Assembly: GCA_002269645.1 (NCBI GenBank)
Contig: NIVC01000692.1
Location: 410,689-474,688 of the forward strand
Source: Macrostomum lignano
Lineage: Eukaryota
Direction: 5' to 3'
Length of the DNA: 64,000 bases
The notes under the pieces are model-generated. The model did not search any database. It worked only from the letters and a program-made list of their open reading frames with translations, and had not been told where the DNA came from. Position numbers and translations under genes: made by a program. This document shows positions 1 through 64,000 of this stretch, in pieces. How positions within the stretch are numbered: the stretch's first letter is position 1; the number at the start of each line of letters is the position of its first letter.

Positions 1-1662
1 AGGAGAGCTTGTATAAGAAGAGTATACCGGTGTAAAGGAGACTATATAAAGGAGAGCAGATAGACTATATAAAGGAGAGCAGATAGAGTATATAAAGGAG
101 AGCGGATAGAGTACATAAAGGAGAGCGGATAGAGTATATAAAGGAGAGCGGATAGAGTACATAAAGGAGAGCGGATAGAGTACATAAAGGAGAGCGGATA
201 GAGTACATAAAGGAGAGCGGATAGAGTACATAAAGGAGAGCGGATAGAGTATATAAAGGAGAGCGGATAGAGTACATAAAGGAGAGCGGATAGAGTACAT
301 AAAGGAGAGCGGATAGAGTATATAAAGGAGAGCGGATAGAGTACATAAAGGAGAGCGGATAGAGTATATAAAGGAGAGCGGATAGAGTACATAAAGGAGA
401 GCGGATAGAGTATATAAAGGAGAGCGGATAGAGTACATAAAGGAGAGCGGATAGAGTATATAAAGGAGAGCGGATAGAGTATATAAAGGAGAGCGGATAG
501 AGTACATAAAGGAGAGCGGATAGAGTATATAAAGGAGAGCGGATAGAGTACATAAAGGAGAGCGGATAGAGTATATAAAGGAGAGCAGATAGAGTACATA
601 AAGGAGAGCGGATAGAGTATATAAAGGAGAGCGGATAGAGTACATAAAGGAGAGCGGATAGAGTATATAAAGGAGAGCGGATAGAGTACATAAAGGAGAG
701 CGGATAGAGTACATAAAGGAGAGCGGATAGAGTATATAAAGGAGAGCGGATAGAGTACATAAAGAAGAGCGGATAGAGTACATAAAGGAGAGCGGATAGA
801 GTATATAAAGGAGAGCGGATAGAGTACATAAAGGAGAGCGGATAGAGTACATAAAGGAGAGCGGATAGAGTACATAAAGGAGAGCGGATAGAGTACATAA
901 AGGAGAGCGGATAGAGTATATAAAGGAGAGCGGATAGAGTACATAAAGGAGAGCGGATAGAGTACATAAAGGAGAGCGGATAGAGTATATAAAGGAGAGC
1001 GGATAGAGTACATAAAGGAGAGCGGATAGAGTATATAAAGGAGAGCGGATAGAGTACATAAAGGAGAGCGGATAGAGTATATAAAGGAGAGCGGATAGAG
1101 TACATAAAGGAGAGCGGATAGAGTATATAAAGGAGAGCGGATAGAGTATATAAAGGAGAGCGGATAGAGTACATAAAGGAGAGCGGATAGAGTATATAAA
1201 GGAGAGCGGATAGAGTACATAAAGGAGAGCGGATAGAGTACATAAAGGAGAGCGGATAGAGTATATAAAGGAGAGCGGATAGAGTACATAAAGGAGAGCG
1301 GATAGAGTATATAAAGGAGAGCGGATAGAGTACATAAAGGAGAGCGGATAGAGTATATAAAGGAGAGCGGATAGAGTACATAAAGGAGAGCGGATAGAGT
1401 ACATAAAGGAGAGCGGATAGAGTACATAAAGGAGAGCGGATAGAGTACATAAAGGAGAGCGGATAGAGTATATAAAGGAGAGCGGATAGAGTACATAAAG
1501 GAGAGCGGATAGAGTACATAAAGGAGAGCGGATAGAGTACATAAAGGAGAGCGGATAGAGTACATAAAGGAGAGCGGATAGAGTATATAAAGGAGAGCGG
1601 ATAGAGTACATAAAGGAGAGCGGATAGAGTACATAAAGGAGAGCGGATAGAGTACATAAAGG
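1..1662. repeat. 23-bp minisatellite (GGAGAGCGGATAGAGTA[C/T]ATAAA), about 70 copies, probably intronic in the scramblase gene
   Basis: Near-perfect head-to-tail 23-mers differing mainly by one C/T site; the array runs off the window start. Confidence 0.97.
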
Positions 1663-1747
1663 AGTGCTGGTAAATTAGATGAAGAAGAACCGGTAGAGTA
1701 GATAACGGAACGGTTCATCCCGCCTCTCTTTGCCAACCTCGCCGCAG

Positions 1748-4700
1748 GTGTACTTCGCTGCTGAAGAATCAGACGTTTGCGCCCGGCAATGCTGTGGGCC
1801 GCAGCGCGGCTTTGTAATGCACATCACGGACAACCTGGGCTCCGAGGTGATCCGGGTCACTCGCGAATTCAAATGCCTCGCCTGCCGGGCTGCTACTGCC
1901 TGGCTGGGGCCGACGCCTGCGCCCACGAGCTGCAGATCGAGGCCCCGCCCGGCACCGTTGTTGGCTACGTGCGCCAGGAGTGCTCCTGTCTGGAGCCGCG
2001 CTACGAGATACAGAACGCTGATAGGCAGGTTGTGCTGTTGATTAGGGGACCCGTCTGCATCTGCCAAGGACCCTGCTGCACCTGGGATCAGGAGTTCAAG
2101 GTCTGTTTGTACTCTTGTTGGGCCAGTGGTTTTTTGTTGATTTTAGAGTTTTTGGCGTTTATATTTCCTAACTTCCTGACGCGTCCCTTACCCTATCCCT
2201 TCCATTCCCTAATCCCTCTCATCTCCATTCATTCCCTCACTCTTTCCCCCATTCATTCCCTCACTCCTTCCCCCATTTATTCTCTCACTCCTTCCCCCAT
2301 TCATTCTCTCACTCCTTCCCCATTCATTCTCTCACTCCTTCCCCATTCATTCCCTCACTCCTTCCTTCCTCCATTCATTCCCTCACTCCTTCCATTCATT
2401 CCCTCACTCCTTCCTCCATTCATTCCCTCACTCCTTCCTTCCTCCATTCATTCCCTCACTCCTTCCATTCATTCCCTCACTCCTTCCCCATTCATTCCCT
2501 CACTCCTTCCTTCCTCCATTCATTCCATTCCCTCACTCCTTCCCCCATTCATTCTCTCACTCCTTGCCCATTGATTCCCTCACTCCTTCCCCATTCATTC
2601 CCTCACTCCTTCCCCATTCATTCCCTCACTCCTTCCCCATTCATTCCCTCACTCCTTCCCCCATTCATTCCCTCACTCCTTCCCCCATTCATTCCCTCAC
2701 TCCTTCCCCATTCATTGCCTCACTCCTTCCCCATTCATTGCCTCACTCCTTCCCCATTAATTCCCTCACTCCTTCCCCCATTCATTGCCTCACTCCTTCC
2801 CCCATTCATTGCCTCACTCCTTCCTTCCTCCATTCATTCCCTCACTCCTTCCATTCATTCCCTCACTCCTTCCCCATTCATTCTCTCACTCCTTCCTTCC
2901 TCCATTCATTCCATTCCCTCACTCTTTCCCCCATTCATTCTCTCACTCCTTGCCCATTGATTCCCTCACTCCTTCCCCATTCATTCCCTCACTCCTTCCC
3001 CATTCATTCCCTCACTCCTTCCCCATTCATTCCCTCACTCCTTCCCCATTCATTCCCTCACTCCTTCCCCCATTCATTCCCTCACTCCTTCCCCATTCAT
3101 TGCCTCACTCCTTCCCCATTCATTGCCTCACTCCTTCCCCATTAATTCCCTCACTCCTTCCCCATTCATTGCCTCACTCCTTCCCCATTCATTGCCTCAC
3201 TCCTTCCCCCATTCATTGCCTCACTCCTTCCCCCATTCATTGCCTCACTCCTTCCCCCATTCATTGCCTCACTCCTTCCCCATTAATTCCCTCACTCCTT
3301 CCCCCATTCATTGCCTCACTCCTTCCCCCATTCATTGCCTCACTCCTTCCCCATTCATTGCCTCACTCCTTCCCCCATTCATTGCCTCACTCCTTCCCCA
3401 TTCATTCCCTCACTCCTTCCCCATTCATTCCCTCACTCCTTCCCCCATTCATTCTCTCACTCCTTCCCCCATTCATTCTCTCACTCCTTCCCCATTCATT
3501 CCCTCACTCCTTCCTTCCTCCATTCATTCCCTCACTCCTTCCATTCATTCCCTCACTCCTTCCTCCATTCATTCCCTCACTCCTTCCTTCCTCCATTCAT
3601 TCCCTCACTCCTTCCATTCATTCCCTCACTCCTTCCCCATTCATTCCCTCACTCCTTCCTTCCTCCATTCATTCCATTCCCTCACTCCTTCCCCCATTCA
3701 TTCTCTCACTCCTTGCCCATTGATTCCCTCACTCCTTCCCCATTCATTCCCTCACTCCTTCCCCATTCATTCCCTCACTCCTTTCCCATTCATTCCCTCA
3801 CTCCTTCCCCATTTATTCTCTCACTCCTTCCCCCATTCATTCTCTCACTCCTTCCCCCATTCATTCTCTCACTCCTTCCCCATTCATTCCCTCACTCCTT
3901 CCTTCCTCCATTCATTCCCTCACTCCTTCCATTCATTCCCTCACTCCTTCCTCCATTCATTCCCTCACTCCTTCCTTCCTCCATTCATTCCCTCACTCCT
4001 TCCATTCATTCCCTCACTCCTTCCCCATTCATTCCCTCACTCCTTCCTTCCTCCATTCATTCCATTCCCTCACTCCTTCCCCCATTCATTCTCTCACTCC
4101 TTGCCCATTGATTCCCTCACTCCTTCCCCATTCATTCCCTCACTCCTTCCCCATTCATTCCCTCACTCCTTTCCCATTCATTCCCTCACTCCTTCCCCCA
4201 TTTATTCTCTCACTCCTTCCCCCATTCATTCTCTCACTCCTTCCCCCATTCATTCTCTCACTCCTTCCCCATTCATTCCCTCACTCCTTCCTTCCTCCAT
4301 TCATTCCCTCACTCCTTCCATTCATTCCCTCACTCCTTCCTCCATTCATTCCCTCACTCCTTCCTTCCTCCATTCATTCCCTCACTCCTTCCATTCATTC
4401 CCTCACTCCTTCCCCATTCATTCCCTCACTCCTTCCTTCCTCCATTCATTCCATTCCCTCACTCTTTCCCCCATTCATTCTCTCACTCCTTGCCCATTGA
4501 TTCCCTCACTCCTTCCCCATTCATTCCCTCACTCCTTCCCCATTCATTCCCTCACTCCTTCCCCATTCATTCCCTCACTCCTTCCCCCATTCATTCCCTC
4601 ACTCCTTCCCCCATTCATTCCCTCACTCCTTCCCCATTCATTGCCTCACTCCTTCCCCATTCATTGCCTCACTCCTTCCCCATTAATTCCCTCACTCCTT

Positions 4701-7700
4701 CCCCCATTCATTGCCTCACTCCTTCCCCCATTCATTGCCTCACTCCTTCCCCCATTCATTGCCTCACTCCTTCCCCCATTCATTGCCTCACTCCTTCCCC
4801 ATTCATTCCCTCACTCCTTCCCCATTCATTGCCTCACTCCTTCCCCCATTCATTCCCTCACTCCTTCCCCATTCATTGCCTCACTCCTTCCCCATTCATT
4901 GCCTCACTCCTTCCCCATTCATTGCCTCACTCCTTCCCCATTCATTGCCTCACTCCTTCCCCATTCATTGCCTCACTCCTTCCCCATTCATTGCCTCACT
5001 CCTTCCCCATTAATTCCCTCACTCCTTCCCCATTCATTCCCTCACTCCTTCCCCATTCATTGCCTCACTCCTTCCCCCATTCATTCCCTCACTCCTTCCC
5101 CATTCATTGCCTCACTCCTTCCCCATTCATTGCCTCACTCCTTCCCCATTCATTGCCTCACTCCTTCCCCATTCATTGCCTCACTCCTTCCCCATTCATT
5201 GCCTCACTCCTTCCCCATTCATTCCCTCACTCCTTCCCCATTCATTCCCTCACTCCTTCCCCATTAATTCCCTCACTCCTTCCCCATTCATTCCCTCACT
5301 CCTTCCCCATTCATTCCCTCACTCCTTCCCCATTAATTCCCTCAATCCTTCCCCCATTCATTGCCTCACTCCTTCCCCTCTATTATTTCCTTTCCTTCTC
5401 ACTCTGTCTCGTTCGTTTCGATCGTTGACTGTTTGAGTCTAATACAAGTCAATTAGGAGCTCGCGGTGTTTCCGCTAGGTTTAGCAGACTAAAATGCTTA
5501 AGGTTGCTGCTGCTAACCGCTCTTCCTCCAGGTGTACTCGGCGGACATGGCCCACGAGGTTGGCAAAATTAGCAAGCAATGGTCTGGCTTCATTCGTGAA
5601 TACTTTACGGACGCTGACAACTTCGGCGTATCGTGTGAGTAACGCTTGCAGGCTGTGTAGAGTTAGTTTTATACTAGTTGTACTTTACCCCTTCTTTGAA
5701 GTGTTTTGCCATTGATTTTGCTTCTTTCAGTCCCAATGGATCTGGACGTGAGAATGAAGGCCACCATGATTGGCGCCGTGTTTTTAATTGTGAGTGCTTT
5801 TTATTTGCAAGTCAGATTGTTCACTTCTTAATCTTAGAGCACCATAAGTACTATTCTATTCCATTAGGAGCAAACCAGGTATTCCATTAGGAGCAGCCCT
5901 GGTATTCCATTAGGAGCAAACCAGGTATTTCATTAGGAGCAGCCCTGGTATTCCATTAGGAGCAAACCAGGTATTTCATTAGGAGCAGCCCTGGTATTCC
6001 ATTAGGAGCAGACCAGGTATTCCATTAGGAGCAGCCCTGGTATTCCATTAGGAGCAGCTCAGGTATTCCATTAGGAGCAGCCCTGGTATTCCATTAGGAG
6101 CAGCTCAGGTATTCCATTAGGAGCAGCTCAGTTATTCCATTAGGAGCAGCTCAGGTATTCCATTAGGAGCAGTCCAAGTATTCCATTAGGAGCAGCCCAG
6201 GTATTCCATTAGGAGCAGTCCAAGTATTCCATTAGGAGCAGCTCAGGTATTCCATTAGGAGCAGCCCTGGTATTCCATTAGGAGCAGTCCAAGTATTCCA
6301 TTAGGAGCAGACCAGGTATTCCATTAGGAGCAGCCCTGGTATTCCATTAGGAGCAGTCCAAGTATTCCATTAGGAGCAGCTCAGGTATTCCATTTGGAGC
6401 AGACCAGGTATTCCATTAGGAGCAGTCCAAGTATTCCATTAGGAGCAGACCAGGTATTCCATTAGGAGCAGCCCTGGTATTCCATTAGGAGCAGTCCAAG
6501 TATTCCATTAGGAGCAGCTCAGGTATTCCATTAGGAGCAGACCAGGTATTCCATTAGGAGCAGTCCAAGTATTCCATTAGGAGCAGACCAGGTATTCCAT
6601 TAGGAGCAGCCCTGGTATTCCATTAGGAGCAGTCCAAGTATTCCATTAGGAGCAGTCCAGGTATTCCATTAGGAGCAGACCAGGTATTTAATCAAGAGCA
6701 GATCAGGTATTTAATTAGTGTAGTGCAGTCCAGGTATTCACATTATTAGCACCCTATATATACAGTATTTACATTAGGTGCAGTCCAGTTATACTATTAT
6801 TAGCAGCCCATGTGTTACATTAGGAGCACCCCAGGTAATTTACTACTTGTAGGAACACCTTAGGTGTTTCACTAGGCTCACCTCAGGTATTTCACTAGGA
6901 TTACGGCAGCTTAGGCTTCCAAATTTAGCTTGTAGAAATACCTGTAAACGAAACTGATGAAATGTTTCTTGAGCTTCAAACCTGTCGTCGAGAGCAGTGC
7001 CCTGTCTATCATCAGGCTATCAGATACTCGCTAATGGATTTTGCCCATGGAGTTGCACTTGCACTGTTTGCTAGCATTAAATATTTAACAGGCTGCATTG
7101 ATCAGCGTGTTTTCTAAGCCTTCGTAGACATTATCCAAAATAGCGTCCACTGCTCACATTAGCTGCTATTGCTTATAGAGCTACAGATAATAGCATAAAT
7201 ATTTAATCAGATTAGCCATTGCTATTGGCCACTACTTTTACTTCTACAGTGTTTCAATACTGGAACTAGCATAGTTTATTGTTAGTTAATCTAGTCCAGA
7301 ATTAGCATGCCATTTCCTCTAGGCAAATTAGCCTAACTACCATGCAGCCTATTCACTCTGCAGTCTAGCTACCCAAAAGCTTAGCTGCCTTACAGCATGG
7401 GTATCCCAGCTACTCTAAATCTTAGCTGCCCTAGCTACTCTAAAGTTTAGCTGCCCTAGCTACTCTACAGTTTAGCTGCCCTAGCTACTCTACAGTTTAG
7501 CTGCCCTAGCTACTCTATAGTTTAGCTGCCCTAGCTACTCTACAGTTTAGCTGCCCTAGCTACTCTACAGTTTAGCTGCCCTAGCTACTCTACAGTTTAG
7601 CTGCCCTAGCTACTCTACAGTTTAGCTGCCCTAGCTACTCTACAGTTTAGCTGCCCTAGCTACTCTACAGTTTAGCTGCCCTAGCTACTCTAAAGTTTAG

Positions 7701-9678
7701 CTGCCCTAGCTACTCTAAAGTTTAGCTGCCCTAGCTACTCTACAGTTTAGCTGCCCTAGCTACTCTACAGTTTAGCTGCCCTAGCTACTCTACAGTTTAG
7801 CTGCCCTAGCTACTCTACAGTTTAGCTGCCCTAGCTACTCTACAGTTTAGCTGCCCTAGCTACTCTACAGTTTAGCTGCCCTAGCTACTCTACAGTTTAG
7901 CTGCCCTAGCTACTCTACAGTTTAGCTGCCCTAGCTACTCTACAGTTTAGCTGCCCTAGCTACTCTACAGTTTAGCTGCCCTAGCTACTCTACAGTTTAG
8001 CTGCCCTAGCTACTCTACAGTTTAGCTGCCCTAGCTACTCTACAGTTTAGCTACCCTAGCTACTCTAAATCTTAGCTGCCCTAGCTACTCTAAATCTTAG
8101 CTGCCCTAGCTACTCTAAATCTTAGCTGCCCTAGCTACTCTAAATCTTAGCTGCCCTAGCTACTCTAAATCTTAGCTGCCCTAGCTACTCTGCAGTTTAG
8201 CTGCCCTAGCTACTCTACAGTTTAGCTGCCCTAGCTACTCTAAATCTTAGCTGCCCTAGCTACTCTAAATCTTAGCTGCCCTAGCTACTCTAAATCTTAG
8301 CTGCCCTAGCTACTCTAAATCTTAGCTGCCCTAGCTACTCTACAGTTTAGCTACCCTAGCTACTCTACAGTTTAGCTGCCCTAGCTACTCTACAGTTTAG
8401 CTACCCTAGCTACTCTAAATCTTAGCTGCCCTAGCTACTCTAAATCTTAGCTGCCCTAGCTACTCTAAATCTTAGCTGCCCTAGCTACTCTGCAGTTTAG
8501 CTGCCCTAGCTACTCTACAGTTTAGCTGCCCTAGCTACTCTAAATCTTAGCTGCCCTAGCTACTCTAAATCTTAGCTGCCCTAGCTACTCTAAATCTTAG
8601 CTGCCCTAGCTACTCTAAATCTTAGCTACCCTAGCTACTCTACAGTTTAGCTGCCCTAGCTACTCTATAGTTTAGCTGCCCTAGCTACTCTACAGTTTAG
8701 CTGCCCTAGCTACTCTATAGTTTAGCTACCCTAGCTACTCTACAGTTTAGCTGCCCTAGCTACTCTACAGTTTAGCTACCCTAGCTACTCTGCAGTTTAG
8801 CTGCCCTAGCTACTCTACAGTTTAGCTGCCCTAGCTACTCTAAATCTTAGCTGCCCTAGCTACTCTAAATCTTAGCTGCCCTAGCTACTCTACAGTTTAG
8901 CTGCCCTAGCTACTCTAAATCTTAGCTACCCTAGCTACTCCACAGTTTAGCTGCCCTAGCTACTCTAAATCTTAGCTGCCCTAGCTACTCTACAGCTTAG
9001 CTGCCTAAATACTACAGCTTAGCTGCCCTAGCTACTCTACAGCTTAGCTGCCCAAATACTACAGCTTAGCTGCCCTAGCTACTCTGCAGCTTAGCTGCCT
9101 AAATACGCTGCTTAACTGCCCTAGCTACTCTACAGCTGATCTACCTAGCTACTCTACAGCTTAGCTAACCTGGCTAATATGCAGCTTCGCTGCCTAACTA
9201 CAAGTTTGTAGCACACACAATACAGCCCAAAAATCACCCAACAGACTAAAAACGTAGTGGTCTTTAACAGCAATCAATCAATAGATTGCATGGCTTAGAG
9301 AAGAAAGGTTTGCAAGCGTTGGCAGGCGAGAGGGTAGAGAAAATGCCACCCTGGCCTGGTTGCCAAATCCCTCCCGCTGTGCGGCTTCCGGGTTGGAGGG
9401 GATCTTGTCTGCCTGCCCGAGCCCCATTCCCACTAGCGTCTGAACTCGGGTGTAGAAAGCGGAACACTAGCCAGCTGTTGGTGTACGCGTAGTTTTTTTC
9501 TTGTTTAACTAAAAAGTACAATGGCAAAATCGAAAAATTTTAACTGCGTTGCAACTTTGTGAATAAAACTCGATATCCACTACTTAGTTTGTAAAAAATA
9601 TATTCGCGTCCTCTTATTTTTTACAATTTGCAGGACTTTATGTTCTTCGAGAACAACCAGCAGAATCAGAATAACTAA
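1748..9678 (+). CDS. PLSCR: Phospholipid scramblase (PLSCR family), 3' exons 1748-2100, 5532-5634, 5731-5789, 9634-9678; 5' exons lie outside the window; one inferred 1-nt deletion near 1885
   Basis: Spliced translation gives VYFAAEESDVCARQCCGPQRGFVMHITDNLGSEVIRVTREFKC..GCYCLAGADACAHELQIEAPPGTVVGYVRQ..QEFK|VYSADMAHEVGKISKQWSGFIREYFTDADNFGVS|FPMDLDVRMKATMIGAVFLI|DFMFFENNQQNQNN*. This matches the PLSCR motifs FTDADNFG and FPLDLDVKMKA..GA.FLIDFMFFE. All junctions are AG/GT and phases are consistent once one base is added in the first exon. Confidence 0.93.
2205..5380. repeat. Pyrimidine-rich ~23-24-bp minisatellite (CATTCATTCCCTCACTCCTTCCCC) with a higher-order ~388-bp period, in a scramblase intron
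   Basis: The + strand is almost G-free. A diagnostic TTGCCCATTGA variant recurs at 2564, 2950, 3713, 4101 and 4490. Confidence 0.95.
5865..6900. repeat. 23-bp minisatellite (GTATTCCATTAGGAGCAG + variable 5-mer), intronic, degenerate after about 6700
   Basis: Constant 18-mer plus a small reused set of 5-mers (CCCTG, ACCAG, CTCAG, TCCAA). Confidence 0.93.
7420..9170. repeat. 25-bp minisatellite (TTTAGCTGCCCTAGCTACTCTACAG, variant CTTAGC...TAAAT), intronic
   Basis: About 70 tandem copies in blocks of two variants, with degenerate edges. Confidence 0.96.
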
Positions 9679-9864
9679 TCCCGCTTCGGACTATACGCGA
9701 ATGAATGTTTATAATTTTTCTTTTCAAGCTGTGCTTTTTGTCTGCGGTTAATGTTTAGCTTTTGTTGCTATTTCCTATTTTTTCGTGTGTTCCAATAATA
9801 TGGTTTGAGTTAAACAGTGGGGTTTTATGACGAATAAACATAATTTCCCTGTTAGATTGATCTT

Positions 9865-10320
9865 TTAAGGCCCCCAACGTACTCCAGTAGTGAGGGTTGT
9901 AACTAGTAATTTGAATCCTGTTTGGAATTAAAAGGCTCCCGACGTACTCCAGTAGTAAGAGTTGTGACTATTAAATTTTGAATGCTGTTTGGAAATCTAA
10001 GGCTCCTAAAAGGCTCCGAACGTACTCCAGTAGCGAGAGTTGTAACTTGTAAATTTTGAATGCTGTTTGGAAATCTAAGGCTCCCAACGTACTCCAGTAG
10101 CGAGAGTTGTAACTAGTACATTTTGAATGCTGTTTAAAAATCTAAGGCTCCCAAAGTATTCAAGTAGTGAAATTTGACACTCGAAAAATTTTAGTGCTGA
10201 CGATGGAGACCTCAATGTTCCCAACGTTCTCCGTAGTGAGAGTCAGGGACGTACATTTTAAATGTTTTTAGGGGTTTTAAAGCTCAGCGTACTCCAGTAG
10301 GAGTATCAGAGCCAGTAAAA
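9865..10320. repeat. Degenerate ~60-70-bp tandem repeat downstream of the scramblase stop
   Basis: Recurrent AAGGCTCCCAACGTACTCCAGTAG..GAGTTGTAACT core, about 6 copies. Confidence 0.75.
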
Positions 10321-11599
10321 TTTTACTGTACGTGGGTATTTAAAGGCTCAGAGCGTAAATAAAAAGTAAAGAAGATTTGAGATTAGTTGTTTTATAACCT
10401 TTGTGAAAGCTATACGAAAGTTTAATTCTACAGTACAAATATAGATACCTGTTCGATTCGGATAGCAAAACCGGCCTCATCAAGTGGCTATCTCCATGTT
10501 TTTCTATCACAAATAAGATCACCGATTTATTAACTAATTCACTCAGCCGGCTTCCCACCCTGCTCATTTGTTCCTTCCTTCTTCCCGCTATTCATATATT
10601 CTCTTATACTTGGCGGTATTGTGAAATATTTATCTATTGTTTTCATAGTGCAGTATTTTATTAGTTTGGCAAAATTGATTTTTTTAAAGATGCATCAATC
10701 AGAATCGATAAGGCATGCTAATTGTAATGCAATAATTGTGTGAACTTTTACCAGAAAAAATTAATAATCATAAATTGCTACTCGCATCAAAAGTAGTCCC
10801 GTTTTTTGGATTTTTGTTTTAAGTTTACATTTTCTCCTTTTTGTGTTGGACAGCGGCATAATAATGGATATTAGCTATATATAACGGTTACTGTTATATC
10901 AATATTATTACCAAATTAAATATTCGAAATCCAAACCCTGTCAATATATGCTCTCTAATTTAAACAGTTTTTTTATTTTGCTAATTACTATCGAGCTTGT
11001 ATTGCTCGTAAAAGAAGTGAAGGAGCCATGCATGCAATAAATCAAGATGCGCTAATTATGTCTAGTCCATGCTTTGTTTTAATTTTCCCCTAGCCTTATG
11101 TATTTCAGATTTTTACTCAATTAATATAGTTTTATGGTTTCATTTGTGTAAATCTTGTGGAACCACATCTCCATAGCAATGACATCATGACGGCTATAAC
11201 CTTTGATGTCTTATTTTAAACTCCTAGGGAGATATCCAATGACACCTATCGTTGCTATGCAGATTGATTAATGTGTTTTTTGTCGTTCGTGAAGCCAAGG
11301 AAGCTCCTGCGTTGCTATGCGGCCACGTTTATTTATTTTTATATTACATTATATACGTTATACGGATGGCCGCATTTTATAAGCGGCTAGGCCTATTCTT
11401 TTAGATAGCTAAATCACCAGTCGATGCGATTAATAAAACTGTATCAAATATTGACAGTTTTTTTTAAAAAATCTTTAAAAATTTATAATTAATAAAAATT
11501 GCTCAGGATCTTTTATTCCATATCGACAATTAGATGAGTTAGTTGGTGTATTTTTATCTGCGCTTTATTCTTGCCAAGCCAAGCGGGCCGCTTTCATTG

Positions 11600-11670
11600 C
11601 GAGTGGGATTCGAACCCGCGACTGTCTGGGTACAATGCTTGGCATCTAGATAACCTACACTGATCTCTAG
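11600..11670 (-). mobile_element. tRNA-like Pol III B-box relic, probably a SINE head of a second family
   Basis: The minus strand reads ...CCCAGACAGTCGCGGGTTCGAATCCCACTCGC, which contains the B-box/T-loop GGTTCGAATCC. No convincing cloverleaf. Confidence 0.4.
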
Positions 11671-12294
11671 TTTACCCTGTATATCAGCTCGACTAGATGC
11701 CTAACAGGGAGCCTAGTGTGTATGAAGTCGCAGGTACATATGTATTGCGATCTTATTGTAAATTGATAAGAATTTTTCAGAGCAATATAAGTATAAAAAA
11801 GTATATTATAGATCGCGTACTGCCAATTTTTAATGAGCGGATACTGAACCTCAGACTGTAAATTATTACACGAGCGTAATGTAGATGTAAATAATTACTG
11901 CTTTATTTATACTTGTGTTCCGTGCACAAATTTTCTTAAGTGGATTCCAGCGCGTACAGCGCACACTGCACCTACTGTACAGTACTTGTAATACTGCGGG
12001 AATAAAATTAAATAGCAAATGATTTGTGAAAAGCGAGCGAGGCATATAATTTTTGCTCGTAAAATTGTTGTACACGAAAACCGATACCAGAGGGTCTGTT
12101 ATTTTCTGTATAGGATTCTATAGAGGTCGAACGAATTATTGACTCCTGTACTGCTAGCTTTATGCACTCGAGTAATAAATCAAGGCTCGTTCGGACTCTA
12201 AGGGGATTCAATCTGAATATTTCCGTGTCCAAATGGCTAGAAGTTTTTGCTTTGCTTAACGCCTGTCGCGACCGTCTTAGTCTTCTTCAGTTTA

Positions 12295-12735
12295 TCTGCC
12301 TCGTCTCTGTCTGGTTCAGTCTTGTTATTCTTATCTCTCTCCCTCACTGCCTTCTGATTGGTTCTTCGATCTCGCCTCTTCTCCCAGTCCCGTACTCCAC
12401 CTGCCCTCGTCTCTGTTTACGGTTTTTTCTCTGTCTGGTTCAGTCTTGTTATTCTTATCTCTCTCCCTCACTGCCTTCTGATTGGTTCTTCGATCTCGCC
12501 TCTTCTCCCAGTCGCGTACTCCACCTGCCCTCGTCTCTACTGTTTTTTCTCCCTCTGTCTGGTTCAGTCTTGTTATTCTTATCTCTCTCCCTCACTGCCT
12601 TCTGATTGGTTCTTCGATCTCGCCTCTTCCCCCAGTCGCGTACTCCACCCGCCCTCGTCTCTGTTTACTGTTTTTTCTCCCTCTGTCTGGTTCAGTCTTG
12701 TTATTCTTATCTCTCTCCCTCTGCCTTCTGATTGG
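12295..12735. repeat. ~124-128-bp tandem repeat, about 3.5 copies
   Basis: CTGTCTGGTTCAGTCTTGTTATTCTT recurs at 12307, 12431, 12555 and 12683. Confidence 0.9.
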
Positions 12736-13065
12736 CACGAAAATCGTGCTTTTCGCTCTACAAAACTTTCCGGATGACCAGATAAATCTCATTACAATCA
12801 AACAGTCTATTGAGTATTTTTTTATTTCTCTACAACACCGATTAAAAAGGAACTTAACGCTCCGATAGACTATTGAGCTTTTGACCAAACTGAAAGAGTT
12901 ATGCTATCGCTGATCACCAAGAGGATTAGAGGAAAACATTTTCAATAAAAATAAACATGAAAAAGTGTAAATCTGTCTGCGTGTTTGATCTAGCTCGCGT
13001 CTTGAATCAAACTGAAAAATCCGAACACAGTCGGGAAGACTTATCAAATAGGTGCTGTTAAACCT

Positions 13066-16000
13066 TCACTTGCCAGGCCTGAGCACATTCTGTCGGAAGC
13101 TGCTCATCACGTTGCCGCTGGGATAGTAGTAGCAGACAACCACAACCTTGTGCGAACCGTCCGCAGCCTGGTGAATCGCCTTGCCGACGCCCAGCTCCTT
13201 GGAGTTCTTCCACACCAGCTGGGTGAAGTTGCCTGGCATTGGATTGGCGATTGTTTGTCTACTTGAAGTAGTCTAACTGGAGTAGACCATGCTATTAGTT
13301 GAGAATTCTTTACTTGAGATTTATAAAGACTGTCCATAGCCAAACTTCCACTCGCTTCCACACCGGTCACAGACACTTCTACACCGGTTACAGGCACGCT
13401 TTCACACCGGTCACAGATACGCTTCTACACCGGTCACAGATACGCTTCTACACCGGTCACAGACACGCTTCTACACCAGCCTGGTACATTCTCTATGCCA
13501 ATACTTACACACAGAAATCAAAGACAGTTTCCAAAATAATTATTTTAAAATCGAAGTCGATAAATCCGTACAATCACCTCGGAAAAAAACTTGTAATGGC
13601 TTCAAAGATATTCGCAAGTGTCTCTCGAAAGCTACACGTGCTGTGAGCCTTGGATATGCAATACAGTTAAATCTCTTGCTCATCTTGCTAGCGAAACTCA
13701 CTACGCTCGTACTAGCTCGTATTTAGATTGGCACTTACCAATTCCATTGATATCGGAGGGCTCCTCGTTATATCGAAATTTCTCCACCTCGTTGTACCAG
13801 TGGTCCACCACGTCGATGGCTGCAAAATGGCATATGATTCAACTATGATTTGATACGAGTAAATTAGATTAGAAGCCTTTTTGCTCTTAGATTTATTATT
13901 TTAAGCTCGTCCCAGCCCAAGCCTAGTCCCGCAGCAAAGCCATGCAGAGACAGTCCCAAGTTCCCAGTCCCGCAGCACAGCCAGAAACAGTCCCAGTCCC
14001 GCAGCACAGCTAGAGACTGTCTCAGTAACAGGTCCCAAAATAATGCCAGAGAGACAGTCCCGGTCTCCAGGCCCGCTCATAGGCCGCACCATTGTAGTCG
14101 GTCTCGCCGTTACTCCAGCGGCTGGCGATGTTCTCGCCCAGCCTTTCCGTCCCGTGGGTGGCGCTGCTGTTGTACAGCTTGGACTTGCCGCACAGCTCGG
14201 TGGCGAATGCCTGCGCCTTGGCTGACAGCTCCGCGTTCAGAGCCAGCCCGGGAACTCCGTGCTGCATCCGGTGATGGTTGTGCCGCTCCAGCACCTCGTG
14301 GCCGAATTGGGACATTTGGCTTTCCTAAACGATGGGTTGGTTCAGCCGTGTTGGATTTATTGTCTGTGTGCGATTAGTTGCATAGGGATTGTCCTAGGGC
14401 TGGGGTGGAATCTTGTCTGTGACCGCGGTGTGGAAGCGTGTCTGTGACCGGTGTGGAAGCGTGTCTGTGACCGCGGTGTGGAAGCGTGTCTATGACCGGT
14501 GTGGAAGCGTATCTGTGACCGGGGTGGAAACATGTCTGTGACCGGTGTGGAAGCGTGTCTGTGACTGGTGCGGAAGCGTGTTGGTGACCGGTGTGGAAGC
14601 GTGTCTGTGACTGGTGCGGAAGCGTGTCGGTGACCGGTGTGGAAGCGAGACTGTAACCGGGAAAAAACGTCTATGACCGGAGTGGAAGCTTGTCTGTGAC
14701 CGGTGTGGAAGCTTGTCTATGACCGGTGTGGAAGCGTGACTGTGACCGGGGAAAAAACGTCTATGACCGGAGTGGAAGCTTGTCTGTGACAGGTGTGGAA
14801 GCTGGTCGGTGACCGGTGTGGAAGCGTGTCTGTGACCGGTGTGAAAGCGCGTCTGACCGGTGTGGAAGCGTGTCTGTGACCGGTGTGGAAGCGTGTCTGA
14901 CCGGTGTGGAAGCGTGTCTGTGACCGGTGTGGAAGCGTGTCTGTGACCGGTGTGAAAGCGTGTCTGACCGGTGTGGAAGAGTTTCTGCGACCGGTGTGGA
15001 AGCGTATCTGTGACCGGGGTGGAAACATGTCTGTGACCGGTGTGGAAGCGTTCTGTAACCGGTGTGGAAGCGTGTCTGTGACCGGTGCGGAAGCGTGTCT
15101 GTGACTGGAGTGAAAGCGTGTCTGTGACGGGGGTGAAAGCGTGTCTGTGACCGGTGTGGAAGCGTGTCTGTGACCGGTGTGAAGCGTGTCTGTGACTGGA
15201 GTGAAAGCGGTTCTGTGACGGGGGTGAAAGCGTGTCTGTGACCGGTGTGGAAGCGTGTCTGTGACCGGTGTGGAAGCGTGTCTGCGACCGGGGTGGAAGC
15301 GTGTCTGTGACTGGGGTGAAAGCGTGTCGGTGACCGGTGTGGAAGCGTTCTGTAACCGGTGTGGAAGCGCGTCTGTGACCGGTGTGAAGCGTGTCTGTGA
15401 CTGGAGTGAAAGCGTGTCTGTGACGGGGGTGAAAGCGTGTCTGTGACCGGTGTGGAAGCGTGTCTGTGACCGGTGTGGAAGCGTGTCTGTGACCGGTGTG
15501 GAAGCGTGTCTGTGACCGGTGTGGAAGCGTGTCTGTGACTGGGGTGAAAGCGTGTCGGTGACCGGTGTGGAAGCGTGTCTGTGACTGGTGTGGAATTAAG
15601 CTGGTCTGGAAGTCTCTACTGCTTGAAGAACATTTGTTATTAATTTTCAATATTTTCAAAGATTTCTTTGCGAAACTGATTGATTTACGACTCCACAGCA
15701 GGTGGTTCTCCTGCTACCAGGGTCCGGCATATTGCTTGACCAGTCAATATCTGCTCTTGTCAAGTCCGATTTGACTCATGCATGAGGAATTCAATTTCGC
15801 AAGTTGAGGCAGTTGATAAGAAAAAAGGAAAATAAATGAAAAAACTTTCTGAGGAAATTAAAAAATTCTTTCGTGACTTCAGAGCAGAATGTTTTTGCGC
15901 GTCAAATTATTTTCGCAATATCCGGTGCCCAGCAGCTCCTCCGCCGACTCACCGTGGCGTCCAGAACTTTGCCTTGCGTTGCCTGCTGCTGCTTCTGCTG

Positions 16001-18290
16001 TTGCTGCTGTTTTTCCGGTGGCGGCTTCAGTTCCGGCTTCTCCTGCCGACGCTCAACGATTTTCTCTTTCTCCTGTTGGGTTTAGTTTAGTGCGGCTGAT
16101 AATTCAGGGTGGCTCGCTGATTTCATTTTCAGGGAAGCTATGCGTCTTAAGCAAAGAGTTCATAAACGAAGAAAATTTTGAGTAAGCTTAATTGACTGAT
16201 TGAGCCCTTCAGTTTAGTTTAGTTTAGTTTAGTTTAGTTTAGTTTAGTTTAGTTTAGTTTAGTTTAGTTTAGTTTACTTTAGTCTATTCTAGTCTAGTTT
16301 AGTCTAGTTTAGTTCAGTTTAGTTTGTTTTGTTTAGTTTAGTTCAGTTTAGTTCAGTTTAGTTTGTTTTGTTTAGTTTAGTTCAGTTTAGTTCAGTTTAG
16401 TTTAGTTTACTTTAGTCTATTCTAGTCTAGTTTAGTTCAGTTTAGTTTGTTTTGTTTAGTTTAGTTCAGTTTAGTTCAGTTTAGTTTGTTTTGTTTAGTT
16501 TAGTTCAGTTTAGTTCAGTTTAGTTTACTTTACTTTACTTTACTTTAGGCTTTTTTCCAAGAGTTTAGGTGGGCTAAGCTAGACAGGCAGACCTTAGGTA
16601 GGCAACTTAGGAAGGTTTTGTTCAGACAAGTGAAGCCTAAGACTCTCTTCTCCCCGCGCGCCCCTAGGAGCCCCGGTGTCTCACATTTCCCTGCTCGTCC
16701 TCGTAGCGAATCCGCTCCCGTTCAACCACAAAAAGTCGGCCATCCTCGCCGCGGACCTCCTCCCGTTCAATTTTGCTGCTGGTGACGCGGCAGCCGGCGG
16801 CGGCCAGCTGCTTGGTGACGGCCGAGCCCGCCGACTCCACCGGCCGAACGTTGGCGACGTAGCGGCCGCGCACGTTGCCAGGAGGTCGGTAGTGCGCCAC
16901 CACCACCACCCGGCTGCCGCTCTGGGCGCGCCCGACGCCAACCTCGCGAGTTCCCAGCCACACCAGCTGGGTGAAGTTGCCGGCCTTGCCGCTGCCGTCC
17001 GCGAAGTTGTACTTGTCGATGTCGCGGTACCACTGGCTGACCACCTCTTCGGCTGGGAATGGAGAGCGGGCCGGCTCTGGAGTAAGACTGGGCCGTTTCT
17101 AGAGTGAGACTGGCATGGCTCGGGGATGAGACTGGTCCGGCTCTGGGGTGAGACTGGACCGGCTCTAGGGTGAGACTAGACTGGCTCTGGAATGAGACTG
17201 GGCCGTTTCTAGGGTGAGACTGAGTCAGCTCTGGGGTGAGACTGTGGAAGCTCTAGGGTGAGACAAGATTAGTTGGCTCTCTAAGATGGGACAAGCTCTA
17301 GTTCAAGGTGAGATATAATAACTCTGGCTTCAAAGACAACAGAAGACCGACTGCGAAGTGAGGATACGACCATAACTAATCCAAGGCGAACCAAATAGAT
17401 TTTAATACGGCCAGATGAAATTCTGGGCCGAGACTGGGTCGGCTTCGCTATAGAAGAGGCCCTGTTGACGTTGAAGCCCATGATAAACCCGAATTATTCT
17501 GTGCAGTTTACAGCTAGAAATTTTCCAGCGCGCATTTTCCAGATTGGAACAGGACCGGCCGCCTGTGGCAAAACTTGCCAACGCGAGCTCGCGCAAATAC
17601 CGATCGATGTGCGAAGTTGTTGCACACCCGAAAGCCGAGGCACTGAATGGGGTTACAGCACAGTCGGTCCGGCGCTTCATTCATTTATGCTGGTTGGGCT
17701 TCTCGAATCAGACTAAGCCACCCTTTTGCCCAGACTGACTTGCTTGCCACTTGGATGGAGGGCGCAGAGCAGCTCTGCGGTAACACGCGTCTGGCTCTCG
17801 CGCCACGACCCCCGCATTCATTTGGGGGCTTGACCGGGAGGTTGTCGTGCGATTCGCAGCCATGAAGACTAACCAGCCAAGGCACAGAGAGTGTACATGA
17901 CTGAGGATTAGAAAGTCAGGGCCGCTGTGCACCCTGTGTGAGCGTGTGCTTGAGTGCGTGCCTGCGTGCAGTATTGACGCTTGTCAGGAGTCAGCGGAAT
18001 GGGCACAATTGCCTCAACGCTGGCTGTGGGACGATGTCGAGTGTCAGAGCCGTCTCACCTGAGATCTCGGCTGCCTGGCCCTCGGCGCTCCGCATGCTGA
18101 TGCACTCGCCACATTCGCCTCGCTTGGCCTCGGCGCTGTTCTCCAAGCTGCCCTTGGCCGCCAGGGCCTCCGCCCAGGCCTGCGCCGTCCGGTCAAGGTC
18201 ACTGGCAGCTCGGAGAGCCGCTGCACCGTGTAGGGCCCGGCGACTGTTCTGCTGCTGCATCAGCGACTGGCGGAACTCTGACAGACTCAT
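13066..18290 (-). CDS. Two-domain CAP/SCP/TAPS protein (GAPR-1/GLIPR2-like, flatworm group-2 VAL-like), about 400 aa; exons 18290-18059, 17052-16685, 16072-15953, 14324-14090, 13819-13739, 13232-13066; probable 5' UTR exon ending at 19434
   Basis: Domain 1: MSLSEFRQSL..QNSRRALHG..AQAWAEALA..CGE..WYRDIDKYNF..GNFTQLVWLGTREVGVG..YRPPGNV. Domain 2: LERHNHHRMQHGVP..AQAFA..LGENIA..WYNEVEKF..GNFTQLVWKNSKELGVG..YYPSGNV..QNVLRPGK*. All introns are GT-AG with matching phases. There is no signal peptide, and both domains share a phase-1 intron before the WY motif. Confidence 0.92.
13355..13485. repeat. Short array of the ACACCGGTCACAGACACGCTT[C/T]C family in the last CAP intron
   Basis: About 5-6 copies, in the same orientation as the 26.4-kb array and opposite to the 14.4-kb array. 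Confidence 0.88.
13905..14035. repeat. Short degenerate GTCCC/GCAGCACAG tandem repeat in a CAP intron
   Basis: Recurrent CAGTCCCAGTCCCGCAGCACAGC-like units. Confidence 0.6.
14415..15590. repeat. ~22-23-bp minisatellite (GTGTGGAAGCGTGTCTGTGACCG) in a CAP intron
   Basis: About 50 copies; reverse complement of the 13.4-kb and 26.4-kb arrays. Confidence 0.95.
16210..16545. repeat. (GTTTA)n pentanucleotide microsatellite with variants, intronic
   Basis: Directly visible AGTTT/AGTTC/ACTTT units. Confidence 0.95.
17065..17265. repeat. ~24-bp degenerate minisatellite (GGTGAGACTGGACCGGCTCTAG-like) beside a CAP acceptor
   Basis: About 8 copies with a GAGACTGG core. Confidence 0.8.
17765..18045 (+). 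mobile_element. tRNA-derived SINE copy with the B-box deleted, in a CAP intron
   Basis: The head GAGCAGCTCTGCGG..CTCTCGCGCCACGACCCCCG and the body GGGAGGTTGTCGTGCGATTCGCAGCCATGA..GGCACAGAGAGTGTACATG..GGAGTCAGCGGAATGGGCA match the copies at 20.9, 28.5 and 41.5 kb. Confidence 0.85.
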
Positions 18291-19090
18291 GACCTGCGGT
18301 GTGTCAGTGTGGGAGGGGACTGGCGGAACTCTGACAGACTCATGACCTGCGGTGTGTCAGTGTGGGAGGGGACTGGCGGAACTCTGACAGACTCATGGCC
18401 TGCGGTGTGTCAGTGTGAAGGGGACTGGCGGAACTCTGACAGACTCATGGCCTGCGGTGTGTCAGTATGGGAGGGGACTGGCGGAACTCTGACAGACTCA
18501 TGACCTGCGGTGTGTCAGTATGGGAGGGGACTGGCGGAACTCTGACAGACTCATTACCTGCGGTGTGTCAGTGTGAAGGGGACTGGCGGAACTCTGACAG
18601 ACTCATGACCTGCGGTGTGTCAGTGTGGGAGGGACTGGCGGAACTCTGACAGACTCATGACCTGCGGTGTGTCAGTGTGGGAGGGGACTGGCGGAACTCT
18701 GACAGACTCATGACCTGCGGTGTGTCAGTGTGGGAGGGGACTGGCGGAACTCTGACAGACTCATGACCTGCGGTGTGTCAGTGTGGGAGGGGACTGGCGG
18801 AACTCTGACAGACTCATGACCTGCGGTGTGTCAGTGTGGGAGGGGACTGGCGGAACTCTGACAGACTCATGACCTGCGGTGTGTCAGTGTGGGAGGGGAC
18901 TGGCGGAACTCTGACAGACTCATGACCTGCGGTGTGTCAGTGTGGGAGGGGACTGGCGGAACTCTGACAGGCTCATGACCTGCGGTGTGTCAGTGTGGGA
19001 GGGGACTGGCGGAACTCTGACAGACTCATGACCTGCGGTGTGTCAGTGTGGGAGGGGACTGGCGGAACTCTGACAGACTCATGGCCTGCT
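18262..19090 (-). repeat. 53-bp tandem array whose unit contains a branch-point-like motif, a 3' splice site and the first 29 nt of the CAP coding exon (about 16 copies)
   Basis: Sense-strand unit is CCCTCCCACACTGACACACCGCAG|GTCATGAGTCTGTCAGAGTTCCGCCAGTC; the last unit continues into the CAP ORF. Confidence 0.95.
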
Positions 19091-19629
19091 GAGCGGTGGG
19101 ACCCATGTGTGACTAGTGACATTTTTACCTATCAGATTAGAATGGCACACTGGAAAAACTACCTACGAGTATTAGTAATTCATTGCTCTGCCTCTTAATC
19201 CCCAACGATCGGGCGAACGCTTATCCAGCTTTGTATCTGCACTCGAGTGAAATTAATTAAACCCGAGCAGAGATTGGTGGCCTGAATTGTTGACACAGGT
19301 GACAGCGCATGCGCGACTATGTAAAGTTAGACGATAATTTGGACGATAAATCAAAGCTTTTCACGTCGTTTCTCTACCATGTCTCTACCTTTGCTTGGTC
19401 TCTTTGTCGTTCCTTTACTATCGATTTACTTACTAGTCACAGGGGGTAACAGGGGGACTGCTTCGTAAGTCTGCTCACGTGGTTTGTGCGCGCAATTAAC
19501 GCGGAAGATGATTTCATGGATAGCCGGTTTTCGTTGCAAGATGCAGTAGCGAGATGGGAGAGGACTTCAGTTTTGTAGCACTAAATTGGCAATATCTCGC
19601 CTTCCGAGCCTTGGGATCGCAGATGAAGC

Positions 19630-19760
19630 AAGTGTGCGACTGCGGGCCAGCGTACAGTATTGGCACGCTTGCATGCGCTTAGGAGTCAGCGGACTGGGCA
19701 GAATTGCCTCACCGCGTGGTTGTGGGGGCGATGTTGCCGAAGCATTGCGCCAGGCTGCCT
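19630..19760 (+). mobile_element. Partial (3') copy of the tRNA-derived SINE
   Basis: GTATTGGCACGCTTGCATGCGCTTAGGAGTCAGCGGACTGGGCAGAATTGCCTCA matches the other copies. Confidence 0.75.
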
Positions 19761-20310
19761 GAGTAAAGTTTGAAAACTCAAACTCATCCATTTTGTTCAA
19801 CTTGTGAATTAATTTAGTCCGAAACATTCCTCATTTTTGCAGCTAGGTAGATGAGATATTGTCAATTTGGTGCTAAATAGCGGCGCTATTTCTATTTCGA
19901 AAATGCATTTTGCCGCTAGTTGGGGGTGGCTTTGATGTACAGATTTTGCAAGGGAGATTTTGAATCAGAACATCAAGATAATTTCTGAACTGAACAAAAG
20001 CGATGAGGGTGGAGCTCAAACTGTTTACTCATCACTTACCTATAGTGCTGTATGCCGCTCGGTGCTGCTTGGTATAGCTGACAGTTGAGGACCGGGTGTC
20101 TAACTCTCCGCCGATGCCAACAACTTGTTAATGGAAATTCGAGTCTCTGCGGAATCGGACCGCCTGCGCTGGCTTTATTTAGGACGGCCCGCCCTCCTCC
20201 TCATTTCTCTTTCTGCCCCCCCCTCTGCCCCCTCTCTGTCCTCACCGCAACTGACAGTCAACCCCAAGCAAGCCTATTTGGGCGGGTTTGCCCATCCATC
20301 TGCGCGCATC

Positions 20311-20318
20311 TATAAATA
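20311..20318 (+). promoter_or_regulatory. TATA-box-like element (TATAAATA) with a downstream TGAGTCA site
   Basis: Consensus TATA in a GC-rich context, an AP-1-type TGAGTCA at 20359, ATG at 20401 and a donor-like GAG|GTAAAA at 20417. No downstream product was recognised. Confidence 0.25.
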
Positions 20319-20939
20319 GCCTGTGCTGCTAGGGGGTGCGTGCGGCAGCAGCAGCGCGTGAGTCAGCGTTTGACCCCCCCCCTTAGCCTGAGTACTCAAC
20401 ATGGGCTGGCACCGAGGTAAAAAGGTACGAGTGAAACAGGTCTGGGTGGCGGAGAGAAGAGCTGGCCTGAGCAACAGAACGGCTGGACGCAAGAGACAAG
20501 AACAGCCACCCCATGGGTTTGTCAGTTCAAAGAAGGGCGGACGGGAAAGAGAAGGTATGGTGAAGAAAAACATGCAGAGCTGTCCGTCGCTGCGAGCGTC
20601 GAAAATTTGTGCGCTCTATTGGAATTCCACGCCTGAATTGCCGCATACATGAATAGAATGCGTAAACAACCGCTAAGTAATTTAAATTCCTTTGAGACTA
20701 CTGAATTAAGTACTACCGATTGCGGGTAGGCCTGTTCATGCATAAAAACAGTTTGGGAAAATTTATAAAAACATTAATGCAGTTTTTGGCTATCAATTCA
20801 AGTACCGATGATCTGCCTACATAGAAACAAATGTCCGGATATGCACCCCATGTCTCAGCGTCGGTCTTAAATAATAGTTTTGACAGGAGGGTTGTGATCA
20901 CCTTGATGCAACGTCTCTGGCAAAAACTTAACACAACCA

Positions 20940-21192
20940 GCGGTCGATTCCACCCATTTCACTGACTCCTGAGCACACGGATATACAGGGTGTACAGCGG
21001 TCCTGACTTTCTAATCGTCATGCATGTGCACTCTCTGTGCCTTAAGGCTGGCCCTCATGGCTGTGAATCGCATGACAACCTCCCAGCCAATTTTCGTGCA
21101 CACGAGCCCCAAATGAATGCGACCGCGCACGGAATCGAACCGGGGGTCGCCGCGCGAGAGTCGGACGCGTTCCTGCTCCGCTGAGCTGCTCC
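20940..21192 (-). mobile_element. tRNA-derived SINE copy with intact A and B boxes
   Basis: Minus strand: GGAGCAGCTCAGCGGAGCAGGAACGCGTCCGACTCTCGCGCGGCGACCCCCGGTTCGATTCCGTGCGCGG, with A-box AGCTCAGCGG and B-box GGTTCGATTCC, followed by the shared body. Confidence 0.88.
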
Positions 21193-21569
21193 GTCCACAT
21201 CTTAGTGTCTCTGAGTCTGTCTGTCAATTGCCGGAAAATGTTCGGAATGGACAACAAAGCGAACGGAACTTTTTATTCGTTTCAAGTAAGTTTTTTGTTA
21301 ACAGAGAATACATCAGCGCATGAGGGAGTGCGCTGATTGTTCTTCAAGAAATAATCACCTGACTAATATACGGAAGCAATTAATCACAGCAAGCCTCCTA
21401 ACACCTAACAACAGCTACTAAAAGATCAACAGTTCCTCGTCTTCTGCTCGTTTTCTTCACCAGCGCCAGTCAAGATCGCTCAAAAATAAAAGAAAAACAC
21501 AATATAATGGGAAACTGAAACGACAGCTACAAGAAATCACTAAAGCATCATTCAAGTTTTATCGGGTAC

Positions 21570-27884
<6,315 letters not shown>

Positions 27885-28019
27885 GGCCTAGCTGCTGCGG
27901 CGCTTTGCTTCCTAAGGGGAGAAACATTTCTTGCTGGGATGAACATTTTTTAATTCCGCAGTGATGCCTGGAAAACTGGCCGGCCAATCAGCTGCTCGGC
28001 TTGGCTGCGATTGGCGACA

Positions 28020-28278
28020 TCCGGCTAGGACACTGAGACACCCAGCTGGGACACTGAGACACCCAGCTGGGACACTGAGACACCCGGCTGGGACACTGCG
28101 ACACCCGAATGGGACACTTAGACACCCAGCTGGGACTCTGAGACACCCGGCTGGGACACTGAGACACCCGACTGGGACACTTAGACACCCGACTGGGACA
28201 CTGAGACACCCGACTGGGACACTGAGACACCCAGCTGGGACACTTAGACGCCCGAATGGGACACTGAGACACCCGACT
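28020..28278. repeat. 21-bp minisatellite (GGACACTGAGACACCCAGCTG) upstream of the GPCR start
   Basis: About 12 copies. Confidence 0.92.
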
Positions 28279-28544
28279 ATCTATACTATCACCAGCAGCA
28301 CAACTGGATTCCAGTATTAAACCAAGATTTAGCGCCTTTGCATGCCAGAGTTTTGGATCTAATTTTAGAGTGTCTGTGAGTTTTTGACTGGTACTTTGAT
28401 TGAGCGGAAGGATACAGTTTTAAGGCATATAATTTGGCATTCAGGCGACTAGCGGCTTGCGAGAGAATATTATCAGGCAGAGATTTGCGAGTATAAACGC
28501 ACGAGCCTTGCGATACGTCAATATACAGTAAATTCGCTCGTTTA

Positions 28545-29047
28545 AATATTTGCAGAAGCGCTGCGGGCACCACCCTGGCGCAACGCCTTCGGCGACATTG
28601 TCCCACAAACCAGCCCTTGAGGCAATTCTGCACATTCCGCTGACTCCTGAGCGCATGCAAGCGCGCCAATACCGTGCAGGCACTCACACACACGCTCACA
28701 CAGAGTGTACAGCAGCCCTGACTGTCTAATCCTCAGGCATGTACACTCTCTGTGCGTTGGGGGTTGGCCCTCATGGGCGCGAATCGCGCGACAACCCCCC
28801 TGGCCAATTAGCGTGCACAAGCAACAAGTTACGAGGGGCGTCCGGAAAGTAGTGTTACTTTTGCTTGGTGTGGACGTATGGACAGTCACACTTGCATGTG
28901 CTTGGTGTCATTTAAAAGCGGCAAGTCTCTTCTTTAAAATGACACCAATTGCAAGAGATTTGGATCTCTCGTAATATGGTGGTGCAACGGAATCGAACCA
29001 AGGGGTCGTGGCGCGAGAGTCGGACGCGTTCACCGCTGAGCTGCTCC
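28545..29047 (-). mobile_element. tRNA-derived SINE copy split by about 185 bp of unrelated sequence (28801-28985)
   Basis: The head with B-box is at 28989-29047 (plus strand GGAATCGAACC..CCGCTGAGCTGCTCC) and the body is at 28545-28800. Confidence 0.82.
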
Positions 29048-29680
29048 TAATATATCAATGCTAAGCCAGAAAAGCATTTGTTAGGTTCAGTTTGACGGCT
29101 GCCATGCAGCCAAGACAGACACTTTGAGTCACAGGCGTCGATGCTAAAGGGGGAACCAAGGTGAGGCCGAAATCCAGACTTGCATTGCTGTTTTAGACAT
29201 TTTGTCTTAGTAACTGCCAAGCAGCTTTAGGCGTCTTCGGTACACCGGGGCTCAGTTGCTAATTCTGAGCAAATGTTTCTGCAGCCACGAACCCCCCCCC
29301 CAGCAACCCCTCCCTTCTGTTTTCATTCAGGCCCGACCCTCTGCCCTCAAGCTCGGAGATTTTCTATTGTGCAAACAGTGGCCCCTTAGGGCAAGTCTCC
29401 TCCAGCTTGCAGTCACTCGGAGAGAAGAATTTCTATAGGGGCACAGAGGCCCAGTTCCATTGTGTGCGTGCCCAGACAATTTTGCCATCTATAGGCGGCC
29501 CGGCCCGCAGCGCCCGAGCCCGGCAGTTTATAATCGGAGACCCCGCGGCTCCTCTGCTACCCGCCTTTCGCCCCCTCAGCAGCTTAGAAATTCTCCGTAG
29601 CCGGCTTGGAGCAGAGCGGCGCACCCAGTTTCTCGCTTCTGTCACTTTTGACTCCCACCGCCTCCCGACCGCTCAGCATC

Positions 29681-30382
29681 ATGGACTTCCTGACCGCTTA
29701 CGAGGCCATCGACACCGACTTCTCCGGCGAGATCACCAGCGAGGAGCTTGAGGCCTACTGCCGCAAGCACAATTACGAGGACAAATTTGTCGAGGTAAGA
29801 TTGCTGCGTGAGACTGAGGCTTCTGAGCAGCTGAGAATACCCCTTGGGTCACTCCTATGCGGCACTCCCGACGCGTCGCCTTGCAGAAGTGGCTCCGCCT
29901 GTTCGATCACGACAACTCCGGGACCATCACCATCGAGGAGTTCTGCGAGACTCTCGGCCTCGTGCCCAAGCAGGAGTACATGTGAGCAGCTGAATTTCAC
30001 GGCGATCGAATAAATCAATAAATCCCAACAATCCCGAATCCCCCCACCAACAACCCAACCCAGGGAGAAGGTGCAGATCAACCGCGAGAAGTCCTCCGGC
30101 GTGATGGACGGCGTCAAGATCATCACAGAGGACCCGGACATGACCGACGAGCTGAAGGAGGAGATCGTCCAGCTGGCGCGCACCGCGCAGGAGCAGTTCG
30201 AAAACGAGCGCGACATTGCCCGCTACATGAAGTCCGAGCTGGACGCGAAGTTCGACCGGGCCTGGCACGTGATCGTCGGCCGGTTCCAGTACGGCTCCTT
30301 CTGCACGCACGAGGTCGGCCGCCTGTTCCACTTCTACGTGGTGCGGAATGCCATCCTGGTGTGGAAGACGCCGGACTACTGA
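29681..30382 (+). CDS. Tegument-allergen-like (TAL) protein: two EF-hands plus a dynein-light-chain-like domain, 175 aa; exons 29681-29794, 29887-29981, 30064-30382
   Basis: MDFLTAYEAIDTDFSGEITSEELEAYCRKHNYEDKFVE|KWLRLFDHDNSGTITIEEFCETLGLVPKQEY|MEKVQ..DMTDELKEEIV..DIARYMKSELDAKFDRAWHVIVG..GSFCTHE..ILVWKTPDY*. It shares YC, W..FD, IEEFC..GL and W[KR]TP with Sm22.6/SmTAL1 as recalled. Splice phases are consistent (528 nt). Confidence 0.93.
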
Positions 30383-31134
30383 TAGACGCCGGCTCCCCCC
30401 TGCTGCCCACGTACTGACTGATCTGTTAGCAGTAAGAAATATCTACCAGCCGTCACTACTCATTACTCTTATCAGTAGTCACTCGCGCTACTAAGGAAGC
30501 CAGCCTACTGTGTCTTGACAATTTTCATTTTTGCTCATCGATTTTTAAATTGTCTTCCATTGATTAAAAACCGCGCAAAATTACCTGCCGCTTTGTGTGA
30601 ATCCAATTTTTATTGCCCGCACTGAATACATTGTCAGCCAGGCGGTGAGCCGAGTGGTTTCAGATCCGCCAGATTAGTTACAATTGGCAGCGCAGCGAGT
30701 TTGTGTCTCGTGTCTCGCATCCGGCACTAACAGTGGGCTCAATTAACCGTGCTCTGGCACAAGCAGCCGTTGAGACAGAAAACAATTGCTTTTTGATTTG
30801 TCTGTTTCAGATTTTGCCGATCAATTCCTGTGCGCCTTAAATCCGCATGAAATCTGACAGTCTGCACTGGCATTGTGACATCCGCTTGGTGCTAGGCAGT
30901 GAAAGCAGCCAGTCTGAGCATTGCTGATCGGTTCATAAGCAATTTATTCGATTGCCTGTCCTACAATAACTGACTTGCCAGTGTCAGTATAGCCGTTATT
31001 TTTCGCATGCTATTAATGCTAGAGAGAGCATGTAGCATTTCTTTACCCCAATCACTAATAGTACGAGCTAGCGCGCTACGCTCACTTTAAAACACCTGGC
31101 ACCAACCAAACCCGAAGCCGTTACCACCTCATCT

Positions 31135-33868
31135 GACTTCTAAGCACACTGATCGATTCCCCTCTCACATCTAAGCACACTGATCGATTCCCCTCTGACA
31201 TCTAAGCACACTGATCAATTCCCCTCTGACATCTAAGCACACTGATCGATTCCCCTCTCACATCTAAGCACACTGATCGATTCCCCTCTGACATCTAAGC
31301 ACACTGATCAATTCCCCTCTGACATCTAAGCACACTGATCGATTCCCCTCTCACATATAAGCACACTGATCAATTCCCCTCTCACATCTAAGCACACTGA
31401 TCAATTCCCCTCTCACATCTAAGCACACTGATCGATTCCCCTCTCACATCTAAGCACACTGATCGATTCCCCTCTCACATCTAAGCACACTGATCGATTC
31501 CCCTCTCATATCTAAGCACTCTGATCGATTCCCCTCTGACATCTAAGCACACTGATCGATTCCCCTCTCACATCTAAGCACACTGATCGATTCCCCTCTC
31601 ACATCTAAGCACACTGATCGATTCCCCTCTCACATCTAAGCACTCTGATCAATTCTCCTCTCACATCTAAGCACACTGATCGATTCCCCTCTGACATCTA
31701 AGCACACTGATCGATTCCCCTCTCACATCTAAGCACACTGATCGATTCTCCTCTCACATCTAAGCACTCTGATCGATTCCCCTCTCACATCTAAGCACTC
31801 TGATCGATTCCCCTCTCACATCTAAGCACACTGATCGATTCCCCTCTCACATCTAAGCACACTGATCGATTCCCCTCTCACATCTAAGCACACTGATCGA
31901 TTCCCCTCTCACATATAAGCACACTGATCAATTCCCCTCTGACATCTAAGCACACCGATCAATTCTCCTCTCACATCTAAGCACACTGATCGATTCCCCT
32001 CTCACATCTAAGCACACTGATCGATTCCCCTCTCACATCTAAGCACACTGATCGATTCCCCTCTCACATCTAAGCACACTGATCAATTCCCCTCTGACAT
32101 CTAAGAACACTGATCAATTCTCCTCTCACATCTAAGCACACTGATCGATTCCCCTCTCACATCTAAGCACACTGATCGATTCCCTCTCACATCTAAGCAC
32201 ACTGATCGATTCCCCTCTCACATCTAAGCACACTGATCGATTCCCCTCTCACATCTAAGCACACTGATCGATTCCCCTCTCACATCTAAGCACACTGATC
32301 GATCCCCCTCTGACATCTAAGCACACTGATCGATTCCCCTCTCACATCTAAGCACACTGATCGATTCCCCTCTCACATCTAAGCACACTGATCGATTCCC
32401 CTCTCACATCTAAGCACACTGATCGATTCCCCTCTCACATCTAAGCACACTGATCGATTCCCCTCTCACATCTAAGCACACTGATCGATTCCCCTCTCAC
32501 ATCTAAGCACACTGATCGATTCCCCTCTGACATCTAAGCACACTGATCGATTCCCCTCTGACATCTAAGCACACTGATCGATTCCCCTCTCACATCTAAG
32601 CACACTGATCGATTCCCCTCTCACATCTAAGCACACTGATCGATTCCCCTCTCACATCTAAGCACACTGATCGATTCCCCTCTCACATCTAAGCACTCTG
32701 ATCGATTCCCCTCTTGCATCTAAGCACACTGATCGATTCCCCTCTCACATCTAAGCACACTGATCGATTCCCCTCTCACATCTAAGCACACTGATCGATT
32801 CCCCTCTCACATCTAAGCACACTGATCGATTCCCCTCTCACATCTAAGCACACTGATCGATTCCCCTCTCACATCTAAGCACACTGATCGATTCCCCTCT
32901 CACATCTAAGCACACTGATCGATTCCCCTCTCACATCTAAGCACACTGATCAATTCCCCTCTGACATCTAAGAACACTGATCAATTCTCCTCTCACATCT
33001 AAGCACACTGATCGATTCCCCTCTGACATCTAAGCACACTGATCGATTCCCCTCTCACATCTAAGCACACTGATCGATTCCCCTCTCACATCTAAGCACA
33101 CTGATCGATTCCCCTCTCACATCTAAGCACACTGATCGATTCCCCTCTCACATCTAAGCACACTGATCGATTCCCCTCTCACATCTAAGCACACTGATCG
33201 ATTCCCCTCTCACATCTAAGCACACTGATCGATTCCCCTCTCACATCTAAGCACACTGATCGATTCCCCTCTCACATCTAAGCACACTGATCGATTCCCC
33301 TCTCACATCTAAGCACACTGATCGATTCCCCTCTCACATCTAAGCACACTGATCGATTCCCCTCTCACATCTAAGCACACTGATCGATTCCCCTCTCACA
33401 TCTAAGCACACTGATCGATTCCCCTCTCACATCTAAGCACACTGATCGATTCCCCTCTCACATCTAAGCACACTGATCGATTCCCCTCTCACATCTAAGC
33501 ACACTGATCGATTCCCCTCTCACATCTAAGCACACTGATCGATTCCCCTCTCACATCTAAGCACTCTGATCGATTCCCCTCTTGCATCTAAGCACACTGA
33601 TCGATTCCCCTCTGACATCTAAGCACACTGATCGATTCCCCTCTGACATCTAAGCACACTGATCGATTCCCCTCTCACATCTAAGCACACTGATCGATTC
33701 CCCTCTCACATCTAAGCACACTGATCGATTCCCCTCTCACATCTAAGCACACTGATCGATTCCCCTCTCACATCTAAGCACACTGATCGATTCCCCTCTC
33801 ACATCTAAGCACACTGATCGATTCCCCTCTCACATCTAAGCACACTGATCGATTCCCCTCTTGCATCT
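31135..33868. repeat. 31-bp minisatellite (CACATCTAAGCACACTGATCGATTCCCCTCT), about 88 copies, intergenic
   Basis: Highly homogeneous tandem array between the TAL and Nkx1 3' ends. Confidence 0.98.
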
Positions 33869-34734
33869 AAACGCACCGAGCGTTTCTCTTAAGCAAGCGA
33901 ATTCTCTAATGTTAAACTTTCTTTTCCAAAGCCCAGCTGCTATTGTTTAAGCGTCAGATCAGTCGAATAGTTACCGAATTTCGCATTAAAACAAATTGTA
34001 TTTTTTTCAACCCGTATTGCCAAATATGTGGGTGGAATTCAAAAATTTATATATGATTATGATTCTGATTGCTTGGACCTGGCAACATCATACCTCCCCT
34101 GTGAACTCGGCGCCCAGAATCCAATAACATTTAAAACTGCTCTTGAGCCGACGATGAGGCTTGCAGTCTCTCAGCCTCAGCAGCGGCGGACACTTGAACC
34201 CGAGCTCGCCCGCCTGATCGCAATCGCTATGAGTTCAAAAACATTTTCTGTCTTGCTGCGCATGCCGCTATTGTGGTGTCTCTGAAATTGCTGTCGGGGC
34301 TGGGGTGGCTGGGGGTAAAGCTTTTGATTTTTGACAGCAAAATGGAGTCAATGACAGCTGACTAATTAATTTTTGCCAGTCGATTGTTGTCAGATTGATA
34401 GTTTTCATGTTTCGGTATTTATATTTTTACACGGGATTTTCAGCAAGATGAAAGGCACACAAAGCAGCCGGCGCCGCTAAAGCAGGAAAAAAGCGACAAA
34501 GAATGGGGCGGGAGCGCTGATCAATCAGGGAAATTGCCGACGCTCGGAATGGGAAAATGTTTATCTGGGATTGCTGTAGGATTGGGCTTGACAGTGCTGT
34601 GCGGGGTTCAGCGATAGACCTTGAAGCAGAGGGCAACAACACGGATTAAAGCAAGAAGGCGGTGCTTCATATGCAGTTTCAAGTAAAGCTCGGTGTACCA
34701 AATTTGTGTAACTAGCGGTCTTTCTCTCAGTTTG

Positions 34735-35931
<1,197 letters not shown>

Positions 35932-37479
35932 TGTTGAATTGGTCCAAGGTCTCACTGGCGCTAACTGCAGGTCTCCGCTGACTTCTAGCTGGGGTAGCCG
36001 CTTCCTGTACGCCACTTAATAAGCAAGCGAAGGGGTGGGTCAGGGGTCTGGGAAGAGTGTTTTGAGCTGGATAAACACGAGTAACTTAGGGAAGAATGGA
36101 GCCCCCCGCCAGCCAATGCTGCTGATTTATCCTCAGCCGCCAATTGCAGTTGAGATCCCCACTCAGCCTCTGAGCCACTCGCTCCCCATCCTCCGGCTTC
36201 CCCTAAAAGCCTCCTAATCCATTTCTCGGGGACACCGTGGCGCAGACAAAAGCTATCATAATTCAATAGCTGGGCAATAGCGATTGTTTAACTTATGCTT
36301 CAAACTTGCTCGGGAATCGGGGAGGCCGGATCAGCAGATTTCGCCATCTATTTGGAACCGACAGCGATAATTTATTGAGCAGCGCTGCCCAGCTGGCGGT
36401 GTCACGGACACCCACGGCTTGTCAGATTCTTGCCTCCCAGCGAATTAGTCCTCCGCCTCCCCGTAAGTGGGATCTAATAAGATAATGCCCCTATCTTAAT
36501 TAGCTGTCTCGCGCTGGGCCCGACCGCCGCTGCCCCGGTTCGGAGTCCTCATATTCCCTAAATCCACTCGCTTGATACACCAGGAAGGGGAGGCAGGCTG
36601 CGTGTCCGGACTGAGCAGAAACTGGGCGGGATCATTGATTTGTCCATGTCAAAGAGATCAATAATTGCAGCATCGATGGGAACTGGTGGAGCAACTCTCT
36701 CGAATATTCTCAATTGGGGGGGTTGGGGTTGAAACGAAAGAAAGGTAAGCGGAAAGCTCAAAACAGATGTATCGGGCCCTGACTGCCTTAATTGCCTGCC
36801 CCACCCCCTAATTTCGGCTAATTGCTGCGGCAGACCAGCTGGGGATCCACTGGGAAACACGCTAGGCCGAGGCAGATGGACCCGGCAATAATTAATTATG
36901 AAATCGAGCCGCACTGGTAGAGGGAGAAGCCCCCCCCCCCCGCTTTTTTCCCATTCCGGGGATACTCGCATGCTTAAAAACAAAGGTAGCTATAGAATGG
37001 GAGAAAAGAGAGGAAGCGAGCGCAAATAGGAAGCTGGATTTCGGGGAGGAGGGGGTTGGGGCTGCTTCATCATAGCCGGGTCCTTGGGCATCATTAGCTG
37101 AAGGCAGTCACAAAAGCAGCGAGCCAGAGCCAGGAGTTTCCTCAATCAGGTGGGTTTGGCTTTTTCTCTTGACGCTAGAAAATCCGCTGTGCCGGCATTG
37201 TGAGGATAAAGGAAAATTTTCTGCGTTCTAAACATGTTAGCTTGGCTAATTTTTTAATCTCGGAGGTGACACAAATATGCTGATATTTTTTGCGGTGCCT
37301 CTATTCTCATATTTTGTCTGCAATTATTTCCTTGCTTAGCAGGTTTGCGAGAGCTGTGCCGGGCTCTCCGAGCACTTCCGGATTAGAGATTTCACACCGC
37401 TCCGCTGCTTTTTACTCTCTGGAACAATTGCTCTTGCAGTGCTGCAACATCCTGTGCCAATCTGGCTGCGATGCGTCAG

Positions 37480-38220
37480 TGGGATCAATCTGGTCAGGGC
37501 CTCGGGGATCAATCTGGTCAGGGTCTCGGGAATCAATCTGGTCAGGGCCTCGGGAATCAATCTGGTCAGGGCCTCGGGAATCAATCTGGTCAGGGCCTCG
37601 GGAATCAATCTGGTCAGGGTCTCGGGAATCAATCTGGTCAGGGCCTCGGGGATCAATCTGGTCAGGGCCTCGGGAATCAATCTGGTCAGGGCCTCGGGAA
37701 TCAATCTGGTCAGGGCCTCGGGAATCAATCTGGTCAGGGCCTCGGGAATCAATCTGGTCAGGGTCTCGGGAGTCAAGCTTGTCAGGGCCTCGGGAATCAA
37801 TCTGGTCAGGGTCTCGGGAATCAATCTGGTCAGGGCCTCGGGAATCAATCTGGTCAGGGCCTCGGGAATCAATCTGGTCAGAGCCTCGGGGATCAATCTG
37901 GTCAGAGCCTCGGGAATCAATCTGGTCAGGGTCTCGGGAGTCAAGCTTGTCAGGGTCTCGGGTGTCAAGCTTGTCAAGGTCTCGGGTGTCAAGGTTGTGA
38001 GGGCCCCGGGAGTCAAGCTTGTCAGGGCCTCGAGTGTCAAGCTTGTCAGGGCCCCGGGAGTCAAGCTTGTCAGGGCCTCGGGTGTCAAGGTTGTCAGGGC
38101 CCCGGGTGTCAAGCTTGTCAGGGCCTCGAGTGTCAAGCTTGTCAGGGCCCCGGGAGTCAAGCTTGTCAGGGCCTCGGGTGTCAAGGTTGTCAGGGCCCCG
38201 GGTGTCAAGCTTGTCAGGTC
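37480..38220. repeat. 24-bp minisatellite with two variant domains (TCAATCTGG then TCAAGCTTG types)
   Basis: About 30 copies of GGGAATCAATCTGGTCAGGGCCTC, switching to GGGAGTCAAGCTTGTCAGGGCCTC-type units in the 3' third. Confidence 0.95.
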
Positions 38221-39299
38221 AATTTCAAGTCACGGATCTCTGAGCTCCGTGCTACAACACATCAGGGCCGGAGTCGCGGCAGCTGGTGCGTGGCGGCAAG
38301 ATCCGCTGATGCCAAGGGGTACGCTCGTAATCGAGTGCTCCATAAACTCAACAGCAGCTCTGGGAAGGCTGCTTCAGGCGAGAAAGTAGCTGATTAAAAA
38401 CAGCTCTCATAACAAAAATCTGTTGTGGCAGTTAGTCAGGAAAAATTCGTGTATTTTCTGTTTTTTTTTAACTGGAAACTCAATTTTGCCTCATCAGTGC
38501 AAAGCCAGTCAGCAGTCAGCAGTCAGCAGTCGACTCTTTCATTGATGACAGGCAAACTGACAGCTCAGGCGGAGCGGAGCGGGGACTTATTCAGGCGCGT
38601 CACCTGCAAACTCTGCTCAGCCAAATCTGCAGGCAAATAGCCTGGCTTGTCTTTGTTAATCTGTCATTCAGTTTCAATAGGAAAAGCGCTGCGGTGGCGC
38701 GAGCGCCAACACGCAAAGCTGACGACCACATCGATTAGCGCTGATTGACGCTTGACTTGAAAAAATGCTTTTAATTACAGTGCCCCCCCCCACCCCAGCC
38801 AGGTGGAGAGGGAGGAGCTTGGCAGGTCTTTCAGCCGCCAAATCTACAGAGCTGTCAGCTGTGATAAACCCGTCGGTGCATCAAAACTCCAAGCCTCAAG
38901 CAATAATGGGGAGGAGGGGGCACGTTTCAGCTTTTTTTGTTAAAGCCATCTGCCCGTTTGGCTCTTAGTTTAAAAGTTTCTCATTGTTTTCGAAAACATT
39001 TCTATCTAACCTCCATTGAATGATAAACACAATTGTTTTTTTTAATAACGACGTCCCACGGCGCAGTTCTGCTCAAATTTAGCCTGCAGGTTGTGCAACC
39101 GGTCTGCTTTTTCTAGTCGAGATCATGATGCCGAGAGAAGCTTTTCCACTCCAATCATTAACTAGAAATAACAACGGGCTGAATCACAACGCCAAAATTT
39201 CACATCGCGATTCCCCAACTTCACGTTTCCCCTACGTACATGTAGCTTACCCTAGCATGCACTCTCGCATGCTCCACTACCCAAATGCCCACTGCTTCA

Positions 39300-39465
39300 C
39301 AACACCCAAACTTCACAATACCCAACCTTCACAGCACCCAAACTTCACAACACCCAAACTTCACAATACCCAAACTTCACAATACCCAAACTTCACAATA
39401 CCCAAACTTCACAATACCCAAACTTCACAACACCCAAACTTTACAATACCCAACCTTGACAATAC
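39300..39465. repeat. 16-bp tandem repeat (CAAACTTCACAATACC)
   Basis: About 9-10 copies. Confidence 0.88.
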
Positions 39466-41504
39466 TAAAACTGTACAATCCGCAACCATTAAAACCTACG
39501 AGTACAAACTTCACAAATCATAGTCGTTTAGTTGGTTCCAGCCCAGGTGGGTTCAGAAGTCCTTGACTGGACTCGCACCGCCAGAGCAGGTCCTGAATAG
39601 CATCCCAGTGTTGGACAAGCTGCAGTTATTTATAGACTCAATGCGTCATTCTCCTACAATGCAGGCCTGTGGGAGGGCGCAATTTCATAATTATCATATT
39701 ATTGTCAATAATTAGTTGCAGCTAATTAGCCGATTACACTGGCCTCAGTCTGACGCCGGCCCATAATATTGATAGGCTGCAGAGTGTTGGGTGACATCAT
39801 GCCTGCCCCGCACAGTGTCATCTGGGAGCTGCTCCATCCCTAATCATTCTGGGATCATGTCCGCCACCAGCCCCCATCATATAGATAGCAGCGCGTTTGA
39901 TGCCTCCCGCGTGAGCGAGCCAGCCAGCCTGACATTGATTTAATAGCGGGATCAATTAGGCTAAATTAATTCGCGGCCGGCCAGCCAGAGCCTCTCTGCC
40001 GGTCAATAATGCTAATAGAATTGTTTGACCGCCATTAGCCGCTCTGAGGTGCGGCACAGACGGCCGGACGGACGGACAGGCTCGCCGCTGCTGCTGGGGG
40101 CTGCTAGCGATCGAGGCGGCGAGGCAATCCTCACTTCTCTGCAACCCGCCGGATATTGCCGGGTCGCGGGGTGGGCCGCCATTTGCCGACTTAATTACAC
40201 AGCCTATTAAGCTATTAGCTGAAGGGGCGCCCGGGTCTGTTTGCTTCTGGGAACAAGCGCGGAAGCAAGCGGATTTTCTTGCCGCTATTTTTTACACTGG
40301 GAGTAGGGGGGGGCGTTTAAGAAATCCTTAAACAAAGAGCGGGACAAGGAAGGGATGCTTCTGTGTGCCAAGGGGGGGCAGAAAGATTTCCCAATACCGG
40401 CTTCTCAGTCGAAGGAAGGAAATTTCCTGTCGCAAGCGCCCCCCTGTACCTCCTGACAGGAACAAATCATTTTGTCGTCTCTGCGCGTCAATGGCCTCCA
40501 AGTCGGTCCGACTGCGGAAAAGAAGCTGCGCCTTGTGCTTGGCCGGCAATTGCCGATGAGGAAGTAGGGGGGGGGGGCTATAATTAATTAGAGCAAATTG
40601 GCGGCAGCAATTCCCAGGGGAAAAAAGAGCTGCTCAGCATGCGGAGGGCGGAGGGCGGAGTGGCGGAGGTTGCAGTTGAGGTGGTCCGCGACTCAAAATT
40701 CTGTAAACACGTGTCGGTGCTGCCCGGTCTGAGGTGCCGGCAGCTGCATTATGAGACCTTCTATCCGCGGGTGGCTAATTATCCCAGGTGCGCCGCCGGC
40801 TCGCTAACCAATTAAATTCCATCCTACAGTCAATTGAATTAGTTGGGCTTTGAGGCGCCACAATTGTTTGCCTGCCGCCCTGTCTCAGTTTTGGGGGGGG
40901 GGGTGGCTCTGCAGGCGCACTGGGCTTCTCATTTCTGGCACTCTTTGCTAATTGAATCTGATGAAGACAAGAAGCTGGCTAAACTCAAGCAACAAGGCAA
41001 ATATTAAAGCGTCAGAACTGGATGGGGCTAGGCGTATAAGAATTTATTTCCATTAATGCTAATAATATTGATGATAACAACAATAATGATAATAATAATA
41101 CTAACACTAACCCGCAACCCCACAAGCAGCAAAAGGAAGGCAAAGGCGGCGGGTTGGCAGCGAGCACAAAGCAGCGACGAGGTGGGGAAGGCGACCCCTT
41201 CAGATGTTGCATTTATTTTGCGCAATACACGGGCGTACGTTGAATTCGAAATTGATCGATAAAACCGGGGAGAATAAAACAAGAGAAATAAACAAAATAA
41301 AAAATCTGAGCACTTAGCACACAAACGGCCAAGCCAGAAAATACTGGGTTTAAGAACCCCCGGCACGCGGCGGAGGGGGGGGGGCCGGAGGAGAGGTGGG
41401 CGTAGAGAGTGGGGTGGGGTTAACACACTTTACACTGAGGCCCACGGAGCAGGCCTAGTGTAAAGTAGACAATAATATTCTCAGAAGGGCGCCCACAACC
41501 AGCT

Positions 41505-41690
41505 ACCCGCTAAGGCAATTCTGCCCAATCCGCTGAATCAAGCGCGCCAATACTGTAGGCAGGCACGCACTTATACACACGCTCACACAGAGTGTACAGT
41601 AGCCCTTTGACTTTCTAACCGTCAGGCATGTGCACTCTCTGTGCCTTGGGGGTTGGCCCTCATGGCTTTGAATCGCACGACAACCCCCAG
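41505..41690 (-). mobile_element. Headless copy of the tRNA-derived SINE
   Basis: AGGCAATTCTGCCCAATCCGCTGA..CACACGCTCACACAGAGTGTACAG..GCATGTGCACTCTCTGTGCCTTGG..GAATCGCACGACAACC matches the family body. Confidence 0.8.
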
Positions 41691-43276
41691 ATTGATGATT
41701 CATCCAGCCCCCCCCCCCCTGATCCGTCCAGATGAAACAGCATCTCGGGCCAAACGCATACTGGCTTCTATTGGACTGTCCTTCACGGAAAGCTGTTCAG
41801 GACTACCAGCGGTCCTTGGTTGCAGTCAGGAGACCAGCAGGCAGCTCTGATCACACTCCATCGCCCCGCTGAGGAAGTATCGCATCGCACAACAAATTCC
41901 ATTCTTGTTGTTCGCCTTTGGCTCTTAACAAAACACGCCAACCTCCCTCCTTCCTCAGCTTCTCCCTCGCCTCATCCGCTTCTCTGCCTCCCCAATTTAA
42001 AAGGCTAATCCTGCGGCCCATCAGGAAAAGCCCCCCCCCTCAAACGAGCGGCGTTGCATTTCATAGAAAATTTCCTGCTCCGCTCATTCAGCACTGGAAT
42101 AGGGGGGGGGGGCTGCGTGAGCTGCAGAACCGATTTCTGCGGAGTGGGGGTAGTAGAAGAAAGAATTGGCTCCTTAAGGAGGCCCCAGCCAGCGCAGAAC
42201 TGCTGGGACTGCTTGGCTGACTGGCAGGAGAGCGGCGTCTCATCCGTCACATTTCATTGGAGACCAGCCAGCCGTAAAATTGGCCAATCAGGGCCGGCAC
42301 CGCCGCTTGAAAAGGCTCTGCCCAGCGCTAGGGAGAAACTGGGATCGGGCAGGCTTAATGTTGTCTTAATTGATCCATTAAAGTTAACTGGACCGGCGCG
42401 AGGCCAGGCCAGTGCGTAGTGCCGGTCTGGTACAGAAATTCTCTCAGGCAAGGAGCCAATCCCAAGATTGCTTAGAGCGACTTTTCCACTATCTGCATCA
42501 ATTTTGTCATTGTATTCCCAGTCTGAGCAGAGCATGAGTTCCTTGATTTCTTTGTAAGCTAATGGAGTGGCAGGCTGAGTTTTTGCGGAAGACTCGCGCA
42601 TTCCAATGCAATAATTATTAATAATTAGGCTTCCTCCCGCTAATTGCCGGCCCCAAACCTCTGTCAGCGGCCGCTGCCTCTCTGAACTCCGCGCCTCTTT
42701 CCGTTACCCCAGCCACTCGTCTCAAGTGCTGCGAAGGCATAATTCTATTAATTTTTGCGCACAAAGCAACAGTGCCATTATTCTTCTTTTTAATTGTAGC
42801 CAGACGACTGCGTGGCAGCGGAGAGCTTGCCTACCGACAGTTTCCAGCTTTAAGATCCATTTTTTTCTGTTCCCTGGAATTGAAAGATTTTTTGCATCAT
42901 TAAACAGCCTGCTGGCAAGGTAAATAATGTGCGTGAGTGAGACACACGGACGTAATTGCTGCAGCCTCTGAAATCCCTGACCAGCACAGCTATTCAATAG
43001 TTTGCTTGCCGGTCTCTCGGGACTCGGAGCTCGGAAGCTGCACAGGGAAGAAGCACCTTCCCTGGCATCATGGAGCTCCTGCCTTTTAACAGGACTTGAA
43101 ACCAAAGCTGCTCACGCAATTGTAAATTTGATGGCCAAAGCTTGTGAGCATCATTATTGAATTGCTAAATCACCAGCAACTGAACTCTTGGCTTGTAGAG
43201 AAATATATAACACTGTGCTACTCGTATCGGCTACTTTAAGTAGTGTAGCGCAGCAATACTCGTGCCCTAAAAATTC

Positions 43277-43399
43277 ATGAGCTTGCTTATAAATTCGCTC
43301 ATGAACTCGCTCATGCATTCACTCATGAATTCACCCATGTACTCACTCATGACCACACTCAAGATCGTACTTATATACTCACTCTATCACTTACTCATG

Positions 43400-43431
<32 letters not shown>

Positions 43432-44550
43432 AATACGCGACCCCACATGCAAAGTCACAGTTAGAGCAGGGCGCGTCAGATGGCGCGCTGAAGAGCCTGA
43501 GAGCGAACGAAGTCCGCTCCGTTGGCAGTGTCGGGTGCCCCAGCGTCGCACAGCAGGCAGTCCACGTATAGACGGGTTCGGGCCTGAGCCCGCCTGAACG
43601 GACCCTGCAAGGTGAGCAGCAGGACGTCCTGAACAAGTTGGGGGCAGTAGCCCTCGGCCCGGATCATGTGGCCCGCCAGTTGTAGTCGCCGCCGGCGCAG
43701 GATAATGGACGGGCGCTGCAGTTTGGCCCGATCGTTCAGGGCCTCGGTCCCGACGCTCTCGTCAGCTCAAAAGGCCGCATTGAGCAGCCCTGAGTGCGCC
43801 GAGTGCAGCTGCCGCTCCAGCGTAGCCGTCAGCGTCCACGTCTCGGCGTTGTAGAGCAGGACGGTTTCGACCATCGCCTGCCACAGCCGAGCCCTCTGGC
43901 GGTCGGGCAGCGTTTCGGATTGGACAACGGCCCGGATCGAGCGCAAGGCCGCTCAGGCAAGTCCTCTGCGCCGCCGGAGGTCTTCCTCTACGTGAGGCAC
44001 CAGACCGCCGAGGTAGGTGAACCGCTGGCAGCGTGCGAGCCTGGTCGTCTGGGTCCGCTGGGACCTCGGCCAGCACGTGCATTCAGCACCTCGGTCTTCA
44101 GCATGTTGACAACCAGACCGACGCTCGATGCCACCTCGACCAGCCTGTCGATCTGGCGCTGGGCGCTCATGAACTTTTAAACTAATGAACTAACAAATGA
44201 ACTCACTCGTGCACACACTCATGCACTCACTCATGCACTCACTCAATCACTCACTCATGCACTCACTTATGCACTCACTTACTCATGCACTCACTCATGC
44301 ACTCACTCAATCACTCATTCATGCACTCACTCATGCACTCACTCATGCACTCACTCATGCACTCACTCACTCATGCACTCATTCATGCACTCACTCATGC
44401 ACTCACTCATGCACTCACTCATGCACTCACTCACTCATGCACTCACTCAATCACTCATTCATGCACTCACTCATGCACTCACTCATTTAATCACCCATGC
44501 ACTAACTTCTGTAGTCGCTCATGACCTCACTCATGACCTCACTCACGAAC
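43277..44550. repeat. (ACTCATGC)n-type 8/12-bp satellite interrupted by the RTE insertion (main part 44195-44550)
   Basis: Degenerate units lie left of the insertion and homogeneous units right of it. Confidence 0.85.
43403..44165 (-). mobile_element. 5'-truncated, inactive RTE-like non-LTR retrotransposon (RT C-terminus and thumb) with a (TTG)n tail and 9-bp TSD
   Basis: Minus-strand translation SAQRQIDRLVEVASSVGLVVNMLKTEVL..RFTYLGG..MVETVLLYNAETWTLT..RRRRLQLAGHMIRA, with in-frame stops. TSD CTCATGAAC at 43394-43402 and 44166-44174; (AAC)n on the plus strand at 43400-43430. Confidence 0.88.
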
Positions 44551-44907
44551 TCTCTGGCTCATTAGATATCATAAGTTTCTTCGCTACTAAAAAGCACTTA
44601 AAATGAAACGAAGTGAAAATTTTTAAGAATTGCAATACAATGCTCCGGGGAATTCTTGTATTTGCTGAAGAATTATAAAATAAAATGAGCAAGCAATTTT
44701 GTTCTCAATTCTTTCTTTCTTGCAATAATTTTTAGAGCCACTCGATCCTCTTAACATGGCCAACCAGAACAGGTTTCTTCAAAAGGTTTTGCTTGCAGAA
44801 AAACCGTTAAAAATGAGACGCAGAAACTGATCCCACACCAGCTTTGGGTTCGCCCAGCAGAAAGTTTCAGAGGGAGTGGTGAACAACGGAAGTCCTCAGT
44901 CTGGTTG

Positions 44908-46813
44908 TCATTTCTTATCCGGCGCGGCGGCTGACGCGGCCGGCGCGGGCGAGGCGCCACCGGCCTTAGCGCCGGCTTGCCGCTTGCGCAGCATTTCGGC
45001 CAGCTCGTCGCGATTCGCCAGCAGTTTGTGCCAGTACTCCGGCTTGTTCTCCCAGAAGTCCTTGCTCCGACAGAACCACTCAAAGTAGCAGTGATGCTCG
45101 CCCTCGGGGAAGTAATAGTACACCGGCCGGCCGCATTCCGTCCTCTGCTGCTTTTTCTCCTTGTTTTCTTTGAAGAAGTTTTCGACATTCAGCTTCATAA
45201 GGCCGGTAAGGCCCGCAGTTTCAAGGTTGTGAGCGTACATCGACAGGTCAAAGATGTTCAGCAGGTGCTTACGGATGCCGATGTAGTTCACGTCGGCGAA
45301 GTCGATTTTCTTTTCAACGAAGCCGCAGTAGTTGGGGTCGCCCATCTTGGCCATGTCCACCATCATGTCCTTCATCTGGGAGCCGCCGTCCCCCCATTTG
45401 TCGTTTCGCTCTTCAAAAAAGTCTTTGTACTTTTCTATTTCTTGCTCAACATCCTCAGTGAGATGGCCAAGCTTTTTGCCGGACTCCTTCTTGAGAAAGA
45501 ACCAAAGGTACTGCTTTTCCTCGTACAGAACCTCATCACCAGTCTTCATAGTCATGTCCTCCTCACCGCGGTCCTTCAGCTCTTGAAGCTTCATCATCTG
45601 CCTATCGAACATGCCGTCCCAGGGGAAGTGGTTCTTGAGCAGTCGCAGCAGCACGTAGCAGGAGGACTCAATCTCACACAGCGGAGTCCGCGGCGCCATC
45701 TGGTGGTTGGAGCGAGGCGCCCACCTGCGGTTGCCCAGCGGAGCCACCAGAGTAGACGTCCAGGTCTCCTTGTACTTTGTCACAAGACCATAATCGATCA
45801 GGTAGATAGTGTTGCCGTTCTCACCTTTGCCAGTCATCAGCTGATCGCACTTGAGATCATTGTGCGTCAGGCCTAGAGCCGTGTCCTGAATGCACTGCAT
45901 CCTGGCGAAGAACTGATCCCCAACCATGAAGACGGTGCTGACATCAGCGGGGAGTTTTGCATATTGGTTGCTGTTAAGTAAAATCTATAGTATCGCCGAA
46001 AGTGTACAAAGAAAAGAAAAATTAAGAATCCTACCGAGTTGACAGACGCTGCTCGTTTTGACGGCAATTGTAGCTGCAGATTTCCATCATGTCCTCCATA
46101 TCCGGGCCGCAGATTTCGAACATGAGAAAGTGAAAGCCGTACATTTTGGTCTTTTTCGAGCTCTCAATATGCATGTAGGTGTAGTCGCCAAGGTGACCAA
46201 ACGCGTACGGTCGAGTGAAGCCCCGGGTATCTTTGTAGCCGAACCTAATAAGGAAATGCAAGTACGACCGGCTCCAAGCAACTATTGCTATGTCCATAGA
46301 AATATAAATTGAAAATTTAATAAATAACTTGAAATATTACCTAGAAAAAATGTTGTTCAGCGTGTTGTACTCCTTGTAAACAGAGAATCTCTCGGGGTCT
46401 GCGTCTGGTAGGTTCTTAGGTGTAATGGGGAAGTTCTCCACTTGGAAGAGAAACGCTGTTTCGCATTTCATGGCCACGCCTTGGTTTTTCTTCAGTACCA
46501 CGTCCGATTTATTGGGCGCCTTCAGGGCCTCTACCTGATTGAGGTATTCGTGCTTCTCGTCCCTGCCCAGTGTGACAGTAATGCTTTCGAGATCGTCGAA
46601 TGTGACATCCTTCTTGGCCGTGATGAGAAACACGTGACCGAATGCTCCAGCGCCCAGAAATATAGCAGATTCTGAGTTGAAACTCTTCTTCAAGATCGGA
46701 TCCTTGTAGATTTCGTTAGAGTAGAACTCGGTCAGCTTCTTCTTGACGATTTCCTCCTTCTCGGCCGGATTCACTGTCCTCTTTTTTGACCGCTTCTTGC
46801 TAGCGTCAGCCAT
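44908..46813 (-). CDS. Divergent casein-kinase-1-family (CK1/TTBK/VRK-like) protein kinase, about 581 aa; exons 46813-46341, 46244-46035, 45970-44908
   Basis: GAGAFGHVF Gly-loop, VAMKCE, FLMFEICGPDMEDMMEICS (compare CK1 MELLGPSLEDLFNFCS), TVFMVGDQFFARMQCI, HNDLKCDQLMTGKGENGNTIYLIDYGLVTKYKE and EIESSCYVL..FPW. Both introns are phase 2 and the total is 1746 nt. Confidence 0.88.
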
Positions 46814-47289
46814 GGCTTTAGAGCGTCCGCACTATATCGCCTGGATATAGCTTTGGGAAAAAATATAATTGAGTAACTAGTGTTTGATTCTCTGCACGGC
46901 GATATAGAAAAACTCAGCACTGTACTTGTAAGAACACTAGTAGAATATGCCAATATCCATAGACGACGACTTGAGACTGAGCTGCGTAGATCAAAGCAGA
47001 AATTTTGTCTACGGCATTGGTTCAAGTCTAAAAATAGCTATTGGCTTGGCTTTGTCCCGTGCGCATAAACGTTTTCGAATGCTTTAAAAGTTCATCAATT
47101 TTTTAAGTGCATTGACTATAATCAGGCATCGGATCGGCATCATGACAATAGGCACCTTGACCCCCCGTGATGCGCGTGTACACAAACAAGTCAAAAGTCA
47201 AGTAGAGGTGAAATATTTCCAAATAAATTAAATGATCCTTAAACTATTTGTAGACAGTGGGAAAAATTGCAATTCTTGCTTAATAATTC

Positions 47290-47502
47290 TACAACACAAC
47301 AACAAAATACGTTGTCAGCCAGTCAAACGAGAAACGTCACAGGGCGCGTTTCAGGGCCCTAGGCGCGAACGTAGGCCGCACCGCCGGCAATGTCCGGGGC
47401 GCCGGCATCAGCTAGCCAGCAGGCAGTCGACGAAACGCCGAGTGCGCGCCTGCCCCCTCCGGTAGGGTGTCTGCAGCGTGAGCAACAGCACCTCCTGCAC
47501 CG
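47290..47502 (-). mobile_element. Second, shorter 3' fragment of the same RTE-like family
   Basis: VQEVLLLTLQTPYRRGQARTRRFVDCLL aligns with VQDVLLLTLQGPFRRAQARTRLYVDCLL of the 43.4-kb copy. It has a TTG-rich tail and a possible TAATAATT TSD (47281 and 47558). Confidence 0.82.
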
Positions 47503-47505
47503 AAT

Positions 47506-47564
<59 letters not shown>

Positions 47565-47565
47565 T
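47506..47565. repeat. (TAA)n microsatellite abutting the RTE fragment
   Basis: Directly visible, about 19 units. Confidence 0.95.
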
Positions 47566-49854
47566 GTACTAGCTAATTCCAATCAGGTTTAAGTAAACTC
47601 CAGGGGAGCAGCCAGGTGCAACTACATTGCACTCGACCTTGCTTCTGATATCGTTTTGCATTCGTATTGTAGGCTGCATTCACGGTGCGGATTATTCCAG
47701 ATCTTTAAATTGTCCAGCTTAGCTACTTCATTTGTACACCATCACACAGAGTTACCCGAGTCCCATGGCCATTGTATTTCATTTCAACCTAAACTTTCTT
47801 TAAAGTTGCCTCTCTTCAGAGTCTTTTTTAAGTATTTCCAGTCAAAGAAGGAAGTATTATATTGATGTAATTAACTGCGGATTATTTGCCCGTCAAGCTT
47901 GCTCAAATGTTGGTGTGGCATTCGAAATTGCCGACAGACTAATATGTATTATGTGGAGATGAGAACCAAGCGTCATGAATCCATAAAGGCTTAGAAAGCT
48001 GGGAGAGATCGGAACCCGGATGTTATAATCTCAAATTGTGATATATGGTGTGAAAGAAAGCTGATAAATTAGCATAAATACGCTCGTATAATGGGTCAAG
48101 GGAGCTAGCAATTAACTTGAAGTAAAAAGATAAAGCCTGTCAACAAACCTTTTGAGGTGTAACTCTACTGAGTGGTAGCAAACTCTTTAATGGTGTATCT
48201 ACATTTTGTAGGACCAAGGATCGGACCATTAGTCTAGAAGTCCTTGATCCTCGCCTTCTGCTTTGCCTGATGTCTCGCATACTGCTTCATATTTTTTTTT
48301 ATTTAGTCAACCCCAAACCATACACGGGATTCGGCAATAGCCTTCGAATTTAGGAAAGAATTTGTTTCAAAGAAATTTTAACAGTACAGTTTAGTCGGTG
48401 TTTGGACAGCATAATTTCTTTCAGTAGCAAAAACTCTGTGTTAAAACAGGCAATCGACCTCGAATTGAGTACAAACTTAAAACCGATATTTTCTGAGAAA
48501 CTTCTGCGAAGCACCAAGTTTCCAGCTCACAGATGGCTTGATTGATAGTCTAGCATTTCATAAAATAATGCTGTTGCCTGTGAACCTAGACTTTTAAAAC
48601 AATATTTTTCTACTTAATAATGGGATAAAATCAATCAATTTACCCAAATCAACTGTTTTAATTCTAAAAACCTTACTGGGTAAATTTTTGCGCTAGAATT
48701 CTCAAACTTCATTCGTCTTGTATATCAATAATTTCGATTCGATCAGTCAATTCATTAAAAAATATGATTATACTATAGCATAGGTATATTCACTAAGTTA
48801 TATATATACAAAAACTAATCTATTTATTGATAGCTATGGCTGCTTTTAGAAAAAATCTAAACTAGAAGCTAGGATAGGACATGTTAACAATCAACCTTAT
48901 TTTTTAAACATGTTAAACAAAGTCCTATACAAGATTGTAGTTTTACATTTCATCTGCTAAGAAAATAGAAAAATAAATGGTTCTATTTCTATAGAACTAT
49001 TTCTATAAACATTTCTAGCAGCTATAAATTTTAATATGAATTTATTAATTCGTCTTGACATGGTAATTGATATGAAATGGTAATTTAATTTAAACATAGT
49101 CATAAGTCATTAATAAATATTAGGAATAAAATTTATATAAAGTCTATAATCTAAAACTTTGTTTAAAGATCATAAAATAGAAATGTTAACAAACTTTATA
49201 TTTATAATAAAAGAAAATACTTTTGTCTTACAAAGTATTTATAGAAAGATAATGCATATATAATTTAAATACTTAGCATGCCCTTTATTACCAAATTATC
49301 ACAAATTCTACAATATTCCAAAATAAAAAAATAACATGATCTTTATATATGTATGTTTATCTATATTATAGATAGATATAATATGAGTATTTTGATATAT
49401 TAACTAAATAACATTATTTATGATATAATTTGCTAGTTTTGCTAGATTTGCCAATTTTTTAAAATATTGTTGTGGTAGAAGCAAATATGCTATAAAATCT
49501 TGTTACTAGATTTCCTAAAGCTTTGGAGATTCTTAAATAAATGAAACTAGTTTTATTATAAAACAGTTATAACACAGGATAGGGCAAGCCAACATAATTA
49601 AAGATCAAAAGAAGACTAGCCTTATTATAACTCAGTTCAAATTCAAGCCTTCAAAATCCTATATATGATTTTTCTATTTGGTAATAGAGAAGGCACTTCT
49701 AAATCTGCAGTTAACTCTCATTGTTAAGAGTTAGTACGAGTGTAGCAGAAAAATGAACAAAACAACTCTTAGATCTGCGATTAGAATTAGATTCTGATAA
49801 CTGATTTCTGCAGCAATAAATAGCTCCAGCACTTGTGCACGGCTCTTCTCCCTG

Positions 49855-52800
49855 ATGGCGGAAGCGCCAGCGGACTCTGGTGCCAATATTGATGAAGCGG
49901 TCAGCCAGCTGGCCGAAGAAGCGCGCCTACTTGGCGTTGAATTACGCAGCGGCGCTTGGCGCGCTCAACGGCGCCTTCAACAGCTGACAGAGCGACTCAA
50001 GCCGGTTGAAGCTGAGCAATGCCGACTTGGGCGGCTGCGCGTCGATGCCCCCGACCTGCCGAGTGCGGACCTGCTGCGCGGTCTTGCCGGCCTGATGCAG
50101 CGCAACGAGATGCTGAGAGACCAAGTTGCTGAGCAGGAGTGCTCACTGCGACTACTGCTGGACCAGGTGCGTTGAGGCCCCCGTAGCTCCGCACTCGGCA
50201 ACAGTTATTTTACAGTAGAACTGCCAGTTGGTTAGGAGAGCCATGCTATTCCACCCACCCCTAGCAGCAGTGGCTCCGATTCGGATGCAGCAGGGAGATC
50301 CGGGTAGTGCCTGTGTCCGTCCTCAATGTTACGGACCAGTAGCACTTTGGTAGCGGACGAGCTGTCTGAAAATACAGGAGAGATCGGGGTTCGGGTCGAT
50401 ATAGTTAGTCTGTTCCGAGTAAAGGCGGGGCATTCGCTGATGAAGTGCTTCGCATTCACAATACTGGAGAGGCAGAATAGGCAGTTTTCAGTGCGGACTT
50501 TTTAGAAAGTTGATGTGTACTGACCAGGTGTTCTTGACACCTTGGGCTAGTTAACTAGGACTGGTTGAGATTGAAGAATTTTCGTCGAAATCCTTTAATA
50601 ACTCTCGATTATCTTGGCTGTAGTTAATTTGAATCTTGCTGACAATATAATGCAGGCAAGATTGAGGAATGTTGTGCCAAATGTTTACCGTCATGAAAAT
50701 GCCTAATGGTCTTCAAACGGGGCTATGAGGCTGAAAGTCTATGAAGCTTTCAGGCCTGCCTCAAGTATCTTGCCAGTAACAGTGGGGTGTCAGTAACAGG
50801 AGACACCATCTACAGAGGCGCAGATCCCTGTGACTGATGCTGAAAGCTGTTTGGAACCAGCTGCTTTTCAGTGAGTGCATGACTACCTTTCAGCCTTTCA
50901 GGCGGGAAATTGCAGGGAAAAGTTTTCGGGGCAATTCTCGGACTCTTCAGTAAAAATTGTTAATGTGTCTGTTTATGCTCACCAGTACGATCGCTAGATG
51001 CATACAGGGCACATTTGTTCTCGCTAATTCACTGATTATCTTCACCGGCCGAAATTGCAGGTGTCAGTCTATCAGGCGGCGGAGCGCCTACCCGAGCTTG
51101 AGTCGGAGTGTCGCCGCCTCTCTGAGCAGCTGGCCAGACTGCCAGACTGCCAGACTGAGGCTTGTCAGCGGCGTTTGGCGCCGATTCCACCGAGTTGCTG
51201 TTTCAACTGAAAGCAACTGAGAGCAGGTGATTGAGGACGTTAAATTTTAGTTCTTCTTACACTGTGTCTTTTCGAAAACCCTCAAACTGCACTTGACTGT
51301 AGTGCTTTTACCGTTTCGTCTTTAGATGGAGCTGGCCTATTCGGTTGCTATGGAAACGCAGCGAAAACTGTTGGAACTCTTGAACTCTGCTGCAGAGGAG
51401 CACGAGCGGACTTCAGCCAGATTGGAGGATCTGTTGTCTGAAACAGAGCTGGAACCGAATCCAGTGGAGGCAACCGTCATGGTTAGTGCATGGGCAAATT
51501 GTACCGTGTCAGGATAGTTTAGAGCTAGCAAAGCATTATAAGAAAAAAAAATCTTACGAAAATTTTTTTTAGCTAAAAGCCGTTGCCAACAGAATTTTTC
51601 GCAGTGCCAGGAATCGAATCGATTTGAACGAAGAGTACCTTGGCGAGACCGCGATCAAAAGTCTGCTTCAGATTATTCGAGTGAGTAATTCGTTTATGAT
51701 ATTTATTGTTGTAAAATGAATAGCTTGAATGAAGGATATTTACATACCGATATAATAACTACGACCTATTTATACAGGAAGAGACGCTTCAAGCTGCAGG
51801 TAAAGCCAACCAGTTGACCGAAAGCAAAGCACGTGCGGCGGCGGCTTACATTGATAAACCGAATTCTGATGAGGCGGAGGCGCGCGAGAATTTAGAAATT
51901 TCTAGACAGGCTTTGGATTATAGCGAACCAGAAGAGCTCATTGGAAAGCCGCATGGAGTTGAAGTGGAACCAAGTTCAGCTGCATCAAGACCTGGTTCAG
52001 GAAATTCTGCCAGAAGTTGCACCCAGGCCAGTATCCCTGAAGATGCTAGTTCCGTTGTGTCCTCATTCGTGGATTTGATTTCGCATAGCAGTTCAGCTGA
52101 CAAGGACCCAACAACTCTACAAGTTTCCAATGGGACAAAGTCTGCTAACCAGTCTGAAGTTCCCACAGAGCCCCGAGTTGGTGAGCTTGTAGCAGCCACT
52201 GATCTCACCCAACAATCGTTGTCTCGCAAAGGAGCGGAAGTTATTGAAAGCATATCAAAAGCTAGGGAGCTGAAAGTTCTCACAACAGACTCAAATGCTG
52301 TTGAGTTGGCAGAGGACGGCTTTTTGACCGTTCTTAATGACGATTCTGACCATTATTCGGTTTCTAGTGCAAAAGTTGGCCGATCAGTTGCAAGCACTCA
52401 TCAAACGGACGTTGACCTGAGTCTGCTACTGGCTCCAAGCACAAAGTATTTTGATTCTGAGGAGAGAATTAAATACGAAGCTGCTACCTTTGATGAGATT
52501 TCGAGTGAAGAATCGTCTGAAATCCGGTCAATTGTTTCGATTAAGCCCGGTGGAGATTCTGATGCTGTCACCGATTGTGTCAGCAGTGCCAGTGCGAACT
52601 CCAACAACAGACAACAGCTAGAACAGCTGCTTTGCTCCTCCAATCAAGGAAATAAAGATAGAAGTAGTTGCAACTACAAACGCGGAACCTGTGCAATCAA
52701 AGCTGATAATAGTGCGAAACTGAATTTGAGTATCCATTTGACTAGTAAAGTGGACCAATTTGCTGGAGATGAAAGTCTGAGGACAAGCTTCCTGTCATCC

Positions 52801-55800
52801 GCAGTGCATCGGGAGGAATACGATTTTCCTACTAGTAGCAATACTACCAAAGACGGGTCGCTATCACGAAGCCAAGTTTCAAGCGAAAATGCTATGGTTG
52901 AAAGCAGGCTTATTTCGCAAGCCGGGGCTTCTCTAAATGAGGCTAATGATGAAAAGCTGACTTTGACGGAACCTGCCCCCGCCACAGTTGAAGGTATTGA
53001 AGAGAACCTACCGATATCGAAGATTGAAAGTTCGCACTGCGATTCTATCGTTGATGGCAGACAAGCTTTAGGAGCGAAAATCGCATCACTCGAAACTGGT
53101 ATTGCTGTAGAGGTGCCCTTGCCTGACGCTAAAGCGTCCAAAGTGCAGGATGTCATGGAGGAAACCCCGAACTCAGCAAAAAGTCCCTTGTAGCATCAAA
53201 GACAACATTGAAAAACAACTGGGCGTCAGAAATCCAAGCCTCTTCAGACGGAAGCATAATTAAAGGTGCGTCCACTACTGAGACAGATGTTTTAACTACA
53301 GAGTTTGTTCAGAGAGCAATGCTGGCTTCTGAGACCAAAGCTTACCAGGATAAGTACAGTGAGTCGAATTTGGAATTAGAAGTTTCACATATGAAAGAAA
53401 GAGACCCGAATGCTGGGAGCAAACTCATATTGCCGAAGACGGATTTAGAAGAGAAGCCGACCTCTCACTTACATACGCATGTGATGGATAATGTTGAAGA
53501 GAGGCGAAGCTCTATTGCTGAACATTCAATTTTGGCTAGTTTTGTTGCGAAGAATCCAAATTTTTCGGCCAATGTTTCACCAGTCAGTGAGTCTCAGGCT
53601 TGTAAAACTAAACTTCCGCACATGAAGGCTGTGATGCAAGTTGAGTCATTTTTTGAAGCTGACATTTTTGCCAGTGCTGTTGAAAGCGAGCCGAACTTAC
53701 AGTCGGATGTTTTACGTACGCAAAGCGCTTTAGAGGATATCCTCACCCCACAGACTAGAGGCACTGTTGAGCACGAGCCCACTTTGCCTTCTCGGATGTT
53801 TCCTAAAATCGCGGTGTTGAAAGAGATTTCACAAATCGAAGCTCCAGCATCTACTAAGGGTAGTGTAGAAGATGAACAGACTTCTAAGAACCAATTCGCT
53901 TCTGTAGGCGAATGCTGCGAAGAAATTCCTACTTTTGAGACGCAAACTTTACAGGCTAAGGTAATCGTAGAAGACAGACCCACGTCAGATAAGGCGTCTT
54001 TAACACTTTCCAGAAGTTGCAATCACGAAATTCAGAGCTTCCCTAAACAAAAGCCGACTTTTGAGAGCATTTTAAATGCGAATGACATTGCGAAACTGAC
54101 GCTTACTCGAAAGGCCGAAGTTTCACGCGTGATAGACTCCGACGAAGAATCACTGATTTCAGTGACTGAAAATTCATCCGTAGTAAGCAGAACGAAAGAG
54201 AATCTGGCGTCTGGGACCGACGCAGAAAATACAGAGGATGAGAGTCCAGCTTCACAGACTCAAGATTTATGCGTGACGGGCACTCTGAAAGAGACTCCAA
54301 CATTAGAGACGGTTTTTCAAACAATTGGAATGAAAATCCTATACGAGCATAATTTTTCAGTAAGCCTAGATGAGACACCGACTGCAGAGACCGAAATTTC
54401 TCACGCATCGGAAACTACGGGTTCAGCCCCGACATCAGAGACTGAAAGTCTCTATCCTTCAAACATTCCGATTCAGAGATCACACGTAGAAAATTCCAAA
54501 GAAACGCCGGAGGACTTATGTGTGATGAATAGTACCGCGAAGAAACAGAAGTCAACGTCAGCGGCTGAAAATTCGCGTATAGGCATGATAAACACTAAGA
54601 AAACGTCTCCTATTACAGCAGATGTTCAGAGTTCAGCAGATGGAAGAATTCCAACATCAAGTATCAACGTTCTACGCGTCAAAGATGCCGAAGAACTGAA
54701 TAAAACCCCTGAGTCCAAAGGTTCAAGCCTGATTGACGCCGCAGAAGATGCTCAAACTTCAGCGATAGAAATTTCAAAAGAATTAGAGACCGAATTTTCA
54801 CGCGTCATTGACACAGAGAAAGTGAATCTGACTTCAAAGACGAAAGTTTTGCGCGTAATGGACCCTATGACGAATACTTCCGCTTTAAATTCCCAAACTT
54901 CGCTAGCACTGGGAATAGACTGTCAGGAAGAGACTTTGAAATCAGACACCGAAGGTTCAGTCAGTAAGGATGCTGAAGAAAATAATCTGTCATTCCGACA
55001 GCTTCCGACTTTAATGTCAGAATGTTTTCTCAGGGAGGATACTGAGGATAGAAAACTTACCTCAGAGACTGAAGGTTTAGGCCTGAATGAGGAGAATTTC
55101 ACTTTAAAGAAAAGTAAAACGCCTGCAGGTTTTCAACAGGTAGAGCCGGGTTCAAAGCGTGTCGGTCAGCCAGCTACTAGTGGAGCAGCTTCAGACACTG
55201 ACAAGGTGGAGACGGATGCAGAGCGTGTCGATCAGCCAGCTAATAGTGCAGCAGCTTCAGATACTGACAAGGTGGAGCCGGATGCTGAGCGTGTCGATCA
55301 GCCAGCTAAGAGTGCAGCAGCTTCAGATACTGACCTGGTGGAGCCGGATGCAGAGCGTGTCGATCAGCCAGCTAATAGTGGAGCAGCTTCAGATACTGAC
55401 CTGGTGGAGCCGGATGCAGAGCGTGTCGATCAGCCAGCTAATAGTGGAGCAGCTTCAGACACTGACCAGGTGGAGCCGGATGCAGAGCGTGTCGATCAGC
55501 CAGCTACTAGTGGAGCAGCTTCAGATACTGACCTGGTGGAGCCGGATGCAGAGCGTGTCGATCAGCCAGCTAATAGTGCAGCAGCTTCAGATACTGACAA
55601 GGTGGAGCCGGATGCTGAGCGTGTCGATCAGCCAGCTAAGAGTGCAGCAGCTTCAGACACTGACCTGGTGAAGCCGGATGCAGAGCGTGTCGATCAGCCA
55701 GCTAATAGTGCAGCAGCTTCAGATACTGACCTGGTGGAGCCGGATGCAGAGCCAGCTAATAGTGGACCAGCTTCAGATACTGACCTGGTGGAGCCAGATG

Positions 55801-58800
55801 CAGAGCCAGCTAATAGTGCAGCAGCTTCAGATACTGACAAGGTGGAGCCGGAGGCAGAGCGTGTCGATCAGCCAGCTAATAGTGCAGCAGCTTCAGACAC
55901 TGACCTGGTGGAGCCGGATGCAGAGCGTGTCGAACAGCCAGCTAATAGTGCAGCAGCTTCAAGTATTAACCAGGTGGAGCCGGATACAGAGCCAGCTAAT
56001 AATAGAGCAGCTTCAGACACTGACCAGGTGGAGCCGGATGCAGAGCGTGTCGATCAGCCAGCTAATAGTGCAGCAGCTTCAGATACTGACCTGGTGGAGC
56101 CGGATGCAGAGCGTGTCGATCAGCCAGCTAATAGTGGAGCAGCTTCAGATACTGACCTGGTGGAGCCGGATGCAGAGCGTGTCGATCAGCCAGCTAATAG
56201 TGGAGCAGCTTCAGATACTGACCTGGTGGAGCCGGAGGCAGAGCGTGTCGATCAGCCAGCTAATAGTGCAGCAGCTTCAGACACTGACCTGGTGGAGCCG
56301 GATGCAGAGCGTGTCGATCAGCCAGCTAATAGTGCAGCAGCTTCAGACGCTGACAAGGTGGAGCCGGAGGCAGAGCCAGCTAATAGTGGACCAGCTTCAG
56401 ACACTGACCTGGTGGAGCCGGATGCAGAGCGTGTCGATCAGCCAGCTAATAGTGGACCAGCTTCAGACACTGACCTGGTGGAGCCGGATGCAGAGCGTGT
56501 CGATCAGCCAGCTAATAGTGGAGCAGCTTCAGACGCTGACCTAGTGGAGCCGGATGCAGAGCGTGTCGATCAGCCAGCTAATAGTGCAGCAGCTTCAGAT
56601 ACTGACAAGGTGGAGCCGGATGCAGAGCGTGTCGAACAGCCAGCTAATAGTGCAGCAGCTTCAAGTATTAACCAGGTGGAGCCGGATACAGAGCCAGCTA
56701 ATAATGGAGCAGCTTCAGACACTGACCAGGTGGAGCCGGATGCAGAGCGTGTCGATCAGCCAGCTAATAGTGCAGCAGCTTCAGATACTGACAAGGTGGA
56801 GCCGGATGCAGAGCTTGTCGATCAGCCAGCTAATAGTGGAGCAGCTTCAGATACTGACCTGGTGGAGCCGGATGCAGAGCGTGTCGATCAGCCAGCTAAT
56901 AGTGCAGCAGCTTCAAGTATTAACCAGGTGGAGCCGGATGCAGAGCCAGCTAATAATGGAGCAGCTTCAGACACTGACCAGGTGGAGCCGGATGCAGAGC
57001 GTGTCGATCAGCCAGCTAATAGTGGAGCAGCTTCAGATACTGACCTGGTGGAGCCGGATGCAGAGCGTGTCGATCAGCCAGCTAATAGTGGAGCAGCTTC
57101 AGATACTGACCTGGTGGAGCCGGATGCTGAGCGTGTCGATCAGCCAGCTAAGAGTGCAGCAGCTTCAGACACTGACCTGGTGGAGCCGGATGCAGAGCGT
57201 GTTGATCAGCCAGCTAATAGTGCAGCAGCTTCAGACGCTGACAAGCTGGAGCCGGAGCAGAGCCAGCTAATAGTGGACCAGCTTCAGACACTGACCTGGT
57301 GGAGCCGGATGCAGAGCGTGTCGATCAGCCAGCTAATAGTGCAGCAGCTTCAGATACTGACAAGGTGGAGCCGGATGCAGAGCGTGTCGATCAGCCAGCT
57401 AATAGTGCAGCAGCTTCAAGTATTAACCAGGTGGAGCCGGATGCAGAGCCAGCTAATAATGGAGCAGCTTCAGACACTGACCAGGTGGAGCCGGATGCAG
57501 AGCGTGTCGATCAGCCAGCTAATAGTGGAGCAGCTTCAGATACTGACCTGGTGGAGCCGGATGCAGAGCGTGTCGATCAGCCAGCTAATAGTGGAGCAGC
57601 TTCAGATACTGACCTGGTGGAGCCAGATGCTGAGCGTGTCGATCAGCCAGCTAAGAGTGCAGCAGCTTCAGACACTGACCTGGTGGAGCCGGATGCAGAG
57701 CGTGTTGATCAGCCAGCTAATAGTGTAGCAGCTTCAGACGCTGACAAGGTGGAGCCGGATGCAGAGCCAGCTAATAATGGAGCAGCTTCAGATACTGACC
57801 TGGTGGAGCCGGATGCAGAGCGTGTCGATCAGCCAGCTAATAGTGCAGCAGCTTCAAGTATTAACCAGGTGGAGCCGGATGCAGAGCCAGCTAATAATGG
57901 AGCAGCTTCAGACACTGACCAGGTGGAGCCGGATGCAGAGCGTGTCGATCAGCCAGCTAATAGTGGACCAGCTTCAGACACTGACCTGGTGGAGCCGGAT
58001 GCAGAGCGTGTCGATCAGCCAGCTAATAGTGCAGCAGCTTCAGATACTGACCTGGTGGAGCCGGATGCAGAGCGTGTCGATCAGCCAGCTAATAGTGGAG
58101 CAGCTTCAGATACTGACAAGGTGGAGCCGGATGCAGAGCGTGTCGATCAGCCAGCTAATAGTGCAGCAGCTTCAGACACTGACCTGGTGGAGCCGGATGC
58201 AGAGCGTGTCCATCAGCCAGCTAATAGTGCAGCAGCTTCAGATACTGACCTGGTGGAGCCGGATGCAGAGCGTGTCGATCAGCCAGCTAATAGTGCAGCA
58301 GCTTCAGATACTGACAAGGTGGAGCCGGATGCAGAGCGTGTCGATCAGCCAGCTAATAGTGGAGCAGCTTCAGACGCTGACCTAGTGGAGCCGGATGCAG
58401 AGCGTGTCGATCAGCCAGCTAATAGTGCAGCAGCTTCAGACGCTGACCTGGTGGAGCCGGATGCTGAGCGTGTCGATCAGCCAGCTAATAGTGCAGCAGC
58501 TTCAGACGCTGACCTGGTGGAGCCGGAGGCAGAGCCAGCTAATAGTGGACCAGCTTCAGACACTGACCTGGTGGAGCCGGATGCAGAGCGTGTCGATCAG
58601 CCAGCTAATAGTGCAGCAGCTTCAGATACTGACCTGGTGGAGCCGGATGCAGAGCGTGTCGATCAGCCAGCTAATAGTGCAGCAGCTTCAGATACTGACC
58701 AGGTGGAGCCGGATGCAGAGCGTGTCGATCAGCCAGCTAATAGTGGAGCAGCTTCAGATACTGACCTGGTGGAGCCGGATGCAGAGCGTGTCGATCAGCC

Positions 58801-60785
58801 AGCTAATAGTGCAGCAGCTTCAGATACTGACAAGGTGGAGCCGGATGCAGAGCGTGTCGAACAGCCAGCTAATAGTGCAGCAGCTTCAAGTATTAACCAG
58901 GTGGAGCCGGATACAGAGCCAGCTAATAATAGAGCAGCTTCAGACACTGACCTGGTGGAGCCGGATGCAGAGCGTGTCGATCAGCCAGCTAATAGTGCAG
59001 CAGCTTCAGATACTGACCTGGTGGAGCCGGATGCAGAGTGTGTCGATCAGCCAGCTAATAGTGGAGCAGCTTCAGATACTGACCTGGTGGAGCCGGATGC
59101 AGAGCGTGTCGATCAGCCAGCTAATAGTGGAGCAGCTTCAGATACTGACCTGGTGGAGCCGGATGCAGAGCGTGTCGATCAGCCAGCTAATAGTGCAGCA
59201 GCTTCAAGTATTAACCAGGTGGAGCCGGATGCAGAGCCAGCTAATAATGGAGCAGCTTCAGACACTGACCAGGTGGAGCCGGATGCAGAGCGTGTCGATC
59301 AGCCAGCTACTAATGGAGCAGCTTCAGATACTGACCTGGTGGAGCTAGATGCAGAGCGTGTCGATCAGCCAGCTAATAGTGGAGCAGCTTCAGATACTGA
59401 CAAGGTGGAGCCGGATGCAGAGCGTGTCGATCAGCCAGCTAATAGTGCAGCAGCTTCAAGTATTAACCAGGTGGAGCCGGATGCAGAGCCAGCTAATAAT
59501 GGAGCAGCTTCAGACACTGACCAGGTGGAGCCGGATGCAGAGCGTGTCGATCAGCCAGCTACTAGTGGAGCAGCTTCAGATACTGACCTGGTGGAGCTAG
59601 ATGCAGAGCGTGTCGATCAGCCAGCTAATAGTGGAGCAGCTTCAGATACTGACAAGGTGGAGCCGGATGCAGAGCGTGTCGATCAGCCAGCTAAGAATGC
59701 AGCAGCTTCAGACACTGACCTGGTGGAGCCGGATGCAGAGCGTGTTGATCAGCCAGCTAATAGTGGAGCAGCTTCAGACACTGACCAGGTGGAGCCGGAG
59801 GCAGAGCCAGCTAATAGTGCAGCAGCTTCAGACAGTGACCTGGTGGAGCCGGAGGCAGAGCCAGCTAATAGTGCAGCAGCTTCAGACACTGACCTGGTGG
59901 AGCCGGAGGCAGAGCCAGCTAATAGTGCAGCAGCTTCAGACACTGACCTGGTGGAGCCGGAGGCAGAGCCAGCTAATAGTGCAGCAGCTTCAGACACTGA
60001 CCTGGTGGAGCCGGAGGCAGAGCCAGCTAATAGTGCAGCAGCTTCAGACACTGACCTGGTGGAGCCGGAGGCAGAGCCAGCTAATAGTGCAGCAGCTTCA
60101 GATACTGACCAGGTGGAGCCGGATGCAGAGCGTATCGATCAGCTAACTAAGAGTGGAGCAGCTTCAGGTGTTGATAAGGTGGATTTAAGTGCAGAGCCAG
60201 TTGATCACTCATCATCACAGTCCAGGGTAGTTACAGGTGTTTACCATGTAGAGCCAAAGGCAGGGCATTTCGTTCAGCCAGCTAAGAGTGAAGCACCTGT
60301 TGGTATTAACCAAGTGAAGCCCGGTGCAGAGCTTATTGATCAGTCAACTAATAGTGGATTGGATTCTGGTGTTTACGAGGTGGAACCGGAAGTAGAGCGT
60401 GTTGATCAATCATCTCAGTCCAGAGCAGTCGCAGGTGTTGACCAGGTGGAGCTAAATGCGGAACGTGTTGATCATCAAGATAAGAGTAAAGCAGCTTCAG
60501 GCGTTGACCAGGTGGAGCCGGATGCAGAGCGTGTTGATCAGCCAGCTAATAATGCAGCAGCTTCAGGTATTAACCAGGTGGAGTCGGATGCAGACCGCAT
60601 CGATCCCGGTGACCAAAAAGTGAGAGCTAAATAATTTTTTGAACGTTGTAAATTTTAGCATTTAGGCATTTAATTACTGAAGGAGTTTAAAATTTGTTTC
60701 GAATTGGCTGTGCTCTGATTTACAGAGTTCTACGCTGTCGGCACTGTTTGCTCGCACCCTGCGACGCGGGTGCTGCCCGCTGTAG
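49855..60785 (+). CDS. Giant (~3,200 aa if frame breaks are repaired) coiled-coil + acidic tandem-repeat protein with an FKBP15-C-terminal-like motif; exons 49855 (or 49814)-50166, 51061-51226, 51326-51481, 51573-51680, 51778-60619, 60726-60785
   Basis: GT-AG junctions give coiled-coil exons and LKAVANRIFRSARNRIDLNEEYLGETAIKSLLQIIR|EETLQAA. An ~8.8-kb exon is broken into three ORFs (51814, 53208, 57299) by two single-base slips, and 8842+2 nt restores phase 0 at the 60619 donor. The first exon may have upstream partners. Confidence 0.72.
50330..50520 (-). mobile_element. Degenerate non-LTR retrotransposon C-terminal CCHC zinc-knuckle relic in an intron
   Basis: Minus-strand translation ENCLFCLSSIVNAKHFISECPAFTRNRL fits the C-x2-C-x7-H-x4-CP motif at LINE ORF2 ends; the upstream frame is closed. 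Confidence 0.45.
55135..60590 (+). repeat. Coding tandem repeat of 66-bp (VEPDAERVDQPANSAAASDTDL) and 54-bp (VEPDAEPANSAAASDTDL) units
   Basis: Both unit lengths are multiples of 3 and grade into unique coding sequence at both ends; an estimated 80-90 units. Confidence 0.93.
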
Positions 60786-61094
60786 CTGTGCGGGACAGAC
60801 AAACTTCAAGAGAAAAAAGTAAAATTAGTAATAATTGTGCGCTGATTGGCAGCAATCGTAAAGAGCTGCGTTTACCTTAAGACTGAAAATTTTATTGAAA
60901 TCGATTTGCCGCTGAAAATTATCTTTGATCCTAAATTTTCAATCAATGTTGCGATCTCGATATTACATTTGAGTCTGATAGTACTCAACTGTTACCTGTA
61001 GCGCGTAGTTTGCATCACAGCTTATGAGCTGTCGCTTCTCCGACCTTATTTATCCCCAAGAAGTTGGGATGCTATAGTTTTAAAGCAGCATTCA

Positions 61095-63165
61095 GTCATG
61101 AGAAACAGGGATCCAATCTCCATAGGAAATAGGGATACTATCCCCATGCAAAAAAGGGATACCATCCCCATGGAAACAGGGATACCATCCCCATGGGAAA
61201 CAGGGACACATCCCCATGGGAAACAGAGACACATCCCCATGGGAAACAGAGACACATCCCCATGGGAAACAGAGACACATCCCCATGGGAAACAGAGACA
61301 CATCCCCATGGGAAACAGGGACACATCCCCATGGGAAACAGGGACACCATCCCCATGGGAAACAGGGACACATCCCCATGGGAAACAGAGACACATCCCC
61401 ATGGGAAACAGGGACACCATCCCCATGGGAAACAGGGACACCATCCCCATGGGAAACAGGGACACCATCCCCATGGGAAACAGGACACATCCCCATGGGA
61501 AACAGAGACACATCCCATAAGAAACAGAGACACATCCCCATGGGAAACAGAGACACATCCCCATGGGAAACAGAGACACATCCCTATGGGAAACAGAGAC
61601 ACATCCCCATGGGAAACAGAGACACCATCCCCATGGGAAACAGGGACACATCCCCATGGGAAACAGGGACACATCCCCATGGGAAACAGGGACACCATCA
61701 TCATGGGAAACAGGGACACATCCCCATGGGAAACAGAGACACATCCCCATGGGAAACAGGGACACATCCCCATGGGAAACAGGGACACCATCCCCATGGG
61801 AAACAGAGACACATCCCCATGGGAAACAGGGACACATCCCCATGGGAAACAGGGACACCATCATCATGGGAAACAGAGACACATCCCCATGGGAAACAGA
61901 GACACATCCCCATGGGAAACAGGGACACCATCCCCATGGGAAACAGGGACACCATCCCATAAGAAACAGGGACACCATCCCCATGGGAAACAGGGACACC
62001 ATCATCATGGGAAACAGAGACACATCCCCATGGGAAACAGAGACACATCCCCATAAGAAACAGAGACACATCCCCATGGGAAACAGAGACACATCCCCAT
62101 GGGAAACAGAGACACATCCCTATGGGAAACAGAGACACATCCCCATGGGAAACAGAGACACATCCCCATAAGAAACAGAGACACATCCCCATGGGAAACA
62201 GAGACACATCCCCATGGGAAACAGGGACACATCCCCATGGGAAACAGGGACACCATCATCATGGGAAACAGAGACACATCCCCATGGAAACAGAGACACA
62301 TCCCCATGGGAAACAGGGACACCATCCCCATGGGAAACAGGGACACATCCCCATGGGAAACAGAGACACATCCCCATGGGAAACAGGGACACCATCCCCA
62401 TGGGAAACAGGGACACCATCCCCATGGGAAACAGGGACACCATCCCCATGGGAAACAGGGACACATCCCCATGGGAAACAGAGACACATCCCATAAGAAA
62501 CAGAGACACATCCCCATGGGAAACAGAGACACATCCCCATGGGAAACAGAGACACATCCTATGGGAAACAGAGACACATCCCCATGGGAAACAGAGACAC
62601 CATCCCCATGGGAAACAGGGACACATCCCTATGGGAAACAGAGACACATCCCCATGGGAAACAGGGACACCATCCCCATGGGAAACAGGGACACATCCCA
62701 TGGGAAACAGGGACACATCCCCATGGGAAACAGGGACACCATCCCCATGGGAAACAGGGACACCATCCCCATAAGAAACAGGGACACCATCCCCATGGGA
62801 AACAGGGACACCATCATCATGGGAAACAGAGACACATCCCCATGGGAAACAGAGACACATCCCCATGGGAAACAGGGACACCATCCCCATGGGAAACAGG
62901 GACACCATCCCCATAAGAAACAGGGACACCATCCCCATGGGAAACAGGGACACCATCCCCATGGGAAACAGGGACACCATCATCATGGGAAACAGAGACA
63001 CATCCCCATGGGAAACAGAGACACATCCCATAAGAAACAGAGACACATCCCCATGGGAAACAGAGACACATCCCCATGGGAAACAGAGACACATCCCTAT
63101 GGGAAACAGAGACACATCCCCATGGGAAACAGAGACACCATCCCCATGGGAAACAGGGACACAAT
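61095..63165. repeat. 23-25-bp minisatellite (CCCCATGGGAAACAG[A/G]GACAC[C]AT), about 85 copies
   Basis: Units of variable length, nearly stop-free, which generates the many overlapping ORFs in the track. Confidence 0.96.
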
Positions 63166-64000
63166 ACCTATCATAGACCCAGCTCGCCGCACTGCCGCTC
63201 CGCAGGTGTGCCCGCTGTCAGCCAGGGGGCTCCGTCGTGCCGCTCTGCCTCTTCGCCTCTGTTTTCAACGCGAGCGGAAACTCGGTGGCGGGTATTGAGC
63301 TATAAACCTATTTATAAGATTTACAAGTATTTTTTATACTATTTTTTGATTGTTTGACGGCAAACAGTTTTGTTTAAAATACCTCAATTTTCGTGAATTT
63401 AACTTTTCAACTTTTTTACCCGCAATCATTTTGATCTAACAGTTTAATTGATATAGTGAAATAATTCAATTTGATTCATTCATTCAAAGTTTTTCTGTTT
63501 TTTTGATAGATTTTTTCCTAAGTTTGATTATTTTTTGATTGCAGCATTTAAAATTAGATAAAAATTGACAAAAAATTGGTGCTTTCGTCTCGAGTTAACT
63601 TATTTCTACGATTTACTCCTTGAGCAACTTGTCTACGACTTTTTAGATTAATATTATTCTACTCATACTGCTGATTAATACGATAGTTCATTGTTTAAAC
63701 ATTTCTAGACTATGCACTGGTTTTATTGTATTAAATTAATTTTTGTCAAATACAATCCCAGTCCTTGGCAAAACTTGTTTCTATTCAACTTCTCCATGGT
63801 GACAAAATGTTTGTTTTGCATTAGTTGATTACTTAAAGTAGTAAGTATTGAGGCTTTATGTGGTGATTGACCTAAAAAGCCGGGCCGTTTAGGGACTGCA
63901 TAGCTCTGTTTCCATTAGCACAGAAAACTTCCCCGAACTTATTTGATTGCTTCTAGAGGATATGCCTCGCAGTGGAATAATACTAATGTGCTTTTCTCAG

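What the first reader, a model, noticed from the sequence alone, without database searches (positions are those of the whole stretch)
29681..30382. Intact tegument-allergen-like (EF-hand + DLC) gene in what looks like a free-living flatworm genome
Seen in sequence: a complete 175-aa 2xEF-hand + dynein-light-chain fusion with Sm22.6-type signature residues. Both EF loops are canonical (DTDFSGEITSEE and DHDNSGTITIEE). Established knowledge: TALs are described mainly from trematode and cestode teguments as IgE targets, and in several characterised ones only the second EF-hand binds Ca2+. Inference: if the host is a macrostomorph, the family predates parasitism and the syncytial tegument, and this copy may preserve an ancestral two-site Ca2+ sensor.
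Basis: partly seen in the sequence, partly recalled or inferred. Interest (0 to 1): 0.72.

Follow-up and report, generated by a model that had tools for sequence, protein, structure and literature searches.

The report
Tegument-allergen-like gene in a free-living flatworm

Summary
Positions 29681-30382 (+) hold a three-exon gene with GT-AG introns of 92 and 82 nt. It encodes a 175-aa protein with two EF-hands followed by a dynein-light-chain (DLC) domain.

The DNA is 100% identical over 6.7 kb to Macrostomum lignano scaffold NIVC01000692.1. The protein is GenBank "hypothetical protein BOX15_Mlig001380g1".

- A profile built only from named trematode and monogenean TALs matches it end to end (158 bits; canonical LC8 scores 44-50 bits).
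- The best full-length structural match of the predicted fold is Fasciola FhCaBP4.
- Its two intron positions and phases are shared with TAL genes of cestodes, trematodes and a monogenean.

M. lignano has at least nine such proteins in three lineages. The window gene belongs to the most conservative lineage: both EF loops keep every Ca2+-ligand position, and the DLC domain keeps 15 of 26 LC8 functional residues, against 4-8 in classic TALs. This lineage has a cestode (Schistocephalus) member.

dN/dS against the nearest paralogue is 0.08.

The likely function, which is inferred, is a Ca2+-sensing, DLC-dimerised adaptor.

The sequence is already in databases. What appears to be unremarked is the point that papers from 2015 to 2026 call the family parasite-specific.

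The parts
29681..29794 (+). Exon 1 (aa 1-38): start codon and EF-hand 1
   Evidence: The donor is GTAAGA at 29795. The intron after codon 38 (phase 0) is shared with six other TAL genes.
29711..29746 (+). EF-hand loop 1, DTDFSGEITSEE
   Evidence: All Ca2+-ligand positions are canonical. Phe at position 4 is excluded by strict PS00018. An aromatic residue at this position is conserved in six of the seven window-clade sequences in that alignment (five others besides the window protein).
29795..29886 (+). Intron 1, 92 nt, GT..AG, phase 0
29887..29981 (+). Exon 2 (95 nt, aa 39-70 in part): the conserved KW..LFD motif, EF-hand 2 and the FCxxLGL motif
   Evidence: Exon 2 is 95 nt in Mlig001654g1, Mlig005207g1 and the Schistocephalus gene, and 89 nt in the Clonorchis, S. 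mansoni and Cichlidogyrus genes.
29905..29940 (+). EF-hand loop 2, DHDNSGTITIEE
   Evidence: Exact match to PROSITE PS00018.
29982..30063 (+). Intron 2, 82 nt, GT..AG, phase 2. If it were retained, a stop codon follows at once (..EYM*).
30064..30382 (+). Exon 3: linker helix, DLC domain and the TGA stop
30128..30370 (+). Dynein light chain type-1 (LC8-like) domain, aa 92-172
   Evidence: Pfam PF01221, 1.6e-24. The predicted fold superposes on LC8 structures at 1.2-1.4 A with a target TM-score of about 0.9. It keeps 15 of 26 LC8 functional positions.
29527..29534 (+). TATA-like TTTATAAT, about 150 nt upstream of the ATG. This is a motif match only.
   Evidence: Not tested.
30563..30568 (+). ATTAAA, a possible polyadenylation signal 181 nt after the stop. 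This is a motif match only.
   Evidence: Not tested.

Best explanation
The gene is an intact, selectively maintained member of the EF-hand + dynein-light-chain (TAL/CaBP) family in the free-living macrostomorph flatworm Macrostomum lignano.

Shown: the gene model, the domain architecture, the species, full-length homology to parasite TALs, shared intron positions, and membership of a distinct conservative subclade that also contains a cestode protein.

Inferred mechanism: the 20.7-kDa acidic protein forms a homodimer through its LC8-like C-terminal domain, by the beta-strand pairing seen in LC8 and in the FhCaBP4 crystal. The N-terminal EF-hand pair binds up to two Ca2+ ions. Ca2+ binding changes the EF-DLC interface and so alters what the dimer binds. 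The protein would thus act as a Ca2+-switched adaptor or hub on microtubule- or vesicle-associated partners. Because the DLC domain retains most LC8 groove and interface residues, partners may include LC8-type short linear motifs.

Evolutionary reading: the EF-DLC fusion arose once, before Macrostomorpha and Neodermata diverged. It had probably already split into several lineages by then. It was later recruited into the syncytial tegument of parasites, where most copies lost EF ligands and LC8-like residues.

The confidence of 0.8 applies to identity and family membership, which I put at about 0.9. The mechanistic part I put at about 0.55.
For: Gene model and domains.

Species: 100% DNA identity over 6702 bp to NIVC01000692.1. 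A second copy on NIVC01000769.1 is 97.4% identical and encodes the same protein.

Homology:
- In an exhaustive HMMER search of 1.84 billion representatives, the best non-paralogue hits are EF-DLC proteins of 170-220 aa. Every named one is a flatworm, apart from one copepod EST entry.
- An HMM built from 15 named trematode and monogenean TALs matches aa 3-174 with 158 bits, against 44-50 bits for canonical LC8.
- Among PDB sequences the only full-length match is FhCaBP4, 3.1e-18. The EF domain matches the Clonorchis 20.8-kDa tegumental protein best, 1.8e-13.

Structure: the AF2 model has pLDDT 93. The top Foldseek hit is 9voa_A, FhCaBP4.

Introns, in window numbering:
- Codon 38, phase 0, is shared by the window gene, Mlig005207g1, Mlig001654g1, Schistocephalus, Clonorchis, S. 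mansoni Smp_169200 and Cichlidogyrus.
- The second intron is phase 2 in all of them. It lies at the identical codon in the window clade and two codons earlier in the others.

Phylogeny: the window clade has 95% NJ bootstrap support.

Selection: dN/dS = 0.08 against Mlig005207g1. Both CDS differences from the second copy are synonymous. GC3 = 0.93.

Mechanism by analogy: SmTAL1-3 dimerise. SmTAL1 has two functional Ca2+ sites, SmTAL2 has one and SmTAL3 has none (PMC4300400). FhCaBP4 is a DLC-mediated homodimer with a Ca2+-responsive EF-DLC interface (PMC12347358).

Residues: both EF loops have full ligand sets, and 15 of 26 LC8 functional positions are identical.
Against: - There is no transcript, protein, localisation or binding data for this gene. 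None of the tools gave RNA evidence, and no Logan or transcriptome contig carries the exact protein.
- Ca2+ binding, dimerisation and partner binding are inferred from sequence and from parasite homologues, which differ among themselves.
- Phe at position 4 of EF loop 1 is atypical.
- Tyr75 of LC8 is His here, and there is a one-residue insertion before the LC8 beta3 strand. LC8-type motif binding may therefore be altered.
- The trees are neighbour-joining on 175 columns, and deep branches are unsupported.
- The closest non-Macrostomum relatives (P0006, P0008, P0009, P0010) could not be assigned to a taxon.
Confidence: 0.8

Rival explanations
1. It is functionally a true dynein light chain. 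On this view it is a Ca2+-sensing LC8 variant that sits in cytoplasmic or axonemal dynein, for example in the ciliated epidermis, protonephridia or sperm of Macrostomum, and tunes motor or ciliary activity. It would not be a free adaptor. This is a rival about function, not about family membership.
For: - The DLC domain is closer to canonical LC8 than to classic TAL DLC domains: 38-44% identity against 23-36%, and PDB E-values of 1.7e-18 for Dyn2 against 2.7e-5 for the FhCaBP2 DLC domain.
- 15 of 26 LC8 functional positions are kept.
- The predicted fold superposes on LC8 chains from axonemal cryo-EM maps.
- SmTAL3 was reported to be associated with dynein (cited in PMC3317908).
Against: - LC8 itself is mostly a dynein-independent hub (established knowledge).
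- No localisation data exist.
- The insertion and the Y75H change sit in the binding strand region.
- M. lignano presumably also has canonical LC8. This was not tested.
Confidence: 0.25
2. The EF-DLC arrangement in Macrostomum is an independent, convergent fusion of an EF-hand pair to an LC8 gene. On this view it is not homologous to parasite TALs as a whole gene.
For: In a midpoint-rooted NJ tree of DLC domains, the window clade sits on the canonical-LC8 side of the tree with 65% support. The DLC domain looks LC8-like.
Against: - The intron between EF1 and EF2 is shared (same codon, phase 0), as is the phase-2 intron after EF2, with cestode, trematode and monogenean TAL genes.
- The EF domain carries the family-wide W40, C58 and L61-G62 motif and matches a TAL EF domain best in the PDB.
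- The one-residue insertion after the conserved WH..G stretch of LC8 is shared by the window clade and classic TALs and is absent from LC8.
- The cestode Schistocephalus has a member of the window clade with the same 95-nt exon 2.
Confidence: 0.04
3. It is a gene-model artefact. On this view two neighbouring genes (a small EF-hand gene and a DLC gene) have been wrongly joined, or the locus produces only EF-only or DLC-only products.
For: There is no transcript evidence for this locus. Retention of intron 2 would end the reading frame immediately (..EYM*), giving a 70-aa EF-only product. An internal Met84 precedes the DLC domain.
Against: - The same architecture occurs in more than 45 proteins.
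- It occurs on intronless mRNA-like environmental contigs that carry one continuous EF-DLC reading frame.
- It occurs in the FhCaBP4 crystal structure (PMC12347358).
- The splice sites are canonical and the phases are consistent.
- The same exon structure recurs in the paralogues.
Confidence: 0.03
4. It is a silent or decaying duplicate in a polyploid, repeat-rich genome.
For: M. lignano is described as a hidden polyploid (abstract of PMC10468722, shown). It has many TAL paralogues. The gene is embedded among minisatellites.
Against: - The reading frame and splice sites are intact.
- dN/dS = 0.08 against the paralogue, with dS of about 1.5.
- The two genomic copies differ only at synonymous sites.
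- GC3 = 0.93.
Confidence: 0.05

Closest known systems
Tegument allergen-like (TAL) / CaBP family of parasitic flatworms (SmTAL1-14, FhCaBP1-4, CsTAL/CsTegu, OvCaBP)
   Same: - Two N-terminal EF-hands, a helical linker and a C-terminal DLC domain, about 20 kDa in all.
- Full-length profile match.
- The best full-length structural match is FhCaBP4.
- Family-wide conserved residues are present: W40, F44-D45, C58, L61-G62, K126, W137.
- Intron positions are shared.
   Different: - The host is free-living and has a cellular ciliated epidermis, not a syncytial tegument.
- Both EF loops keep all ligand positions, whereas most parasite TALs have one or two degenerate loops (PMC4300400).
- The DLC domain is much more LC8-like: 15 of 26 functional positions against 4-8.
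- Exon 2 is 95 nt against 89 nt.
- Tegument location and IgE reactivity, which give the family its name, cannot apply or are untested.
Schistocephalus solidus A0A183SDY2 / A0A0X3PQ89 (annotated 'Antigen Sm21.7'), the closest named parasite relative
   Same: It lies in the same clade with 95% bootstrap support. Intron positions and phases are identical and exon 2 is 95 nt. It has the EF-DLC architecture.
   Different: It is 203 aa long with a longer Pro/Ala-rich linker. EF loop 2 is degenerate at position 12 (DMENTGHITADE, followed by I). Only 8 of 26 LC8 positions are kept. It comes from a parasite.
LC8 / DYNLL dynein light chain (PF01221)
   Same: - The fold superposes at 1.2-1.4 A.
- Identity is 38-44%.
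- The WHxIVG, GS..THE, FY and A.L..K motifs are conserved, including the interface His55.
   Different: - It carries an N-terminal EF-hand pair and a linker.
- It has a one-residue insertion before beta3.
- Y75 is His, F86 is Trp and S88 is Thr, and there is a C-terminal PDY extension.
- LC8 is an 89-aa protein that is nearly invariant across animals, so this is not its orthologue.
Ca2+-sensing subunits of dynein (Chlamydomonas LC4, calaxin). This is a functional analogy from general knowledge.
   Same: EF-hand Ca2+ sensing is coupled to a dynein-associated module.
   Different: Those are separate EF-hand polypeptides that bind heavy chains. Here the sensor is fused to an LC8-type domain. No homology beyond the EF-hand is implied, and this was not tested here.

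Membership tests
TAL / CaBP (EF-hand + DLC) family | [quoted passage not shown] | tested here: met
   Pfam EF-hand_7 at aa 5-59, plus EF-hand_1, 5 and 6. Loops at aa 11-22 and 45-56.
TAL / CaBP (EF-hand + DLC) family | [quoted passage not shown] | tested here: met
   PF01221 at aa 92-172, 1.6e-24. AF2 model with pLDDT 93 and LC8 superposition.
TAL / CaBP (EF-hand + DLC) family | Full-length sequence homology to characterised members, not just shared domains | tested here: met
   An HMM of 15 named neodermatan TALs matches aa 3-174 at 158 bits, against 44-50 bits for LC8. FhCaBP4 aligns over aa 14-174, 3.1e-18. Smp_169200 and other 'Tegument antigen' proteins are full-length hits.
TAL / CaBP (EF-hand + DLC) family | Common gene structure (evidence of a single origin of the fusion) | tested here: met
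   The phase-0 intron at window codon 38 occurs in seven of eight genes examined. The phase-2 intron lies at codon 69, or two codons earlier.
TAL / CaBP (EF-hand + DLC) family | Homodimerisation through the DLC domain | not testable with these tools
   Only a monomer was modelled. The interface His and the strand residues are conserved. Dimers have been shown for SmTAL1-3 and FhCaBP4 (PMC4300400, PMC12347358).
TAL / CaBP (EF-hand + DLC) family | Location in the (syncytial) tegument | not testable with these tools
   No expression or localisation data were available. Macrostomum has no neodermatan tegument (established knowledge).
TAL / CaBP (EF-hand + DLC) family | IgE/IgG4 antigenicity in infected hosts ('allergen-like') | not testable with these tools
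   This cannot apply to a free-living species. The name describes the parasite members, not the fold.
TAL / CaBP (EF-hand + DLC) family | Restriction to parasitic flatworms, as stated in the literature | tested here: not met
   The host is M. lignano. This feature is a claim about distribution, which the gene contradicts. It is not a structural criterion.
Canonical LC8/DYNLL | Stand-alone protein of about 89 aa, highly conserved across eukaryotes | tested here: not met
   The protein is 175 aa with an EF-hand pair. Identity to canonical LC8 representatives is 38-44%, and there is a one-residue insertion.
Canonical LC8/DYNLL | Conserved dimer-interface and peptide-groove residues | tested here: inconclusive
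   15 of 26 positions are identical and several more are conservative. Y75H is not conservative. The list of positions comes from general knowledge of LC8 structures.

The most novel reading that the evidence does not exclude
The window clade (four M. lignano genes, unassigned environmental transcripts and one Schistocephalus gene) would be the least-changed descendant of the original EF-hand-LC8 fusion. On this reading it is a two-site Ca2+ switch that still binds LC8-type linear motifs or dynein, acting in the ciliated epidermis or other microtubule-rich cells of free-living flatworms. The classic tegumental TALs of parasites would be derived copies that lost EF ligands and the LC8 groove when they were recruited to the syncytial tegument. 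If so, Macrostomum would give the first genetically tractable route to the unknown cellular function of TALs.
Probability: 0.3. Interest if true: 0.6.

Novelty: new member of a known kind. Interest (0 to 1): 0.42.

Why it matters
TALs are major IgE targets in schistosomiasis and are promoted as parasite-specific drug and vaccine targets. Their cellular function is nevertheless described as largely unknown (bioRxiv 10.64898/2026.04.22.720116), and papers still call the EF-DLC fusion unique to parasitic flatworms or to trematodes (PMC4300400, PMC12347358).

An intact, constrained, multi-copy TAL repertoire in M. lignano shows three things:
- The family predates Neodermata and the syncytial tegument.
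- 'Parasite-specific' is an overstatement.
- The ancestral role can be tested in a free-living species that has RNAi and transgenesis (PMC5730564 reports transgenesis).

The sequence itself is not new. It is already deposited as a hypothetical protein.

Tried and rejected
- The word-indexed protein search found only M. lignano paralogues. With a 32-sequence alignment as query it returned 13 proteins and missed several of its own inputs. With P0009 as query it returned only P0009 itself. Distribution therefore rests on the exhaustive HMMER search and cluster look-ups.
- I could not name the organisms behind the nearest non-Macrostomum relatives. P0006, P0008 and P0010 lie on JGI metagenome or metatranscriptome contigs of about 1 kb. 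P0009 is only a UniParc entry. P0008's contigs look like AT-rich mRNAs with one continuous reading frame, which does not identify a taxon.
- The Haliotis hit (P0011) and a Hymenolepis hit (P0013) turned out to be DLC-DLC tandems, not EF-DLC. I rejected them as evidence for TALs outside flatworms.
- A 'Tegument antigen' from the copepod Lepeophtheirus (P0052) groups among parasite TALs without support. I suspect flatworm contamination and did not pursue it.
- A Tara Oceans transcript (P0018) groups with schistosome TAL11-like proteins with 100% support. It is probably from a marine digenean larva.
- Six of nine literature searches, each pairing TAL terms with Macrostomum, Schmidtea, planarian or free-living, found no description of free-living TALs. 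The library lacks most subscription journals, so absence there is not proof.
- Rfam and tRNA scans of the window found nothing.
- Comparing the two genomic copies gave too few differences (2 in the CDS, 2 in the introns) for a selection test.

Full report
**1. What is in the sequence**

Positions 29681-30382 on the + strand contain a compact three-exon gene. The exons are 29681-29794, 29887-29981 and 30064-30382, separated by GT..AG introns of 92 and 82 nt. Joined, they give 528 nt, which is 175 codons plus TGA. The product is 20.7 kDa with pI 4.7.

Pfam finds an EF-hand pair at aa 5-59 and a type-1 dynein light chain domain at aa 92-172 (1.6e-24). Loop 2 matches the strict PROSITE EF-hand pattern. 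Loop 1 has every liganding position in canonical form but has Phe at position 4, which the strict pattern disallows.

The window holds a single copy. The coding sequence has GC3 = 0.93 in a window of about 50% GC. A TATA-like TTTATAAT lies about 150 nt upstream, and an ATTAAA lies 181 nt after the stop. These are motif matches only.

**2. Where the window comes from**

The protein is identical to GenBank 'hypothetical protein BOX15_Mlig001380g1 [Macrostomum lignano]'. The gene with 3 kb on each side is 100.000% identical over 6702 bp to NIVC01000692.1:437369-444070 of assembly GCA_002269645.1.

A second scaffold, NIVC01000769.1, carries a 97.4%-identical copy that encodes the same protein. The two CDS differences are both at synonymous third positions. 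The window is dense with minisatellites.

**3. Is it a TAL?**

Four independent lines of evidence say yes.

(a) Exhaustive sequence search. HMMER against 1.84 billion representative proteins gave 1630 hits. After the M. lignano paralogues, the best are EF-then-DLC proteins of 170-220 aa at 30-48% identity over the whole length. DLC-only proteins score lower. Every such protein that carries a name is a flatworm:
- Cestodes: Schistocephalus (annotated 'Antigen Sm21.7'), Hymenolepis, Taenia, Mesocestoides.
- A monogenean: Cichlidogyrus.
- Trematodes: 'Tegument antigen' of Schistosoma, Clonorchis, Opisthorchis and Paragonimus, and S. mansoni Smp_169200.
- The one exception is a copepod EST entry.

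(b) Profile test. A profile HMM built only from 15 named trematode and monogenean TALs matches aa 3-174 of the window protein over HMM positions 4-180 of 180, with 158 bits. Canonical LC8 proteins get 44-50 bits, on the DLC part only.

(c) Structure. An AlphaFold2 model (pLDDT 93.1) has as its best Foldseek hit in the PDB the full-length Fasciola hepatica FhCaBP4 (9voa_A, 3.9e-12). This is followed by dozens of LC8 chains that superpose on the C-terminal domain at 1.2-1.4 A. By sequence, the EF domain's best solved relative is the Clonorchis 20.8-kDa tegumental protein (1.8e-13).

(d) Gene structure. I rebuilt exact exon models for eight TAL genes. In window numbering:
- A phase-0 intron after codon 38, between EF1 and EF2 and just before the invariant KW, is present in the window gene, Mlig005207g1, Mlig001654g1, Schistocephalus, Clonorchis P0160, S. 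mansoni Smp_169200 and Cichlidogyrus P0021.
- All seven also have a phase-2 intron after EF2. It lies at the identical codon (exon 2 = 95 nt) in the three M. lignano genes and Schistocephalus, and two codons earlier (exon 2 = 89 nt) in the two trematodes and the monogenean.

Convergent fusion is therefore very unlikely.

**4. Position within the family**

A neighbour-joining tree of 36 full-length proteins (175 columns, 100 bootstraps) puts the window protein in a clade with 95% support. The clade contains Mlig005207g1 (81% identical), Mlig001654g1, A0A1I8I0B9, three environmental sequences, one UniParc-only sequence and the Schistocephalus protein.

M. lignano has two further TAL lineages:
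- A0A1I8GY77 groups weakly (65%) with a Schistosoma 'Tegument antigen' cluster.
- Mlig010873g2, Mlig015343g1 and Mlig027993g1 form their own clade (100%). Mlig015343g1 has lost the two N-terminal introns. It has a phase-0 intron exactly 171 nt before the end of the coding sequence (the stop codon included), as does the third intron of the Cichlidogyrus gene.

This suggests that the family had already diversified before Macrostomorpha and Neodermata separated. That conclusion rests on weakly resolved deep branches.

**5. What is special about the window clade**

It is the most conservative clade in both domains.
- EF loops. The loops of the window protein, its close paralogues and three of the four unassigned relatives keep all ligand positions. 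Most parasite TALs have at least one degenerate loop. This agrees with biochemistry showing two functional sites in SmTAL1, one in SmTAL2 and none in SmTAL3 (PMC4300400), and EF-hand 2 as the main site in FhCaBP4 (PMC12347358).
- DLC domain. I took 26 LC8 positions involved in the dimer interface and peptide groove, a list drawn from general knowledge of LC8 structures. The window protein keeps 15. Other M. lignano TALs keep 7-10, and classic parasite TALs keep 4-8.
- Identity. The DLC domain is 38-44% identical to canonical LC8 and 23-36% identical to classic TAL DLC domains.
- Shared indels. The one-residue insertion after the WHxIVGR motif is shared by the window clade and all other TALs but not by LC8. 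A two-residue stretch near the start of the domain is shared with LC8 and missing in classic TALs.

The window clade thus looks like an intermediate between LC8 and the classic TALs.

**6. Is the gene functional?**

- The reading frame and splice sites are intact.
- Against the paralogue Mlig005207g1, dN = 0.119 and dS is about 1.48, giving dN/dS = 0.08.
- The paralogue keeps the same intron positions, but its introns are about 1 kb and 3.7 kb.
- I had no RNA evidence.

**7. Most likely mechanism (inferred)**

The mechanism is proposed by analogy with LC8 and with the apo FhCaBP4 homodimer, where DLC strands pair across a two-fold axis and the EF-DLC interface responds to Ca2+ (PMC12347358). 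The M. lignano protein is probably a DLC-mediated homodimer whose EF-hand pair binds up to two Ca2+ ions and changes partner binding.

Because much of the LC8 groove is retained, it may still bind LC8-type linear motifs, possibly including dynein intermediate chain. Whether it acts in cilia, vesicle traffic or elsewhere is unknown.

**8. Comparison with the literature**

- TALs are called 'found only in parasitic flatworms' (PMC4300400, 2015).
- The fusion is called 'found only in trematodes' and a 'parasite-specific target' (PMC12347358, 2025).
- The family is called 'specific to parasitic flatworms', with function 'largely unknown' (bioRxiv 10.64898/2026.04.22.720116, 2026).
- A 2023 paper says 'unique to the platyhelminths' (PMC10212073).
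- A 2012 Echinococcus EST paper lists a cluster, whose best match was an S. mansoni 'Tegumental protein', with weak BLAST hits in Schmidtea (62.8 bits) and M. lignano (50.4 bits) ESTs, without comment (PMC3510090).
- Searches pairing TAL terms with Macrostomum, Schmidtea, planarian or free-living returned no description of free-living TALs. The library omits most subscription journals.

**9. Verdict**

The sequence is already public, annotated only as a hypothetical or EF-hand protein. What is added here:
- Explicit assignment to the TAL family.
- Evidence for a single ancient origin, from shared introns.
- Recognition of an LC8-like, two-site subclade shared with a cestode.
- A multi-lineage TAL repertoire in a free-living flatworm.

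I rate it a new member of a known kind. Interest is moderate. It corrects a repeated claim and offers a tractable model for a family of unknown function, but it would not greatly surprise a flatworm genomicist.

Nothing here bears on making an organism more harmful.

Noticed in passing
window 39-9201, 14405-15595, 18265-19089, 22745-24772, 26433-28275, 31132-33870, 37484-38218, 61097-63163: The window is unusually dense in long minisatellite arrays with periods of 21-53 bp and up to 96 copies, plus a (CTAT)128 run. Several cause extreme GC skew at 1-6000. One 31-bp x 88 array starts 750 bp downstream of the TAL stop codon.
   Followed up: partly
window 14405-15595 and 26433-27331 (also 13353-13477): The same 23-bp unit forms two long arrays in opposite orientation: GTGGAAGCGTGTCTGTGACCGGT and its exact reverse complement. 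They bracket about 11 kb. This could mark the ends of a large mobile element or an inversion.
   Followed up: no
window 35238-35768 (-): An ORF with a Pfam Homeodomain hit (4.9e-12). The sequence ([33 protein letters not shown]...TETQV) looks NK1-class from memory. The homeodomain stops after TETQV, as if split by an intron. It is probably an exon of a homeobox gene about 5 kb from the TAL gene on the other strand.
   Followed up: partly
window 51814-60634 (+): Very long open reading frames (459, 1506 and 1111 aa) with no Pfam hit. The last 5.5 kb or so is a 66-bp (22-aa) acidic repeat, VEPDAERVDQPANSAAASDTDL, in roughly 80 copies. This is possibly a large repetitive protein gene, or a minisatellite that happens to stay open.
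   Followed up: partly
window 44908-45927 (-): A 339-aa ATG-initiated ORF without a Pfam hit. It contains a protein-kinase-like stretch (HNDLKCDQL...IDYGLVTKY), reminiscent of a degenerate CK1/TTBK-type catalytic loop.
   Followed up: no
P0052 (GenBank ADD38633.1, Lepeophtheirus salmonis): A 173-aa 'Tegument antigen' with EF-DLC architecture is deposited under a parasitic copepod. It is the only named non-flatworm TAL among the hits and groups among parasite TALs. It is possibly contamination from a flatworm living on the louse or the salmon.
   Followed up: no
P0018 (MERC, ERR1711872) and L001-L003 (JGI 3300030740, 3300030593; SRR7081432): TAL-family transcripts turn up in environmental data. 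A Tara Oceans sequence groups with schistosome TAL11-like proteins (100% bootstrap). A 186-aa member of the window clade lies on AT-rich mRNA-like contigs from two JGI samples and one SRA run. The source organisms are unknown.
   Followed up: partly
L012 (NIVC01002030.1) compared with window 29681-30382: The 81%-identical paralogue Mlig005207g1 has the same intron positions, but its introns are 967 and 3664 nt, against 92 and 82 nt here. A DLC-only model (Mlig005207g2, P0005), its locus tag consecutive with that of Mlig005207g1, is 77% identical over the DLC part.
   Followed up: partly
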